Below, piece after piece: positions 1-64,000 of a stretch of DNA of 64,000 nt (its first letter is position 1; the number at the start of each line of letters is the position of its first letter). The DNA comes from Calditrichales bacterium (GTDB lineage: Bacteria > Calditrichota > Calditrichia > Calditrichales > J004): assembly GCA_965267575.1 (NCBI GenBank), contig OZ254086.1, positions 2,272,001 to 2,336,000 of the forward strand. Reading direction: 5' to 3'. The notes beneath the pieces are model-generated. The model did no database searches, was not told where the DNA came from, and saw only the letters and a list, made by a program, of their open reading frames with translations. The translations under genes were made by a program, and so were the position numbers.

Positions 1-890
1 TGAAGCAACTGCTGGACAGCGGCACAGCCCCGGAATACGATAACGACAGATTTGTGGTCTGTCACGGCCACTACCGCAACCGCGGAGATTACGAAAAAGG
101 CCACATCCCCGGCGCCATCGAGCTGGACAGCCTGGCGCTGGAGAGTCCCGAAACCTGGAACCGCCGCACGCCCGAAGAGTTGAAGGCCGCGCTGGAAGCC
201 CACGGCATCACCCACGATACGACGGTGGTTCTGTATGGCCGCTTTTCCGCCCCCAACAACGATGATCCTTTTCCCGGCAGCGCCGCCGGCCACCTGGGCT
301 CGATACGCTGCGCCTTTATCATGCTTTACGCCGGGGTCAAAGATGTGCGCATCCTGAACGGCGGGCTGCAATCGTGGGAGGACGCCGGTTTTGAAATTAC
401 CACGAAGGAGACGGCCAAAAAGCCGGTGCCAGATTTTGGTGTTTCGATTCCGCAGCAGCCGGATTTGGCTGTGGACCTGGAAGAAGCAAAACAGATCACC
501 AAAGATCCCGACCGCAACTTGGTCAGTATGCGCAGCTGGCGCGAAATCATCGGTGAGGTGAGCGGGTATAATTACATAGAGAAGAAGGGCCGCATACCCG
601 GGTCGGTCTGGGGCGACAACGGCAGCGACGCCTACCACATGGAGAACTACCGCAACCTGGACCACACCATGCGCGAGTTTCATGAGACCGAGGAGAAGTG
701 GAAGAAGCTGGGCATCACACCGGACAAGCACAACGCCTTTTACTGCGGCACCGGCTGGCGGGGCAGCGAAGCCTTTTTCAACGCCTGGTTGATGGGCTGG
801 CCGCGCGTCTCCGTCTTCGACGGCGGCTGGTTCGAGTGGAGCAACAACAACCTGCCTTTTGAAACAGGCATCCCACCGGGACGTGAATAA
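1..890 (+). CDS. Multi-domain rhodanese/thiosulfate sulfurtransferase, YnjE-like (5' truncated by window)
   Basis: Frame open from nt 3; GHIPGA rhodanese signature, LNGGLQSW, GRIPGS, active-site loop YCGTGWR, FDGGWFEW. Confidence 0.9.
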   Translation, partial: KQLLDSGTAPEYDNDRFVVCHGHYRNRGDYEKGHIPGAIELDSLALESPETWNRRTPEELKAALEAHGITHDTTVVLYGRFSAPNNDDPFPGSAAGHLGSIRCAFIMLYAGVKDVRILNGGLQSWEDAGFEITTKETAKKPVPDFGVSIPQQPDLAVDLEEAKQITKDPDRNLVSMRSWREIIGEVSGYNYIEKKGRIPGSVWGDNGSDAYHMENYRNLDHTMREFHETEEKWKKLGITPDKHNAFYCGTGWRGSEAFFNAWLMGWPRVSVFDGGWFEWSNNNLPFETGIPPGRE

Positions 891-924
891 ATTACGAATT
901 AAGAATTACGAATTAGGAATTAAA
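890..924 (+). repeat. 7-bp tandem repeat (AATTACG/AATTAAG/AATTAGG) x5 directly after the stop codon
   Basis: aattacg aattaag aattacg aattagg aattaaa; related gaattag gaattcg gaatgag at 32921-32941. Confidence 0.85.
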
Positions 925-927
925 GAC

Positions 928-1056
928 TGTCATCTCGAATCCGCGAAGCGGTGAGAGATCCGGGGTTCGGATAGCTCCCGGATTTCTCATCCGGCCGCCG
1001 CCGAATTCGAAATGACATTTTCTGGGTCTGTCATCCCGGCCTGTGCGCCGGGATCT
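928..1056. repeat. TGTCAT...ATGACA palindromic REP-like unit (928-1017) plus half unit (1029-1056)
   Basis: tgtcatctcgaatccgcgaagcggtgagagatc...gatttctcatccgg...ttcgaaatgaca; near-identical inverted copy at 23846-23935. Confidence 0.9.
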
Positions 1057-1063
1057 CCCAATG

Positions 1064-1137
1064 CGACCACGATCACGGTCATGATCAAGAAAACATCAAG
1101 ACTTCAGGACGTCAAGACATCAAGACCACAAGACTTT
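1064..1137 (+). repeat. 6-mer tandem (GACCAC/GATCAC/GGTCAT/GATCAA) then 8-mer tandem CAAGACNN x5 upstream of sufS
   Basis: catcaaga cttcagga cgtcaaga catcaaga ccacaaga cttt, ending about 12 nt before ATG 1150. Confidence 0.85.
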
Positions 1138-1149
1138 AAAAGAGAAAAA

Positions 1150-2364
1150 ATGCTAGACATACAAAAAATAAGAAACGACTTCCCCATCCTGAGCAGGGAG
1201 GTGTACGGCAAGCCGCTGGTTTACCTGGACAACACGGCCACCACGCAGAAGCCGCGCCAGGTTATTGAGCGTGTGAACGCCTTTTACAGCGAAATCAACA
1301 GCAACATCCACCGCGGTGTGCACCATCTCAGCGAACAGTCCAGCCATGAATATGAAATGGCACGGGAAAAAGTACGAGGCTTCATCAACGCCGCCGATGT
1401 TTCGGAAATAATCTTCACAAAAGGCACCACGGAATCGATCAACCTGGTGGCGCATTCGTTTGGTGAGATGATGCTGCAGGCCGGCGACGAAGTGATTGTC
1501 AGTGAAATGGAGCACCACTCCAACATTGTGCCCTGGCAGCTGGTCTGTGAACGAAAACAGGCCACACTCAAAGTGCTGCCAATGGACGATGAAGGTACGT
1601 TGCAACTGGACGCGCTCAAAGAGCTGATCACGCCCAAAACAAAACTGCTGGCCGTCACCTGGGTTTCAAACACGCTGGGCTGTATCAACCCGGTAAAGGA
1701 GATCATAAAAATCGCCCACGGACGCAACGTGCCCGTGTTGCTCGACGCGGCGCAGGCCGTGCAGCATATCCCCGTAGATGTACAGGATTTGGATTGCGAC
1801 TTCCTCGCCTTTTCGGGGCACAAAATGTATGCCCATGCCGGCATCGGCGTGCTCTACGGCAATAAGCAGTTGCTGGAAGAGATGCCACCCTACCAGGGCG
1901 GCGGCGGCATGATCGATGAAGTGACGTTTGAAAAAACGACCTGGGCAAAACCACCGCTAAAGTTCGAAGCGGGGACAGTCAATTACCCGGGTGCCGTCAG
2001 TTTGGGCGCGGCCATCGACTACATCGGTGAGGCGGGCCTTGAAAATATTATGACGCACGAAACGCAGGTCTACGATTATGCCCGCGAACAATTGGCCAAA
2101 ATAGAGGGGCTGCGGCTTTACGGAAGCACAAAGGCCATGACCGGCGCCATCTCCTTTACACTGGACGGTGTGCATCATTATGACGCCGGCGTAGTGCTGG
2201 ACAAACTGGGCATTGCCGTACGCACCGGGCATCATTGCGCCCAGCCGCTGATGCGCCATTACGGCATCCAGGGGACGATGCGGGCCAGCTTTGGCATGTA
2301 CAATACAAAGCAGGAAGTGGACCGCCTGATCGAAGGAATCAACAAAGTGAGGCAGATGTTTTAG
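1150..2364 (+). CDS. sufS: Cysteine desulfurase, SufS family
   Basis: IRNDFPIL, VYLDNTATTQKP, NIHRGVH, EHHSN, FSGHKM (PLP Lys), RTGHHCAQP (catalytic Cys); start moved to MLDIQK because the upstream extension is repeat DNA. Confidence 0.95.
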   Translation: MLDIQKIRNDFPILSREVYGKPLVYLDNTATTQKPRQVIERVNAFYSEINSNIHRGVHHLSEQSSHEYEMAREKVRGFINAADVSEIIFTKGTTESINLVAHSFGEMMLQAGDEVIVSEMEHHSNIVPWQLVCERKQATLKVLPMDDEGTLQLDALKELITPKTKLLAVTWVSNTLGCINPVKEIIKIAHGRNVPVLLDAAQAVQHIPVDVQDLDCDFLAFSGHKMYAHAGIGVLYGNKQLLEEMPPYQGGGGMIDEVTFEKTTWAKPPLKFEAGTVNYPGAVSLGAAIDYIGEAGLENIMTHETQVYDYAREQLAKIEGLRLYGSTKAMTGAISFTLDGVHHYDAGVVLDKLGIAVRTGHHCAQPLMRHYGIQGTMRASFGMYNTKQEVDRLIEGINKVRQMF

Positions 2365-2366
2365 CC

Positions 2367-2783
2367 ATGACCATAAATGAAATCCAGGACAAAATTATTG
2401 AGGACTTTTCCAGGTTTGACGATTGGTTTGATACTTACGAAGAACTGATCCGACACGCCAAAGAGCTGGAGCAAATGGATGACGCCTTGAAAAATGATGA
2501 GCACTCAATAGCCGGCTGCCAGTCGCAGTTGTGGCTTTGCGGAAAGCTGCAGGAAGGCGGCATGAAGTATTGGGCCGACAGTGACACGATGATCACCAAG
2601 GGCATTGTGGCCCTGATCGTAAAAGCGCTGGAAAACCAATCCCCGACGGATATCGTTGAGGCCGATCTCTATTTTATTGACAAAATCGGCCTGGGCTCAA
2701 ACCTCTCTCCGGCGCGCTCCAACGGCATCACCGCCATGGTCAAAAAAGCCAAGGATGACGCCCGAAAAGCCCTGGCGCAGTAA
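2367..2783 (+). CDS. sufE: SufE-family sulfur acceptor protein
   Basis: IAGCQSQLW, ADSDTMITKG, LSPARSNG motifs; directly follows sufS. Confidence 0.93.
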   Translation: MTINEIQDKIIEDFSRFDDWFDTYEELIRHAKELEQMDDALKNDEHSIAGCQSQLWLCGKLQEGGMKYWADSDTMITKGIVALIVKALENQSPTDIVEADLYFIDKIGLGSNLSPARSNGITAMVKKAKDDARKALAQ

Positions 2784-2785
2784 GA

Positions 2786-3148
2786 CTATTCTCCCGGCGG
2801 CGACAGTTTTCTGTCCTCGCGGATTTCTCCGATGTGGTAGTAGGCCACGATCTCCGTGATCATATTATCCCGCACATAGTGCCATTCGCTCACATCAAGT
2901 TTAAAATCCCCCTGTATCGCCGTATAGCGCACACAGGCCCGGTTTGATTCATATAAAGCATCATGTATTTCAAAGCGGTGACCCAGGAATTTATCCTTGT
3001 TGGCTTTCACAAGATCGAGATAGGCCTTTTTACCGTTTATCGTGCCAAAGGGGCTGGTATGTTTAAAATCCTCCGCGATGGACAGATTTAAGAAATCGCC
3101 CTCTTCCCACTTTTCAAACCAACCGGAAACAACGTTTTTTGTATCCAT
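2786..3148 (-). CDS. SnoaL/NTF2-like protein
   Basis: 120 aa; W..GD..L..AEDF.H.SPFG...GK..Y pattern and C-terminal I.EI.AYY. Confidence 0.75.
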   Translation of the reverse strand: MDTKNVVSGWFEKWEEGDFLNLSIAEDFKHTSPFGTINGKKAYLDLVKANKDKFLGHRFEIHDALYESNRACVRYTAIQGDFKLDVSEWHYVRDNMITEIVAYYHIGEIREDRKLSPPGE

Positions 3149-3159
3149 TATCCGCGCCT

Positions 3160-3957
3160 TTAATTGAGGGTAACAGTTAAGGCAAAATTGAAACTGACCG
3201 AGCGTACGGCGTTTTTACCATAAAGGTCAACCGGCGCGGCCAACACGATGATGTAGTTTGAGCCCGTTTCAATGGTTACCCCCGGGTAGGCCGTAAGCAA
3301 AAAACTATCCGCGCCGCTATAGCTATGATGCTGATAGCCCAGACCGGCAACCGCCTGCAGCATGTGATCCAAAAAATAATATCCGGCATCCACGTTAAAA
3401 AACGTTGCCCCGTCATGGAGACTTTGTGGACGCTCCACGAAGCGCAGATGCTGCAGATTCACATCAATCGAAAATTTCTCATTCAGCGCGACAGAACCCA
3501 CAATACCCAGTCCGGCCTGGCCGGTGTTGTCTTCGGTCGCTGTTTCGGTGGAGCGTACACCGTTGCCCAGGGGGGTATTATAACCGGCCATTAGCGCAAA
3601 ACCATATGGCCCCTGCTCGAACACGATGTAACGCATACCAAAGCTGATGGCGGACATATTTGTTGGGGCGGCCAGCCCGATTTCCATTTGGTCAAAAAGG
3701 CCATAGGTAAAGCGAAAATACTTTTCCGACTCGACACTTACACTATCGCCATTGGCGTAAAGGTCGGTCAACTCGTTATCGCCGTTCCAGTATTTGCTTT
3801 GGTAGCAAAATGCGAAGCCCGGCTCAAACTCCAGTTTGTGGTGTCCCACCACGCCAACGCTCACAGCGCTCAACTTGGAGCCGGAAATGCCGCCAATTTG
3901 CGCGTTGGCAAAGGTGAAGAAGAAAAAACATAACAGAACTTTGAAAGAAGATTTCAT
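3160..3957 (-). CDS. Hypothetical outer-membrane beta-barrel/transporter-like protein
   Basis: Signal peptide (ANA-Q), alternating amphipathic strands, AAGGAG RBS. Confidence 0.6.
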   Translation of the reverse strand: MKSSFKVLLCFFFFTFANAQIGGISGSKLSAVSVGVVGHHKLEFEPGFAFCYQSKYWNGDNELTDLYANGDSVSVESEKYFRFTYGLFDQMEIGLAAPTNMSAISFGMRYIVFEQGPYGFALMAGYNTPLGNGVRSTETATEDNTGQAGLGIVGSVALNEKFSIDVNLQHLRFVERPQSLHDGATFFNVDAGYYFLDHMLQAVAGLGYQHHSYSGADSFLLTAYPGVTIETGSNYIIVLAAPVDLYGKNAVRSVSFNFALTVTLN

Positions 3958-4101
3958 TGCGGGGATCTCCTTAAGTTTATGAATTATACTTTTGAGTTTG
4001 ATTCTGCAAAAACCGGGGTAGATGAAACATCCCGGTATCAGTAAGCAAAATAAACCAGAAAATTATATATGTCTAATAAAATAGTAGGAGAGTATAATAA
4101 A

Positions 4102-4797
4102 TTATTTCTGTGTACTCAAGATTTCATAAACTTTTTGTGCGGTGGCTTTGGCCGAAAAGGGATTCTGGCCTGTAATAAGATTGCCATCTACCTGTACGTA
4201 AGGCATAAACGGCAGCAGCGCTTTGCGGTAGTCGGCGCCGCGCTCTTTGATCAGCTTTTCGATGTTGTAGGGTACGTGTTTGGCCACGCCCGCGGCAATC
4301 TCCTCCAGCCAGGAGTAGCCGGTCAGCCGTTTGCCCTGCACCAGGTGGCTGCCGTCGGAGAGACGCACATTGGGCAGCGCGCAATAACCGTGACACACCG
4401 CGGAAACAATCTTGCCGGACTCGTAAAACGTGCGGGTAAGCTGTTGCAGCTTTTCATCGTCAGGGAAATCCCACATCACGCCGTGGCCGCCGCAAAAATA
4501 GATGGCGTCGTACGCGGCAGGATCCACATCATCAATCGTCCTGGTATCCTGCAGCAGGGACATAAAGCTATTGTCTTCAAAACGCGCGCGGGTACTTTTA
4601 TCCATGGCAAAAAGGCCTAGCGAGCGCGGGTCCGGAGGCGAAGGTCCGCCTTTGGGACTGGCGATATCCTGCTCAAAGCCGTGTTTTTCAAACAGATCGT
4701 AAAAGTGGGTCAGCTCGCTCAACCAATAGCCGGTGGGTTTGTCCGTCTTGTCGTACGAATCCACGTTGGTTACGATGATCAAAAGACGGTTTTTCAT
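4102..4797 (-). CDS. DJ-1/PfpI (Hsp31-like) type 1 glutamine amidotransferase-domain protein
   Basis: TGYWLSEL, ASPKGG, GGHGVMWDF, SAVCHG, ITGQNPFS. Confidence 0.92.
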   Translation of the reverse strand: MKNRLLIIVTNVDSYDKTDKPTGYWLSELTHFYDLFEKHGFEQDIASPKGGPSPPDPRSLGLFAMDKSTRARFEDNSFMSLLQDTRTIDDVDPAAYDAIYFCGGHGVMWDFPDDEKLQQLTRTFYESGKIVSAVCHGYCALPNVRLSDGSHLVQGKRLTGYSWLEEIAAGVAKHVPYNIEKLIKERGADYRKALLPFMPYVQVDGNLITGQNPFSAKATAQKVYEILSTQK

Positions 4798-5768
4798 CCA
4801 TGCCTCTTTTCAGACAGGTCCAGTATGACGTTGCCGATTTTTTGCTCCGTCAGCACATATTCGTAGGCGTCCTGAACCTCTTCCAACGGGTAGTGTCTGT
4901 CGATAAGCGGTTTGAACCGGCCCTCCTCAAACAGCTCTTTTACAAACAGCAGGCTGCGTATGATATTGTTGGGAAAGGGAAAAACAACGCGCTTGCCACC
5001 GCCGAGTTTTGTCGTCAAAGGGCGCCAGGTGTTCTCGCCACGCGGCCCCAGCTCGGACGACATGTAAATGCCGTTTTCTTTCAGCAAACCTTTGCAGGCG
5101 CCAAAACTGCTTTTGCCCACAGCATCAAAAACAAAATCGTAACGCTCGGGATCTTTTGTGAAGTCGTCTTTCTCATAATCTATTGTTCTGTCCGCGCCGA
5201 GAGCTTCTACCTTTTTCGCATGCTCGCCTTTGCAGGTGGCGTTTACATACAGGCCGTGGTATTTAAGCATCTGGATAAGCGCCGAGCCGATGGCTGACGT
5301 GCCTCCGTTTACCAGCGCCGTTTGTCCGGGCTTGAGTGTCACTTTATTGATAAAATTGTAGGCGTAATGGGCGGCCTCGGCGCAGGCGGCGGCTTTGGGA
5401 AAGGTGGCTCTTTTGGGCCACTCTACAGCTTTGTCCGTTGCGATGGTCAGGTATTCGGCGTGTGAGGCCAGGCCGTTGTCATTAAAGCCCCACACCCTGT
5501 CGCCCACCTGCCAGGTCGTGACGTTTTTGCCGATCACCTCGACTACACCGGCGAAGTCTGTTCCCAGGACCGGCTGCCGGGGTTTTGTCAAACCATGCAT
5601 CAGGCGCATCACAGCCGGTTTGCCCTGCAGAATGGCGCAATCGGTGCGGTTGACGGTGGCCGCATGTACGCGTACTAAAATTTCTTTGGATCGTGGAACA
5701 GGTACATTGATCTCTTTTATGGTAATAACTTCTGGTGAACCGTATTGGGTTCTGCTTGCGGTTTTCAT
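4794..5768 (-). CDS. NAD(P)-dependent alcohol dehydrogenase/quinone oxidoreductase (MDR family)
   Basis: ATVNRTD, LGTDFAGVV, NGGTSAIGS, VFDAVGK, C-terminal KIGNVIL. Confidence 0.9.
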   Translation of the reverse strand: MKTASRTQYGSPEVITIKEINVPVPRSKEILVRVHAATVNRTDCAILQGKPAVMRLMHGLTKPRQPVLGTDFAGVVEVIGKNVTTWQVGDRVWGFNDNGLASHAEYLTIATDKAVEWPKRATFPKAAACAEAAHYAYNFINKVTLKPGQTALVNGGTSAIGSALIQMLKYHGLYVNATCKGEHAKKVEALGADRTIDYEKDDFTKDPERYDFVFDAVGKSSFGACKGLLKENGIYMSSELGPRGENTWRPLTTKLGGGKRVVFPFPNNIIRSLLFVKELFEEGRFKPLIDRHYPLEEVQDAYEYVLTEQKIGNVILDLSEKRHG

Positions 5769-5880
5769 GCTTTCCTCGTAAAAATGTGAGTTACCAGTTA
5801 TTTACAAGTAAGCGCAATGAGAAGCAAAAGTTATCGCTTTGACCGGGGAGGTCATCGGCGGGTAAATGCAATCGCCAAAC

Positions 5881-5908
5881 AAAAAAGGCCTGACAAGCAG
5901 GCCCTTTT
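5881..5908 (-). terminator. Intrinsic terminator after the cupin gene
   Basis: Minus strand ggcctg-cttgt-caggcc hairpin followed by TTTTTT. Confidence 0.7.
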
Positions 5909-5929
5909 ATATACATGTGATAGATGCCG

Positions 5930-6274
5930 TTATTCCGCGCGCGAAACAATGTACAGGTAGCGCAGCGGCTCCTCATTCATGTTGTGGACGTTGTGTTGCG
6001 TCTGCGGTGGAATATAGGCAACGCAGCCTTTATGTATTTTTTGCCGGCCCTGTCCTTCAATCTCCACCTCGCCATGTCCCTGCAGGACAACCAGCATTTC
6101 TTCGTGATCGTGCGTGCTGTGTTCTCCCACTTCTGCGCCAGATTCCAGTGTTACGAAACCCGAACGCATACGCGCGCTTTGCGGCGGCTTTATAATCGGG
6201 TGATAGGAGAGATCTTCCGTTGGCAGCTCTTTAATAAAAGGCAGCAATTCAACTTTTTCCAGATCATCAAGCAT
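5930..6274 (-). CDS. Cupin-2 domain protein
   Basis: GEHST.DHEEMLVVLQG.G and YIPPQTQHNVHN cupin motifs. Confidence 0.88.
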   Translation of the reverse strand: MLDDLEKVELLPFIKELPTEDLSYHPIIKPPQSARMRSGFVTLESGAEVGEHSTHDHEEMLVVLQGHGEVEIEGQGRQKIHKGCVAYIPPQTQHNVHNMNEEPLRYLYIVSRAE

Positions 6275-6827
6275 CCGTGCCGCCTTTCACGTTTTCGTTG
6301 CCACGCTCGCGGTCAATCCACCAGCGGGCGACAAACGGCAACAAAGCGATCTGCAGAAGGCCGGCTATGATGCCCGGTGTTAATGCGCTCAGCAAATAGC
6401 CCGCGTCAGACAGCCACAAAGCGCCCGCAAAAAGCAACCTTCCAGCCAGCAAAGCTATGGCAATGGAAACAAAAGGATTCAGCCTAAACACTTCACGCAG
6501 CAGACCGGTCAGCAGGCCATAGGCGATCAGCTCCATGGTCATGGCCGGCAAAATGGCCGGCAGCGGCAATCCCGAAAGCAGGTAGCTGACAACCGGGGCC
6601 AGAGCGCCGGTGATAAGCCCCGAACGCCATCCGTAAACCAGGCCGGCAAGAATAACCGGCCAGTGCATCGGCAAAAGCACACGCACGGAGGCACCGGACA
6701 AATGCGCGACAAGAGGCAGAATAACCGCAGCTGCAATCAGGCTAAGTTGAAAAATAAACGCCCGTGAACCCGTTAGCGACAGGGTGGGCCTGTTCAGAGT
6801 AATGGCAGATCTGTTGAGGGTAGACAT
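6267..6827 (-). CDS. ECF transporter S-component
   Basis: LLPMHWPVILAGLVYGW..G...G..AP..S.L.SG.P, M..EL..YG, GR motif; about 5-6 TM segments; AAGGAG before ATG 6827. Confidence 0.85.
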   Translation of the reverse strand: MSTLNRSAITLNRPTLSLTGSRAFIFQLSLIAAAVILPLVAHLSGASVRVLLPMHWPVILAGLVYGWRSGLITGALAPVVSYLLSGLPLPAILPAMTMELIAYGLLTGLLREVFRLNPFVSIAIALLAGRLLFAGALWLSDAGYLLSALTPGIIAGLLQIALLPFVARWWIDRERGNENVKGGTDA

Positions 6828-6936
6828 CGTAATGCTCCTTACTGTTGGCGGCAGAATATATGCCTTGGCTATAAACGATCGTTTTGCGCGCTGGCGTGGG
6901 CAGGTCGCATACAACAATCGTAGGTTTTCTATGCTA

Positions 6937-6966
6937 ATTATAGCAATAGTTTATAACAGCAGGCAA
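6937..6966 (-). promoter_or_regulatory. Putative sigma70 promoter for the ECF-S/cupin pair
   Basis: Minus strand TTGCCT-18 nt-TATAAT with extended -10 TG. Confidence 0.5.
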
Positions 6967-7015
6967 CAGAATAATACGTCTTTTTAGGCCTTGATTACGT
7001 TTTTTTAACCTCTAT

Positions 7016-7971
7016 TTATCTCCGAGTACTAATTACAAAAGCGGGAGCCTGGTTATATTGGTATGTTGTGTCAGTCAGCATTTGCATCTCCTTTGTCTGC
7101 CAGTTCATAAGCGCGATGTCATAGCGTTTGGGTTCGTCCGGGCTAGAAACACCAATAGCCAGCCATTTGCCGTCCGGGCTCCAGTCGTGCCAGCTTTCGC
7201 TCAGGGGAGTGTCGGTCAGCTTCCATTGCCTGGTGCCATCGGGTGTTACCGCGTAAAGACTGTATTTGTCGTTCTGAAAACTCTGGTAGCTGATGAAGTT
7301 TTAGTGGGGTGCCAGCGCGGTGGCCCCGCGTGGTAGGCATACCACGCGGCAGTTGTGTCATCGGCCGGGTACTGGGTCAGCTGTCGCAGTTCACTGCCAT
7401 CGGCGTTCATGATGTACAGCTCATCGATGTAGCCCGTGTCTTTTTTGAACGGTTTACTTGCCCCGCGAAAAACAATCTGCTTTCCATCGGGTGAAAAAAC
7501 CGGGTCGTTAAAATAAGCCAGCCCGGGATTGATCTTGTCCAATAAGGTGCCTTTGCGGTCTATAATATAAAAAGCCGTATCCACGCTGCCATGGACGTTT
7601 ACAATAATTTCACTTCCGCCATAACGGCTGCCCATCCAACTGTCCCGCAGACGTACATCACTTATTTTGCGGATGTTACTACCGTCGGTCTCCATTTCAT
7701 ATAGGAAGTAATTGCGGTGGCTCGTATCGCGGTCACTGATAAAAAGCACCTTGTCGTTCACGCAGAGGTACGTCCAGGCCACATCCTGATGGTTGGTAAT
7801 GTTGCTTGCAGACGTGCCATCAAGATGTTTCACAAACACATCGTAGTCGTCCTTTTCCGCGTCAACGAGTACGTTGTAGGCAATTGCGTATTCGAGCGCA
7901 GGTTGCTGCGTGCAAAACAAAATGGTGACAGCTATAAAAAGGCCAATAATGGTATAAAGAGTTTTATTCAT
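7016..7971 (-). pseudogene. TolB-like PD40/WD40 beta-propeller lipoprotein with a frameshift near 7300 (pseudogene or sequencing error)
   Basis: PVFSPDGKQIVF in the first frame; after ...PRWHPT the alternate frame continues NFISYQS...HDWSPDGKWLAI...QAPAFVISTRR* to TAA at 7016. Confidence 0.8.
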
Positions 7972-8029
7972 GTGTACCCCTCCTTCGTGTTTTCTCGCGG
8001 GTTAGGCCCAAATAGCATCAGCTGCCGGC

Positions 8030-8437
8030 TTAGCGCCAAACACCCAGGACAAAGCCAATAACGGAAAAATAAATAACGATGTAGCCGCCGTTGATAAAAA
8101 TGTACTTCCAGCTTTTTTGCTCAAACAACGCGATGATAGTGAAAACCGCCGCGGCCCATCCAAAGCCGGCCAAAAATCCTGCTGCCAGACCCCACTGCCA
8201 GTTCGTGTTGGCGTCCCCTAGAAAAAAGGCCAGGTTGTAAGAGATAAGCAGCGAGAGTATAACTGAGATACCATAAGTCTTTGCCGGATTCGATTGCTGA
8301 ACCTGTTCATCTGTTAGCTTGTTCTCCGTTTTCCAGGCGTTATAAAAAAGAGCGGGGGAGTACCAGAGCGCGCCCAGTACCAGGTTAAAGATCGCGCAAA
8401 CAAAAACCGCCCAATGGTTGAGATAGATGTTCTCCAT
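8030..8437 (-). CDS. DUF1761-family membrane protein
   Basis: N.WAV....F...LGALWYSP.LF..AW and C-terminal INGGY; 4 TM segments; AGGAG RBS. Confidence 0.85.
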   Translation of the reverse strand: MENIYLNHWAVFVCAIFNLVLGALWYSPALFYNAWKTENKLTDEQVQQSNPAKTYGISVILSLLISYNLAFFLGDANTNWQWGLAAGFLAGFGWAAAVFTIIALFEQKSWKYIFINGGYIVIYFSVIGFVLGVWR

Positions 8438-8506
8438 AGCTTCTCCTTTCGCGTGATGTGAACGGTCCAAATTGCCTAAAGGAGAAAACTATTTATAGGA
8501 AAAAAT

Positions 8507-9334
8507 TTACCTACCGACCGCCTGCGGGATATAGTTTATGATTGGGCCTTTTTGTTGCACATACAGTTTGGGTGTGTAGCCGGAAAAAGTTTTAAAGTCG
8601 GCAATAAAATGGGATTGATCGTAGTAGCCGCAGTCAAGGGCCACCGAGGCCCAGTCAATGGCAGGCTGCCGTTCAATATGTTCTACAGCTTTTTGAAAAC
8701 GCATCACCTTCAGGAATTCCTTGGGGGTAACGCCGATGTGCTTTTTAAACAATGCGATGATGTGTTTGTGCGAATAGCCGGTTTGCCTCGTTACCGCGGC
8801 GATAGTTGTTGTGTTGGGGAGGGCCGCGATATTCGAAACAGCAAAGTCGATAAAGGGGTTTTCGCGCAGACGGTTTTGGTAGAACTTTCGCAATTTTTCT
8901 TCAAGGACACACAGTTTGGCCGTGGGTGTGTCTGCCTCCTGCAGAGCATACCTTATCTCCATAATCTCCGCTTTTACAACCAGTTCCGCGTCAACTACGG
9001 TATTTGTTAGGGCATGCATGGGCGCGTTAAGAAAGGGCAGCGCTTTGCCTTTTTTAAACTGCACAACCACCATTTCGCTTTCGCGCCCGGATGGTATTGT
9101 TATAGGTTCGGTACGGAAACCGGCAAACCAGACGCTTTTACATGTCTGCTTTTCTTTGAGCGTTTCGTTATCGTAAATGTGTTTTGGCCTTTCAGTGAGT
9201 TCAAAAATGATCTGCACATCGCCATCGGGCAGCAGCCGTTCTACTTCGTGTTCAGGATGGTAGCCGGTGTAGTAAAAAAAATGGCTGATAAAGCCGTTCA
9301 GCGGAAAGTCCGGGATGTGAATTTTGCTGATCAA
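8507..9334 (-). CDS. AraC-family transcriptional regulator
   Basis: N-terminal ERLLPDG domain; C-terminal FKKHIGVTPK...GYYDQSHFIADFK.FSG.TP. Confidence 0.93.
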   Translation of the reverse strand: MISKIHIPDFPLNGFISHFFYYTGYHPEHEVERLLPDGDVQIIFELTERPKHIYDNETLKEKQTCKSVWFAGFRTEPITIPSGRESEMVVVQFKKGKALPFLNAPMHALTNTVVDAELVVKAEIMEIRYALQEADTPTAKLCVLEEKLRKFYQNRLRENPFIDFAVSNIAALPNTTTIAAVTRQTGYSHKHIIALFKKHIGVTPKEFLKVMRFQKAVEHIERQPAIDWASVALDCGYYDQSHFIADFKTFSGYTPKLYVQQKGPIINYIPQAVGR

Positions 9335-9365
9335 ACGAGGCGCCTCTTAAAGGTACATGTTGGTT

Positions 9366-9809
9366 TTATTTTTGGCGTACCAACGTCAGCCGGAAACCGC
9401 TGTCATTTTCTCCAAGCACTGTTACAAGCAAGGTATCCTGAGCCAGGAGTTTATACTGAATTTTCTTTGGAAAATCATGGTCTGGGTTTTCAAAGGAGTA
9501 GATTTCCTTGTGGGCGGGATTTAACGTAAAGCCAATGGTGCGGCCTTCATTCTGATCGGGCACCGTGGCTTCGTAAACAAGCTGCCCGTCGACTTCCCGA
9601 ATGACCAGCGTTTCGAAAACGCGCTGGCTGTCGCCCTGAACTTTATAGCCGTATCCCTCCAGGCGCTTCGGCCCCGTTTTCTTCCATTCTTCATAGGTGT
9701 CGCGGCCATCGACCTTCCAGGTACCGGCCAGGAAATCCATTTTAAAAGAAGGGCTGTCCGAACAACTCAACAGCAGCAATATCAACAAAAAGCCAACTAA
9801 TGTTTTCAT
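9366..9809 (-). CDS. DUF6265-like lipoprotein
   Basis: Lipobox LLSC; FLAGTW, YEEW, FENPDHDFPKKIQY. Confidence 0.75.
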   Translation of the reverse strand: MKTLVGFLLILLLLSCSDSPSFKMDFLAGTWKVDGRDTYEEWKKTGPKRLEGYGYKVQGDSQRVFETLVIREVDGQLVYEATVPDQNEGRTIGFTLNPAHKEIYSFENPDHDFPKKIQYKLLAQDTLLVTVLGENDSGFRLTLVRQK

Positions 9810-9820
9810 CCGCCTGCTCC

Positions 9821-10285
9821 TTATTTTAGTGACAATAAGATATCTACTTCTGCGTTGCTCCAATCATAGCTGCGCTGATCGTAGACCTCAAAGTCAAACG
9901 CATACCCACGGACGCTATCGTCTTTTGACCAGATTTCGCGCCAGGCATTCATAATGCAATAAGGCATTTTGCCGCGTGCGACGATTTTTTTATACGTGCC
10001 TGACGGAATCGTTAATTTCTCCAGACCATCGGGTTGGACCGCTTTGGGATCTACCCGGCAGCCAATGAAATAGGAGAAGGGCTGCGTGTGGTCGCCGTCG
10101 TAATCAAAGTACACGGCACGAACGGCGTTATCCAGTTTTCCCGCAATTTTGTTGGCTATTTTTTCCTGCTCAAAGCGTTGCCATAAAGCGCCGCAATCCC
10201 GGCTCGATTGCTCGTTTGAGTTAGTTGTTTTGCCCGGCAGCCTTATTCCGGCCAGGGTAAACGTATCAATACTTATGTGATCCAT
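9821..10285 (-). CDS. GyrI-like small-molecule binding (effector) domain protein
   Basis: LWQRF, AVYFDY.GD....FSYFIG, IPSG.Y, AW.EIW, DFEVYD.R. Confidence 0.88.
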   Translation of the reverse strand: MDHISIDTFTLAGIRLPGKTTNSNEQSSRDCGALWQRFEQEKIANKIAGKLDNAVRAVYFDYDGDHTQPFSYFIGCRVDPKAVQPDGLEKLTIPSGTYKKIVARGKMPYCIMNAWREIWSKDDSVRGYAFDFEVYDQRSYDWSNAEVDILLSLK

Positions 10286-10293
10286 TCTTCTCC

Positions 10294-11151
10294 TTATTTA
10301 CCGTAGCGGTAATTTTGCAGCAGATGCCAGCTCGATTCAAGTTCAAAATCGGGAGTGTGCTCAAAAAGCATGTCCAGAGTCCACTTGTGATTGTCTCCAA
10401 CAATAATAAGAATGCGATCGCCTTCTTCGGCAAGCTTCAGCACGTTGCTCATCATGCGCACATTCCGTCGGTACCAGCGACCAAGCCAATCCGGTCCCAT
10501 CCAGTTTTTTTGTATGCCAACCCGTACTTCGTAAAGGTGCATTCTCTGAGCATTTATTTTTGCTGCCTGCGGTGAATTCATCAGCATTAAACGGTCATAC
10601 AGACTATGGCTGTCCAAAAGACTCTGATTGTGCTCCCAGGTTTCGATCAGCTCATTTTCGTACTTATTGTAAAACCCGTCATCGTTTTGCCTGGCGTAGG
10701 TGTTGAACGATCTAAAGGAAAAATTATCCAGCGAACCGATGTATTCGGTTTGGTCATCGAACAGATAGACGCTGTCATGCTCCAAGGCTTTGGCTACTTT
10801 GAAGCCAATCTGGTAAATCTCGTTGGGTTTGTCCGAAATATCAAAAGAATCTCTCAGAAAAAGTCGGTACTGGCGGTTGGTTTCCGTAAGGCGTGATGGT
10901 TCCCATTCCAAGACTACTTTTGTCGGATGAAAAGCGGCAAGAGCGGACACTACCCGCGAAAGCTGAGATTGATGGTTTTGGGCCAGCATAGTCGAGTCAA
11001 AGTGAAACGTGCCCAATATCATAACCGTTGAATGGGCCAGGCTGTCGAAATTTTTGAGCAGGTCTGCTTGCGGTTCCTTAGTCTGTCCATGCATGCCCGC
11101 ACAAAAGATCAATATTATAAAGAATGTTGTAATCGCTTTTGCTTCTTTCAT
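10294..11151 (-). CDS. DUF5694-like exported protein (TraB/Tiki-like fold)
   Basis: Signal peptide; VMILGTFHF, F.PTKV.LE, NEIYQIGF, WY.RN.RM, RILIIVG..H. Confidence 0.75.
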   Translation of the reverse strand: MKEAKAITTFFIILIFCAGMHGQTKEPQADLLKNFDSLAHSTVMILGTFHFDSTMLAQNHQSQLSRVVSALAAFHPTKVVLEWEPSRLTETNRQYRLFLRDSFDISDKPNEIYQIGFKVAKALEHDSVYLFDDQTEYIGSLDNFSFRSFNTYARQNDDGFYNKYENELIETWEHNQSLLDSHSLYDRLMLMNSPQAAKINAQRMHLYEVRVGIQKNWMGPDWLGRWYRRNVRMMSNVLKLAEEGDRILIIVGDNHKWTLDMLFEHTPDFELESSWHLLQNYRYGK

Positions 11152-11240
11152 GGCTGTCCATTTGTTTTTGCGTTGCTAATTGTGCCGTCGCTAGATCTCT
11201 CTCGAGATGAAGGTATTGCTTTCGTCGCCCTGCACAGGAA

Positions 11241-11399
11241 ACCCATCTCCAACCCCTTCCCAAAATTTAGGGAAGGGGCTTATTATGCCAGCGGCTCCTG
11301 ATCTGTCATACCCGTGAAAACGGGAATCCAGGAAATACGGCTTTTTGCAGCGCCATAGCTAATTCCTGGGCATAGATTCCTGCCTTCGCAGGAATGACA
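11241..11399. repeat. CCCCTTCCC..GGGAAGGGG hairpin (11241-11279) and dRS3-like TGTCAT..GGGAATCC / GATTCC..GGAATGACA doublet (11304-11399)
   Basis: Inverted repeats read directly; homologous units at 25477, 26926, 27151, 33039, 33147 and 40450. Confidence 0.85.
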
Positions 11400-11483
11400 A
11401 ACGCCCGCTTTGTCTTGAAGGAGTTGAGGGATGCGTTGACATGAAAATATCGTATTACGCATTTATTCACCAATTCAATCCAT

Positions 11484-12146
11484 TCAGCGTTTGCGTGCCA
11501 GCGTCAGGCCATCGGCGATGGGCACCAGGCTGAGGTCAATGCGCAGATCGTCTTTCAGCTTCTCATTCAATTGGCGGATAGCGACGGTCTCCGCGTCTTG
11601 CTCACTGTCATCTGCCACGCGCCCGCTGTACAAAACATTGTCTATAGTGATCAGGCCGCCGGGACGGATGAGTTTGAAGCAGGCCTCGTAATAATAGTCA
11701 TAGCGTTCCTTGTCCGCGTCGATAAAGGCAAAGTCAAAGGTCCCCTCATGACCGTCCTGCAATAGCTGCTTCAGGGTCTCTTGCGCGTTACGCAGCTGCA
11801 GGTCGATTTTATGGTCCACGCCGGTTTTCTCCCAGTAGCGTCTGGCAACCGCTGTCCACTCTTCGTTGATGTCACAGCAAATTAGCTTGCCGTCATCGGG
11901 CAGGGCCTGCGCCATGCAGATGGAACTGTAGCCGGTAAAAGTGCCGATCTCGATGGCCTTTTTTGCGCCCATCAAACGGACCAGTAGCGCCATAAACTGG
12001 CCCTGCTCCGGGGCAATCTGCATGCGCGACATTTCATCTTTGGCGGTTTCGGCGCGCAGCTGTTTTAAGGTGTCCGGTTCACGTACGGAGATCCGCGCCA
12101 TGTAATCGTAAATTTCGGCCAGGTTCAATGTGCTGGCGTTTGACAT
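11484..12146 (-). CDS. Class I SAM-dependent O-methyltransferase (CCoAOMT-like)
   Basis: MQIAPEQGQF, IEIGTFTGYS, FDFAFIDADK, IDNVL, PIADGLTL. Confidence 0.93.
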   Translation of the reverse strand: MSNASTLNLAEIYDYMARISVREPDTLKQLRAETAKDEMSRMQIAPEQGQFMALLVRLMGAKKAIEIGTFTGYSSICMAQALPDDGKLICCDINEEWTAVARRYWEKTGVDHKIDLQLRNAQETLKQLLQDGHEGTFDFAFIDADKERYDYYYEACFKLIRPGGLITIDNVLYSGRVADDSEQDAETVAIRQLNEKLKDDLRIDLSLVPIADGLTLARKR

Positions 12147-12156
12147 AAAAAACTCC

Positions 12157-13140
12157 TTACCCTGCCGGTGCTATATTTACAACCACATTGCCTTTTTTGT
12201 GTCCGGCATCTACGTAGCGGTGCGCTTCGGCAATCTGCTCCAGCGGGAACTGCCTGTCAATGGTCACTTTCAGTTTATTCTGTTCAATCATTTCTTTGAT
12301 CAGCTGCAGGTCTTTCACTTTGTCCGGCAGGCTCCGCAGACCTGTAAAAGCAATCGCCGCCTTTTTATTGCCGATGATCGAAGTGCGCAGCATTTGCAGC
12401 AAAATGGGAAAACCGACCACGGTCGTCAGGAAAATGCCGCCCGGCTTCAGCGCTTTTTTGCTTTGAGAAAACGATGTTTTACCCACCGCGTCAAAAACCA
12501 CGTCGTAGGTTGCGGCTTTCCGGGTAAAATCTTCTTTTTTGTAATCGATGACTGTATCGGCGCCCAGTTCTTTTACCATGTTTACGTTGGCCGTGCTGCA
12601 AACGGCCGTTACGTCTGCGCCATAGTGTTTGGCAAACTGCACGGCAAACGATCCTACCGCGCCGGAGGCCCCGTTGATCAGCACCTTGTCGCCGCTTTTC
12701 ACTTTGCCGTTGTCGCGGATAAAGGGCAGGGCGGTCAGCGCGCCGTAAGCCACGCCGGCAGCTTCCTGCGCGGAGATGTTGGCCGGTTTGTGAATAAACG
12801 CCCCATCCTGCGTCAGGCAAATGTATTCGGCGTGCGTACCGGAGCCGTTGGTGCTGTCGCCAAAAACAACATCACCCGGCTTGAAATTTTTTACGCTCTT
12901 GCCTACGGCCTCCACTTCACCGCAAAACTCCGTGCCCAATACGGGTTGTTTAGGTTTCATCGGGCCGGTGGCCATGCGCGCGAAAAACTGGTCTCCACGA
13001 CGAAAAATGCTATCCACCATGGTGACAGTAGTTGCAGAAATTTTGACAAGAACTTCGTTGTCTCCGGGCGTGGGTTTTTCCAGTTCGCCCAATTCCAGCA
13101 CATCGGGGGAGCCGTATTTTTTGTAGAGGACTGCTTTCAT
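12157..13140 (-). CDS. NAD(P)-dependent alcohol dehydrogenase/quinone oxidoreductase (MDR family), paralog 2
   Basis: YGSPDVL, VLINGASGAVG, VFDAVGK, GHKKGNVV. Confidence 0.92.
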   Translation of the reverse strand: MKAVLYKKYGSPDVLELGELEKPTPGDNEVLVKISATTVTMVDSIFRRGDQFFARMATGPMKPKQPVLGTEFCGEVEAVGKSVKNFKPGDVVFGDSTNGSGTHAEYICLTQDGAFIHKPANISAQEAAGVAYGALTALPFIRDNGKVKSGDKVLINGASGAVGSFAVQFAKHYGADVTAVCSTANVNMVKELGADTVIDYKKEDFTRKAATYDVVFDAVGKTSFSQSKKALKPGGIFLTTVVGFPILLQMLRTSIIGNKKAAIAFTGLRSLPDKVKDLQLIKEMIEQNKLKVTIDRQFPLEQIAEAHRYVDAGHKKGNVVVNIAPAG

Positions 13141-13168
13141 GATTTCCTTTTTGTTTATGCTTCTTGTT

Positions 13169-13891
13169 TCAAGCCACCCGGGCGGCGCGGAATTGCTTTT
13201 TCACACCCCAGCCCAACAGCCAGATCGTTAACGTCACTTCGCCGATGGCTGCGGTCATGCCGACAACCCAGGCCAGTAGCTGTTCGTTGCCGGGCAGCAA
13301 AAAGTTGCCAAAACTTTCCGCCAGGTAGCCCAGGGCGGCAATGGCCATCAATACGCCCAGGAAGGCCGGGAAATATTCTGATTTATAAAGCAGGTAGCCC
13401 AGCAGCAAACAATGCAATCCAAAAAAAGCGCCGGCGATCAGGTAGCCGACGGTATGTGCTTCCATCAGCACTAAAGCCAGCGCCTGCAGTTGCTCCGCTG
13501 AAAAGACGCTGAGGTAATCGGCACCGCCCAAAAGCTGCAGCGCCATGTAGTGGTTCAACAGGTTGATGCCGGCGATGGCCGGGTGGGCCAGCAGACGCAG
13601 CGCTGCCGTAATAAGTGCCAGGGTTTTGCTGACCGGCCTGAGCAACACATAAAACAGAACCGAGACAATCGCATCGAGGATAAAGGCAATCAAATCGCCG
13701 GCAAAGCCAAACCGGAAAAGGCCCGGGGCAGCCATGATATTTTGTGCCGTGGCCACCGCATCGCCGGGGACGACCAGTTCAGCGCGCACATAGCCCTGGC
13801 TGAATCCGGCGAAGATAATGATAAGCAGGTACAAGACACCGGTAACACGGGCATAAACCTGCGGGGATGTTTGGACGGCTGATTTCGCCAT
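13169..13891 (-). CDS. DUF4386 membrane protein
   Basis: ARVTGVLYL, PGDAVATAQNI, FFGLHCLLLGYL, GE..L.IWLL..G. Confidence 0.85.
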   Translation of the reverse strand: MAKSAVQTSPQVYARVTGVLYLLIIIFAGFSQGYVRAELVVPGDAVATAQNIMAAPGLFRFGFAGDLIAFILDAIVSVLFYVLLRPVSKTLALITAALRLLAHPAIAGINLLNHYMALQLLGGADYLSVFSAEQLQALALVLMEAHTVGYLIAGAFFGLHCLLLGYLLYKSEYFPAFLGVLMAIAALGYLAESFGNFLLPGNEQLLAWVVGMTAAIGEVTLTIWLLGWGVKKQFRAARVA

Positions 13892-14044
13892 GTACTGTTC
13901 TCCATTGGTGAAGGGTGATTAAACATTACGCCGGGAATGAATGGCGGGGTATTGCAGGGAGTTTTGGGCTAAAAATAATCAGGTAATGGGCTGCGGCAAG
14001 TTTAGAAAGTTTTGTGTTGCAACGCAACCGCTGAGGGAGCCGGC

Positions 14045-14368
14045 TTAATTTTTCTTTTTCTTTTTGGGCGCTGGCAATTCTTTAACCGTAAGCCGGACCA
14101 GTTCGCTGAGCCAGGCGCGGTCATCCAGTTTCTCTTCAATCAAAAAACTGTTTTTGGCCCCGGGGTAGGGCGGTGCTTCCAGCACATCGCCAATGTAGTC
14201 GCGGCCTGTTTGCGTGGGCTTGATGAACAATTTATTGTTGCAAATCAGTGCAAAGATTTTACCATCGGCCCAGATACCATATTCACCAAACATCTTTTTC
14301 CAGGTGAGTTCGCCATCGTAATCAATCTGGTCAACAACATATTTTACAAAAGATTCATCTGTTGCCAT
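14045..14368 (-). CDS. TfoX/Sxy N-terminal domain protein
   Basis: KKMFGEYG, FALICNNKLFIKPT, PPYPGAK. Confidence 0.9.
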   Translation of the reverse strand: MATDESFVKYVVDQIDYDGELTWKKMFGEYGIWADGKIFALICNNKLFIKPTQTGRDYIGDVLEAPPYPGAKNSFLIEEKLDDRAWLSELVRLTVKELPAPKKKKKN

Positions 14369-14385
14369 TGGTGTTCTCCTTTAGT

Positions 14386-14721
14386 TTACCAGCGCAGCGT
14401 TGCGCCGTTTTCGCACACGTGCCCGGATTGGATGATGCTTGTTAAAACAAAAATATCCGCCTCGTTTAGTTGCAGTTTTGCGGACAAAATTTTCACCAGG
14501 CTCTCCTGTATGCGGGCGACGTCAGCTTCCGGCCATAGTGACGGCAGGTAAAGGTTCACCATGAGCGTGTAGTTTTTGCCACACTGTGCCGCCAGCGGGA
14601 TGGCGTTTAGGGTGACATCAGAGAGGTCCACGCCAATATCGGCGGCCCATTGCAAGGCGATTTCAGCCCAGCTGTTTTTGGAAACTGAAATGTCTTTGCA
14701 AAAGCAGTGCGCGATGGGCAT
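14386..14721 (-). CDS. Hypothetical protein, probable tautomerase/MIF superfamily (Pro-1)
   Basis: Starts MPIAHC; about 110 aa; two beta-alpha-beta-like halves; C-terminal DIFV.....G. Confidence 0.5.
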   Translation of the reverse strand: MPIAHCFCKDISVSKNSWAEIALQWAADIGVDLSDVTLNAIPLAAQCGKNYTLMVNLYLPSLWPEADVARIQESLVKILSAKLQLNEADIFVLTSIIQSGHVCENGATLRW

Positions 14722-14766
14722 TCTTTTTATCCACGGTTGTTTAGGCCCTAAAACGGGCCGGTTTTA

Positions 14767-15819
14767 TTATTGCTCCAGGAAATCAGCGATCGCAGCGATG
14801 TACGCCTCCCGCTGTTCCCACCAAATGATATGCCCGGCATTTTCAATAAAACGGTAGCGGGCGTTCGGGTAGTAATCTACATATTCCATGGCCGCGCCAA
14901 AAGGGATGTATTCACATTGACCCTGCAGCACCAGCACCGGTGCCTGAACGCGGGCCAGTTGATCCCTTACTTTGGGCATATCGTTATTGTTGGTGGCCAG
15001 GTAGGCGTAAAGCCCGCCGCCGCCTTCTTCGGGCAAGACGTTGGCCGGATCGCAGACCATGCCGCGGGTAAAGGTGGCCGCCAGCGCGTTAAGCATGCGG
15101 TCCATCTGCGTGTCGGAAATCAGCTTAACGTCCAGGAGCAGTGCACCCAGCGTGGCGACGATCGCTTTGGGTTTGGCCGCGGTCAGGTTTACGTCGTCCA
15201 CAAAGTTGTAGGGTTCTGTAAAGTCCAGCGAATCCGGTGTGAGGTAAAGCGAGTCGAGATCGGCGTATCGTCCTTTGATTTGGCGGTGTGGCAACATCAC
15301 GCCGGGGGAGCTGAAAACCAGCTTGTCCACCAGCGCCGGATGCCTGGCCGCGTAGTGGTTGACGATATTGGCGCCAAAGGAGTGCCCGATGAGTATCACT
15401 TTTTCAGTTTTGATTTTTTGAGTAATGATTTCATGCAGGTCCTGCAAATGCTTTTCGAAGCTGACATCGGAGTAGGCTGGCAGACGGTCGGAGAGACCGG
15501 AGCCGCGCTGGTCGTAGAGGTAGACGTCGTGGCCGCGGGATGTAAACGCGGTCATTGTTTCGATTATGCTGGAGTGGATGTAGCCGCCCGGGCCGCCGTG
15601 GACGAAAATAATAGGACTCTTAGTGCTGTCTGCCGCTGCCGCTAGATGTGTGTAGGCAATGCGAAAGCTCCCGCTCATCTCCCAATATTGTGTGCTTTCG
15701 CGGGGTTGTATCTTTGCTACCGTTTCCTTCTCCGGGATGATAAGCAAAAGCAGAAAAAAAATAGCCAGCAGCGCGGCAAAAGCAGAAATCCATTTAAAAA
15801 GCTTTTTAACAAGGCGCAA
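14767..15819 (-). CDS. Alpha/beta hydrolase (proline iminopeptidase-like) with N-terminal anchor
   Basis: HGGPG, YDQRGSGLS, GHSFG nucleophile elbow, NAGH. Confidence 0.9.
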   Translation of the reverse strand: MRLVKKLFKWISAFAALLAIFFLLLLIIPEKETVAKIQPRESTQYWEMSGSFRIAYTHLAAAADSTKSPIIFVHGGPGGYIHSSIIETMTAFTSRGHDVYLYDQRGSGLSDRLPAYSDVSFEKHLQDLHEIITQKIKTEKVILIGHSFGANIVNHYAARHPALVDKLVFSSPGVMLPHRQIKGRYADLDSLYLTPDSLDFTEPYNFVDDVNLTAAKPKAIVATLGALLLDVKLISDTQMDRMLNALAATFTRGMVCDPANVLPEEGGGGLYAYLATNNNDMPKVRDQLARVQAPVLVLQGQCEYIPFGAAMEYVDYYPNARYRFIENAGHIIWWEQREAYIAAIADFLEQ

Positions 15820-15909
15820 AAGAGGTTCCTTACGGGGATGATATGTGTCGGATAATTTTAGGCACTATACGTTTATACTGAAAAAAGTTTGGCGCAAAAG
15901 GCTAAATAT

Positions 15910-16350
15910 TTAAAGCGTATAGTAAAAGTGCAGCACATCTTCTTCATTACTCGGCGCCGTGGCGCGGTAAAAATCCAACGCGTGCTTATCCGGGCGGTCG
16001 GCCTGCACAAACACTTCCTCGTAGCCCAGTTGGGTGCAATGTTCTTTAATGAAAGCGATCAATTTTTTGCCAACGCCTTTTCTCTGGTAAGCCTGCAAAA
16101 CAGCCAGGTCATAAATATAGGCCAACGGTTTTGTGGAATAATATTGGTCCAGCGTATAAACCGTCATTGCGCCGATTGTCTTATTGCCGTCTTTTGCTGC
16201 AACGGCCATAAAGCCCGGTTTTTGCAAAAGTGCTTCCAGGTGCCGCTTTTCGGGCATGACAAAATTTTCCATCTCGAAGACATCCTCAAACAGACGGATC
16301 ATCGTGATGAATTCGTCCGGTTCTTGATGTGAAAGCAGCTTAATTTCCAT
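15910..16350 (-). CDS. GNAT N-acetyltransferase resembling AAC(3)-I
   Basis: YIYDLAV...QRKGVGKKL, VFVQAD..D..A..FY, V.HF. Confidence 0.8.
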   Translation of the reverse strand: MEIKLLSHQEPDEFITMIRLFEDVFEMENFVMPEKRHLEALLQKPGFMAVAAKDGNKTIGAMTVYTLDQYYSTKPLAYIYDLAVLQAYQRKGVGKKLIAFIKEHCTQLGYEEVFVQADRPDKHALDFYRATAPSNEEDVLHFYYTL

Positions 16351-17386
16351 TGCTATCTCCAAGGGTTGGCTGTTTTTCCGTAATGCGAACATCATCTTTG
16401 GGCAGGCGCGATATGAGCTTTAGGGTTTCACTCGAGAAACCGGCCCGTGCCAGCAGAACAGCGCCATATTCTCCGGCATTGTAAAGTGGGTAATCGCTCC
16501 CAAAAACTATCCTGTGTACTCCGATTTTCGCCATATACCTTTTTAACTCCCTGAACTCATTATCACTCAGGGCGTCGGCCCCTTCGGCATCTTTGTTCAG
16601 GCCTACGCCGGAAATATCAAAACGGATATTGTGCTTTCGGACGTGCTCTTTTTCCAGCGCTCCGGCAAACGCATCGATGACTGCCTTTGTCTTTTTTGTA
16701 AATCCGCCGGACGTGCCCCAATGGGCGATCGTTAAGCTAAGCGCCGGCATCTCAGGCAAAAGCGAATCCGCCAGGATTTCCACATCGCCACGCCCGAACG
16801 CTGCCGAGCCGTTATCGAAATGCAGCAGAACGGGAATGCCGTTTATCGCGGCCCTTAACAATAACGCTCCGACTTTTTGGCGATGGTCCCGTAGCTTTAA
16901 ATTTACGTTTGATGTATAAAAATGCAGCTTAATGCCGCATTCCGGGTTGATCGCGAAGCAGCGCTCAAGCTCCTCCAACGCGTAATCCTGAAGCGGATCA
17001 ATGGCAAAAAAGGGCCTGACGCGGGCGGAGTACTTTTTTGCCGCTTCGGCCAGCCAGTTGTTTTCGGCCTTAAGCCTGGCCCATGCGTCTGCGGCACGAT
17101 AATATTCACGGTTTTCAAAGACATAACCCATTCCAATGAGGTCAATAAACCGCGCGCCATTCTTGTGCAGAATCGTGTCGATGTTGGAATAGCTGGCCTC
17201 TGATCTTGAAAAGGGGATACCGGCATCTTTCCACCGGCTGATCAGGTAGGGGCTCATAATATGGACATGGCTGTCGTAATCGATCTGCGGCGCCGGAATG
17301 TTGTAGGTGGCGGGTTGAGAGTTGTTGCAGGTCCACAATAATGCGCCTGCGAAAAATAACGGGAGTGTTGCTATAAGCTGCTTCAA
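16340..17386 (-). CDS. Amidohydrolase-2 family metallo-hydrolase (exported)
   Basis: DSHVH, GIKLH, PVLLH, IAHWG, VFGSDYP. Confidence 0.85.
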   Translation of the reverse strand: MKQLIATLPLFFAGALLWTCNNSQPATYNIPAPQIDYDSHVHIMSPYLISRWKDAGIPFSRSEASYSNIDTILHKNGARFIDLIGMGYVFENREYYRAADAWARLKAENNWLAEAAKKYSARVRPFFAIDPLQDYALEELERCFAINPECGIKLHFYTSNVNLKLRDHRQKVGALLLRAAINGIPVLLHFDNGSAAFGRGDVEILADSLLPEMPALSLTIAHWGTSGGFTKKTKAVIDAFAGALEKEHVRKHNIRFDISGVGLNKDAEGADALSDNEFRELKRYMAKIGVHRIVFGSDYPLYNAGEYGAVLLARAGFSSETLKLISRLPKDDVRITEKQPTLGDSNGN

Positions 17387-17877
17387 AGCCGGCTGCTTTC
17401 GTCTTCCATCAGCGTTTTTTTAATCAGCACAATCTGGCCCAAATGATAGTGCGTGTGCTCGATGACGCCCTGCAGGTTGCGGTAGCAGCTGCCGTACTTT
17501 TTCTCCGTGAAATCATCCCACAGCTTTTCTTCGGGCAGCTTTTCGATCAGCTCGGCAAAACGTTCGCCATCGTGCCACAGCTTGTCCAGAAGCGCCTGCC
17601 ACTCTTCGGCGGATTGTATCGGCGGGTGGTTAAAGCTGTGGGCATCTTTTGCCTCCAGCCTGCCGCCGTCAAGCACCCGTGAAACCGCTTCCACGTAGTA
17701 GTTTATGTGATACACCAGCGCGGCGATCGTATTATAAGAATGCAGCTTTGTTGTGGCCTGCCGCCAGGTGACGCCTGCCAGTTGGCCCTTTAAGTTGGAG
17801 TCCGTCCAGTTACCGCCAAAATAGACCTCACGGAGGTGGCCGGCGATTTGGGCGGGCAGGGAGTTTTTGATTTCCAT
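17383..17877 (-). CDS. DinB/DUF1572-family protein
   Basis: NTIAALVYHINYY and IEHTHYHLGQI. Confidence 0.85.
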   Translation of the reverse strand: MEIKNSLPAQIAGHLREVYFGGNWTDSNLKGQLAGVTWRQATTKLHSYNTIAALVYHINYYVEAVSRVLDGGRLEAKDAHSFNHPPIQSAEEWQALLDKLWHDGERFAELIEKLPEEKLWDDFTEKKYGSCYRNLQGVIEHTHYHLGQIVLIKKTLMEDESSRL

Positions 17878-17878
17878 G

Positions 17879-18451
17879 CTATTTCCAGTTATTCAATTTT
17901 TTAACAGTGTCCCAATCACCTCTAAGCACGCTGTAGAAGATGGTATCGCGGCGGCGGCCGTGGGCCATAAGCGTGTGGCTGCGCAGAACGCCTTCTTCCA
18001 CAAAATGCATTTTTTCCATGGCCCGCCGGGCATATGTGTTCAGCACATCGGTTTTAAACTCAACCCGCTCAAAGCCCTGTTTGAAACAGTAGTCCAGCAG
18101 CAGGAACTTGCTTTGCTGGTTGATGCCTTTGCCCTGGAACGGTTTGCCAATCCAGGTCCAGCCTATTTCGACGCGTTTATCACGCAGGACAATATTACCC
18201 AGGCTGGTGGAGCCGGCAAGTTGTCCGGAGGTTTTTTCGACTACGGTAAAAGCCAGGCGCTTTTGTTGGCGCATCTCTTTCAGCGCGGCGTTAAACCACT
18301 GCGTCAGTTCATCATCATTGGATAAATTGTAGGTGAACCATTTCCACATTTCGGCATCCCGCGTGAGGGGACGCATTTTATCCAGGTCGCTTTCCGCCAC
18401 CGGCCGCAAAAGGATATCTGCCGTTTCAAGCTGCAGGTCAAAATCAATCAT
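17879..18451 (-). CDS. GNAT acetyltransferase (RimJ/RimL type)
   Basis: VEIGWTWI...FQGKGIN, RVEFKTDVLN, EGVLRSH, RRDTIFYSVL. Confidence 0.9.
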   Translation of the reverse strand: MIDFDLQLETADILLRPVAESDLDKMRPLTRDAEMWKWFTYNLSNDDELTQWFNAALKEMRQQKRLAFTVVEKTSGQLAGSTSLGNIVLRDKRVEIGWTWIGKPFQGKGINQQSKFLLLDYCFKQGFERVEFKTDVLNTYARRAMEKMHFVEEGVLRSHTLMAHGRRRDTIFYSVLRGDWDTVKKLNNWK

Positions 18452-18531
18452 ATTTTCTTTCCGGGATGAAGTGAAGAGTGGGGCAATATATTCAGGCAGG
18501 CCGGAAGAGACAAAGTTTAATTCACCGGGAT

Positions 18532-18566
18532 AAAAAAATACCCGGCTCCTGGAAAGAAACCGGGTA
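18532..18566 (-). terminator. Probable intrinsic terminator
   Basis: Minus strand tacccggtttc...ggagccgggta stem followed by a T7 tract. Confidence 0.6.
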
Positions 18567-18631
18567 ACTGATTTTGCATACCGGTGGTATTATTCATAAA
18601 AAATGAATCCGGCTGTTTTTTTCGCGCGCCG

Positions 18632-19195
18632 TTATTCAGGCTTAAGCGGAGGACCAACAACCTGCATATCATGTTCGGCGAAGACTTGTGCAATCTCTTC
18701 CTTAGATGGCGGTGATACCCATCCGTCGGTAACGGCGAAGAATGATTCCATTTTCCCCGCGGGCAAATAGGATACAATCATTTTGCCTGTTTCGCTAAGC
18801 TGGATGAAAGCATGCGGGATATTACGCGGCAGAAAGATCGTGTCGCCGGGCTTCATGCGGTATTTCTGGTCACCAACCCGGAACAGGTATTCGCCTTCAA
18901 TGACGTAGAACCATTCATCCTGGTTTGGATGGATATGCAGGGGCGGACCACCGTTGGGCGTTAAGCCGGTTTGCTCAAAAACAGCAAGGTCATTCCCGGT
19001 ATCTTTGCCTGATATTTTTATATCCAGCCTGTTTAGGGTAACGCCCTTCATCGTGTAGGGAATGCCAAACCTGGCTGTGCCGGATTCAACCTTAAAACCC
19101 TGATTGGTTCTGGTGCCAAAAGCGGGCCTAATTCTGGCAAAGGCCATAACCGGCAAGGCGCTGAAGGTGGCGAGCATAAAATTTCTGCGTTTCAT
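18632..19195 (-). CDS. Tat-signal cupin protein (quercetin dioxygenase-like)
   Basis: MKRRNFM twin-Arg signal; GPPLHIH..QDEWFYVIEG; PRNIPHAF. Confidence 0.82.
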   Translation of the reverse strand: MKRRNFMLATFSALPVMAFARIRPAFGTRTNQGFKVESGTARFGIPYTMKGVTLNRLDIKISGKDTGNDLAVFEQTGLTPNGGPPLHIHPNQDEWFYVIEGEYLFRVGDQKYRMKPGDTIFLPRNIPHAFIQLSETGKMIVSYLPAGKMESFFAVTDGWVSPPSKEEIAQVFAEHDMQVVGPPLKPE

Positions 19196-19391
19196 TGCTT
19201 TCATAAACTCCAGGGTTGACCATTTTGGCGCCAAATTTATTCTGAGTTCCGGGCAAAACAAAGCGATATTTTATTTTACGCTTGTTGAAGGCAACACCGT
19301 GTGGTGCGATTACGTTCATCTGATCATTAAAAAAATCAAACGCGTGCAGCGCTTATTCAAACTGCCCGCGATGATCGTAAGGGCAAATGTC

Positions 19392-20270
19392 TTATTCCTC
19401 CAAATAGCCGAATTTTCCTTCATTGAAATCTTTAAATGCTTCCATTAATTCTTGTCTGGTGTTCATTACAAAAGGGCCGTGCGCTGCAATCGGCTCCCTG
19501 ATAGGCTCGCCGCTCAAGACCAGCACTACAGAATCAGCGGCTGCTTCAACATCGAAGACTTCGCCATCGTTTGCCATCAACGCCAGGTGATCCGTTGGAG
19601 CGTTTTCATTACCGTTGATTACAATGCTTCCTTCCACAACGAGAAGCGCGGTGTTGAAGTGTGCAGAAAATTGGAAATCTGCTTTGCCACCTTTATTCAG
19701 TTTGGCGTTAAACATATGTATCGGCGTGAAAGTGGAGGCGACGCCTTTTGTATCGTTGTATTCACCTGCTACCACTTCAATATGTCCGGCGTTTGCGGGC
19801 AGTTCGGCGCGCGCAATGTTTTCATGTTTGATGGCCTGGTATTTGGGCGGACTCATTTTGTCCTTTTTGGGCAGGTTGACCCAAAGCTGCACCATTTGAA
19901 ATTCGCCGCCCTTTTTGCTCCATTCCTCTTCATGATATTCTTTATGCAGGACACCGCTCGCGGCCGTCATCCACTGCACATCACCTTCCGCGATTACCCC
20001 GCCGCCACCGCTGCTGTCATGGTGCGCGACTTTGCCCTTGTAGGCAATCGTGACCGTTTCAAAACCACGGTGCGGATGGACCCCGACGCCACGCGGCTTG
20101 TCGGCTGGAGGAAAGGTGTACTTTGAATTGTAATCCAAAAAGATGAACGGGTCCATTCTCTGCATATCCATGCGAAACTTTCCGGGGATGAAATTGTGCA
20201 CCCTGAAACCATCACCGACGAAGTGCGGATCGCCCGGGCTTGCTACCAGCTCTACTGTTTTTGTCTTCAT
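19392..20270 (-). CDS. Pirin family protein
   Basis: DPFIFLDY, HPHRGFETVT, QWMTAASGVLHKE, QLWVNLP, GPFVMNT. Confidence 0.95.
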   Translation of the reverse strand: MKTKTVELVASPGDPHFVGDGFRVHNFIPGKFRMDMQRMDPFIFLDYNSKYTFPPADKPRGVGVHPHRGFETVTIAYKGKVAHHDSSGGGGVIAEGDVQWMTAASGVLHKEYHEEEWSKKGGEFQMVQLWVNLPKKDKMSPPKYQAIKHENIARAELPANAGHIEVVAGEYNDTKGVASTFTPIHMFNAKLNKGGKADFQFSAHFNTALLVVEGSIVINGNENAPTDHLALMANDGEVFDVEAAADSVVLVLSGEPIREPIAAHGPFVMNTRQELMEAFKDFNEGKFGYLEE

Positions 20271-20357
20271 GATATACCTCTCTTTATATGGAAATTTTCT
20301 TGTTGCAGACAAATGTAGCGCGGCCGGACAGCCTTCTCATTGATGTATGGTAAGAAC

Positions 20358-20951
20358 CTATTTTCTGAAATTCTGTTGCGCCAGATCCCTGCGGACACGA
20401 CTGAGGCTTTCGGGTGTGATGCCCAGGTAGGAAGCAACCATGGTTTGAGGAACGCGCAGGAGCAGGTCGGGGTACATTTTTACAAATGCCAGGTATCTTT
20501 CTTTGGCCAGAGCGCTTAAAAGGTGGTTAATCCTGTTTTGCAGGTGACGGATGTGGTTGTGCAGCAGCCTGTTATTAAAATCCCTGAACGACGGGATCTT
20601 ATCTTCCAGAAACCTGATAAAGTCCTCGTCTATTAAAACGACCTGCGTCTCTTCCAGGGCCTGTATAAAGTATTGAGACGGTTTATTGAAATAGACGCTT
20701 TCTCTGTCCGAAATAAACCAGTTTTCCGGCGCAAACTGTAAAATGTGTTCTTTGCCTTTGGCGTCAATGGTGTACTCTCTCAGTAGTCCTTTTTCCACAA
20801 AGAAGGTGTGTTTGCAAAATTCATCGCGGCGCAGCAAAAACTCGTCTTTGCCAAAGCGCTTGCGTGTGCAGCTTTCCGTAAGAGAAGCTATCTCATCTTC
20901 ATCAATATTCAGGTTGGAAGTCAGGTAGCCGGTTAAGCTAAAGTTTTTCAT
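20358..20951 (-). CDS. Crp/Fnr-family transcriptional regulator
   Basis: cNMP domain (FVEKGLLR...GKEH) and VPQ.MVASYLGITPESLSR HTH. Confidence 0.93.
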   Translation of the reverse strand: MKNFSLTGYLTSNLNIDEDEIASLTESCTRKRFGKDEFLLRRDEFCKHTFFVEKGLLREYTIDAKGKEHILQFAPENWFISDRESVYFNKPSQYFIQALEETQVVLIDEDFIRFLEDKIPSFRDFNNRLLHNHIRHLQNRINHLLSALAKERYLAFVKMYPDLLLRVPQTMVASYLGITPESLSRVRRDLAQQNFRK

Positions 20952-21153
20952 AGGAAACTATATTACTTAGTCTAAGCGCAATATATGAAAATTTGAGGAT
21001 GGTGAGGATGTATAAGCCGACAATAGGTAGTGGCGTTTACCGGCCGTGCTTGACATGCTGGCCGTTAAGCGCCCGATGATCTTGGGCCGCTAACTTTTCA
21101 TTGAGGTTTATTTTGGTGATGGGCGTTGGGAGGAATAATTACCAGAGGGCTAG

Positions 21154-21768
21154 TTATGGTTCGATGCCTAAAATTAATAGAGGCACAGGGGGGCTGTTTC
21201 TTCCTTGTCGCATTACATTATAAACTTCCCCTTCATAGTATGCGATACCGCTACTCATTTGTTTTTGCATTGTTTTTGTTGGAAGTATTTCTATTCCAAG
21301 GTTTACAACACCACCTGAATAAAACAGCATATGTTTTACAAACAAATCAAAAGCTACAAATGCGTATTTCCCAAATTGTACCTCCACTGCAATTTTCTGT
21401 TTAACAAAATCTGTTTGATTATAGCTATAGATTGGCTCTTTCTCTCCATTTGCAATTAAAAACTCCTTTTGCTCCTTTGCCGACATAGGGATACTTTTTT
21501 CCATTAATTCTCTATTTAAAGTTATATAATAATTGTATCTGCTTTCCGACCACCCGCGTTTATTGAACCCCTCATTAAATGCTTTGTTTAGGTCAACTGG
21601 AGAAAGTAAAGCGTCACCCTTCTTTCTAATTTCTTTACTTATTTTAGTACGAAAATCTTCAGCGTTTATTGACGATATAACTTCTTTTATTTCGTCATAA
21701 AGGCTTTTGTGATGTACAATTAAATATTCCTCGCCATTCAAATGCGAATATTTTTTGGCGATTTTCAT
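21154..21768 (-). CDS. Type II restriction endonuclease, BglII/BstYI family
   Basis: NQTDFVK..IAVEVQFGKY motif; AT-rich; ATGA overlap with the methyltransferase. Confidence 0.88.
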   Translation of the reverse strand: MKIAKKYSHLNGEEYLIVHHKSLYDEIKEVISSINAEDFRTKISKEIRKKGDALLSPVDLNKAFNEGFNKRGWSESRYNYYITLNRELMEKSIPMSAKEQKEFLIANGEKEPIYSYNQTDFVKQKIAVEVQFGKYAFVAFDLFVKHMLFYSGGVVNLGIEILPTKTMQKQMSSGIAYYEGEVYNVMRQGRNSPPVPLLILGIEP

Positions 21769-22733
21769 TTTCTATTTACGCTTTTGTTATCTTGTAAAAG
21801 GCTAAGTTGTTTCCATTCATCGGGTATTTGGGAAACTTTGTCTTTCTTAGAAGGTCTATGAATGGGCTTGTTTATGGGTCTAATTTTTAAGGTTCCATCT
21901 TTAAAACTTTTAATTCTTCGTTTTGCAATTGAACAATACTCTTTTTCCTTTTCGATTCCCAGTGCACTTCGCCCATTTTTTATAGCTGCAATAACCGTAG
22001 ATCCAACACCAGCGTATGGATCAAGTACGAAGCTTCCCTCGTTTGTTAATGCTAGGACACAACGTTCAACTAATTCAATTGGAAATTGGCATGGATGCTC
22101 AGTTTTTTCCGGGTGGTTGGATTTTACGTTTGGAATATTCCATAGCTCTTTTTCCCAATCGTTCGCAATAATTTCCCAAATATCACTAGGGTTTTTTCCT
22201 TTTGGATTTCCAGATAATTGACCTTTTTTTGGACCTTTGAAATGGCGTTTTCCCGGATATTTTGCTGGAACCCGAACGCTGTCAAGATTAAAAATATAGT
22301 CATCACTTTTAGTGAACCAAAGTATCGTTTCGTACCTTCCGCTAAACCTATTACTAGCGTGTAACCCATGACCGAAATGCCAAATTATTCGATTACGCAA
22401 TTTTAGCTTATGCTTTTTAAAAATTTGATAATAATAAATATCAAGTGGAAATATTTCTCCTTTATTCACATAATTTCCAACTTGCCAACATAAACTGCCT
22501 TTATCAGATAATACTCTTACGAGCTCATTAATAACTTCTTCCTGAGTCTCTAGGTAGTTCTCAATACTAGTTTTAATTTCGTACGTTTTGCCGACATTAT
22601 AGGGTGGTGATGTTATAATTAAATCGAACTTTGAATTTGCTATTTTTTTTAGAATTTCCAATGAATCACCGTGAGCAATATTAAATTCAATTGATGAGTT
22701 AACGTAGTTGAATAAGGGCTCTTTTATTTTCAT
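21765..22733 (-). CDS. N4-cytosine/N6-adenine DNA methyltransferase (beta class)
   Basis: DLIITSPPYN (motif IV) precedes HPCQFP and VLDPYAGVGST (motif I). Confidence 0.93.
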   Translation of the reverse strand: MKIKEPLFNYVNSSIEFNIAHGDSLEILKKIANSKFDLIITSPPYNVGKTYEIKTSIENYLETQEEVINELVRVLSDKGSLCWQVGNYVNKGEIFPLDIYYYQIFKKHKLKLRNRIIWHFGHGLHASNRFSGRYETILWFTKSDDYIFNLDSVRVPAKYPGKRHFKGPKKGQLSGNPKGKNPSDIWEIIANDWEKELWNIPNVKSNHPEKTEHPCQFPIELVERCVLALTNEGSFVLDPYAGVGSTVIAAIKNGRSALGIEKEKEYCSIAKRRIKSFKDGTLKIRPINKPIHRPSKKDKVSQIPDEWKQLSLLQDNKSVNRK

Positions 22734-22854
22734 TTCAAGTTCTTATAAAGTGATTAATTAATTTTCGATATTTTAAAACTCGGCTAGGTAGGAAGCAAAA
22801 AAGTGTGCCGTTTTAATTTTGAAAAAGCAGAAACATAAAATCTAAATTAAAAAG

Positions 22855-22927
22855 AGCCATCTGGCGGATTCGAACCGCCGACCTGCTCATTACGAGTGAG
22901 CTGCTCTACCAGCTGAGCTAAGATGGC
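22855..22927 (-). tRNA. tRNA-Thr(CGT), CCA not encoded
   Basis: Minus strand GCCATCT acceptor stem, TAGCTCAGCTGGTAGAGC D-arm, anticodon loop CT-CGT-AA, GGTTCGAATCC T-arm; 73 nt. Confidence 0.96.
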
Positions 22928-22945
22928 TTAAAAAACGAGGTTTTA

Positions 22946-22974
22946 AATTTAAAGGCTTAAATCGATTGGTGCAA
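22946..22974 (-). promoter_or_regulatory. Sigma70-type promoter of tRNA-Thr
   Basis: Minus strand TTGCAC-17 nt-TAAATT. Confidence 0.6.
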
Positions 22975-22990
22975 GAGCGGCTTTTCTTTT

Positions 22991-23386
22991 TTACCCCTTA
23001 TCCCCATTCTTGCGCTCGTCGATCAGGCGGTCGGCCAGGTGACGGGCCTTTTCGCGCTGCGCCGGGTCAATATTGCTTTTGATGTGGGCGCGCCGTTTCT
23101 GCTGCTCCATCAGGCGCCGGGCCAGCTCCTCTTCGTGGGGAAAATAGTAAACCGTGTTGCCGGGACGCGGAGCCAGGTTGCGCTCCATCCAGTCGTAGAA
23201 AATATCCAGGTCCAGCTCGTCGAAATGGCTCTCCTCGTCAATTTGCTCCAGACGCCGCACCAGCATCTCCTCCTGGGGAAACACAAAGCGCGCGCCGCCA
23301 AACCGTCCGGCTTTATCCTGCAGGTTGTCGTACCACAAAAGCAGTACACGGGCATCTTCGCGGGAGAGTTTAAAATCTATCAACAT
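22991..23386 (-). CDS. Hypothetical protein with an internal duplication
   Basis: AGAGGG RBS; two W....FP.EE.L.RRL units. Confidence 0.7.
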   Translation of the reverse strand: MLIDFKLSREDARVLLLWYDNLQDKAGRFGGARFVFPQEEMLVRRLEQIDEESHFDELDLDIFYDWMERNLAPRPGNTVYYFPHEEELARRLMEQQKRRAHIKSNIDPAQREKARHLADRLIDERKNGDKG

Positions 23387-23461
23387 AGCGGACCCCTCTG
23401 GTCAAATAAAACGCTTATTCCGCAAAGTATTATCTGCACCTTGTCCCATCATTGACGCAGG

Positions 23462-23776
23462 TCAACCTTCCTCGCGCTCGCCGATTTCACGCAGGTAGTC
23501 GTAGGTGTAAATGCCCGTCGTATGGCGATCACTGAATGTGAAGCGGATGGCGTAACGCCCGATCGGTTCATGGCCGGTAAAGATCACGTTGGTGGGATCG
23601 CTTTTCAGCACCCTGAAGGGGTTTTTGTTGCTCTCCTGTTTTTCGCGCTCCTCGCGGCAGGTGGCACAGGGACAGGCGGCACGGGTTTTGTCGGCAAAAT
23701 AGAGCATGTTCACGCCATCATCCCAGCGGATGGCAAAAACAAAATCGCTTATGTGTTGAATATCGATTGGTTTCAT
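23462..23776 (-). CDS. DUF971 (gamma-butyrobetaine hydroxylase N-terminal-like) protein
   Basis: I.WDDG, R.ACPCATC, PIGRYAI...FSD.HTTGIYTYDYL. Confidence 0.9.
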   Translation of the reverse strand: MKPIDIQHISDFVFAIRWDDGVNMLYFADKTRAACPCATCREEREKQESNKNPFRVLKSDPTNVIFTGHEPIGRYAIRFTFSDRHTTGIYTYDYLREIGEREEG

Positions 23777-23788
23777 TTATTGTCCTTA

Positions 23789-24121
23789 AAGTCTCGTAGT
23801 CTTGTGGTCCTGAAGTCTTGATGTCTTAAGTCTTGCCCCAAACCCTGTCATTTCGAATCCGGCGGCTGCCGGATGAGAAATCTGGGATCGTGCTAACTCC
23901 CGGATCTCTCACCGCTTCGCGGATTCGAGATGACAACAACCAGCAAGATCTCGTTGTGGCAAGACGATGCCAACCGGGATGACAACCCCAGAAACTGTCA
24001 TTTCGAACGAACGTGAGAAATCCGGGAGCCAACCGCTGCCCGGGACTCTCCGGCGGTTCGTCGTGTTAAGGGTAGTGCTCACGCCCAGATCTCTCACCGC
24101 TAACGCGGATTCGAGATGACA
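23789..24121 (-). repeat. Composite intergenic repeat: TGTCAT..ATGACA units (23846-23935, 23996-24121) and 8-mer CAAGACNN tandem (23789-23835)
   Basis: Inverted homolog of 928-1137, including the ttcgaaatgaca-tttctggg-tgtcatcccgg junction. Confidence 0.9.
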
Positions 24122-24133
24122 AACTCTTGGTTT

Positions 24134-25384
24134 TTAACTCTTACTCTCCGCCCAGATCTGCACCAAGTGTACGATGGTGGCCACGGCCTTTTCCATGTGC
24201 TGCACGCAGATCCACTCCTTCTTGCTGTGGAAATTCTGGCCGCCGGTAAAAATATTGGGCGTGGGCAGACCCATGTAGGAGAGACGCGCGCCGTCCGTTC
24301 CGCCGCGTACCAGCCCCTTGTGCGGTTTTAGCCCGCTGCGCTCGATTGCTTGCAGGGCGTATTCCACTACTTCGGGATGCGGGTCAATTTTGTACTTCAT
24401 GTTGCGGTACGATTCGCTGATTGCCATCTCCACCACACCGGGCTTGTATTCGCGGTTCAGGTCGGCGCAGATGCGTTGCAGCATCTCTTCCTTCTTTTTC
24501 AAACCATCGATCTCAAAATCGCGCACGATAAAATCGATGACCACTTTTTCCACGTTGCCGTTAATGGTGTTGGGATGCAGGTAGCCCTCGCGGCCTTCGG
24601 TTGTTTCCGGCGACATACTCTCTTTGGGCAGACGCTCCAGCAGGGCAGCGGCAATCTTCAGCGCGTTGACCATTTTACCCTTCGAGTAACCGGGATGCAC
24701 GTTCACGCCGCGGATTGTCACCGTGGCCGAATCGGCGTTAAAGGTTTCATCTTCGACCTCACCGGCGGTGCTGCCATCGATGGTGTAGGCGAAGCGCGCG
24801 CCGAACTGCTCCACGTCAAAATGGGTTACGCCGTTGCCGACTTCCTCATCCACCGTAAAGGCAATACGGATCTTACCGTGCTTAATTTCCGGGTTTTGCT
24901 TCAGGTATTGCAGCGCGCCCATAATCTCGGCCACGCCGGCTTTGTTGTCCGCACCCAGCAGCGTCGTTCCGTCCGATGTGATGATGTCCTTGCCGATGCA
25001 CTTTTTCAGTTCGGGGTTATCTTTGGGAGAAATGACCACAGAACTATCGCCCGGCAGGACAATATCGCCGCCCTGGTAATTCTTATGAATCTGCGGCTTT
25101 ACATCCTTGCCCGATACATCCGGCGAAGTATCCACATGCGCGATCAAGCCGATCACAGGCACACCGTGGTCTACGTTGGAAGGCAGCGTGGCAAAAACAT
25201 AGCCGTGTTCGACCATCTCCACATCTTCCAGCCCCAGTTCTTTTAATTCACCCAGCAGTTTCCGCGACAGATCAAGCTGCTTGGCCGTGCTGGGGTAGCT
25301 GTCAGAATTGGGGTCGGATTGCGTGTCTATTTTTACATAACTGAGAAAGCGTTCCAGGAACAGGTCAGGGGTAATGTCTTTCAT
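24134..25384 (-). CDS. pepT: Peptidase T (M20B tripeptide aminopeptidase)
   Basis: RFLSYVKIDTQSD, IAHVDTSPD, LLGADNKAG, DEEVG, HPGYSKGKMVNA, RGGTDG, PTPNIFTG. Confidence 0.97.
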   Translation of the reverse strand: MKDITPDLFLERFLSYVKIDTQSDPNSDSYPSTAKQLDLSRKLLGELKELGLEDVEMVEHGYVFATLPSNVDHGVPVIGLIAHVDTSPDVSGKDVKPQIHKNYQGGDIVLPGDSSVVISPKDNPELKKCIGKDIITSDGTTLLGADNKAGVAEIMGALQYLKQNPEIKHGKIRIAFTVDEEVGNGVTHFDVEQFGARFAYTIDGSTAGEVEDETFNADSATVTIRGVNVHPGYSKGKMVNALKIAAALLERLPKESMSPETTEGREGYLHPNTINGNVEKVVIDFIVRDFEIDGLKKKEEMLQRICADLNREYKPGVVEMAISESYRNMKYKIDPHPEVVEYALQAIERSGLKPHKGLVRGGTDGARLSYMGLPTPNIFTGGQNFHSKKEWICVQHMEKAVATIVHLVQIWAESKS

Positions 25385-25400
25385 TGTGGTTCCTTTTTTT

Positions 25401-25579
25401 GAGGTCGTGAAGTCGTTGGTCTTGGAGTCATGACGTCTTCATCTTTTTGATCATAATCGTACTAGCGCTACCAAATTGTCATTCACGCGCAGGCGGGAAT
25501 CCAGGAAAAGCGAATCTGACAATGTCGCCTATAATCCCCGGCTAAAGCGCCATGGATCCCCGTTTTCGCGAGGATGACA
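25401..25579 (-). repeat. Composite repeat upstream of pepT: dRS3-like doublet (25477-25579), 6-mer tandem, 8-mer tandem (25401-25441)
   Basis: Minus strand tgtcatcctcgcgaaaacggggatcc...ggattcccgcctgcgcgtgaatgaca, gtacgattatgatcaa, gaagacgt catgactc caagacca acgacttc acgacctc. Confidence 0.85.
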
Positions 25580-25593
25580 ACGGCAGAGTCTTC

Positions 25594-26658
25594 TCACCCG
25601 CAGGCGCTGATGTCACTTTCGCAGGTCAGGTCGCTTTTGCCGGTGATGGCAATTTCTTTCAGGCGCTGTTCTTCAATCATGTCACGGATATTATCGGCGG
25701 TGCGCAGTTCTTCCAGCATCTCGAAAACCGGCCCGAGTTCCGTGTGCTGCATCAAATCCGCGCGGAACTTGCTGATGTGCGGCAGGCCCTTCAGGTAGCC
25801 GCTCACATGCTTGCGCATTTCGATGGTGCCTTTGCGTACGCCCTTGTAATCGATGCTGTGCAGATAGTGCTCCTTGCACAGGTCGATGCGTTCATCCAGT
25901 GAAGGGCGGGGCGGTACCACGCCGGTTTCGCGGTAAGTCTTGGCGTCGCGAAAAATCCACGGATTGTGTATCGCCCCGCGACCAATCATCACCGCGTCCA
26001 CTCCATATTTACCAAAGCGCTCAATGGCATCGATCGGGTCTACCACATCGCCGTTGCCGATAACCGGCATGTTGACAGCCTCTTTTGTCCGGGCGATCCA
26101 CTCCCAGTCGGCGTCGCCTTTGTAGCGTTGTGCCCGTGTACGGCCGTGGATGGCCAGCGCTTCAATACCCACGCCTTCCATCATTTTGGCGATTTCCACG
26201 ATTTCGATACTGTTTTCATCCCAGCCCAGGCGCGTCTTGGCCGTTACCGGTATGCCCGTTGAGCGCACCACGGCTTCGCACATTTTGATCATTTTGGGCA
26301 CTTCGCGCAGCAGGCCGGAGCCGGCGCCCTTAAGGGCCACCTTCTTTACCGGGCAGCCAAAATTGATGTCGATGAAGTCGGGCTTCTTTTCCTCGGCGAT
26401 CTGTGCGGCGTCGACCATCGCTTCGATACGGTTGCCGTAGATTTGTATGCCCACGGGACGCTCTTCCTCGCGGATGGTCATCTTTTTAAAGGCCTTTTCG
26501 GCATCACGGATCAGCGCCTCCGAGCTGATGAATTCCGAGTAAACCACATCGGCGCCCAGCTTTTTGCAGATCATGCGGAAGGGGTAATCGCTCACATCTT
26601 CCATAGGCGCCAAAAACAGCCCGTTTTCAATTTCCCATGCGTCGTACTTAATTTTCAA
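25594..26658 (-). CDS. dusB: tRNA-dihydrouridine synthase B
   Basis: LAPMEDVSD.PFR, IDINFGCPVKKV, HGRTR.Q.YKG.ADW, GNGD, MIGRGA..NPWIF. Confidence 0.95.
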   Translation of the reverse strand: MKIKYDAWEIENGLFLAPMEDVSDYPFRMICKKLGADVVYSEFISSEALIRDAEKAFKKMTIREEERPVGIQIYGNRIEAMVDAAQIAEEKKPDFIDINFGCPVKKVALKGAGSGLLREVPKMIKMCEAVVRSTGIPVTAKTRLGWDENSIEIVEIAKMMEGVGIEALAIHGRTRAQRYKGDADWEWIARTKEAVNMPVIGNGDVVDPIDAIERFGKYGVDAVMIGRGAIHNPWIFRDAKTYRETGVVPPRPSLDERIDLCKEHYLHSIDYKGVRKGTIEMRKHVSGYLKGLPHISKFRADLMQHTELGPVFEMLEELRTADNIRDMIEEQRLKEIAITGKSDLTCESDISACG

Positions 26659-26738
26659 ATTGCATATACCTTATAAATTTTCACACTATTTTTGAAGAGC
26701 CTTCAATTTACAAAAATTCCCGGGCAATCACACAAACA

Positions 26739-27177
26739 AAGTCTTGTAGTCCGGAAGTCCTGAGGTCAGGAAGTCTTGAAGTTCCCGGGCTCATTATACT
26801 CGTAACGGCGTTTAGCGAATGCGGTCTCCGTTACGCCGTAACACCAACCACGATAAAAGCATCGGGACAGGCCGGGATGAAATAAAGGCCCTGTCACCCG
26901 GGCCGCGTTGCCAAGCCGGCTGATTTGTCATTCCCGCGGATGCGGGAATCCACCGGAGGGGGCTTTTGGGTCGGATGGTTGCTATTCCCGGCAAAGGGCG
27001 TGATGGATTCCCACTTTCGTGGGAATGACACCTAGGTGCCGCATCGGCAGATCGCGGTGTGGAAAAAACACCAACCGGGATGACGCAAAGGCCCTGTCAC
27101 CCCGGCCTTAGCGCCGGGGTCCCTGCCCGCGAAGGCACGCTCACCCTGAATGTCATTCCCGTGAAAAGGGGAATCCA
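26739..27177 (-). repeat. Composite repeat upstream of dusB: 8-mer tandem (26739-26783), 6-mer, 190-bp element (26841-27030), further TGTCAC/TGTCAT half units
   Basis: Read directly; 26841-27030 aligns end to end with 40365-40554. Confidence 0.88.
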
Positions 27178-27184
27178 TTAAGTT

Positions 27185-28183
27185 TTACTGAAACGAAACC
27201 TGCAAATTAAACAACACCCGGTGATGATCTATCTCGGTGTTGTCCAGATCCAGCACGTAGTTGGCCTGGAATTCGGTTACCGCGGTGGGCCACAGGTTAT
27301 AGCCCAGCACGACCCAGTTTGTTTCCGAGCCGCGGTCATTATCGTAGGTTTCATAGCGCAGCAGAAGCTGGTTTTGCGGGTTGAGCATGTATCCGCCCGT
27401 AACATAAAATCCTGACGGCTGCGGACTGAAATCGCCCGGGCCCAGCAATGAGCCGCGCAGGTATTCGGCAGCAAAAAGCCAGTTGATACCCTGGTAGCGT
27501 ATATCCGCGCCAAACAGCTCGCGCTCGCCGTTAAAGGTCAGTCCGTCCACCGCTGCGGCATTATCGTCGCTGAAGCCGAAGTTAATGCCGGCCTCAACAT
27601 TGTTGCCGTCTTCACGCACGGGCAGCCAGGTAAGCCGGCCCACATAAAGATAGGCATTATTGTCGTTGCCGTTGGCCGCCGTTCGGTTGCCGTTAAAGGC
27701 GCCGACGCGCAATTGCAATTCTTCCGCCGCAGGCCAGAACTCAAGCATCACACCGGTTTGAAAGCCCGGCCGGAGTGCGTTTACAATATTGGAGCGGTTA
27801 ACAAAGTCGATGGCATCGGCCCGAATAAGAAATTCCTTGCTGAACGGCGCTTTAAAAACGCCGGCATGTACCCGAAAACGGTTGCGCTTAAGCCAATACA
27901 TGATGCGTGCTTCCTGCAGAGTGCTTGCGCCTACGGCGTTGGCCTGCAGGCGGTAGGCAAAATCCCCCGGCAGGCTGCCATGAACGATAAGCCGCGCGTT
28001 GCCCAGGCTAAAACCATTCACGCCCGGCACAATACGTTCATTCTGAAAATCACCCACGGCCTGGATCATCACGCCCACGTTAACGGTGGCGGCACTTTGA
28101 ATTTTGGGCACTTCCTGGCCGTACAACCCGAAAAACAGCGCAAGCAGCCAGACAATCGAAAACAGTTGTTTATTTTTTAACAT
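27185..28183 (-). CDS. Porin, OprO/OprP-like outer-membrane beta-barrel
   Basis: Signal peptide; F.L..AR...G, G.FK.PFS.E, GAFNGN, RL.W.P, AAEY, GFYV..GY, C-terminal Q.SF. Confidence 0.8.
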   Translation of the reverse strand: MLKNKQLFSIVWLLALFFGLYGQEVPKIQSAATVNVGVMIQAVGDFQNERIVPGVNGFSLGNARLIVHGSLPGDFAYRLQANAVGASTLQEARIMYWLKRNRFRVHAGVFKAPFSKEFLIRADAIDFVNRSNIVNALRPGFQTGVMLEFWPAAEELQLRVGAFNGNRTAANGNDNNAYLYVGRLTWLPVREDGNNVEAGINFGFSDDNAAAVDGLTFNGERELFGADIRYQGINWLFAAEYLRGSLLGPGDFSPQPSGFYVTGGYMLNPQNQLLLRYETYDNDRGSETNWVVLGYNLWPTAVTEFQANYVLDLDNTEIDHHRVLFNLQVSFQ

Positions 28184-28291
28184 TTTACCAACCTTCCCGG
28201 GATTACCCTTTGTTTTTAAAAATAACTATTTTTTAAGGTGCGTTTGCTTGTTAATATTTCCCACGTTTTTAATGAAGGAGTACCATCCCCG

Positions 28292-29389
28292 ATGGAAAAT
28301 AACGAAAATCTGAATGGCGATAAAATTCTTGATATGCTGGATAGCGCGCAGGGCCTGTACGACCTTACGCGGGAAATGAATAAACTGAAACGCGTGGCCG
28401 CGGATCGCAGCGCCGATCCCGTGGAGCGCCAGGAAGCGTATGAAGATATCATCGATTCCGAAGTGGGCGATACAAGTTTTGTGCGGGCCCGCAATATCGA
28501 ACGTGAAAGCAGCCTGCGCCAGATCTTTTTCAAATTTGAAGGAAACAATCCCACCGGCACACAAAAAGACAGGATTGCTTTTGCCCAGGCTTTGGACGCG
28601 CTGCGCCGCGATTACGATTGCCTCACTATGGCCACCTGCGGCAATTATGGCGCCGCCTGCGCTTTCGCCGTTTCCCTCGCCGGTTTGCGCTGCCAGATAT
28701 TTATTCCGGAGCAGTTTCACACCCGCCGCGTGAAGGAGATGGAGCAGTTTGGCGCCGAGATCATTCGCGTGCAGGGCGATTACGAAACGGCCGTGCGGAT
28801 GTCGCAGGAGCATGCCGCCAAAAACGAGGTGTATGATGCCAACCCCGGCGGCGCAAATACCATGCTGCAACTGCGCGCCTATGGTGAGATAGCCTACGAA
28901 ATCTACGACGAATTGCGCGACGCTCCTGCGGCCGTGGCCGTCCCCGTTTCCAACGGCACTACGCTGGCCGGGGTGTACAAGGGCTTTCTCAGCTTGTACC
29001 GCCGCGGAAAGACCAGCCGCATGCCGCGCTTTATCGCCGGTTCCAGCTGGAACAAGAATCCCATTGTGCAGGCCGTGCTGAAAAACCTGGATACCTGTGA
29101 AGATCTGGTGCCCGAACGCATCCGCGAAACCGAGGTGAACGAACCGCTGATAAACTGGCACAGCATCGACGGCGACCAGGCTTTATGGGCCGTGCGCGAA
29201 AGTAACGGCTGGGCCGGGCATGCCAGTGATAAAAACCTGCTGGCCTGGGCCCGTAAGCTGCGCGAAAAAGAAGGGCTGCACGTTTTGCCGGCGTCAACAG
29301 CGGGGCTGCACGCCCTGCTGGCGCAGCATCAAAAAGAACCGCTGAATAACGACCGCTACGTGGTTGTGCTAACCGGAAGGAGGGACTGA
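28292..29389 (+). CDS. PLP-dependent fold-type II enzyme (threonine synthase-like)
   Basis: KFEG.NPTGTQKDR (PLP Lys), ATCGNYGAA, VPVSNGTT.AG, EGL.VLPAS.AG, VVVLTGR; AAGGAG RBS. Confidence 0.85.
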   Translation: MENNENLNGDKILDMLDSAQGLYDLTREMNKLKRVAADRSADPVERQEAYEDIIDSEVGDTSFVRARNIERESSLRQIFFKFEGNNPTGTQKDRIAFAQALDALRRDYDCLTMATCGNYGAACAFAVSLAGLRCQIFIPEQFHTRRVKEMEQFGAEIIRVQGDYETAVRMSQEHAAKNEVYDANPGGANTMLQLRAYGEIAYEIYDELRDAPAAVAVPVSNGTTLAGVYKGFLSLYRRGKTSRMPRFIAGSSWNKNPIVQAVLKNLDTCEDLVPERIRETEVNEPLINWHSIDGDQALWAVRESNGWAGHASDKNLLAWARKLREKEGLHVLPASTAGLHALLAQHQKEPLNNDRYVVVLTGRRD

Positions 29390-29390
29390 T

Positions 29391-30458
29391 ATGGCCCTGG
29401 ATGGAAAGGCCATTGTTTATTGTGACGCAGCGTTTAACACACCCAACGGAAAAACCGCCCACGGCCTGGTGCGCTTTACCGAGCGCTACGATGTTCTGGC
29501 CGTGATTGACCAGCGCTATGCCGGGCAGGACGCGGGTGAGGTGTTGGATGGCAAAAGTCGCGACATTCCGGTGGTGGACAACCTGGAGGCCGCACTGAAA
29601 GGACCGGGCAAAGGCGCCAAATTTTTTGTGATCGGTATAGCGCCGGATGGCGGGCGTCTGAGCGTAGCGGCGCGTGAAACGGTTAAAGAGGCCATCGGCA
29701 TCGGGTTGAATATCGATTGCGGTCTGCATGATTTTCTGACCGAAGACCCTGTGATAAGCACCCTGGCCCGGGAAAAGAAAATCCAGATCCGCGATGTGCG
29801 CAAGCCGCCGGAAAGATCGGAGCTGCACTTTTTTACCGGACGCATCGAAGAGGTGAAAGCGCTCAAAATTGCCATGCTGGGCACCGATTCCGCCGTGGGT
29901 AAACGCACCAGCGCCTGGATTCTGGTGCACGCGCTACGCAAGCTGGACATCAAAACAGAGTTGATTGGCACCGGGCAGACCGCCTGGATGCAGGGCGCCA
30001 AATACGGCGTGGTGATGGACAGCCTGATAAATGATTTTGTAAGCGGAGAGATTGAGCATGCCGTGGTCAGTGCCTGGGACAATGAAAAGCCGCAGGTGAT
30101 CGTCATCGAAGGGCAGGGCAGCATCATGAACCCGGCTTATCCGGGCGGCTTTGAGATACTTGCCGCCGGCCGGCCCGATCTGATCTTTCTGCAGCACGCG
30201 CCCATGCGTGAAGATTATGACGGTTTCCCCGGCTACAGGCTGCATCCCCTGCCGCAGCAAATCGCCGTGCTGGAAATGCTTTCCGGTAAAAAAGTAGCGG
30301 CGATTACATTGAACCATGAAGAGATGAAAAAGACGGAGATAGACAGCTATTGCAGCGCGATGAGCCGCACCCTGGGTCTGCCGGTGTACGATCCGCTGTT
30401 TCACGGAGGCGGCGAGCTGGCCCGGCTGATCAAGGAGGAATATCTTTTGACAGAATAG
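29391..30458 (+). CDS. DUF1611 domain protein (DgcN-like; Rossmann-like plus P-loop domain)
   Basis: GKTAHGLVR, IGIAPDGG, GLHDFL, GTDSAVGKRT, TGQT, VSGEIE, IEGQGS..NPAY, LQHAP. Confidence 0.88.
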   Translation: MALDGKAIVYCDAAFNTPNGKTAHGLVRFTERYDVLAVIDQRYAGQDAGEVLDGKSRDIPVVDNLEAALKGPGKGAKFFVIGIAPDGGRLSVAARETVKEAIGIGLNIDCGLHDFLTEDPVISTLAREKKIQIRDVRKPPERSELHFFTGRIEEVKALKIAMLGTDSAVGKRTSAWILVHALRKLDIKTELIGTGQTAWMQGAKYGVVMDSLINDFVSGEIEHAVVSAWDNEKPQVIVIEGQGSIMNPAYPGGFEILAAGRPDLIFLQHAPMREDYDGFPGYRLHPLPQQIAVLEMLSGKKVAAITLNHEEMKKTEIDSYCSAMSRTLGLPVYDPLFHGGGELARLIKEEYLLTE

Positions 30459-30574
30459 ACAGAGCGTACGGGATAGAAGAGGAAAAAAAGTTCATTCGGC
30501 CAGCTTAACAGGCCGGTTCAATGAATCTGTAGATTTTTATAATTCAATCCGGGCAATCCTGTAATCCTGTCCAA
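30447..30574. repeat. Inverted arms of 8-9-bp GACAGGATT-like units around an internal hairpin
   Basis: ttgacagaatagacag...gggat / aatcc..aatcctgtaatcctgtccaa; similar element at 38096-38165. Confidence 0.65.
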
Positions 30575-30607
30575 TTTTTCTGGAACCCGGACAAAACGGA
30601 GAAGATA

Positions 30608-32920
30608 ATGGCACAATTGGAGCAGAACGCGCTGGTCTGGCAGCGTCTGGATGTCGGCCCGGTTACAATCGAAAAAAAGCGGATAAAGGCGCGCTATGCC
30701 GTCACCACGGAGAAAGGCACGGAAGAGACGTTTCTCTCCTTCAGCTACGAAGAAGAGGTGTTTGACCCGGCAACTCCGGCGGACTCCAACCTGGCGATGA
30801 TGATTGCTGTGCAGCCTGCGCTCAACTATGGTCTGTTTGCAAAAGAAATCGTTTTTCATGGGTTGTTTGATGCCCAGGACCGGCGCTTTATCCGCGATAT
30901 GACCGAGAATACCTCGCGTGAGATTTATGTAAACAAATTGCTGGCGCCGAATGTTTTTCTTACCGGTGAAATGGCAAAGCTGAAACCGGAAAAACGTGAT
31001 CGCTACACGCTTGCCAACCTGCGCTTTGAAAAAGATCCCAAAACCAACCGCGCGCCATGGAAAATGTGGAACGGCGATCCGTCGCGCTACGCGGTGCTCT
31101 CCAGTGGCGGTAAGGACAGCCTGCTGACATACGGCCTGCTCAACGAGGCCGGGCTGGAAACACACCCGCTTTTTGTCAACGAGTCCGGGCGGCACTGGTT
31201 TACAGCGCTCAATTCCTACCGCCATTTCAGCGAATCCATCGCCCACACCGGCCGCGTCTGGACCGATTGCGACCGGCTGTTCAATTTTATGCTGCGCCAG
31301 ATGCCCTTTATCCGCAAAGACTACGCCGATGTGCGCGCCGATATGTACCCGATCCGTTTGTGGACGGTGGCTGTGTTCCTTTTTGCCGTGTTGCCTGTGG
31401 TGCGTCGCCGCGGCATCGGGCGCCTGCTCATCGGAGATGAATACGACACCACCCTGCGCGAAACCACCCACGGCATCCGCCATTACGCCGGCTTGTTTGA
31501 CCAAAGCCGCTTTTTTGACGAGCAGTTGTCGCGCTATTTTTTGGCGAAAGGCTGGGCCATTGCCCAGTTTTCGGTGTTGCGGCCTCTTTCCGAACTGCTG
31601 ATAATGAAGATTCTCTCCAACCGCTACCCGCAGCTTCAGGCCCAACAGGTCTCCTGCCATGCCGCGCACAAAGGCGAAGACGGCCGCATCTATCCTTGCG
31701 GCAAATGTGAAAAGTGCCGGCGCATTGTCGGAATGCTGCAGGCCATCGGCGGCGATCCCAAAAACTGCGGCTACAATGACCGCCAGATAGAAGAGTGCCT
31801 GGAGGCGCTGATGAAGGGCGGCATCCACCAGGAAGAAGAAGGCTATTTGCAGATGATGCACATGTTGCAGCAGAAGAAAAAAATTCCGCTGCAGCCGGCG
31901 TTTCGCAGCCACCCGGAGGTGCTTATGCTGCGTTTCGATCGTGAACACGCCATGCCGGAATATATCCCGGCCGACCTGCGCCATCAGATCTACCCGCTCT
32001 TGCTTGAAGAAGCGCAGGGGGCATTGCGCAAACGCGGCAAATCGTGGCAGCCGTTCGATTTGTGGCATTCCGAGGAGATGCGCAAAGCCTACGCTTTTGA
32101 CGCGCTGCCCTCAGGTTCAGCGTCGGAGCATCCCGGGGATGACGGCTACCTGTGGGGCGAGATGTCCTGGCCCGAGGCGGAGGAGTACCTAAAGCAAGTG
32201 GATGTGGCACTGCTGCCGGTGGGTGCCATCGAACAGCACGGCCCGCATCTGCCGCTGGATGTGGATGCCTATGATGCCGATTACCTGGCCCGCCAGGTGG
32301 CCGCCGCCTGCAGCCCGCCAAGGCCGCTGGTACTGCCGCTGATTGCCTACGGGGTATCCTACCACCATGATGAATTCAAAGGCACATTGAGCGTAACCAA
32401 CGAAACGCTCGCCCGCATGGTCTACGAGATCGGTATGAGTGTTGCCCGCAACGGCATCAAAAAACTGCTGATACTGAACGGCCACGGCGGCAACGACGCC
32501 ACACTCAATTTCGCCGCGCAAATGATCAACCGCGACGCCCATATTTTTGTCGGCGTCGATTCCGGCGAAACCAGCGATGCCGATATCTACGAAATGGTGG
32601 AGACACCCAACGATGTACACGCCGGTGAATTTGAAACCAGCACCACGCTGGCACTGCGGCCGCACCTGGTAAAAATGGACAAAGCCAAAAGCGCCGTTCC
32701 CGAATTTTCCAGCCGCTACCTGGATTACACCTCGCGCCGCGGCGTCTCCTGGCATGCCCATACCAAAAAGATCTCCGAAGACGGCACCATGGGCGACCCG
32801 ACAAAAGCTTCCGCCGAAAAAGGCCGGCGCATGTGGAAAATAATGATCGCTCACCTGGTGGCTTTTGTAGAAGAACTTAAGCGGCTTTCGCTGGATGAGA
32901 TACACCAGAAGAAGTATTGA
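30608..32920 (+). CDS. Fusion protein: MurL/QueC-like PP-loop ATP pyrophosphatase domain plus creatininase-family amidohydrolase
   Basis: N-terminal SSGGKDSL, FSVLRPLSEL, VSC...CGKCEKC; C-terminal LPVGAIEQHGPHLPL..D, NGHGGN, HAGEFETS, GDPT.AS.EKG. Confidence 0.85.
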   Translation: MAQLEQNALVWQRLDVGPVTIEKKRIKARYAVTTEKGTEETFLSFSYEEEVFDPATPADSNLAMMIAVQPALNYGLFAKEIVFHGLFDAQDRRFIRDMTENTSREIYVNKLLAPNVFLTGEMAKLKPEKRDRYTLANLRFEKDPKTNRAPWKMWNGDPSRYAVLSSGGKDSLLTYGLLNEAGLETHPLFVNESGRHWFTALNSYRHFSESIAHTGRVWTDCDRLFNFMLRQMPFIRKDYADVRADMYPIRLWTVAVFLFAVLPVVRRRGIGRLLIGDEYDTTLRETTHGIRHYAGLFDQSRFFDEQLSRYFLAKGWAIAQFSVLRPLSELLIMKILSNRYPQLQAQQVSCHAAHKGEDGRIYPCGKCEKCRRIVGMLQAIGGDPKNCGYNDRQIEECLEALMKGGIHQEEEGYLQMMHMLQQKKKIPLQPAFRSHPEVLMLRFDREHAMPEYIPADLRHQIYPLLLEEAQGALRKRGKSWQPFDLWHSEEMRKAYAFDALPSGSASEHPGDDGYLWGEMSWPEAEEYLKQVDVALLPVGAIEQHGPHLPLDVDAYDADYLARQVAAACSPPRPLVLPLIAYGVSYHHDEFKGTLSVTNETLARMVYEIGMSVARNGIKKLLILNGHGGNDATLNFAAQMINRDAHIFVGVDSGETSDADIYEMVETPNDVHAGEFETSTTLALRPHLVKMDKAKSAVPEFSSRYLDYTSRRGVSWHAHTKKISEDGTMGDPTKASAEKGRRMWKIMIAHLVAFVEELKRLSLDEIHQKKY

Positions 32921-33282
32921 GAATTAGGAATTCGGAATGAGTGGTTCATTTTTGTCATATCGAATCCATACAGCGGTGAGAGATCCCGGATCGTGCGTAA
33001 TCCTGGATTTCTCACATCCGTTGCAATTACAGGTTGGCTGTCATCCCCGCGAAGGCGGGGGTCCATGGCGCTTTAACCGGGGATCATGGGCGGCATTTTC
33101 AAATTCACTTTTTCTGGATTCCCGTTTCCACAGGAATGACAATTGAAGGGAAGGGGTTTGGGGATGGGTTCCTGCCCGTGCAGAGAAAGATTAGGATAAT
33201 GAGAATGAAAAAGACCCTTCGGTATCAATACAAATGACCTCAAGACTTCCGGACCACAAAACATCAAGACCACGAGACTTCG
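32921..33282 (+). repeat. Composite intergenic repeat: 7-mer, TGTCAT unit (32953-33031), dRS3-like doublet (33039-33141), GGGAAGGGG arm (33147-33170), 6-mer, 8-mer tandem (33233-33282)
   Basis: Read directly; same order as 890-1137. Confidence 0.88.
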
Positions 33283-33286
33283 CACA

Positions 33287-34354
33287 ATGAAAATAAAACA
33301 GACCGAACACTTCCTCGTCGCGATGGAGCTGAGCGAACCCTACACCATCGCCTATGAAACGGTAAGCCACGCCGAAAATATTTTTCTGCGGCTGGAGACG
33401 GATGGCGGTTTGGTCGGTTGGGGCTGTGCCGCGCCGGACCCGGGTGTGACCGGTGAAACGGCGGCCGGTGTGCAAAAAGCGTTGAACGAGATTGTTGTGC
33501 CCGCTCTCAAAGGGATGGATGCTTCACGGATTACATTGCTGCTGGCGCAGTTGCAGAAGCAGCTCGGCGGACAGCCCTCTGTGCTGGCGGCCGTGGACAT
33601 GGCGCTTTATGATCTGCTGGGTAAAAAAGCGCAGCTTCCGCTATGGCGATTGTTGGGCGGCTATCGCGACAGCATTGCCACAAGCGTCACCATCGGTATC
33701 CTGGATACGGAAAACACGGTGCGTCATGCCCGGGATTTTATCGACCGCGGTTTTGTATGCCTGAAAATAAAGGGTGGCAAGAATGTTGATGAAGACATCG
33801 AAAGGCTGATCAAAACCCGTGAAGCAATCGGCGATAGCATTGAGCTGCGTTTTGACGCCAACCAGGGCTACAGCCTGGAGCAGGCCCAGCGTTTTGTAGC
33901 AGAGACGCGGCAATGTAACCTGGAGCTTCTGGAGCAGCCAACGCCGCGTGAACAGCTTGACCTGCTTGGCAACGTGAGCCGCACCGTGCCCCTGCCCGTT
34001 ATGGCCGATGAAAGCCTGATGAACCTGCGCGACGCCTTCAGTCTGGCCCGCGCCGAGCTGGCTGATATGATCAATATAAAGCTGATGAAAGTGGGTGGCA
34101 TTAATGAGGCTTTGTCGGTAAATGCCGTGGCCCGTGCCGCGCGCCTGGAGGCGATGGTAGGTTGTATGGATGAGTCGGCGCTGGCCATTGCCGCCGGACT
34201 GCATTTTGCGCTAGCACGGCCCAACGTCTTCTACGCCGACCTGGACGGACACCTTGACCTGATTGATGATCCCTGCAAAGATATGTTGCGTCTTGAAAAA
34301 GGTATTCTTTATCCGCCCGACGCCCCCGGCCTGGGCATAGAGCCGCGTTTCTAG
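33287..34354 (+). CDS. Enolase-superfamily dipeptide epimerase / N-acyl amino acid racemase (AEE/DgcA-like)
   Basis: LKIKGG (KxK), DANQG, EQP, ADES, NIKLMKVGG, GCMDES, DLDGH (DxD). Confidence 0.92.
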   Translation: MKIKQTEHFLVAMELSEPYTIAYETVSHAENIFLRLETDGGLVGWGCAAPDPGVTGETAAGVQKALNEIVVPALKGMDASRITLLLAQLQKQLGGQPSVLAAVDMALYDLLGKKAQLPLWRLLGGYRDSIATSVTIGILDTENTVRHARDFIDRGFVCLKIKGGKNVDEDIERLIKTREAIGDSIELRFDANQGYSLEQAQRFVAETRQCNLELLEQPTPREQLDLLGNVSRTVPLPVMADESLMNLRDAFSLARAELADMINIKLMKVGGINEALSVNAVARAARLEAMVGCMDESALAIAAGLHFALARPNVFYADLDGHLDLIDDPCKDMLRLEKGILYPPDAPGLGIEPRF

Positions 34355-34431
34355 AAAGCCCCTAAAAGTTTGTATTTGTTGGTTTTATGGTCTATCTTTT
34401 GGCCATTTAACAACCCAAAAGAGGCCCGGCT

Positions 34432-36825
34432 ATGAAACGGACAGGCTTTGCTCTTCTTGCTTTGCTGATCACCCTAAGCTGCAAAAATATTGAACCCGGC
34501 GTATACGATACGTTCGACGTGTTGCGCCTGAAATCGGGGCAATTGAATTCTGTCTACGTGCCTGATCTATTTTACGCGCCCGACTATGTGCTGGATTTTG
34601 AAGCACACGAGCATATCGATCTGATCTATGACGGCAAGGAGCAGCTTCTGGCCAAACCCGATAGCGGTTTTTCCGGGCTCACGTCCATTCGCTTTGAATA
34701 TGCCGGCAACTCTTACGATATCCCTGTTCGCGTAATGCAATCTATGAGCCACACCTTTACCTACAAGGCCGGCAAAGGCTTTCAAAATGCCCGCGTAATT
34801 GGTCAATTTAACAGCTGGAACCGCAATTCTGAGCCTATGATCGATCCTGATGGTGATGGTGTTTATGAGATCACGTATGCCCTTGATCCCGGCCGCTACG
34901 AGTACAAGTTTTATATTAATGACGGCGAAGAGGTGCTGGATCCGTCCAATTCTGTGCGGGTGCCCAATCCTTTTGGGGCTTACAATAATATTCTCGTTGT
35001 TCCCGATCCCGATGCCGGTGCAACCGTCTGGCACATGAACGGCCACATCAATTTGCGCGATACTTTAAAGCTGAACTTTATTTCCGAAAACCCGCGACAG
35101 GAGCTTACTGATCCACCACAGGTTCTGGTTTTCCTGGATAATAACCGCCTTGAAAAAGAAACGGTCAGACACGACAAAAACGCTTTTCAAGCGGCCATTC
35201 CCATAAACAGGCTGCAAGGGCAGCAACGCGTTTTAGTAGGCGTTTTCAAAAACGGAACAGCGCGTCCCTACTACCGGATAGATCTTGTGGATGGTCAGCC
35301 CGCCGGCGGCAGCAAGAAAGCCTTCAGCTGGCGCGACGCAATCATTTATTCCCTTTTTATCGATCGTTTTTATGACGGCGATCCGTCAAATACCAAAAAA
35401 GTAGATAACCCCGATCTGCATCCCAAAGCGAATTATCATGGCGGCGACCTGGCCGGCGTACTGGCAAAGCTGGAAGAAGGTTACTTCAGCGATCTGGGCG
35501 TGAATGTTCTGTGGATATCGCCGGTCAATCAGAATCCCCGGGAAGCCTATCGTGAATTTCCCGAGCCGAATCGCCTCTTTACCGGCTACCATGGCTATTG
35601 GCCCATCGAGCCGGACAAGGTAGATGAGCGCTTTGGCGATTTGGGATTGTTGCAAAAAGTTGTAGAAACCGCGCATGGTCAAAATATTAGAGTCATTCTT
35701 GATTTTGTAAGTAACCATGTACACGAAAAGCACCCCTGGTTCAAAGAGCATCCCGATTGGTTTGGTGAGCTCAATTTGCCGGATGGTCGCAAAAATATCC
35801 GCTTTTGGGATGAATACCGACTGACCACATGGTTCGATACGTTCCTGCCCAGTTTTGATTTTCCCGGCTCGCCGCGGGCGCTGGAGGCCGTAACCGACAA
35901 CGCCATCTGGTGGATGGAGAAAACGGGTGTCGACGGCTTTCGTCAGGACGCTGTGAAGCATGTACCCAATAAGTTCTGGCGCACGCTTACCCGCAAGATC
36001 AAGGAAGAAATTGAGATCCCTGAAAGCAAAAGCACCTATCAAATCGGTGAAACGTTCGGCGGCTATGAGCTGATCAGCAGCTATGTGAAAAACGGCCAGC
36101 TTGACGCGCAGTTTAACTTCAACCTCTTTGAAACCGCCAATTATACTTTTCTGCATCCCGACGGCCATTTCAAAGATATCAACAAGGAGATGTTCAGCAC
36201 TTTTAATATTTACGGGCGCAATCACCTGATGGGCAATCTGATGGACAGCCACGACAAGGTGCGTTTTGCCGCCTACGCAGACGGTGACCTGGCGCTGGAC
36301 AGCGAGAACGCCGTAGAAGTGGGCTTTACCGATCCGCCGCAAATAGACAATCCCGATACCTACAAACTGGCGCGGGTTTACCTGGCGTACATGCTTACTA
36401 TCCCTGGTATGCCGGTTATATATTACGGCGATGAGATTCTGATGACCGGCGCCGCAGACCCCGACAACCGCCGCCCGATGCGCTTTGGGGAACAGCTCAC
36501 CGAAGCTGAAAGGAAAATGAAGGAAGAGGTAAGCCGTATGATCCGCCTGCGCCGCGATAATTCCGCACTGCGCTACGGCGATTTTAAGGCCGTATTTGTG
36601 GACAAAGATATTTACGCATACCTGCGCGAGGACATGCGACAGCGCGTATTGGTTTTATTGAACAAAGGCAAAACGGACCGAACGTTGCAACTTAAATTCC
36701 CGCCCGCCCTGCATGTGACCAGCGTTTTGCCGCTGTATAACAATAAGCGCTTTGTCCTGTTCGAAGATGCGCTGGATGTAGATGCACCGGCTCTCAGCGC
36801 GCAGGTGTTTTTGTTGAAGAATTGA
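34432..36825 (+). CDS. GH13 alpha-amylase family lipoprotein with a CBM48-like domain
   Basis: Lipobox TLSC; G.FNSWN...YEYKF (CBM48); IDRFYDGD, GGDLAG, YHGYW, DFVSNH, GFRQDAVKH, GE, SHD, PVIYYGDE. Confidence 0.93.
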   Translation: MKRTGFALLALLITLSCKNIEPGVYDTFDVLRLKSGQLNSVYVPDLFYAPDYVLDFEAHEHIDLIYDGKEQLLAKPDSGFSGLTSIRFEYAGNSYDIPVRVMQSMSHTFTYKAGKGFQNARVIGQFNSWNRNSEPMIDPDGDGVYEITYALDPGRYEYKFYINDGEEVLDPSNSVRVPNPFGAYNNILVVPDPDAGATVWHMNGHINLRDTLKLNFISENPRQELTDPPQVLVFLDNNRLEKETVRHDKNAFQAAIPINRLQGQQRVLVGVFKNGTARPYYRIDLVDGQPAGGSKKAFSWRDAIIYSLFIDRFYDGDPSNTKKVDNPDLHPKANYHGGDLAGVLAKLEEGYFSDLGVNVLWISPVNQNPREAYREFPEPNRLFTGYHGYWPIEPDKVDERFGDLGLLQKVVETAHGQNIRVILDFVSNHVHEKHPWFKEHPDWFGELNLPDGRKNIRFWDEYRLTTWFDTFLPSFDFPGSPRALEAVTDNAIWWMEKTGVDGFRQDAVKHVPNKFWRTLTRKIKEEIEIPESKSTYQIGETFGGYELISSYVKNGQLDAQFNFNLFETANYTFLHPDGHFKDINKEMFSTFNIYGRNHLMGNLMDSHDKVRFAAYADGDLALDSENAVEVGFTDPPQIDNPDTYKLARVYLAYMLTIPGMPVIYYGDEILMTGAADPDNRRPMRFGEQLTEAERKMKEEVSRMIRLRRDNSALRYGDFKAVFVDKDIYAYLREDMRQRVLVLLNKGKTDRTLQLKFPPALHVTSVLPLYNNKRFVLFEDALDVDAPALSAQVFLLKN

Positions 36826-37040
36826 TTGAGTTTAAATACGGTTTATTTTGTAGCCGCAAAGGCTTTGCTTTCTATGCAAAAACTCCCATTTTTGAGTTAA
36901 AAAAGGGATAAAAAATGAATAATCTGGAAATTCTTAAAAAAAAGGCAACAGGTTTAAAGCCAAGTGAACCGTGTTGATCTGGTCACAGGAACCATCGTTC
37001 ACTTTCATCGAAGACCCGGGTATTACAAAGACAGAATCTA

Positions 37041-38006
37041 CTAACCGAGCAGTTTATCAAATAGCTCTTCTTCTATTGTTATTTCTTTGAAAATCCTGCT
37101 GACTTCTTTTGCGCCAATGCGCTGGAAATCATCGCGGCGCGGGGCAATCAGCAGCCCGCCCATATCCACGGCGCCCGGACTGATCAGATAAGTGCCCTCA
37201 TGGTAGAACGAAGGCCGGTGTTCTCGTCTGGGATAAAACAACACCGTCCACCTCTGTCCGTTGTGTGTCACCAGCAGGTTAAGCCGCGGTTCATCCGTTC
37301 CCTCCATCAGCTCCGCAAAACGCACGACCATTTTTTGTACTTCAGCGGCCAGCGCCGCGCCGTCCGTGGATGTGAACAAGATGTTGGCCGCGAAATAATC
37401 CTTTAATCTGCTTACCGTGACGCCATAGCGTTGATCAATCGTTTTCAGATTGCTTTCTTGCTTTAGATGCTGGAAAACAGGCAGCCTGTAACGCAGCCCG
37501 GCCTGAAAATGCAGATGCTCCGGCGTTGAAGCACCCGCGCGCGGACCGTTGTACAACACCACGAAATCCTCACCCAACGCTTTGGCCAATGACAGCATGG
37601 CCGGTTCGCGCTCGCTGATGGCCTGCGGCACGTGCCTTTGGTGTACCACAGTCAAATGCTTTTCCAGGATGGGATAAGGGTTGCATAGCACATAGAAATC
37701 ATCAAACACAAGACCGCGCTGTTCCGGGGGCAGATTTTCGCGGCATAAAATACAGTCACGCTTTGCCACTGATTCCGGGTCAACTTTTGCCGTTGTGCTT
37801 TTCATGCGTTTTGGATTGCATTGCAGCAGAAGGTCATAATCACCGAGTTCGAGACGCTTGATTTCAGAAAGCGCCAGCCCGCCGAGGTTTTCGCGCAGCA
37901 TCGGCCAGCTCTGTTCCTGTTGACGCATCAACGCATCTACCTGCACGGCAAGCGGCGTTTCCGCAAACGTGTTCAAATCGTTGTTTTTTAAAATGAAATC
38001 AGCCAT
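37041..38006 (-). CDS. DUF4922 protein (HIT-like GDP-glucose/Ap4A phosphorylase fold)
   Basis: Q.NP.R..ST.AK, C.LC.ENLP, L.NPYPI...HLT, YNGP.AGAS.P.HLHFQ, ISPGAVDMGG. Confidence 0.85.
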   Translation of the reverse strand: MADFILKNNDLNTFAETPLAVQVDALMRQQEQSWPMLRENLGGLALSEIKRLELGDYDLLLQCNPKRMKSTTAKVDPESVAKRDCILCRENLPPEQRGLVFDDFYVLCNPYPILEKHLTVVHQRHVPQAISEREPAMLSLAKALGEDFVVLYNGPRAGASTPEHLHFQAGLRYRLPVFQHLKQESNLKTIDQRYGVTVSRLKDYFAANILFTSTDGAALAAEVQKMVVRFAELMEGTDEPRLNLLVTHNGQRWTVLFYPRREHRPSFYHEGTYLISPGAVDMGGLLIAPRRDDFQRIGAKEVSRIFKEITIEEELFDKLLG

Positions 38007-38095
38007 AAAATCCGGTCTTTTGGTTTTTTAAAGTTAAAAATGTATGGCAAAAAATAAGCGGCAATGCAGTAGTTTACAAAACACCTTAAGAAGAG

Positions 38096-38165
38096 TTGAC
38101 AGGATTAACGTGATTTACAGGATAGCAAAAAGCAATTTTATTCGCGTTAATTTTGTCATCCTGTC
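38096..38165. repeat. GACAGGATT-type inverted repeat element
   Basis: ttgacaggattaacgtgatttacaggat ... gtcatcctgtc. Confidence 0.6.
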
Positions 38166-38186
38166 TTTTATTTAAAAATAGATTTA

Positions 38187-39344
38187 TTAAAGGGTTTCGA
38201 ATGTTTTTTTGAGCCTTTCCGGCCGGTCGCTGATGATGCCGTGCAGGCCTTTGCGGATCAGGCAGCGCATTTCGCGCTTGCGGTTAATTGTCCAGCCCAG
38301 GATCGTTTTAACGGATTGCGACTTTTCCAGGGTTTTCATGTCAAAATCCACCAGCCGGCGATAGGTGGTCCATGGACCGAGTGACAACACGGTGGGCCTG
38401 CCGCTGCTGGCCACGCTGTTGCCAAGCTTATCGGCCCGTTCCACAGCCGAAAATTCCTCCGGATCCAGAACGATCAGCGGCGGCAGTTCCGTATCCCAGG
38501 AAAAAGCGGCCGGCAGATTGTGGCGCTTAAGCTCTTTGATGATCTTTTTGTGCGGGCTGAGGCAGAGAATCTCAAAATCAGGCTTTTCAATCTCCATCAA
38601 CGAAGAAATCCCGGCTGCCATTTTAGTCACATATTTGACGTCCTCTTCAGCAATTTTAACGTCCAGCAGAACCAGGCGTAATTGCGGCCACACTTTTGCC
38701 CAGCCTAAAAATTGCTCCAGCGTGGGGATGGCCACATCGAGACGGCGCGGCGGGCGCTTTTTGCTGCTGTAGCCATAGTGTCGCTGCAGCTCGGTAAGGG
38801 TCAGGTTTTTTACGGGGCGACGCATCGGGCCGCGCATGGGCACGAAGGGTCTGTATTTTACACCAGGCTCCAAACCGGCCTGCCGCACGCGTGCCACAAG
38901 ATCATCCGGATCCCAGTCGTGCCACAGCACCACCTGTTCATCCTTGGTGATGCAGATGTCGATTTCCAGGGCATTGGCGCCAATGCGCATGCCTTCGGCG
39001 CAGCCTTCCAGCGTATTTTCCACGGCATGGGCGGCGGTACCCCTATGGCCGATCACATAAAAGTTTTTTACTTTACCGCGCTTTTTGCCGGGACAGAATC
39101 GGAATTGCTGCCATATCCATACAGGCAATAGACGCAGGCTGCCCACAACCACGCAAACAATCAGCCTTATAAATAAATAGAGGCGGGCCAGCCCGTAAGA
39201 GAGCGCGCGCAGCGCCAGCAGAAAATAGCGCTTGGCGGCCGAGTCTGCAGCGAAACGCCGGATTGCTTTATGACGCAGGCGCTGGTTGTCCTTAAGATTG
39301 CGGCGTGAAACAGCATATTTTTGGCGGCATTTGGTTAAGGCCAT
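38187..39344 (-). CDS. Glycerophosphodiester phosphodiesterase with N-terminal basic/TM extension
   Basis: IGHRG...ENT, LEIDI..TKD..VV.WHD, PTLEQ, WTIN, GIISD.P. Confidence 0.88.
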   Translation of the reverse strand: MALTKCRQKYAVSRRNLKDNQRLRHKAIRRFAADSAAKRYFLLALRALSYGLARLYLFIRLIVCVVVGSLRLLPVWIWQQFRFCPGKKRGKVKNFYVIGHRGTAAHAVENTLEGCAEGMRIGANALEIDICITKDEQVVLWHDWDPDDLVARVRQAGLEPGVKYRPFVPMRGPMRRPVKNLTLTELQRHYGYSSKKRPPRRLDVAIPTLEQFLGWAKVWPQLRLVLLDVKIAEEDVKYVTKMAAGISSLMEIEKPDFEILCLSPHKKIIKELKRHNLPAAFSWDTELPPLIVLDPEEFSAVERADKLGNSVASSGRPTVLSLGPWTTYRRLVDFDMKTLEKSQSVKTILGWTINRKREMRCLIRKGLHGIISDRPERLKKTFETL

Positions 39345-39417
39345 GGGTTCCTTCCGGTTCAGATCAGGTGTAAATATAATAAAGCAAAAGCCCGGGCGCA
39401 TCATATTCGGGCAACTC

Positions 39418-39445
39418 TTGACAGTTATGCAAGACTTTGTATCTT
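39418..39445 (+). promoter_or_regulatory. Sigma70-type promoter of amn
   Basis: TTGACA-16 nt-TATCTT. Confidence 0.5.
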
Positions 39446-39481
39446 TACCGAATTCACTTTTTTAGAATGCGGAGATTTTTT

Positions 39482-40255
39482 ATGAAAACCAAACTTGAAA
39501 TCGCGAAAAACTGGTTGCCGCGTTATACCGGCGCCAGCATTGACGAAATCGGCAATTATATTCTCTTAACCAACTTTCAGTACTATGTGGAGTCATTCGC
39601 CAAACGCTTCAAGTGCGATATCAAAGGCGAGAACAGGCCCATGCGCATTGCCACCAACTCGCACGGTCTTTCGATAATCAATTATGGTATGGGCTCGCCA
39701 AATGTTGCCACCATAATGGACCTGCTTGTGGCGCGGCAACCGGACGGCGTTCTTTTTCTTGGCAAGTGCGGCGGGCTGAAAGATTCAGCGGAGATCGGTC
39801 ACTTTATCCTGCCCATTGCCGCCATCCGCGGCGAAGGTACCAGCAACGACTACATGCCCGAAGAAGTGCCGGCATTGCCTTCCTTTAAACTGCATAAGTT
39901 TGTCTCCGACAAAATCATCAACCACGGCATGGAGTACCGCACCGGCGTTGTTTATACCACGAACCGCCGCGTGTGGGAGTGGGACGAAAAATTTAAGGCC
40001 TACCTCAAAACACTCTCCGCCATCGCCATCGATATGGAGACGGCCACTTTCTTTATTGTTGGTCACGTGAATGAAATTTCGCGTGGTGCACTGCTGCTTG
40101 TTTCCGATATGCCGCTTACCCCGGAAGGTATCAAAACTGAAGAATCCGATCGTAAAGTGACCACGAATTTTACCAACCTGCACCTGGATATCGGCATCGA
40201 AGCAATGACCGAGATTGAAGAGAAGGGTGAGCAGATTAAGCATTTTAGATATTGA
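39482..40255 (+). CDS. amn: AMP nucleosidase (short PNP/UDP-family type)
   Basis: NWLPRYTG, YILLTNF, GMGSPN.ATIMDLL, LFLGKCGGL, AIRGEGTS.DY, TTNRRVWE, IDMETAT, LLVSD.P. Confidence 0.92.
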   Translation: MKTKLEIAKNWLPRYTGASIDEIGNYILLTNFQYYVESFAKRFKCDIKGENRPMRIATNSHGLSIINYGMGSPNVATIMDLLVARQPDGVLFLGKCGGLKDSAEIGHFILPIAAIRGEGTSNDYMPEEVPALPSFKLHKFVSDKIINHGMEYRTGVVYTTNRRVWEWDEKFKAYLKTLSAIAIDMETATFFIVGHVNEISRGALLLVSDMPLTPEGIKTEESDRKVTTNFTNLHLDIGIEAMTEIEEKGEQIKHFRY

Positions 40256-40294
40256 TTTGGCCATATTGTTCCATCGCTCAGGTAATACGGTCAG

Positions 40295-40554
40295 TCTTGA
40301 TCATGACCACGATCCTGCTCATGATCTTTCTTTTCTCCCGTCTGAAGATCCCGGTGAGGAAAAGACACCAACCCCTATAAAAAACATCGGGACAGGCCGG
40401 GGTGACACTAAAAGCCTTTTCACACTGGCCGGGGAGAAGCCGGCTGACTTATCATTCCCGCGGATGCGGGAATCCAGTAGAGTGAGCCTTTGGGATGGAT
40501 GGTCGCTATTCACGGCAAAGGTCGAGGTGGATTCCCACTTTCGTGGGAATGGCA
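40295..40554 (-). repeat. Composite repeat: 6-mer tandem (40295-40326) plus 190-bp element (40365-40554)
   Basis: Minus strand gatcgtggtcatgatcaaga matches 1071-1090; element matches 26841-27030. Confidence 0.85.
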
Positions 40555-40687
40555 GTTAGGGGGCTCGGTGTGGCTTAGCCGCCAACCCCGATATTTGATA
40601 AAAATATGACAAGTGTAACATTTTGAACACGTTTTTTATATCTCGCCGAGGCGCTGTTATATTGGGCTAAATAAGAAAGGAGGGTTT

Positions 40688-41155
40688 ATGTCTACCTTTC
40701 AGAAATTTCAAGCCTGGGGCGCCCAAAATCTCGATATCGCTTATGAGGTCATTCGTCTCTATTTGGGTATTGGTCTTTTTGTTAAGGGGATTCATTTTGT
40801 CTTAAATGACGGCTATCTGGTCGACCTGCTGATAACGGCCGGTCACCTGGAGTTTGCTGGGACGGTGGTGGCGCACCTTGTTGGCTTTGGCCATTTATGC
40901 GGTGGGGCTTTTCTTGCTGCCGGTCTTATAACACGGACAGCCGCGCTTATCCAGCTGCCGATCCTTGCCGGTGCTTTGGTCTTTGTAAGCGTGCCACAGG
41001 GGCTGTTTACGGTGGGCCAGTCTTTTGAGTTTACGGCACTGGTGTTTTTTCTGTTGCTTCTCTTTGCCATTTTTGGCGGCGGGCGCTGGAGCATGGACCG
41101 CAATATCATGCAAAAAAGATTTACTTCGCGCGCGGAGTCCGTCTCAGAGCGCTGA
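40688..41155 (+). CDS. DoxX family membrane protein
   Basis: RLYLG..LF.KG, GG..L..GL.TR.AAL, G.G.WS.D; AGGAGG RBS. Confidence 0.9.
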   Translation: MSTFQKFQAWGAQNLDIAYEVIRLYLGIGLFVKGIHFVLNDGYLVDLLITAGHLEFAGTVVAHLVGFGHLCGGAFLAAGLITRTAALIQLPILAGALVFVSVPQGLFTVGQSFEFTALVFFLLLLFAIFGGGRWSMDRNIMQKRFTSRAESVSER

Positions 41156-44100
41156 AGGCCATAATTCAACTATATCGCCATTCTTTTCAAAGCCATGTTC
41201 CAGGAAAACTTTGCTGCGTGGACTCTCAGTAATGGCTTTATCATCGATTGTCTCGATGCGGATGCGGCGCATTGTGCCTTTGTTTCGTGCCAGTAATTGC
41301 TTCAATGCCAAAACCAGGTCGCGCGTCATGCTGTGCTCCCAACTCTTATCCAGCGTGATGCGCCGGCCGCGGTTTTCCACATAAGCCCTGACGCCACCCT
41401 TAAAAAAGATATAATTGCCGGACACCCGGCTTACGCGTATTTCACGGCCGCTGTCGTCCCGCAAGGGCCAGCGCGTTAATGTGCCGTAAGGCAGAGCCGG
41501 ATCGAAAACGCTGAGAAGTACGCCGGTTTCCCTGGACGCCTGTTCCGTGTCGTTCTGTAATCGCCGGAGGTGCTCCAAAACTTCCGGCAGCGCAAACTGG
41601 ATTCCGGACAACCCCTCAATAAAATAGCCCCGGCGAATCAGCCCCTGCCACTCCATGGTTTTCATTGTGTTGAACAGCTCAATCCAGGGCAACAATCCCT
41701 TTTCACGACGGTAACATTCCTTTACTACGACGCCATAACGGTTAAGCAGCAGGCGCGCCTGAAATAGGGCTATCTCCTGACGGTTGCGCTTTTTGCCCTG
41801 CACCGCGAAAGAGTGTTGTAAAAACCACTGACCGCCGTGCAACTGCCATGAACCCTGCATCCGCCTGTTGATGCGGCTTTGCAGACCGCGCGTTCGGGTG
41901 CTGCGCATATTCGGCGTAAACTGTGCGTCTGCCGCTTTTGGCTGTCCGCCCATATTTTCATTTAACAGCACATCAATGCTGCGGCGCCGCGTGTTACCGA
42001 TGATGCCCTTTTGCAGCAGACCGGAAAGCGCCCGGTTAATGGCGCCAAAAGAAAGCTCGCAGCCCGCGGCCAGGTCTTCAAATGTGCTGGCCCCGTTTTC
42101 CTTTAAAAATTGCCTGATCGTATTTTCATCCGTTGATAATTTCTCTGTTTCCACGGCTTCCGGTTGCCAGTAGTAGCCACTTCCTCGTGCTATCACGCGT
42201 GCTTCGGCTTGCCTGCCCTCGCGGGAAAGCTGCAGGATGTACGCGCCCGATTCCAGCGATTCGTCCATGCCCGTTTCAGCCAGCCGCGGGCCGATGATAT
42301 CATTCAGCAGCAGGGGATAGGGGGCGCTGAATCCGGCCATGCGACCGGCCGCGGTTTCAGGATCGCTGCTGTTTTGCCATTGCCACAAAAAGCGGCTCCA
42401 CTGTCCCCCGGGCAGCGGGCTGTCGAATCGGCGCCGCGCGGCTATGGCCGCCCGGTACATGCGCGCAAAGGTGACGCGGTCGCACATCCAATCCTGTTGT
42501 GAATCTTCGATCAGCTTTCCGTGAACGATTTCGTTTTTTTGGCGCAGTTCATTCAGGGCCTTGTTCAGCGTTTCCGGTTCGAGGCCGCTTTTTTCTAGCA
42601 CCGTTTCTATGGTTACGGCGGCGTGCCCCCGCAATAGCTGACGAAGCAATGCAGCGGGTTGAGCGGAGTCAAAAAGCGTCTTTTGCTCTGCCGCGATCCA
42701 GCCTTTCCCGAGGACCGTATCAGCTAAAACAATGCGTTTTTCAGCGGAAAGCTCTTTTATGAAGCTTGTAATGTCACCGTCACAACGCAGGACCAGTTCT
42801 TTTTCCGAAACGGGAGCCAGCGTTTCGATGACGCGCAGCAGCGATTCGGCATCCCGGGCGCGGCGCCCGGTGGTGAGAAACTGCTGCTGTTGTTCAAAGC
42901 GCGCGTTAAGGTCGGCATCAATCAGCCTGGCGATGTTTTCACTTTGCAGAATGTCCGCCAGCAGCCCGGTGAAGTTGATTCCCTGCGCCGGCTGACGCGA
43001 GCGGTCTGTTTCGTACATGTTGTCCGATATCATGCGGAAGAGCAGTGCGGCGGCCATGGGCGAAGGCTTTTTGTTGCGCCTGTGAACAATCCCGATCTCG
43101 CCGCTGCGGATGCGTTCGCTGAGCGTCTGCAGGCCGGGCCAGTCAAAAAGATCGTAAAGACATTCCCGGTAGGTCTCCACGATGATCGGGAAATCGTCGT
43201 TGGAGCGAACGGCCTGCAACACATCGGCGGAACGCAGGCGTTGCAGCCACAGGGGCACGCGTTTTCCCGGCTGCGATCGTGGCAGCATCAGGGCCCGCGC
43301 GGCGTTGTAGCGAAAACGGATGGCAAACATGGGGCTGTCGATCAGTGCGGCAACGAGGTGTTGCTCCATTTCTTCGGTTGACAGGTTGAAAAGGTCCGCT
43401 GCTTCGGACTCATTCTCATGCAACAAACGGATCATCATGGCTTCGTCGTTGTAGGTATATTGCACCTGTAGGCCGTGTTGACGCTCCAGGACGGCACCAA
43501 GGGCAATCGCCCAAAGACCGTTAATGCGCGCGCCAAATGGAGACTGCAGCAACAGCAGCGGCTCACCCGCGCTGTCCCGGAAATGCTCCACAATGAGCTG
43601 CTTTTCCCCGGCGAGGCCGGCGCCGCTTTCATTCTGCTCTTTAAAAGATTCCACAAGGCTGCGGGCGATCGCTTCATCGCAGGGGTAGTTTTGCTGCAGC
43701 CACTGCTCCCCGTTACCCGCCGCCACATGCTGCTGCAGATTGTCGTGGAAGGTGGCGATCAGGCGGCCGGTGTCATAATCGCGGTAGAGCAAATCCCCTT
43801 TCCAGAAAGGCGGCCGCGGTTTCACGTCGTTGTGCAGCGAAACGATCAAACGGTCCTGACGAATGTCTTCGATGCGATATTCGCTGTTGCCCAGGTAGAA
43901 GACATCGCCCGGTTTACTTTCAAAAACGAATTCCTCTTCCATCTCGCCGATTTTGGTCCGGCCCTCCGCGAGATAGACACCGTAATAGGCGCGGTCCGGG
44001 ATGGTGCCGCTGTTCATCACCGCGCTGAGGCGGCTGCCGGGCAGGGCTTTCAGGCTTCCATCGGCAATGTTAAAATTCAGACGCGGCTGCAATGCGCTCA

Positions 44101-45520
44101 GACTCTTCTCCGCCAGCTCCCCTTGCAACATCTTCAGCACCCTGTCGAAAGCGGCGCGTGACAGCGACCGGTAACAATAGCTGCAACAGACCAGATCGTA
44201 CAAATCATCACTTTTCCAGTTTTGGCAGGCCACTTCGGCTACGATCTGCTGGGCCAGCACATCCAGCGCGTTTTCAGGCACGCGCGTCTCCTCAATATTT
44301 CCGTCCAGCATAGCCCGAGCCAGCGCGACACAATCGTCCAGGTCGGCGCGGTAAAGCGGGATGATGCGTCCCTTGCTTGTGGCTTTTAGCAAATGGCCGC
44401 TGCGTCCTACGCGCTGCAAAGCCGATGAGACGGATTTGGGCGATTCCAGCTGCACCACCAAATCAATGCTGCCGATATCGATGCCCAGTTCCAGCGAACC
44501 GGTAGCCACAACCGCCTTAAGCGTGCCGCTTTTAAGACGGCTCTCCACCTCAAAGCGTGTCTCCCGCGACAGGCTGCCGTGATGGGCCAGCGCCAGGGCT
44601 TCTTTTTTATCCGCGCCGCGCTTGTAATGCAGCTCATTCAGCAGCCGCGCGGTCTTTTCACTCTGCGCGCGCATCGGTACGAAGATCAGCGTGGTTTTAT
44701 GCTGCTGGATCAGATCGTAAAGCAGCTTGTAAACATCGGGCCAGATGCTGGCCTCCGGCAAGGCGCTGTAGCTGGCCACCGGACTGATGACCCTGACATC
44801 AAGTTGCTTGCGCTGGCCCGTATCGACAATTTCGACCGGACGCGGAGAACCCGGTTTGGAAAAGCCTCCCAGGAAGGCGGCTACCCGTTCCAGCGGTTTT
44901 TGCGTGGCCGAAAGCCCGATGCGCACGGGCTCTTTTTGGCACAGCGGCATCAGCCTTTCCAGCGACAGGCTGAGATGCACACCTCGTTTGTTACCGCATA
45001 TGGCGTGAATCTCGTCGACGATGATATAGCGCAGGTCACTGAACAGGTGGCGGCCCTTTTCACTGGTCAGCAGCAGGTAAAGCGATTCCGGCGTGGTAAT
45101 GAGGATATCCGGCGGGCGGCGCAGCATTTTTTGTCGCACAGCGGACGGCGTGTCTCCCGTGCGCACCAGGGCTGTAATTTTGGGAATGTCGTACCCCGCG
45201 TCACGCGATTCCTGTTCGAGACCGGACAGAGGTTGGCGCAGGTTGCGTTCGATATCATTATTTAAAGCTTTAAGCGGTGAAATATACAGTGTATGGATTG
45301 ACTTCGCCGGCCCACTGTTGTTTATCTTTTGGCGCAGCAGCGTATCTATGCACCAGAGAAAGGCGGCCAGGGTTTTACCGCTGCCTGTAGGCGCGCAGAT
45401 GAGGCAATGGGAACCGGAAGCGATTACCGGCCAGCCCTGCACTTGCGGTGGACTGGCTTCCCGGAAATGGCGCCTAAACCACTGCTGCGTTATGGCATGA
45501 AAGCCAGTTTGTTTTAACAT
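41144..45520 (-). CDS. lhr: Lhr (long helicase-related) SF2 helicase with C-terminal extension
   Basis: APTGSGKT, YISPLKALNND, TTPESL, DEIH, GLSAT, HHGSLS, LELGIDIG, QRVGRSGH; C-terminal LL.RYGVV...RRGYFIEGLSG.QFA. Confidence 0.93.
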   Translation of the reverse strand: MLKQTGFHAITQQWFRRHFREASPPQVQGWPVIASGSHCLICAPTGSGKTLAAFLWCIDTLLRQKINNSGPAKSIHTLYISPLKALNNDIERNLRQPLSGLEQESRDAGYDIPKITALVRTGDTPSAVRQKMLRRPPDILITTPESLYLLLTSEKGRHLFSDLRYIIVDEIHAICGNKRGVHLSLSLERLMPLCQKEPVRIGLSATQKPLERVAAFLGGFSKPGSPRPVEIVDTGQRKQLDVRVISPVASYSALPEASIWPDVYKLLYDLIQQHKTTLIFVPMRAQSEKTARLLNELHYKRGADKKEALALAHHGSLSRETRFEVESRLKSGTLKAVVATGSLELGIDIGSIDLVVQLESPKSVSSALQRVGRSGHLLKATSKGRIIPLYRADLDDCVALARAMLDGNIEETRVPENALDVLAQQIVAEVACQNWKSDDLYDLVCCSYCYRSLSRAAFDRVLKMLQGELAEKSLSALQPRLNFNIADGSLKALPGSRLSAVMNSGTIPDRAYYGVYLAEGRTKIGEMEEEFVFESKPGDVFYLGNSEYRIEDIRQDRLIVSLHNDVKPRPPFWKGDLLYRDYDTGRLIATFHDNLQQHVAAGNGEQWLQQNYPCDEAIARSLVESFKEQNESGAGLAGEKQLIVEHFRDSAGEPLLLLQSPFGARINGLWAIALGAVLERQHGLQVQYTYNDEAMMIRLLHENESEAADLFNLSTEEMEQHLVAALIDSPMFAIRFRYNAARALMLPRSQPGKRVPLWLQRLRSADVLQAVRSNDDFPIIVETYRECLYDLFDWPGLQTLSERIRSGEIGIVHRRNKKPSPMAAALLFRMISDNMYETDRSRQPAQGINFTGLLADILQSENIARLIDADLNARFEQQQQFLTTGRRARDAESLLRVIETLAPVSEKELVLRCDGDITSFIKELSAEKRIVLADTVLGKGWIAAEQKTLFDSAQPAALLRQLLRGHAAVTIETVLEKSGLEPETLNKALNELRQKNEIVHGKLIEDSQQDWMCDRVTFARMYRAAIAARRRFDSPLPGGQWSRFLWQWQNSSDPETAAGRMAGFSAPYPLLLNDIIGPRLAETGMDESLESGAYILQLSREGRQAEARVIARGSGYYWQPEAVETEKLSTDENTIRQFLKENGASTFEDLAAGCELSFGAINRALSGLLQKGIIGNTRRRSIDVLLNENMGGQPKAADAQFTPNMRSTRTRGLQSRINRRMQGSWQLHGGQWFLQHSFAVQGKKRNRQEIALFQARLLLNRYGVVVKECYRREKGLLPWIELFNTMKTMEWQGLIRRGYFIEGLSGIQFALPEVLEHLRRLQNDTEQASRETGVLLSVFDPALPYGTLTRWPLRDDSGREIRVSRVSGNYIFFKGGVRAYVENRGRRITLDKSWEHSMTRDLVLALKQLLARNKGTMRRIRIETIDDKAITESPRSKVFLEHGFEKNGDIVELWPSAL

Positions 45521-45577
45521 GATTATTAAGTGACTTAATGGATTGCTGAATTATTGATTCATGCAATACGACAATCT

Positions 45578-47746
45578 CTAATATTGAAAAAGATAAGAAA
45601 GTTTGAAAAATACACCGCGGGCATCCAGGCGTTTATTCTCTACGGGCCACGGCCAGCCGCTGTCATAATTGGTGTAGCGGTTAAAAAGGCCGTTCGCTCC
45701 CAGGTAAAAAACGGTTCCCGGTGAAGGCGTATAACTGAGCAGAACGTTGGCATCGATGTTACTGCCATCGGGGTATGTGTTTTCTTCGAGGATTACGCGC
45801 AGGGCAAAATAGCGGTGCAGTTGCCAGATAAAGCGAAAACGATAGATGTCCTGTACGATTTCATAATTCAGATTGCCGCGTTGCCCGTCAAAAGTATAGC
45901 GGCTCAGGGATAATTGCGTGTTTACCGTTTTTGTTTTCAGAGTAAGATATCCGCTCAGATATTTGCCGTCTCCGATGAATGCCGGGTCACCAAAAAAATA
46001 GATATCTTCACCGAAGCGGTAATAGATACCCGTTTCCAGCCAGGAGAGTGTGGCATTATCAATGTCTATGCTGGCGTGAGGATAAATGTGCTCACGATTT
46101 TCCCAGCGCGTCATTTGATAGGTATAGTCCAGTGTAGCGGTTGTGTTTTTTGCAAATTTTACTTCCAGGCTGGGGATGATGTAGTCGTCGATGGCCTGGC
46201 CTTTATAGTTCCAGACGCGTGATGTGTAGATGGTAGGTCGTATTTGCTGGATGGCACCTTTGGAAAAAGGGAAATCCTGCCAGAACATAATAGCCGGCTG
46301 CCGGATATCCGTTCGATAGAGAAAGCCGTTGTCAGCTCGGAAATCGGGTGAAAGTTCGCTATAAAAAAGCTGCATATTAAGACCCTGACCGCCGCGCCAT
46401 AAGTTAAGATAAGCACCGTGGCCGTCACGTATGGGTTGACCGCTGTCCTTTGTATTGGAATAAAGTCCCTGCATTTTGAGGATCCAGTTTTGGCTCAGCG
46501 TCAGCCTTGTATCGGCACCCGCCAGACGGTTAAAGGTCCCGTCGAGTTCACGGTCGGTGACAAGTATGCCAACTTCTTGGCTTCTGCCCACATTGCGTTT
46601 GATCCTCAAAATATTGTTAAACATCGGCTTTTGGCGATCATTATCGATGGGCTTGAAAAAGCCGAGCACCTCATTATCGCTTGCGTATTGTTCAATTTCA
46701 CTTATAAGGCCAACGCTGTAATCACCTATGCGTCCGCTGAGCTTCGTGGCAAAAAGGGGATCGACCATTTGCCGCGTGTAGACTGCCTCGATGGGTGTCT
46801 GGAACAATTCCAGTTCTTCCAGGAAAAACGGTCTTTTTTCGCTGTATTGCAGGGGAAAACGGCGGTTCACATCAATCCTCGTGGCGTCCGATTCCACCTG
46901 GCTGAAGTCCGGGTTTAGCGCCACATGCGCCTTCAGGGCGGAGGTGATGCCAAAGTTTAAATTGATGCCCAGCTCTTCTTCTATGGCGCCATTGTCCAGT
47001 GTATTGCCATGGCGCAAGTCATTACGCAGGGCAGTCACTTCCGGAAGGATTTCCAAAATCCGTCCGCCTTCTATGTTCTTTATATCCGAAAGGCGCGCGA
47101 ATTGCCCGATGAACTCCGTTTGCCGGGGAACGATCCTGGGCCAGATGATATCTTTACCGTTGTGCTGCGTGCGCCGGAAACAGCCCATGCCCCACTCCAT
47201 GACATCCTTTTCCGGAAAATTAAGACTGGAAAAAGGAATTCGCGCTTCCACGATATAGCCCCTGCTGAACAAACGCCCGCGTGACTCAAACAGGAAGTCC
47301 GGCTTAAAGTCTTCACCTACCTGTTCGGTAAAAATGCCATCGGCCTGGATGCCGTATGGATTGAAGCCGAACTGGTAGGCATGCTGGCCATCATTAAATG
47401 TGTCCAGATAAATGATCACGAAGTCATCATCAAAAATGGCATCTCGCCGGGTTATGGAGGCGCGGATAAGATCGTTGTCCTCATAAAAGCAGATAACGGC
47501 TATGTACAGGTTGGCCTGGTCGTAGCCCAGCAGTACAGCCGTGCGCTCCTCGGCCTTCATCCCGTCAACAGGAAGGAATGTGTAAAAATCGGTGATCTTG
47601 GTGGCATTTTCCCAGACATCGTCGGTCAGGTAGCCGTCAATCTTCACCATTTGGTCAAACGGTTGCAGCTTAACGCGCAGGGGCGTTTCCGCCTGGGCCA
47701 TGAGCGTGGCCATCGTTGCCAGTATGAATGATATGCGTTTTATCAT
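45578..47746 (-). CDS. CBM9-like/DUF5916 outer-membrane protein
   Basis: Signal peptide; IDG.L...W, YD..NLY, LDTFND...AY.F..NP.G.Q.D, NPDFSQVE.D, EKRPFF.E, C-terminal FFKLSYLF. Confidence 0.85.
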   Translation of the reverse strand: MIKRISFILATMATLMAQAETPLRVKLQPFDQMVKIDGYLTDDVWENATKITDFYTFLPVDGMKAEERTAVLLGYDQANLYIAVICFYEDNDLIRASITRRDAIFDDDFVIIYLDTFNDGQHAYQFGFNPYGIQADGIFTEQVGEDFKPDFLFESRGRLFSRGYIVEARIPFSSLNFPEKDVMEWGMGCFRRTQHNGKDIIWPRIVPRQTEFIGQFARLSDIKNIEGGRILEILPEVTALRNDLRHGNTLDNGAIEEELGINLNFGITSALKAHVALNPDFSQVESDATRIDVNRRFPLQYSEKRPFFLEELELFQTPIEAVYTRQMVDPLFATKLSGRIGDYSVGLISEIEQYASDNEVLGFFKPIDNDRQKPMFNNILRIKRNVGRSQEVGILVTDRELDGTFNRLAGADTRLTLSQNWILKMQGLYSNTKDSGQPIRDGHGAYLNLWRGGQGLNMQLFYSELSPDFRADNGFLYRTDIRQPAIMFWQDFPFSKGAIQQIRPTIYTSRVWNYKGQAIDDYIIPSLEVKFAKNTTATLDYTYQMTRWENREHIYPHASIDIDNATLSWLETGIYYRFGEDIYFFGDPAFIGDGKYLSGYLTLKTKTVNTQLSLSRYTFDGQRGNLNYEIVQDIYRFRFIWQLHRYFALRVILEENTYPDGSNIDANVLLSYTPSPGTVFYLGANGLFNRYTNYDSGWPWPVENKRLDARGVFFKLSYLFQY

Positions 47747-47762
47747 ATCGAGATCGGATCTG

Positions 47763-48839
47763 TTATTTTTGAACCGAAAAAAGCGTATACAATCCCAGTG
47801 TTAAAAACACCAGATTTCCCAGCCATGCGGCCATGACGGGTTCCAGCGTTCCCTGGTGACCCATAACCTGACCGAAACGAATTAGTATAAAAAATGCAAA
47901 ACTAATCAACAAGCTAATTCCGAAATTAAGTCCCGTTCCACCGCGGCGCTTACGGGAAGCAAAAGGGGCACCGATTAAGACGACAATGAAGTTTGCAAAC
48001 GGCATTGCGATCTTGAGATGTTTTTCTACCAGCCATTTTTTGGGATCAGCACCAATGGCGCGCTGCTCGGCGATAAACTCGTTCAGTTCGGTGTAGCTCA
48101 TTTCCTCGGGATCTTTTTGCTCGGAAACCAGGTTGCGCGGCCTGATGCGGCTGTCGCTGATGGTTGTATCTTTCAGCATTTCTACATTCTCTATTCCGTT
48201 GTCAAAGCTGCGCAGCCGGGCGTCTATCATTACCCACACGCTGTCGCGCCAGACCATGCGCCGGGCATCGATACGCTCCACCAGCCTGGGCCCCTCGAAC
48301 ATCTGCAGGCTTGCGTCGCGACCCTCGGCGGTTTTGCTGTTGTAGTATTTCATTGTCAATTTTCGGTCTTCACGGTCCTGTACATAAATATTGTTGCGGA
48401 TTGATCCGGTCCGCGGGTTGTCGCGGATATCGAAACGGTAAAGATCGATGCGCTTGGCGTTGGCTTCCGGTACAACGAGTTCATTAAAAAAACCGGCCGC
48501 AATACTCAGAATAATGCCTCCGGCAAAAACAGGCATCAGGATGCGGTACAGGCTGATACCCGATGAAAGCTGGGCTACGATTTCATTATGCTGGGCCAGG
48601 TTGCTTACGGCAAAAAGTGTGGCCAGCAGAACGGCAATGGGCAGCGTAAGACTTATAATGTTGGGAATGTAATAGAGGTAGTAAAGCAATATCTGTTCCA
48701 GGGTGGCGCCATAATCAATAAAGGTGGAGATCCTTTCGATCATGTTGACCACAACGAATATGACAATCCAGGCGGCCACCGCGGCCACCAGGTTAATGGC
48801 AAATTTTTTGATGATATAGAACGAAAGCTTATTGATCAT
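47763..48839 (-). CDS. lptG: LPS export ABC transporter permease LptG
   Basis: PIAVLLATL, NEIVA..SSGISL.RI, PEEMSY.EL, K.A.PF, AAWL.N. Confidence 0.88.
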   Translation of the reverse strand: MINKLSFYIIKKFAINLVAAVAAWIVIFVVVNMIERISTFIDYGATLEQILLYYLYYIPNIISLTLPIAVLLATLFAVSNLAQHNEIVAQLSSGISLYRILMPVFAGGIILSIAAGFFNELVVPEANAKRIDLYRFDIRDNPRTGSIRNNIYVQDREDRKLTMKYYNSKTAEGRDASLQMFEGPRLVERIDARRMVWRDSVWVMIDARLRSFDNGIENVEMLKDTTISDSRIRPRNLVSEQKDPEEMSYTELNEFIAEQRAIGADPKKWLVEKHLKIAMPFANFIVVLIGAPFASRKRRGGTGLNFGISLLISFAFFILIRFGQVMGHQGTLEPVMAAWLGNLVFLTLGLYTLFSVQK

Positions 48840-50307
48840 GCGTCTCTTCCTGCTTCACGCCGGCCCAGCGAAACTTGCGTCGCAGCCGGTTCCAATCGAT
48901 AAACGAGCTTTCTTTGACCGCGCGCCAGACAAGATACACCCCTACGACAAACAAAAGAAAATTGGGCGACCACATGGCCCAGAAGGGAGACACAATCTGT
49001 CTGTCCGCCAGTTTTTCGCCGCCGATCAGAAACATCCAGTACATCAGGAAAAAACCGATGCTCATGGTAATGGCCACGCCCATGCTGCCTTTGCGCGTCA
49101 TTATTCCCAGCGGTGCGCCAACAAGCACAAATACGATACTGGCAAAAGGTATCGAGTACTTTTTGTAAATCTCAACCAGAAACTTGTTAACATTTTGCTC
49201 CTGGTTTGTCAGGATCGTCGCGTTGGCTTTTATTTGCTGGTATTGCCTCTCGGCCTGACGGATAGCACGCAGACGCGCAACTCTTTGTGTGTGATCGTCC
49301 AGATCGGCCAGGCTCAGCGTATCCGAAAGCGCATTGAGACTGTCGTTTTGGATAATCGCCAAAAGCTTGTCTATTTCGGCGAAATGGCTCTGCAGGTCGC
49401 TGGCGGTTTTGCTTTTTTGAATCTCTATTTGCTTGCGGCTTTTTTTGACCTGTTCCATCATCATGGCCGTATTCATTTCCCTGTCACCGCGGTATTCGCT
49501 TTCGCTTTCTTCCAGCTCAAAATTGCGCGCGGGAATGTATACCACGTGGCGGCTGAAGTCGGAGCGTTGATATTCTTCGGGTTTGGCGCTGTCCAGCTCA
49601 TGGAACTCGCCGTTAAACAGGGTGAACACCAGGGCTTTGCGTTGCGGGGAGTATACCATGTAGCCTTCGCGGGCGTTTATGGTAGTGGTCTTGCCGGCGC
49701 TGGAACGGTCAAATATGGTTACATTTAGCAGCTTGTCCGGTATCTCCTTGTCCTTTTCCACATAGTCCGGGCCCAGCAGTTTTGCCGTGTCGGTCCATTC
49801 GTCCATTGGCGGTTTCTTTATGGATTCCACCACAAAAGCGAACGGGCTCATTTCATAAAAAATATGCGGTTCAAGCGAGAGCGTCGGTTTTTTGCGCTTG
49901 ATGGCCTGCATCATTTTGCGCGCGGCGTGGTTGGTTTCCGGCAGGATCTGGTCGTTAAAATAGATCATACCGAAGGTAAGGATCAGTCCAAAGGCAATGG
50001 AGGGTCGTATAATGCGGTAGATACTGATACCGGCCGATTTAAGAATGGTGATCTCATTGTCCGCCGAGAAACGGCCAAAAGCCATCAGCACCGCTATGAG
50101 TGTGGCCATGGGAACGGCCAGCGCCAGCATCCAGGCCAGGTTGAGCGTAATTAGTTCAAAAATGGTTAACAGGGGAATGCCTTTACCGAATATCTGTCCG
50201 ATATATTTAACCAGGAATTGCATAAGCAGGATAAACATGATGACGGAGAGGGCAAAAACGAAGGGGCCGATATGCTCTTTAAAAATGTAGCGATAGAGAA
50301 TTTTCAT
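48829..50307 (-). CDS. lptF: LPS export ABC transporter permease LptF
   Basis: L.RYIFKE...PF, AVPMA.L..VLMAFGR..ADNEI..LKSAGIS, KKYSIPFA, GAPLG, WAMW.PN. Confidence 0.88.
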   Translation of the reverse strand: MKILYRYIFKEHIGPFVFALSVIMFILLMQFLVKYIGQIFGKGIPLLTIFELITLNLAWMLALAVPMATLIAVLMAFGRFSADNEITILKSAGISIYRIIRPSIAFGLILTFGMIYFNDQILPETNHAARKMMQAIKRKKPTLSLEPHIFYEMSPFAFVVESIKKPPMDEWTDTAKLLGPDYVEKDKEIPDKLLNVTIFDRSSAGKTTTINAREGYMVYSPQRKALVFTLFNGEFHELDSAKPEEYQRSDFSRHVVYIPARNFELEESESEYRGDREMNTAMMMEQVKKSRKQIEIQKSKTASDLQSHFAEIDKLLAIIQNDSLNALSDTLSLADLDDHTQRVARLRAIRQAERQYQQIKANATILTNQEQNVNKFLVEIYKKYSIPFASIVFVLVGAPLGIMTRKGSMGVAITMSIGFFLMYWMFLIGGEKLADRQIVSPFWAMWSPNFLLFVVGVYLVWRAVKESSFIDWNRLRRKFRWAGVKQEETHDQ

Positions 50308-50484
50308 TAAGGCTTTTTTGTCCTGATTGAAAAAATTAAATCGGGAAATCTGCAAATATAGATAAAATGAAATTGTACGGCTAATAAAAAGTTCAGTGCT
50401 AAAATAATAAAATCGGCACAGAACCTTTTGGTATTAACAAAGTAACAGGCTAAATGTAAAGCGCAAAAGGATAAATATTTGCAC

Positions 50485-50513
50485 TTGCCAATAAGCGGCG
50501 AGTCTTTTAAATT
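50485..50513 (+). promoter_or_regulatory. Sigma70-type promoter of the sprA operon
   Basis: TTGCCA-17 nt-TAAATT in the AT-rich divergent spacer. Confidence 0.5.
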
Positions 50514-50618
50514 CGCATTTCTAACAAAAAACCAGGGAGTGCCATCCGCTCATTTTGCTACCGATAGATAATATTTAGTTTAATTGTTTTTATGATCAAT
50601 ACATGTCAGGGATGGAAT

Positions 50619-53600
50619 ATGCGGCACTTCCGGCTCCTGCTGCTGGGTGTTTTTCTTTTGTGCGGATATGCTCAGGCGCAGGACAGCATTGGCATAAGCC
50701 TTCCAAAGCCACCGCGCACGGTAGATCTGTTTGAAGAGGAATTTTTCGGTCTTGAGCAGTATGCCGTTGATTCTACCTTTTTCGCGAAAAGGCCCGGATT
50801 CTATAAACGGGAAGTCACGCTGGATTCCGCCGGTACGCGCATTTCCATCCGTGAAACAATCGACGATACGGATATGTATTTTCCGGCGGTTGTCGACCTG
50901 GAAAGCTACATTGAAAAGCGCGTGGCTTATAACTGGCGGCAATTAACGCGCAAAAAATTTATTGATCATATCGCCCAGCAGCGCGAAGAAGAGTTTGGCG
51001 CCATCGAGCTGGATATCCCCTTCCGCATTAAAAGCGAAACCTTCACCCGCATATTCGGATCGGACAGAATCAGCCTGCGGGTTACGGGTAATATTTCGTT
51101 CGACCTCTCCGGCAGAACGGAAGAACGCTCCGGTTCGGCCATTAACGCCCGCGAAAACCAGAATACATTCAGCCCGCGCTTTAGCCAGACGCAGCAGTTT
51201 ACGGTGGAAGGCAAGATCGGTGAAAAGGTGACGGTATCCGTGCAGCAAAACAGCGAAGCGGTTACCGATATTGAGAACACGCTGAAGCTGCGTTATGACG
51301 GCGAAGAGGATGAGATCGTTGAGAAAATTGAAGCGGGTAATATTTCACTCTCCCTGCCCTCTACCAAGTATGTGATCTTTGGCGGTTCCAATAAAGGCCT
51401 ATTTGGCCTTAAAGCCAATCTGCGGCTGGGTGATTTATACATGACAACGATCGCCTCGCTGGAGAAAGGCGAGCAGCAGGAGCTTAGCATCACCGGGGCC
51501 AGCAGCGAATCCAAAACGACGGTGAAAGATTACGAATTTATAAAAAACCGCTACTTTTTTCTCGACCGCTTCTACTATGATAATTTCCAGGATGGTTTCA
51601 CCGAAAACCTGCAGGTCTTCAACTACCCGCAGGGTTCAGATATTATTCGTCTCGAGGTGTGGGTTTCCACCAACCCCAACGGCGAGCCGGGCGCGCGCCG
51701 AGGTATAGCCGCTGTTGACCCGGCAGCCTACGAAGACGCCGATTATAATTCGCTGGAGCCTGAAGACGGCAAAGTGGATAAAGGCTGGTTCCGGCAGCTT
51801 GAGGAGGGCCGCGATTATGAATACGACCAGTATCGCGGGTTTTTCTGGTTGAATCAGTCGGTTGACAACAATACCCTTTTGGCGATCGCCTACGCGGTTT
51901 CCGGAGCGCCCAATGATCCTGTGGGAACGCTTACCGAGCAAATCGCCCAGGATGACAGTGCCATTGTCGTGCTGAAAATGATCAAGCCGAAGCAGCAATT
52001 GCCTTCCGAGACATACGCCGAAACCTGGCCGCTGATGATGAAAAACGTTTACAGCCTGGGCGGTACCAACATCGAGCAGGAAGGTTTTGATATCCGTGTT
52101 CAGTATAACCGCACCGGTACGGCCGAAACGTATCAGGGCGACCGCTCTTTCCTGAATATCCTTGGCCTTGACATTGTGGATGAGAACGGAGGTGCCGTGG
52201 AAGGCGGGGATGAAGTGGTTGACCTCAATCCCTACGTCATAAACCGGGCGCGGGGGATTCTGATATTTCCGTCCCTGCAGCCGTTTAATCCTTTGGCGGA
52301 GAGCCGTTTTGATGAACTGGCCGAAGAATTCCACGTGGACATATATAACCTGAACACATCGTCCACCAACGATTTTGTCGAGCGTTCCAAGTTTGAAATG
52401 ATCGTAACCTCGAAAAGCACCAAATCTACGTTTGACCTGGGCTTTTATGTGCTGGAAGGCTCCGAGGTGGTCACGTTGAACGGCCGGACTTTGGACCGCG
52501 ACAAGGATTATGTGATCGATTATTTCAGCGGCCAGTTGACGCTGCTTTCCAATGAAGCGAAGCGTTCCAGCTCCAATATCAACATTAAATATGAACGGGC
52601 CAATCTTTTCCAGCTTGATAAAAAGACCATTCTCGGCGGGCGCCTTGAGTACCAGCTTTGGGACGATGCTTTTATCGGCCTGACCGCGCTTTATCTCAAT
52701 AAGACCACGCTGGACAGACGCGTGCGGGTGGGGCAGGAGCCGTTCCGCAACTTTGTCTGGGACGTGAACGCCGCCTTCAAATTCAAGCCGCGCTTTGTCA
52801 CCAATGCAATCGACGCCTTGCCGCTTATTGAAACCAGCGATGAGTCGGAATTCGACATTGAAGGCGAATTTGCGCAGGTGTTCCCCAATCCCAATACGCT
52901 TAACAATTCGTCAACGGGCGATAATAACGGTGTGGCTTATATTGATGATTTTGAGGCCAGCAAGCGCACGACCACGCTGGGCATCCGCTACCGCACGTGG
53001 ACGCTGGCCAGTGCGCCGCGTCAGCTTCCGGGATCGGGAACCACAAATCCTACCCAGGCCGAAGAATCCCGCGCTCACCTGAACTGGTTTAACCCGTTCA
53101 ACCAGGTGCCGATTAAGAACATCTGGCCAAACCGCGATGTGAATTCGCAAACCGGTCAGACGACGGACGTACTGGGACTGGAGTTCTGGCGCGACCCGGG
53201 CAGCGATTCGCTGGATTCCTGGGCCGGTATCATGCGTTCCACCGCCAGCTTTGCCGATCAGCAAAAAACCAAATATGTAGAGCTGTGGGTTAAAGGCAAT
53301 AAAGGAACGATCAATATCGATGTTGGGCGGATATCCGAAGATTATTATGTAACAGGCACGAACTTTCGCGGAGAGCCCAGCCTGGGCAATCTGAACACGG
53401 AAGACCGCAACTCCAACGGACTTCTGGAAGACAACGAAGATACCGGTATCGACGGGATTTCCAACGGGCAGGGCGATGATGATTCCGATGACTGGGCCGC
53501 GCCAAGCCGTGCCAACACGGCCGACGGCTGGGACTATTCGCGCATAAACGGCACTGAGGGCAACGGCAATGCCCAGGGCGCGCGCTATCCGGACACGGAA

Positions 53601-56600
53601 GACCTTGACGGCGACGGTCAGCTCAATACGTTTAACGATTATTTTACATACAGCTTCTCCCTGGACCCCGATGACCCGGACGCGCAGAAGTACATCACCG
53701 GGTCGACTGAGGCCGGCTGGCGCCAGTTCCGCATTCCGCTGACCGAGCCCACCGGTGAATTCGGCACACCTGACACGACGTTCCAGCAGGTGCTGAATGT
53801 ACGTCTTTGGGTGAGTGATATTCCCGTAGCCCGTACTCTGGAGGAGCGCACGCGCATTCAGATTGCCACATTTGATTTTGTGGGCAACGAATGGGAAGAA
53901 GAAGGTTACGCGCTGGTGAAACCGCAGCCGGGTGAAACGCCCATGTTCATCAACGACGAGTCGATTTTCGTGCTGGCCACATACAATACGGAAGAGAATG
54001 CCGTGCCTATCCCCGGTGTTGACCCTTACCGCTCGCCGCCCGGTGTTTCCGGTGTGCGTGACCGTATTACCAACGCCCTCTCCAAAGAGCAGTCGCTGGT
54101 GATGCATTTTGAAGATCTACCTGCCGGCGCTATCGCGGAAGCGAAGAAAACGCTGTTCCAGTCATTGGAATTGGTGAATTACAAGCGCATGCGCATGTTT
54201 ATCTACGGCAGCTCGATCAGCGATCCGCCGATACCGGTCGCAGGGGGTATCGATACATCCAATATTCGTTTTTACCTGCGCTTTGGCTCCAACGACCAGA
54301 ACTATTACGAGTACACGCGCGATGTGTACCAGGGTTGGAGCAACGAGATGGACATCGATCTGGAGGAGATGGCCCGCGTAAAGTTTGATGAGGATAAGGA
54401 GGTGCCGCTGCCTGACGTACCCGGAGGCTATTACCGTGCTGTCGGTAACCCCAGTCTGAACACGATCCGCTTTTTCACCATAGGGGTGGAGAATAAAAAT
54501 AACGTGCCCTTTAGCGGCGAGGTTTGGCTGGATGAATTGCGTCTTTCCGATGTACGCCGCGAAACCGCCACGGCCATGCGGATGAAAACCAATATGCGCT
54601 TTGCCGACCTGATGCGCATTACCGCGGAGTGGGAAAGTGTGGATGCCGACTTCCACAATGTGAGCCAGCAGTTTGGCGAAGGAAGCACGCTGGAGCGCCA
54701 GAACTATTCCGGTATCTTCAATTTTGACAAGCTGCTGCCGCCGGAGTGGGACCTTTCCGTGCCGATTGATGCACGGGCGTCGTTTAGCCGCAATATTCCC
54801 AAATACCTGCCACGTACGGATATTCTCACCGAATACAGCAATGACACATTCGGCAAAAAACTGAAATCCCTTTTCGGATTGCGCGGCCTGCCCAAAGATC
54901 TGGAAGATCAGGTGTCCACCAGCGAAACTATCGGCCTTGGTACAACTATAAAAAAGCGCGGCAAATCAAAGAACTGGTTCTTAAAATATACGATTGATGA
55001 AATGTCTTTTGACTTTGATTATTCGCGCCAGAACAGAACAAGCTATGAGGTTAAATACAATCGCAGCGAGCAATTCAAAGAGAGCTACCGCTACAATATT
55101 CCTTTTGACAAGGACAATTATATTGAGCCGCTGGCCTTCACCAAAACTATTCCGGTGCTCAAAGAGATTTACGATACAAAGCTGTATTATTCGCCGAGCA
55201 GCGTTAATTTCAGCCTGAGTGTTTCGGACGCGACCACGGAACAGCTGCGTCGTGACAGCGCATCGACGGTGAAAAGCACAAAAAATACAGGCGCCAACCG
55301 CTCGATCAGCATTAACTACAAGCTGTTGCAAAACCTGTCCATGCAGTATTCACGGTCGCACCGCTCCGATGCCGACTTTGACAGTCTCTCGCGCACCGAG
55401 CTTTACAAGAATATCATCACTAAATTCAATTTCGGTCTTGATACCGACATCAGCCAGAGGTTCGGCGCGGACTACAAGCCTTCGCTGTTCACCTGGCTCA
55501 GTCCCGATTTCAGTTATGACGCCAATTTCCTGTATCAGCTTACCAATAATTACCAGTACAAGCAGGGCGTAAGCCGGACCACCAAACGCGCCGGGGCCAA
55601 TTTCAGCCCGGACAAGCTCATGAAGGTGATTTACGAGCCCGAGCCCGAACGTGGCTCCAGCCGGACGCGGGGACGTCCCCGCCGCGGCAGACCGCAGCAG
55701 ACTGATGACGATAAAAAGCAGGGCGAAGAACAAAAAGAGGGTGAAGAGGAAGAAGAGGAGGGAGGCGTCTCTCTGCCCAATCCCCTGATTGGCCTGTATA
55801 ACGCCGTAAGCGCTTTTAAAAATATCAAAGTGGATTACACCCTCGATGAGAACGTTACCAACCAATTCCTGAGCGATATACCTTCATTTGGATACCAGTT
55901 TGGCTTTACCCGTGACCCCGGCGTGCCTCAGGACAGTGCCCTGATTCAGCAGGGCGTAAACCTCGTGCGGCCTTCGTTTAGTGAGACGAGGGGATTGCGT
56001 ACCAGCACCTCGCTTAACGTGACGGAAAATGTGCGTGTCTCGCTTAACCATGAATACCGCGAAAACTTCACCGCCACAAACGGCGGGCAGACCAAGCAGG
56101 GCGGCGAAACAATGACCTTCTTTGCCCTCGGAACCGATCCCAAGAAAGATTTCCAGGGGTTGGATTCCGATCCGCGGCGTTTTATTCCGGACTGGAACGT
56201 CAACGTCAGCGGGATCGAAAAATATCTGTTCTTTAAAGATTTCGCCCAATCGATCACCATCGATCATGGGCACAGCGGTAAATACGATGAAAAGCAACGT
56301 CTCAGTCCGGATGGCTCCAGTTTTGAGCCTTACCAGCAAACCTTCAGCAATAATTGGCAGCCGCTGGTTGGTGTCAACATCCGAACCAAGTGGGGTATCG
56401 GCGCCACCATTCGTATGAACAGTAACACCAACCATTCCTACAATGCCAGCGGCGGGGCCACGCGCACGGAAAGCAGCGGTTTTACGGTCAGCATGAACTA
56501 CTCCAAATCCACCGGATTCAAGATCCCGATCCCGATCTGGCCGTTTAAGGGAAAGACGTTCAAAAATGAGATCAATTTTACGCTGACCTTTGATGCTTCG

Positions 56601-56816
56601 GAAAACAGCACGTTCCAGCGTCAGGCCGGTAACAACAAATTCCAGGAGCAGCAGAAGAATACTTCCTGGAAGCTTAGGCCATCGGCGACTTACCGCTTCA
56701 ACACGCGCGTCCAGGGCAGCATGTTCTTTGAAACCGGCGCCACAACAAACAAGATATCGGGTGAATACAGCTACAGTGAATTCGGAATCAACGTCAACAT
56801 CGCTATCCGCGACTAG
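50619..56816 (+). CDS. sprA: SprA-like type IX secretion system outer-membrane translocon (about 2065 aa)
   Basis: Signal peptide; GKIGEKV, LKLRYDGEEDEIVEKIEAGNISL.LP, GLFG.K, LMMKNVYSLG, EGSE.VT.NG..L....DY.IDY..G, YIDDFE, YK.MRMFI.G, GEVWLDELRLS. Confidence 0.92.
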   Translation: MRHFRLLLLGVFLLCGYAQAQDSIGISLPKPPRTVDLFEEEFFGLEQYAVDSTFFAKRPGFYKREVTLDSAGTRISIRETIDDTDMYFPAVVDLESYIEKRVAYNWRQLTRKKFIDHIAQQREEEFGAIELDIPFRIKSETFTRIFGSDRISLRVTGNISFDLSGRTEERSGSAINARENQNTFSPRFSQTQQFTVEGKIGEKVTVSVQQNSEAVTDIENTLKLRYDGEEDEIVEKIEAGNISLSLPSTKYVIFGGSNKGLFGLKANLRLGDLYMTTIASLEKGEQQELSITGASSESKTTVKDYEFIKNRYFFLDRFYYDNFQDGFTENLQVFNYPQGSDIIRLEVWVSTNPNGEPGARRGIAAVDPAAYEDADYNSLEPEDGKVDKGWFRQLEEGRDYEYDQYRGFFWLNQSVDNNTLLAIAYAVSGAPNDPVGTLTEQIAQDDSAIVVLKMIKPKQQLPSETYAETWPLMMKNVYSLGGTNIEQEGFDIRVQYNRTGTAETYQGDRSFLNILGLDIVDENGGAVEGGDEVVDLNPYVINRARGILIFPSLQPFNPLAESRFDELAEEFHVDIYNLNTSSTNDFVERSKFEMIVTSKSTKSTFDLGFYVLEGSEVVTLNGRTLDRDKDYVIDYFSGQLTLLSNEAKRSSSNINIKYERANLFQLDKKTILGGRLEYQLWDDAFIGLTALYLNKTTLDRRVRVGQEPFRNFVWDVNAAFKFKPRFVTNAIDALPLIETSDESEFDIEGEFAQVFPNPNTLNNSSTGDNNGVAYIDDFEASKRTTTLGIRYRTWTLASAPRQLPGSGTTNPTQAEESRAHLNWFNPFNQVPIKNIWPNRDVNSQTGQTTDVLGLEFWRDPGSDSLDSWAGIMRSTASFADQQKTKYVELWVKGNKGTINIDVGRISEDYYVTGTNFRGEPSLGNLNTEDRNSNGLLEDNEDTGIDGISNGQGDDDSDDWAAPSRANTADGWDYSRINGTEGNGNAQGARYPDTEDLDGDGQLNTFNDYFTYSFSLDPDDPDAQKYITGSTEAGWRQFRIPLTEPTGEFGTPDTTFQQVLNVRLWVSDIPVARTLEERTRIQIATFDFVGNEWEEEGYALVKPQPGETPMFINDESIFVLATYNTEENAVPIPGVDPYRSPPGVSGVRDRITNALSKEQSLVMHFEDLPAGAIAEAKKTLFQSLELVNYKRMRMFIYGSSISDPPIPVAGGIDTSNIRFYLRFGSNDQNYYEYTRDVYQGWSNEMDIDLEEMARVKFDEDKEVPLPDVPGGYYRAVGNPSLNTIRFFTIGVENKNNVPFSGEVWLDELRLSDVRRETATAMRMKTNMRFADLMRITAEWESVDADFHNVSQQFGEGSTLERQNYSGIFNFDKLLPPEWDLSVPIDARASFSRNIPKYLPRTDILTEYSNDTFGKKLKSLFGLRGLPKDLEDQVSTSETIGLGTTIKKRGKSKNWFLKYTIDEMSFDFDYSRQNRTSYEVKYNRSEQFKESYRYNIPFDKDNYIEPLAFTKTIPVLKEIYDTKLYYSPSSVNFSLSVSDATTEQLRRDSASTVKSTKNTGANRSISINYKLLQNLSMQYSRSHRSDADFDSLSRTELYKNIITKFNFGLDTDISQRFGADYKPSLFTWLSPDFSYDANFLYQLTNNYQYKQGVSRTTKRAGANFSPDKLMKVIYEPEPERGSSRTRGRPRRGRPQQTDDDKKQGEEQKEGEEEEEEGGVSLPNPLIGLYNAVSAFKNIKVDYTLDENVTNQFLSDIPSFGYQFGFTRDPGVPQDSALIQQGVNLVRPSFSETRGLRTSTSLNVTENVRVSLNHEYRENFTATNGGQTKQGGETMTFFALGTDPKKDFQGLDSDPRRFIPDWNVNVSGIEKYLFFKDFAQSITIDHGHSGKYDEKQRLSPDGSSFEPYQQTFSNNWQPLVGVNIRTKWGIGATIRMNSNTNHSYNASGGATRTESSGFTVSMNYSKSTGFKIPIPIWPFKGKTFKNEINFTLTFDASENSTFQRQAGNNKFQEQQKNTSWKLRPSATYRFNTRVQGSMFFETGATTNKISGEYSYSEFGINVNIAIRD

Positions 56817-56817
56817 A

Positions 56818-57741
56818 TTGCGCCACGGGCTGCGGTTGTTTGGCGCCATGCTTTTTGCGGCCATTCTGACCTCATCCTGCGGCCAGGCTGAAGCGCCGCC
56901 GTTCAACGCCTTAAGGGCTTTTGCTGATCTTGAGAGACAGGTGGCTTTCGGGCCGAGGGTGCCGGGCAGCGATGCCCACCGCGAGTGTCTGCATTGGATG
57001 CAGGAAGAGCTGCAAAAAAGCGCCCCGCGGGTAGTAAAACAATCGTTTACATTTAAAGATAGCTTGCGCGATACGACACTGCAGCTTGCCAATCTTATTG
57101 CTTCGTTTAACCTCGGGCAAAAGAAGCGCATCATGCTATGCGCCCACTGGGACAGCCGGCCGTTTGCCGATCGTGAAATGGACGCCGATAGCCTGAAAGC
57201 GGTGCCCGGCGCGAACGATGGCGCCAGTGGTGTGGCGGTTTTACTGGAGATCGCGCGTTTGTTTGCTGAAAAGCCACCGGAAATCGGCGTCGATATTGTG
57301 CTGTTTGACGGCGAGGACTGGGGGCCGGAGGGATTGCTGGAACACTACTTTCTGGGATCGCGTTATTTTGCGCAAACGCTGAACGGCTACAGGCCGCGTT
57401 ATGCTATTTTGCTTGATATGGTGGGTGACGCCAACCTGCGTATCCCTATCGAATATCATTCGCAGCGCGCCGCGCCGCAGGTGGTAGACAAAATTTGGGA
57501 CAAGGCTGAAGAAATGGGTTATGACGCTTTTGTTCGCCGCATTGGCAGTGCCGTAAACGACGACCACATTATGCTGATTGAGGCGGGTATCCCGGCGGTG
57601 AACATCATCGATTTCAACTATCCCGACGCGTCGCACCGCTACTGGCACACGCTGGAAGACACGCCGGATAAATGCTCGCCGCAAAGCCTTGAGATTGTCG
57701 GTAATACGGTTCTGGCCGTTGTTTACAGCGAGGAAGGCTAA
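56818..57741 (+). CDS. M28 family peptidase / glutaminyl cyclase-like lipoprotein
   Basis: Lipobox TSSC; QV.FGPRVPG, AHWDSRP, GANDGASGVAVLLE, FDGEDWG, LLDMVG, DDH, WHT..D; TTG start inferred. Confidence 0.9.
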   Translation: MRHGLRLFGAMLFAAILTSSCGQAEAPPFNALRAFADLERQVAFGPRVPGSDAHRECLHWMQEELQKSAPRVVKQSFTFKDSLRDTTLQLANLIASFNLGQKKRIMLCAHWDSRPFADREMDADSLKAVPGANDGASGVAVLLEIARLFAEKPPEIGVDIVLFDGEDWGPEGLLEHYFLGSRYFAQTLNGYRPRYAILLDMVGDANLRIPIEYHSQRAAPQVVDKIWDKAEEMGYDAFVRRIGSAVNDDHIMLIEAGIPAVNIIDFNYPDASHRYWHTLEDTPDKCSPQSLEIVGNTVLAVVYSEEG

Positions 57742-57746
57742 GCGCC

Positions 57747-58592
57747 ATGCATTGGATTGAGGTGGATATTACGATTGCCGTTGAGGCGCGGGAAGTGCTG
57801 TCTGCCTGGCTGTTCACTTTGGGTTGCAGCGGCTGTGAAGAGACTGAAAGCGGCATACGCGCCTGGTTTGAAGCGGATTCCTGGAACGACGAAAAGGAGA
57901 AGCGACTGACACGTTATGCCGCGCGGCTTTCAAATAGGTTTTCGGAAAGTGACATGAGCGTAAGCCGCGTGCCGGCGGAAAACTGGAATGAAAAATGGAA
58001 AGAAAACTTTAAGACCTTCCGTGTAGGCGAAAGTATTATAGTACAGCCCGATTGGGAAAAGGGCAAAGCGGCGGAAGGCGAAACGCTGATAACCATCGCG
58101 CCGAAGATGGCTTTTGGCACCGGCCATCATGAAACGACAAAACTGATACTGCAGATACTGGAAAAAACGGCCCTTTCCGGCAAAAGTGTTCTGGATGCCG
58201 GCACGGGCAGCGGCATACTTGCCATTTACACGGCCCTGCGCGGAGCCGCAAAGGCAGATGCCTTTGATAACGACCCGCAGGCCATTGAAAACGCCGCTGA
58301 GAACTTGGAACTTAACGGGGTCGCGGAAAAGGTGAATTTATGCACCGGGGAACTGAACGACATGGCTGTTAGAAGTTATGACATTATTGTTGCCAATATT
58401 AATCGTAATGTATTGATTGACCTGGCGGCAGCGTGGGAAAATTTTATCCACGGTGGTTCCCGTCTGGTGCTGTCCGGCCTGCTGTGCGCGGACCGCCCGG
58501 CCGTCCAGGAAGCCTATGCCGCAAAGGGCTGGAAAACAGTAGAAGTTCGTGATGAAGGAGAGTGGAGCGCATTATGCCTGCAACGCGTCTGA
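57747..58592 (+). CDS. prmA: 50S ribosomal protein L11 methyltransferase
   Basis: NWNE.WK..F, I.PKMAFGTGHHETT, VLDAGTGSGILAI, DND, VANIN, LSGLL, GEW. Confidence 0.95.
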   Translation: MHWIEVDITIAVEAREVLSAWLFTLGCSGCEETESGIRAWFEADSWNDEKEKRLTRYAARLSNRFSESDMSVSRVPAENWNEKWKENFKTFRVGESIIVQPDWEKGKAAEGETLITIAPKMAFGTGHHETTKLILQILEKTALSGKSVLDAGTGSGILAIYTALRGAAKADAFDNDPQAIENAAENLELNGVAEKVNLCTGELNDMAVRSYDIIVANINRNVLIDLAAAWENFIHGGSRLVLSGLLCADRPAVQEAYAAKGWKTVEVRDEGEWSALCLQRV

Positions 58593-59527
58593 AAAAACCG
58601 CGCCGCGCCGTACTGGATGTAGGTACCAATTCCGTTCTGTTGCTGGTGGCGGAAGTAACAGAAGACGGCAGCCCGAAGATCATCAGGCAGTTTTACCGGG
58701 TCAGCCGCCTGGGTGAGGGGCTGCGCAAAAGCGGCAGCCTGCAGCCAAAACCAATGCAGCGTACCATTAAAACGATCGTAGAATGTCTGGATGTGGCCCG
58801 CGGCGAGGGCGCCGAACAGGTGCTGGTTATCGGTACTGAGGCTTTACGCAGCGCCGATAACCGCGAAGATTTCAAAAAGATGATTCTAAGCGAATGTGGA
58901 TGCACGCTTAAAATTGTCAGCGCCGAAGAAGAAGCGCGCCTGACATTCCGCGGATCAATACAGGGTATTCCGGGCAAGGAGTATTGCGTAATCGATGTGG
59001 GCGGTGGCAGCAGCGAAGTGGTTTGCGGTGACGGCGGGCGATTGTTTCACCACGTTTCACGTCAGATCGGCGTTGTGTTTCTGGCCGAACAGGCCGGTAT
59101 GCCGGAAAAGCTGGACGAAGCGTTGAAACAATCGGTTGAACAACGTATTTTGGCCGCTTTTGCCGATGCCACGGAGCTGAAAGGATTTGGCCCCTCATCC
59201 ACCTGGATTGGCGCGGGCGGCACGTTGTCGCTGCTCGCGGTTCTGGACCAGGATCTGGAAGAATACGATCCGGCAAAGGTGCACGGATACACATTTACGC
59301 AGGCGCGATTGCTGGAATGGTACGACAGGCTGAATCAGGTGAGTCCGGCCACGCGGCTGGAGTGGGGTGTGGAAAAAGGCCGCGAGGATGTGCTGCTGTT
59401 CGGCATACTGATCTTCTCCACTTTGATGGAGCAGGGCGCTGCCAAAGAGATTGCCGCCACCGATCGCGGGCTGCGTTTTGGCGCCCTTTATGAGGACACG
59501 CTGTTTGAGCCGTTTTCACGCAATTAA
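58574..59527 (+). CDS. ppx: Ppx/GppA family phosphatase
   Basis: DVGTNS, RLGEG, GTEALR.A.N, EEARL, IDVGGGSSE, GAGGT, GR.DV, GLR.G. Confidence 0.88.
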   Translation: MPATRLKKPRRAVLDVGTNSVLLLVAEVTEDGSPKIIRQFYRVSRLGEGLRKSGSLQPKPMQRTIKTIVECLDVARGEGAEQVLVIGTEALRSADNREDFKKMILSECGCTLKIVSAEEEARLTFRGSIQGIPGKEYCVIDVGGGSSEVVCGDGGRLFHHVSRQIGVVFLAEQAGMPEKLDEALKQSVEQRILAAFADATELKGFGPSSTWIGAGGTLSLLAVLDQDLEEYDPAKVHGYTFTQARLLEWYDRLNQVSPATRLEWGVEKGREDVLLFGILIFSTLMEQGAAKEIAATDRGLRFGALYEDTLFEPFSRN

Positions 59528-59555
59528 CCGTTTTAATAATCAACGTGAGTGACCT

Positions 59556-60731
59556 TTGAAAAAACTTATTCTTTTTTTACCACTGCTTTTTATGTCCTGC
59601 AGCGAAGAAGCGGCCGGACCCGCACCGGAGCAGGAACCCGAGATCAGCAATGTTAAGATCGCGCCGCGCTGGAATGTAATGGGCAGTACAGCGCAGACAC
59701 TGGAAGTGGAGGTCAGCGATCCTCAAGGCCCGGGCAATCTTCCGGCGACCCTTTCTTTTGATGTGCTGGATGCAGGACAGAACAGCGTTTACACGGGCAC
59801 ACTGTTCGACGACGGAGGTTTTAACTCTGCCAGCGGCGACGTGCTGGCCGGGGACGGCGTTTACCGCAACCGCATTGTCCCTTCCACAATCAGCAGCAGC
59901 GAAGGTACGTTTACCTTCCGTTTTTCCGCGGATGATCTGGATGGCAACAGCGCCTTGCCGCAAAGCGCGCAGGTTGAGTTTGCCAGCAACAGCGCGCCGC
60001 AGCTTCTGCAGGCTGACGCGCCCGAAAGCATAAACGCCGGCGATGACGGGTTACGCATAACGGTGAAAGCCGTTGATGCCGATGGTATGGGAGAACTCAA
60101 CGGTGTTTTTATGGATCTGAAACTTGGCGGTATTTCCCAGCTAAATGAACCGTATCAGTTAAAAGATGACGGGCAGGCGGCTGTAAGTGGCGATCTGTTT
60201 GCCGGGGATTCCGTTTTTACGCTGCTTGTGGATTCAAGCTTTGCCGCCGGACGTGAAGGTACTTACGAGCTGGTATTTTCCGCCCGTGATATTTTTGACG
60301 AAAGCAGCAACGAGCTTACCCGCTCCATTGATCTTTTTAACCAGGCCGGCACAATTTTGGCGCTGGACGTTCCGCAGAGTATTGACCGTCCTTCGCAACC
60401 CGGTGTTTTTAACCGCGCCCTGGTTACGGCCAGCGTGGATGACCCGCAATCGCTGGCTGATGTTGACTCCGTTTATTTCTTTTCGCGGCGCCCGGACGGC
60501 GAACTTGCCAACGGCAGAAATCCGCTGATCCTGGTAGACAACGGTTTGCCATTCAACATAGAAAACCCCTTCACGGAAGCGGGCGATGAGACGGCCGGTG
60601 ACGGCACCTACTCGCTTTCCGTGCTGATTGACAATTCGGCCCAAACGGGCTTTTTCCTTTTCACTTTTTACATGCGAGATAAAGCCGGCAACCTTTCGGC
60701 CATGGCGCAGGATTCCATCGAGGTACGCTAA
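59556..60731 (+). CDS. Lipoprotein with three Ig-like choice-of-anchor-X-type repeats
   Basis: Lipobox FMSC; LFDDG..GDVLAGDGVY, LKDDG..GDLFAGDSVF, LVDNG..GDETAGDGTY. Confidence 0.75.
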   Translation: MKKLILFLPLLFMSCSEEAAGPAPEQEPEISNVKIAPRWNVMGSTAQTLEVEVSDPQGPGNLPATLSFDVLDAGQNSVYTGTLFDDGGFNSASGDVLAGDGVYRNRIVPSTISSSEGTFTFRFSADDLDGNSALPQSAQVEFASNSAPQLLQADAPESINAGDDGLRITVKAVDADGMGELNGVFMDLKLGGISQLNEPYQLKDDGQAAVSGDLFAGDSVFTLLVDSSFAAGREGTYELVFSARDIFDESSNELTRSIDLFNQAGTILALDVPQSIDRPSQPGVFNRALVTASVDDPQSLADVDSVYFFSRRPDGELANGRNPLILVDNGLPFNIENPFTEAGDETAGDGTYSLSVLIDNSAQTGFFLFTFYMRDKAGNLSAMAQDSIEVR

Positions 60732-62176
60732 TGCTACGCGCGGTTCTTTTGTTTTTTTGTTCGATTGTTTTAACGCTTAATGCCCAGGAAAACTACTTAC
60801 CAAAAGTATCCATGCCGGCAACGGACCCCTCCTTTCTCGGCAATGGCATTGTCGATATCGTTGTGCGTGACAGCGCCGTGTGGGTGGCCACCGGGTTTGG
60901 CTTGAACGTCACCATAGATGAAGGACAGACCTGGCGCACATTCGGGCCCGGTGACTACAATTCCAAAGGCGGCGTCTCGGCCGTTGGCTACATGGATCGC
61001 AGCACTTTATGGATCGCCACCGCTTTTGATACGACCGTGCAAGATGGCGAAGAGCTGCCCGCCGGCGGTGGCCTCAGCTATACCCGTGATGGCGGTGACA
61101 CATGGACGCGCATACCGCAGCCCGTTGATGACCGCGCCGATACCACCATAAGCCCCACGACAACCGTAGTTCAAAACATCACCTTCGATATCGCCTTTGT
61201 GGACAGCACCATCTGGATTGCCAGTTTTGGCGGCGGTCTGCGCCGCTCCGATGACATGGGGCAGACCTGGAAGGTGGTGACCACCGACGGCAAGCCTTTT
61301 TCCAGCCTGGCCAATCTGAACCACCGCGCTTTCAGCCTGCTGAGCGAAAACGGCAACCTGTGGGTCGGCACCGCCGAAGGCATTAGCAAAAGCGCGGATA
61401 ACGGCCAGACCTGGCGACAGTTCACACACCAGAATCAGACCTATCCCATATCCGGTAATTTTGTGGTGGCCCTGGCCTGGCAGCAGGCAACAAATACAAT
61501 CTGGGCGGCCACGATAGAAGCGCTGGGCCAAACGGAAGTGCGCGGGGTCAGCAAAAGCAGCAACGGCGGCGAAACCTGGGAAGTGGTGATGGAAAACGTT
61601 TTTGCCCACAATTTCGGCTTTGACGGCGAGCGCGTGTTTGTGGCCGCGGATGAAGGACTGTTTGTCTCCGATGACGGCGGGGAAAGCTGGTACACGCTTC
61701 CGCCGGTGATCGATGATGAAAGCGCCGAAGAGATTTTGCGCGGGGACTATTTTTCGGCTGCCGGGCAACAGCTGGCCGATGGCAATCGCTGGTGGTTTGG
61801 CAGCGCCGGCGGGCTGGCCACCACCAAAGACAACGGCAATACCTGGCGTGTCATCCGCTCCTTTGTTTCCACGCGCGAGCGCACATCGCCGAAGGTGTAT
61901 GCTTACCCATCGCCTTTTTCACCGACACGCAGCGGTTTTACCCGCTTCCAGTATGATGTAAACGGTTCTACCGCTGTTGAAATAAAAATTTACAACTTTG
62001 CTATGGAGCATGTGGTCACGGTTCGTGAAACGGAAACATCCACGGGACCTGCCGACCGCAGCGCCAAATGGGACGGCCGTGACAGCGACGGCGACCTTGT
62101 TGCCAGCGGCGTATACTTTTTCCGCGCCAAAGTGGGCGGTGAGGTTAGCTGGGGCAAAGTGATCGTTATAAACTGA
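60731..62176 (+). CDS. BNR/Asp-box beta-propeller protein with C-terminal T9SS/FlgD-like sorting domain (PorZ-like architecture)
   Basis: About seven S/T.D.G.TW boxes; C-terminal VYAYPSPF...IKIYN...WDGRD..G..VASGVYFFR...KVIVIN. Confidence 0.82.
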   Translation: MLRAVLLFFCSIVLTLNAQENYLPKVSMPATDPSFLGNGIVDIVVRDSAVWVATGFGLNVTIDEGQTWRTFGPGDYNSKGGVSAVGYMDRSTLWIATAFDTTVQDGEELPAGGGLSYTRDGGDTWTRIPQPVDDRADTTISPTTTVVQNITFDIAFVDSTIWIASFGGGLRRSDDMGQTWKVVTTDGKPFSSLANLNHRAFSLLSENGNLWVGTAEGISKSADNGQTWRQFTHQNQTYPISGNFVVALAWQQATNTIWAATIEALGQTEVRGVSKSSNGGETWEVVMENVFAHNFGFDGERVFVAADEGLFVSDDGGESWYTLPPVIDDESAEEILRGDYFSAAGQQLADGNRWWFGSAGGLATTKDNGNTWRVIRSFVSTRERTSPKVYAYPSPFSPTRSGFTRFQYDVNGSTAVEIKIYNFAMEHVVTVRETETSTGPADRSAKWDGRDSDGDLVASGVYFFRAKVGGEVSWGKVIVIN

Positions 62177-62186
62177 TGGAAAACCG

Positions 62187-63122
62187 ATGAAAAAATCTGC
62201 GATTCTTATTTCATTATTAATAGCTGCCACTCATCTTTGGGCCGGAAATAACAACGCCGGGCTGGCGGGCAGTTACACGCGTCTGGGATTGGGCGGACGC
62301 ACCATTGCCATGGGCAATACGGGCGTGGCCGGGCCGGCCGGGGGCTATAGCCAATATTACAATCCGGCTCTTTCCGGCAGGCAGGATAAAAAAGTAGTCG
62401 CCCTGTCGTATAGTTTTATGTCGCAGGACCGTTATGTCGGTTTTGTGGGTTACAGTATGAAGATCCCGCCGGGTGGTGGTTTGTCGCTGGGCTGGCTGGT
62501 CAGCGGCACCAATAATCTTTACGGTTACAATTCCATCGGCCAGCGTACGGGCGAGATCAACCATTCGGCGCATGCCATCTACGGCAGTTTCGCGCGCCAT
62601 TTTTCAGAACGCCTTTCCGTTGGGATTACGATTAAAGTGCTTCTCGAATACATTAACGACGGCACGGCCGATTTCGATTACGAGGGCACCGGGGTGGGGG
62701 GCGACATCGGCATTTATTATGCTGCCATGGATGATCTGGCCCTTGGTGTGATTGCCAAAGACATCGGCTCCAACATCAAAGCCAACACCGAGGATATTTT
62801 TGAACGCGGCGGCACGACAGTTTTTGATTTTCCGCGGCAATACCGCCTTGGTGCTTTTTATACGACACCACTGCGCTGGCTCAATACCGCCTACGATCTG
62901 GAATTCAGCGATCAGGGCGAATTAGAGCACCATTTTGGCCTGGAGGCATTACACGGACGCAACCTGGCATTACGCACCGGGCTAAACGGCTCGCAGTTTG
63001 TGGCCGGCGCCGGATTCGATTTTGCCCTGAGCCGCTTCATCGCCCACCTGGATTACACGTTTATCGGTGACAAAGCGGGTGAGGGCGCCAGTCATTTATT
63101 CTCCTGGGAGATCTACTTTTAA
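62187..63122 (+). CDS. PorV/PorQ-family outer-membrane barrel
   Basis: Signal peptide; RLGLGGR..AMG......YYNPA, SVG...K, G.G.DIG, LRTG, DY.F, terminal YF. Confidence 0.82.
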   Translation: MKKSAILISLLIAATHLWAGNNNAGLAGSYTRLGLGGRTIAMGNTGVAGPAGGYSQYYNPALSGRQDKKVVALSYSFMSQDRYVGFVGYSMKIPPGGGLSLGWLVSGTNNLYGYNSIGQRTGEINHSAHAIYGSFARHFSERLSVGITIKVLLEYINDGTADFDYEGTGVGGDIGIYYAAMDDLALGVIAKDIGSNIKANTEDIFERGGTTVFDFPRQYRLGAFYTTPLRWLNTAYDLEFSDQGELEHHFGLEALHGRNLALRTGLNGSQFVAGAGFDFALSRFIAHLDYTFIGDKAGEGASHLFSWEIYF

Positions 63123-63153
63123 TGAAAACGCTTTTTATGAAAGAGAGCACGCA

Positions 63154-64000
63154 ATGAAAAAACTAATCCCGGCTCTTTTGGTCTTTTGTTTTTTGGGAAG
63201 CATAAACGCCGCCAACAACGGCCTGGCTTTTCTCAAGATTCCCACGGACGCGCGGGCCGCGGCCATGGCCGGTGCTTTCGTCGCCTCCAGCGATGATGCC
63301 TCGGCGACGCAGTGGAATCCAGCCGGATTAGCAGCTGCTGAATCGCGCTCGCTGGTTGTGATGCATAACGCCTGGCTGTGGGATTTTCAGCACAATATGG
63401 CCGGTGTGCAGTTCGCAACGGGTAAGCATAATTGGGCCGTTTCATTCAACATGCTGCGCGTGGACGGTATAGAAATCCGCGGAGAAAAACCTACAACCGA
63501 TGCAGCCGGTACAACTGAAGCGTTTACTATGGCGGCAGCCCTCAGCTACGCCACAACACTCAGCAGCTGGCAGATCGGCGCCAACATAAAGTACCTGTTC
63601 GAGCAATATTATCTGGATAGCGCGCCGGGCTGGGCGCTGGACCTGGGTATTCGTAAAAACACTATTTTCGCCAATACCGATTTCGGGGCAAGTGTTTTCA
63701 ACATGGGCAGCATGTCTAATCTGGCGCAGGAAGCAACACCATTGCCGCTGATGGTCCGGGCCGGTTTAGCCTGGACGCCGGAGTTAAATTTTTTGAATAA
63801 GAACGTCCAGCTGTTGCCTCAGATAACCTGGGTGAAAGATGAAAACACCTATGGGCAGCTTGGTCTGGCCTATACCTTAAATTCCATTCTGACGCTGCGT
63901 GGCGGATGGCTGCAAAATGCTGATGCAGCGCGCTGGTCGGGCGGCCTTAGTATTACATACAAAAGTCTCAGTGTAGACTACGCCTATACCGCGCACGACT
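63154..64000 (+). CDS. Second PorV/PorQ-family barrel (3' truncated by window; absent from ORF track)
   Basis: MKKLIPALL...FLKIPTDARAAAMAGAFVA..DDASATQWNPAGL, GANIKY, DLG, LPL..RAG, LRGG, VDYAY; frame open to the window end. Confidence 0.85.
   Translation, partial: MKKLIPALLVFCFLGSINAANNGLAFLKIPTDARAAAMAGAFVASSDDASATQWNPAGLAAAESRSLVVMHNAWLWDFQHNMAGVQFATGKHNWAVSFNMLRVDGIEIRGEKPTTDAAGTTEAFTMAAALSYATTLSSWQIGANIKYLFEQYYLDSAPGWALDLGIRKNTIFANTDFGASVFNMGSMSNLAQEATPLPLMVRAGLAWTPELNFLNKNVQLLPQITWVKDENTYGQLGLAYTLNSILTLRGGWLQNADAARWSGGLSITYKSLSVDYAYTAHD

Follow-up and report, generated by a model that had tools for sequence, protein, structure and literature searches.

The window analysed here is a stretch of 64,000 nucleotides from a Calditrichales bacterium (contig OZ254086.1). 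At positions 28292-34354 it carries four intact genes on the plus strand, encoding a PLP enzyme, a DUF1611 protein, a 770-aa fusion protein and an enolase-type epimerase. The question raised by this locus is whether the four genes serve one pathway, and whether that pathway builds or degrades its compound. There is about an even chance that they constitute one horizontally mobile operon for a single undescribed small-molecule pathway, with the biosynthetic direction favoured. The best reading is biosynthesis in which amide chemistry depends on ATP and a C-alpha centre is epimerised, and dgc-like catabolism is its main rival. A small compound that is not acidic and resembles an amino acid or dipeptide is probably assembled and inverted in configuration at the expense of ATP. 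In agreement with the first-pass annotation, which knew of no described pathway with this composition, the searchable literature contained no description of the pathway of this four-gene operon.

Gene organization of the locus

The features of the locus are listed in Table 1. The annotation had reported four co-oriented genes with intact motifs, the first two 1 nt apart, and the ORF list and the orthologue alignment agreed with it; the catalytic motifs were all conserved across the four genes. The five-domain composition was likewise borne out by the Pfam domain content and by fold comparison. An AAGGAG box precedes the in-frame ATG at 28292 of the PLP gene. The gap between the fusion and epimerase genes had a median of 5 nt in other loci (n=74), compared with 366 nt here. 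Pieces of this spacer matched 32 other sites in the same genome, and no Rfam family reached its gathering score within it.

Table 1. Coordinates of the genes, domains and spacer of the operon in the window.
Feature	Position	Strand	Description
PLP enzyme	28292-29389	+	365 aa counted from ATG; longest ORF begins at GTG 28238
DUF1611 protein	29391-30458	+	DgcN-like; Rossmann-like N domain and P-loop C domain
Fusion ORF	30608-32920	+	770 aa; PP-loop part and creatininase domain
Fusion, N-terminal alpha/beta subdomain	30608-31075	+	residues 1-156; no family
Fusion, QueC/Cap9-like PP-loop ATP pyrophosphatase core	31079-31759	+	residues 158-384; SGGKDS, four-Cys cluster
Fusion, helical region and linker	31760-32107	+	residues 385-500; confidently modelled
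Fusion, creatininase-family metallo-amidohydrolase domain	32159-32869	+	residues 518-754
Spacer	32921-33286		366 nt; short dispersed repeats, specific to this genome
Enolase-superfamily epimerase	33287-34354	+	MLE subgroup; dipeptide-epimerase-like, acidic pocket

Conservation and distribution of the operon

All four genes were present in the same order and on the same strand in 67 of 80 related loci (17 phylum labels), and most of the remaining 13 were interrupted by a contig end. The median gaps in other loci were 2 and 5 nt. Separate occurrence of the four families had been named beforehand as the observation that would speak against a common operon; what was found is that they travel together. 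The co-occurrence far exceeds chance, and the five catalytic modules have been inherited together. Four of the 80 loci have the PLP enzyme and the fusion alone, with DUF1611 and the epimerase absent beside this core, so the latter two form a separable module. Furthermore, a DUF1611::PP-loop fusion exists in another lineage (P0124, 855 aa), and PP-loop::creatininase fusions were still seen at 30-34% identity (P0151 and P0157).

The fusion was found in 5 of 40 relatives, with an identity of 53-56%, which was no nearer than in other phyla. The GC content of the operon was 55.9%, compared with 49.6% for the genome (99th percentile of the genome). This patchy spread and high GC suggest horizontal transfer of the operon. 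In addition, the tree needed 28 changes of phylum label, compared with a minimum of 16. The hosts were mostly sediment bacteria, many of which hold the operon nearly unchanged.

Properties of the PLP enzyme

The PLP enzyme was matched by Pfam PALP (180 bits) and is a threonine-synthase-like protein of fold type II, a group that also includes deaminases. Threonine synthases were its best PDB relatives (E about 1e-23), and it shares with them and with threonine-synthase-like proteins the fold type II PLP domain and the lysine motif. The PLP lysine, Lys110 in NPTGTQKDR, was conserved in 71/71 orthologues. However, it differed from threonine synthase in its score with TIGR00260 thrC (102.9, below the cut-off of 167.1) and in the replacement of the motifs STGNT and RxEGQKT, and a canonical housekeeping thrC sits elsewhere in the same genome. 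It is not the housekeeping threonine synthase.

The enzyme passed NF004996 with 418.6 (cut-off 266). This model was above its cut-off in exactly 6 of 41 genomes, namely those holding the fusion and on the same contigs, and in none of 14 control genomes. The title of NF004996, 'threonine synthase', would fit an arrangement of four unrelated neighbours of canonical function (threonine synthase, creatininase and Ala-Glu epimerase). Such an arrangement is extremely unlikely, considering the conserved gene order, the restriction of NF004996 to genomes with the fusion, the true thrC elsewhere and the creatininase equivalog TIGR04448, with which the fusion scored 109 (cut-off 235). The counts of co-occurrence are already at odds with it.

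Properties of the fusion protein

No Pfam family was found over residues 1-500 of the fusion, which contain an SGGKDS PP-loop and four Cys. The N-terminal subdomain was modelled by AF2 with a pLDDT of 91.6, and its best structural match reached only Z 5.2, with RNase H-like and ASKHA-like topologies. For the PP-loop core, VIA-align gave Z 13.1 for Cap9 (9nto_B) and Z 12.7 for QueC (3bl5_A), followed by 8.8 for the next match, and Foldseek found QueC, Cap9 and QatC at E 3e-5 to 5e-4. Pfam QueC matched only faintly (11 bits, cut-off 22). S166-G-G-K169 and C350/C364/C367/C370 were each conserved in 81/81 orthologues. The helical region was partly spanned by alignments with TtuA, TilS and NAD synthetase (Z 8.8 or lower). 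Accordingly, the core resembles QueC, Cap9 and QatC in its PP-loop fold, SGGxDS motif and four-Cys cluster, but differs from them in the extra 156-residue N-terminal subdomain, the helical C-terminal region and the fused amidohydrolase. QueC adenylates a carboxylate and then converts it to an amide, as do Cap9 (type IV CBASS) and QatC, two ligases of its family. No 7-deazaguanine genes were found near the operon.

This domain had first been called MurL-like, a description that holds only as a remote superfamily link, since the nearest solved folds are QueC and Cap9. The MurL model NF041275 scored 18.6 bits (E 5e-4, cut-off 700) over the Cys-cluster region, and an intermediate, P0249, matched the fusion at E 3.5e-24 and MurL at 37.9 bits (E 7e-10). 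MurL, like the operon's enzyme, is ATP-dependent; unlike it, MurL carries no fused hydrolase. Its partner MurD2 is absent here, and the genome has MurI. The fusion might itself be an ATP-driven epimerase of the MurL type. In that case the PP-loop domain would adenylate an N-acyl amino acid at its C-terminal carboxylate to give an oxazolone-like five-membered ring, which racemises, and the creatininase domain, from a family that cleaves the five-membered creatinine ring by hydrolysis, would open the ring stereoselectively. The transitive link to MurL agrees with this, as do the fusion partner, which belongs to a cyclic-amide hydrolase family and is kept to 30% identity, and the proposal, in the accessible part of the source, that MurL adenylates the alpha-carboxylate (PMC8788868). 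However, the separate enolase epimerase would then be redundant, MurL itself works without a partner hydrolase, the nearest solved folds make amides rather than epimerise, and the oxazolone chemistry is purely conjectural. We consider this explanation improbable.

The C-terminal domain was matched clearly by Creatininase PF02633 (247.5 bits) and by PDB creatininases at E 1e-16 to 1e-18. E542/H544/D553/H626/H671/E676 were conserved in 81/81 orthologues, so the His/Asp/Glu residues of the family are intact. Compared with characterized members, however, it was below every equivalog cut-off. The best NCBIfam match was MftE TIGR03964 (149.8, cut-off 172), and IolN (74, cut-off 245) and ArfB (30, cut-off 180) were lower still. 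A further difference is that the domain never occurs apart from the QueC-like enzyme, being either fused with it or next to it. The match to MftE, a peptidyl-dipeptidase, could indicate tailoring of a ribosomal peptide or protein terminus by an MftE-like peptidase and a QueC-like ligase, and Cap9 and QatC, the nearest folds, both conjugate onto proteins according to the accessible part of the sources. On the other hand, no conserved small ORF was found beside the operon (small-ORF families reached at most 7 of the 80 loci), neither a radical-SAM nor an RRE-type partner was present, and a PLP enzyme together with a dipeptide-type epimerase suggests free small molecules. Peptide tailoring is thus very unlikely.

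Properties of the epimerase and the DUF1611 protein

The epimerase contained MR_MLE_N and MR_MLE_C, and its best PDB matches were the dipeptide epimerases 3jva (E. faecalis), 1jpm/1tkk (YkfB) and 3rit (M. capsulatus), at E 2e-69 to 9e-65. Like these enzymes, it kept the full catalytic set in 69/69 orthologues (K160/K162/D190/E216/D241/K265/D318/D320), which includes the KxK motif, the metal ligands, the second Lys and D318-x-D320. The D-x-D motif is presumably the clamp for the free N-terminal ammonium of a dipeptide. Unlike the dipeptide epimerases, it was below the cut-off of every NCBIfam equivalog, including those for Ala-Glu epimerases. Moreover, position 24 was Glu in 62/69 orthologues, next to D295-E296 in 69/69, whereas B. 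subtilis YkfB has Arg24, which we take to be its Glu-binding residue. Because of this replacement, Ala-Glu or D-Glu is unlikely to be the substrate, which also argues against muropeptide recycling.

Muropeptide (L-Ala-D-Glu) recycling, which had been among the functions first suggested, or an alternative supply of peptidoglycan D-Glu, like YkfB/YcjG or MurD2/MurL, would agree with the L-Ala-D/L-Glu epimerases 1jpm/1tkk and the faint MurL match. It has a very small chance of being right: besides the acidic pocket and the missed equivalogs, the genome has the glutamate racemase MurI (266.6 bits, cut-off 146.65), and no mur, amidase or LD-carboxypeptidase genes were recurrent beside the operon.

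The DUF1611 protein was matched by DUF1611_N PF17396 (90 bits) and DUF1611_C PF07755 (205 bits). Its P-loop GTDSAVGKRT was conserved, with GK(R)T kept in 71-72/72 orthologues. The best PDB matches were 2g0t, 7xrj and 2obn. Among these, 7xrj (E 9e-31) is DgcN, described in the accessible part of the source as a D-glutamate acetyltransferase (10.1101/2024.10.14.618325). The first-pass annotation had compared the DUF1611 protein and the enolase-type enzyme with the DgcN/DgcA pair. The pairing of the two families in one gene cluster stood, and the route remains an analogy in that an amide is formed on the amino group before C-alpha inversion (DgcA being an N-acetyl-D-Glu racemase); an identity with DgcN and DgcA was not supported, as the DUF1611 protein scored 155.4 with DgcN NF041892 (cut-off 480) and the epimerase 162.3 with DgcA (cut-off 400). 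The operon also differs from DgcN-DgcA in that the fusion gene stands between the two genes, and in its additional PLP enzyme, ATP-using QueC-like domain and creatininase domain. Furthermore, the epimerase pocket is acidic here, which argues that the substrate is not Glu.

Genes flanking the operon

A total of 133 nearest flanking ORFs were surveyed, 83 of which had a Pfam family. They included 16 DUF2179 membrane proteins, 7 inorganic-cation transporters or channels and 4 GroEL, and none was an ABC, solute-binding or peptide-uptake component. CorA or MgtE, which are Mg2+ channels, flanked the operon in 13 of 80 loci with several phylum labels, and DUF2179 neighbours were found in 16-19 of 80; both were absent from this window.

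These data bear on a catabolic or salvage route, that is, an expanded dgc-like pathway for a D-amino acid or a peptide with D-residues from sediment necromass. In such a route, DUF1611 would N-acylate, the enolase enzyme would racemise, the creatininase domain would deacylate, the PLP enzyme would eliminate or replace, and the ATP-using domain would drive an unfavourable step. The relationship to DgcN, the sediment hosts and independent DUF1611-epimerase pairs in peptide-uptake and amidohydrolase contexts are consistent with it. However, ABC and solute-binding components were missing from the 133 nearest flanking ORFs, both proteins were far under the DgcN and DgcA cut-offs, and the D-x-D motif fits an N-acetyl substrate poorly. 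The ATP cost would be unusual, and the core of PLP enzyme and fusion exists without the DUF1611-epimerase pair. Catabolism is a less probable alternative.

Proposed pathway

In the favoured biosynthetic reading, the PLP enzyme would use beta- or gamma-replacement to make an amino acid that is non-proteinogenic, non-acidic and probably basic. DUF1611, with its P-loop binding acyl-CoA or ATP, may then acylate or ligate the amino group. The QueC-like domain would adenylate a carboxylate for coupling to an amine, so that an amide, peptide or lactam bond is formed, and the fused amidohydrolase would cut a neighbouring amide. This cleavage could either unmask an amine or ammonia nucleophile, like the hydrolase half of an amidotransferase, or strip a protecting acyl group. 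A sequence of steps in which the amidohydrolase depends on DUF1611 cannot hold everywhere, because four loci are without DUF1611 and the epimerase beside the core. The two separate stereo-inversion chemistries proposed in the first-pass annotation are conjectural, as are its acylation by DUF1611 and deacylation by the creatininase domain. Finally, the epimerase would invert the C-alpha of the carboxy-terminal residue in a dipeptide-like product, which may be handled by the DUF2179 membrane proteins and linked to cation or osmotic stress.

Some observations count against biosynthesis. To our knowledge, DgcN/DgcA is the sole characterised DUF1611/enolase pair, and it is catabolic; deaminases share the fold of the PLP enzyme. 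The neighbour associations occurred in a minority of loci and not in the window. By contrast, support comes from a diverged epimerase-DUF1611 pair elsewhere in one genome (G041). This pair lies in a catabolic setting, beside Opp permeases, Amidohydro_3 and M20, and in its epimerase a Lys takes the place of Glu24 in the operon epimerase.

Organization and conservation of the operon

The four genes were co-oriented, as the first-pass annotation had described, and 1 nt separated the end of the PLP enzyme gene from the start of the DUF1611 gene. The start of the PLP enzyme gene is most likely the ATG at 28292, which is preceded by an AAGGAG box.

Coding regions of the four-gene operon
Gene	Position	Strand	Basis
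PLP enzyme	28238/28292–29389	+	ORF call
DUF1611 protein	29391–30458	+	ORF call
Fusion protein, 770 aa	30608–32920	+	ORF call
MR_MLE enolase-superfamily epimerase	33287–34354	+	ORF call

At least 2918 relatives of the fusion protein were found at E 1e-3 or better among 8000 candidates scored, and those labelled from many phyla were about 55–60% identical. A fusion relative was encoded in 416 stretches of the species-representative genome collection, from which 80 loci were kept. Using the window proteins in tblastn, the PLP enzyme gene was detected in 73 of these loci, the DUF1611 gene in 74, and the epimerase gene in 74. All four genes were present in the same order and on the same strand in 67 of the 80 loci, with median gaps of 2 nt between the PLP enzyme and DUF1611 genes and 5 nt between the fusion and epimerase genes. 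A lack of co-occurrence of the four families had been set beforehand as a ground for rejecting the proposed pathway, and they were found together. Six loci (L008, L019, L027, L036, L038, and L069) lacked one or more upstream genes at or near a contig end. Furthermore, L049 gave no PLP match above the coverage filter though there was room upstream, and L070 and L083 had no epimerase gene though there was room downstream. In the orthologue alignments, the catalytic residues of all five modules were invariant or nearly so, and the earlier statement that the catalytic motifs were intact is upheld. The five modules are one inherited unit.

Four Desulfobacterales-type loci (L010, L013, L015, and L017) carried the PLP enzyme gene directly 5′ of the fusion gene, with neither the DUF1611 nor the epimerase gene, and a diverged epimerase–DUF1611 pair (38–42% identity) was located elsewhere in three of the four genomes behind them. 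From these arrangements, the core is the PLP enzyme with the ATP-domain/amidohydrolase pair, and DUF1611 and the epimerase form a separable module. The pair in genome G041 (locus L111, G041:C1:3751000-3768000, 1708–9911) was accompanied by Opp-type permeases, a solute-binding fragment, an Amidohydro_3 enzyme, and an M20 peptidase, and this cluster looks like a catabolic one for peptide or D-amino-acid utilisation. Its epimerase had Lys at the position of Glu24 in the window protein and Asp-Val at that of Asp295-Glu296. In addition, a natural DUF1611::PP-loop fusion (P0124, 855 aa), PP-loop::creatininase fusions down to 30–34% identity (P0151 and P0157), and stand-alone forms of the ATP domain (460–520 aa) were found. 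Alternative fusions hence connect DUF1611 with the ATP domain, and the ATP domain with the hydrolase. Complex prediction for DUF1611 with the PP-loop domain gave a score of 0.00, a value that decides neither for nor against a complex.

Two single loci had other arrangements. In L010, which was without DUF1611 and the epimerase, the gene adjoining the fusion gene (10369–12618, minus strand) encoded a 749-aa protein joining a histone-deacetylase-like domain to a GNAT acetyltransferase, which could be a non-orthologous acylation/deacylation pair in this one locus. In L110, the one Thermoplasmatota homologue that could be placed (P0142, 2379–3917; named by NCBI as from an archaeon of that group) was a 512-aa protein with the ATP domain standing alone, and it lay outside the operon beside PAS, SpoIIAA-like, and GNAT genes.

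In the window, the gap between the fusion and epimerase genes was 366 nt (32921–33286), compared with about 5 nt elsewhere. This spacer was a mosaic of short dispersed repeats with a hairpin-like core, CCCCGCGAAGGCGGGG, and parts of it matched 32 further places in the 4.73-Mb genome. The best match showed 83% identity over 106 nt and was located at 25474–25579, between PepT and DusB in the same window. Because the repeat spacer replaces the usual short gap, the epimerase gene may be transcribed separately in this genome. The promoter/terminator scan of the operon gave counts no higher than the shuffle expectation. Rfam gave no riboswitch clue, as all families stayed below their gathering scores both in the window region 27000–35500 and in 22 loci from the set of 80. 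The sigma-54 consensus, with one mismatch allowed, had no match in the window. Among 73 upstream regions it was found in 9, compared with 3 when the reverse strand of the 73 was scanned, a difference too weak to use.

The PLP enzyme

The PLP enzyme was of fold type II (PALP, 180 bits) and aligned with threonine synthases at E about 1e-23. The lysine motif was kept, and the STGNT and RxEGQKT motifs were replaced. Its score with TIGR00260 (thrC) was 102.9 bits, below the cut-off of 167.1, and the true thrC of the genome was found at C1:672968–673954 with 268.3 bits. The canonical threonine synthase activity, which would have undone the first-pass proposal, is argued against by this score, the changed motifs, and the separate thrC.

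With 418.6 bits against a cut-off of 266, the enzyme passed NF004996 (PRK06381), an NCBIfam equivalog that carries the name "threonine synthase". Among 41 genomes searched, this model was above its cut-off in exactly the 6 with the fusion, namely that of the window and G004, G012, G015, G021, and G040, on the same contigs and always beside the fusion gene. It was above the cut-off in none of 14 control genomes. As the model passed only beside the fusion gene in these 41 and 14 genomes, the family is a real one that goes with this operon, but the name it bears is doubtful and probably an over-annotation. The PLP enzyme occurred only inside the operon in the genomes searched, and the name is a probable annotation error. 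The reading as a true threonine synthase was rejected on the TIGR00260 score, the thrC elsewhere, and the tie of NF004996 to the fusion. The ESM Atlas search with the enzyme returned the Atlas's own clusters named "threonine synthase" and nothing else.

The fusion protein

The first 500 residues of the fusion protein matched no Pfam or NCBIfam family. They contained SGGKDS at residues 165–171 and cysteines at 350, 364, 367, and 370, and the SGGxDS and Cys4 motifs were kept in all 81 orthologues. The AlphaFold model of this unannotated half, built from 22 relatives, had a pLDDT of 91.6. The top Foldseek matches of the ATP domain were QueC (2pg3 and 3bl5), Cap9 (9nto_B), and QatC (9y01_B), with E values of 3e-5 to 5e-4. 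In the all-against-representatives structural alignment, residues 158–384 gave Z scores of 13.1 with Cap9 (9nto_B) and 12.7 with QueC (3bl5_A), and the next families reached at most 8.8. The model also had the PP-loop fold, SGGxDS motif, and Cys4 site of the QueC family. By sequence, Pfam QueC (PF06508) scored 11 bits (E 0.29) against a gathering score of 22, and the PDB sequence and profile searches gave PP-loop motif-level matches only, at E 0.07 or weaker. The structural matches point to a QueC-fold PP-loop enzyme with extra parts of its own. One such part, the first 156 residues, was modelled separately (pLDDT 91.6) and had no clear structural relative, with a best structural Z of 5.2.

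The ATP domain had been called MurL-like. The MurL model NF041275 matched it in a permissive search with 18.6 bits (E 5e-4) over residues 299–373 only, compared with a cut-off of 700, and the nearest solved folds were QueC and Cap9. An intermediate 457-aa homologue, P0249, matched the window ATP domain at E 3.5e-24 and the MurL model with 37.9 bits. The link to MurL is real but remote, and the MurL label holds in that sense and not as a close assignment. The cassette holds a QueC/MurL-like, presumably adenylating family that has no name, no Pfam model in the searched copy, and two alternative fusions.

The C-terminal part (residues 518–754) matched creatininase (PF02633) with 247.5 bits against a gathering score of 31.3. 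E542, H544, D553, H626, H671, and E676 were kept in all 81 orthologues and are presumably the metal ligands. Creatininase proper (TIGR04448, 109 bits against 235) and MftE (TIGR03964, 149.8 bits against 172) remained below their cut-offs.

The DUF1611 protein and the epimerase

The DUF1611 protein had both domains (PF17396 and PF07755), and its P-loop, GTDSAVGKRT, was conserved in 71–72 of 72 orthologues. This is the two-domain architecture with an intact P-loop of DgcN. The PDB matches were 2g0t, 7xrj, and 2obn, of which 7xrj is a D-glutamate acetyltransferase according to 10.1101/2024.10.14.618325. The DgcN equivalog NF041892 was missed widely (155.4 bits against 480), and the DgcA equivalog NF042940 gave the epimerase 162.3 bits against 400. 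The dgc-like character claimed earlier is therefore retained for the architecture, the P-loop, and the 7xrj match, but not at the level of the equivalogs.

The closest solved structures of the epimerase were the dipeptide epimerases 3jva, YkfB (1jpm and 1tkk), and 3rit. K160/K162, K265, D190/E216/D241, and D318/D320 were kept in all 69 orthologues and aligned with K160/K162, K268, D191/E219/D244, and D321/D323 of YkfB, which gives the dipeptide-epimerase set of two catalytic lysines, three metal ligands, and a D-x-D motif. At the position of YkfB Arg24, Glu was found in the window protein and in 62 of the 69 orthologues, with Gln in 4, Asp in 2, and Gly in 1, and Asp295-Glu296 were invariant. 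The enzyme is thus predicted to combine an acidic pocket with an active site of the dipeptide type. We take the side chain of Glu to be bound by Arg24 in YkfB, and the N-terminal ammonium by the D-x-D motif in dipeptide epimerases. On that reading, the Glu at the Arg24 position and the kept D-x-D suggest a substrate with a free ammonium group that is not acidic. Of the residue roles in this family, those of the catalytic lysines are confirmed in 10.1101/2022.03.03.481873.

The suggestion of muropeptide recycling, with Ala-Glu as the substrate, was not sustained. The L-Ala-D/L-Glu epimerase models NF041118 (235.9 bits against 500) and NF011708 (107.6 against 343) were below their cut-offs, the pocket is predicted to be acidic, and the glutamate racemase MurI was present in the genome (266.6 bits, cut-off 146.65). 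MurL is expected with MurD2 in genomes without glutamate racemase, a context that the MurI here does not match. No mur gene recurred beside the operon in the window or the flanks of the related loci. A role in peptidoglycan or D-Glu supply was rejected on the presence of MurI and the acidic epimerase pocket.

Neighbouring genes and proposed function

The window genes 5′ of the operon (PepT, DusB, and a porin) and 3′ of it (an alpha-amylase, a DUF4922 protein, and a GDPD protein) had other functions, and none recurred beside the operon in the 80 loci except for one porin match. The alpha-amylase (34432–36825) was a 797-aa protein with a CBM48/AMPK1_CBM module, the DUF4922 protein (37041–38006) had a weak Ap4A-phosphorylase-like match, and glycogen phosphorylase was found near the operon in three other loci. 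Using representatives in tblastn, the 80 loci gave YitT/DUF2179 in 10, DUF5698/DUF2179 in 9, CorA in 9 and MgtE in 5 (13 distinct loci), GroEL in 7, and Hsp20 in 4. Moreover, 133 of the 138 nearest flanking ORFs (up to 800 aa) were searched against Pfam, and 83 had a family. These 83 included 16 DUF2179 membrane proteins, all downstream, 7 inorganic-cation transporters or channels (three Na_Ca_ex and one each of MgtE, CorA, Na_H, and MscS), 4 GroEL, and 3 polyamine-type enzymes. Antisense shadow ORFs that simple ORF calling gave in GC-rich loci (families 4, 8, 9, and 14) were ignored. The associations were seen in a minority of loci and were absent from the window, and they are hints. No ABC or solute-binding component was found among the 133 nearest flanking ORFs.

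A dgc-like catabolic route, to which the DUF1611 architecture and the 7xrj match would correspond, is a serious rival. The ATP cost and the absence of uptake genes among the neighbours are against it, and for these two reasons biosynthesis is somewhat favoured over catabolism. In the biosynthetic scheme, the PLP enzyme would supply a non-acidic amino acid, DUF1611 would acylate or ligate an amine, the ATP domain would make an amide bond, the hydrolase would unmask a nucleophile or strip a protecting group, and the epimerase would invert the C-terminal residue. The modelled QueC-type fold appears suited to carboxylate adenylation, and it is physically fused with a predicted metal amidohydrolase. 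The linkage of a PP-loop synthetase with a hydrolase of amides may be likened to the architecture of amidotransferases such as NAD and GMP synthetases. By extension, the fusion could be a new amidotransferase-like enzyme, in which the creatininase half frees an amine or ammonia and the QueC-like half joins it onto a carboxylate that has been adenylated. Working together with the products of the other three genes, the fusion might give a protease-resistant cationic dipeptide or amino-acid amide with a D-residue. The operon would be exchanged among sediment bacteria of many phyla, and its product would serve magnesium, cation, or osmotic homeostasis. Taken as a whole, this extended proposal is speculative and unlikely to hold in full.

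No description of the operon was found in the full-text literature searched, which lay outside supplements and subscription journals, and the earlier claim that no four-part pathway of this kind had been described agrees with this. The main text of a QueC-family survey (2026; PMC13329287), apart from its supplements, mentioned no creatininase, MurL, epimerase, or DUF1611. The operon is new to the searchable literature. A cassette of five activities that keeps 55–70% identity over 17 phylum labels must be strongly selected for something that it makes or processes, and it is a defined target for pathway discovery. If the product were solved, a new route to amide bonds and D-residues would be gained, and a small molecule important in saline-sediment life might be revealed.

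Distribution and probable horizontal transfer

The ATP domain was present in only 5 of 40 relatives, at 53–56% identity, which does not exceed that of the matches in other phyla. The GC content of the operon was 55.9%, compared with 49.6% for the genome (SD 3.4%, 6.1-kb windows), and this was the 99th percentile. In the FastTree phylogeny of 81 fusion proteins with 17 phylum labels, 28 label changes were counted against a minimum of 16, and the window protein grouped with two Calditrichota rows with 97% local support. The patchy spread, the GC content, and the label changes fit repeated horizontal transfer. Elsewhere in the window, the blocks at 20001–24000 had a GC content of only 42–45%. The operon was also carried by the cultured Desulfosarcina variabilis, D. 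alkanivorans, and strain NaphS2, which makes experiments on it feasible.
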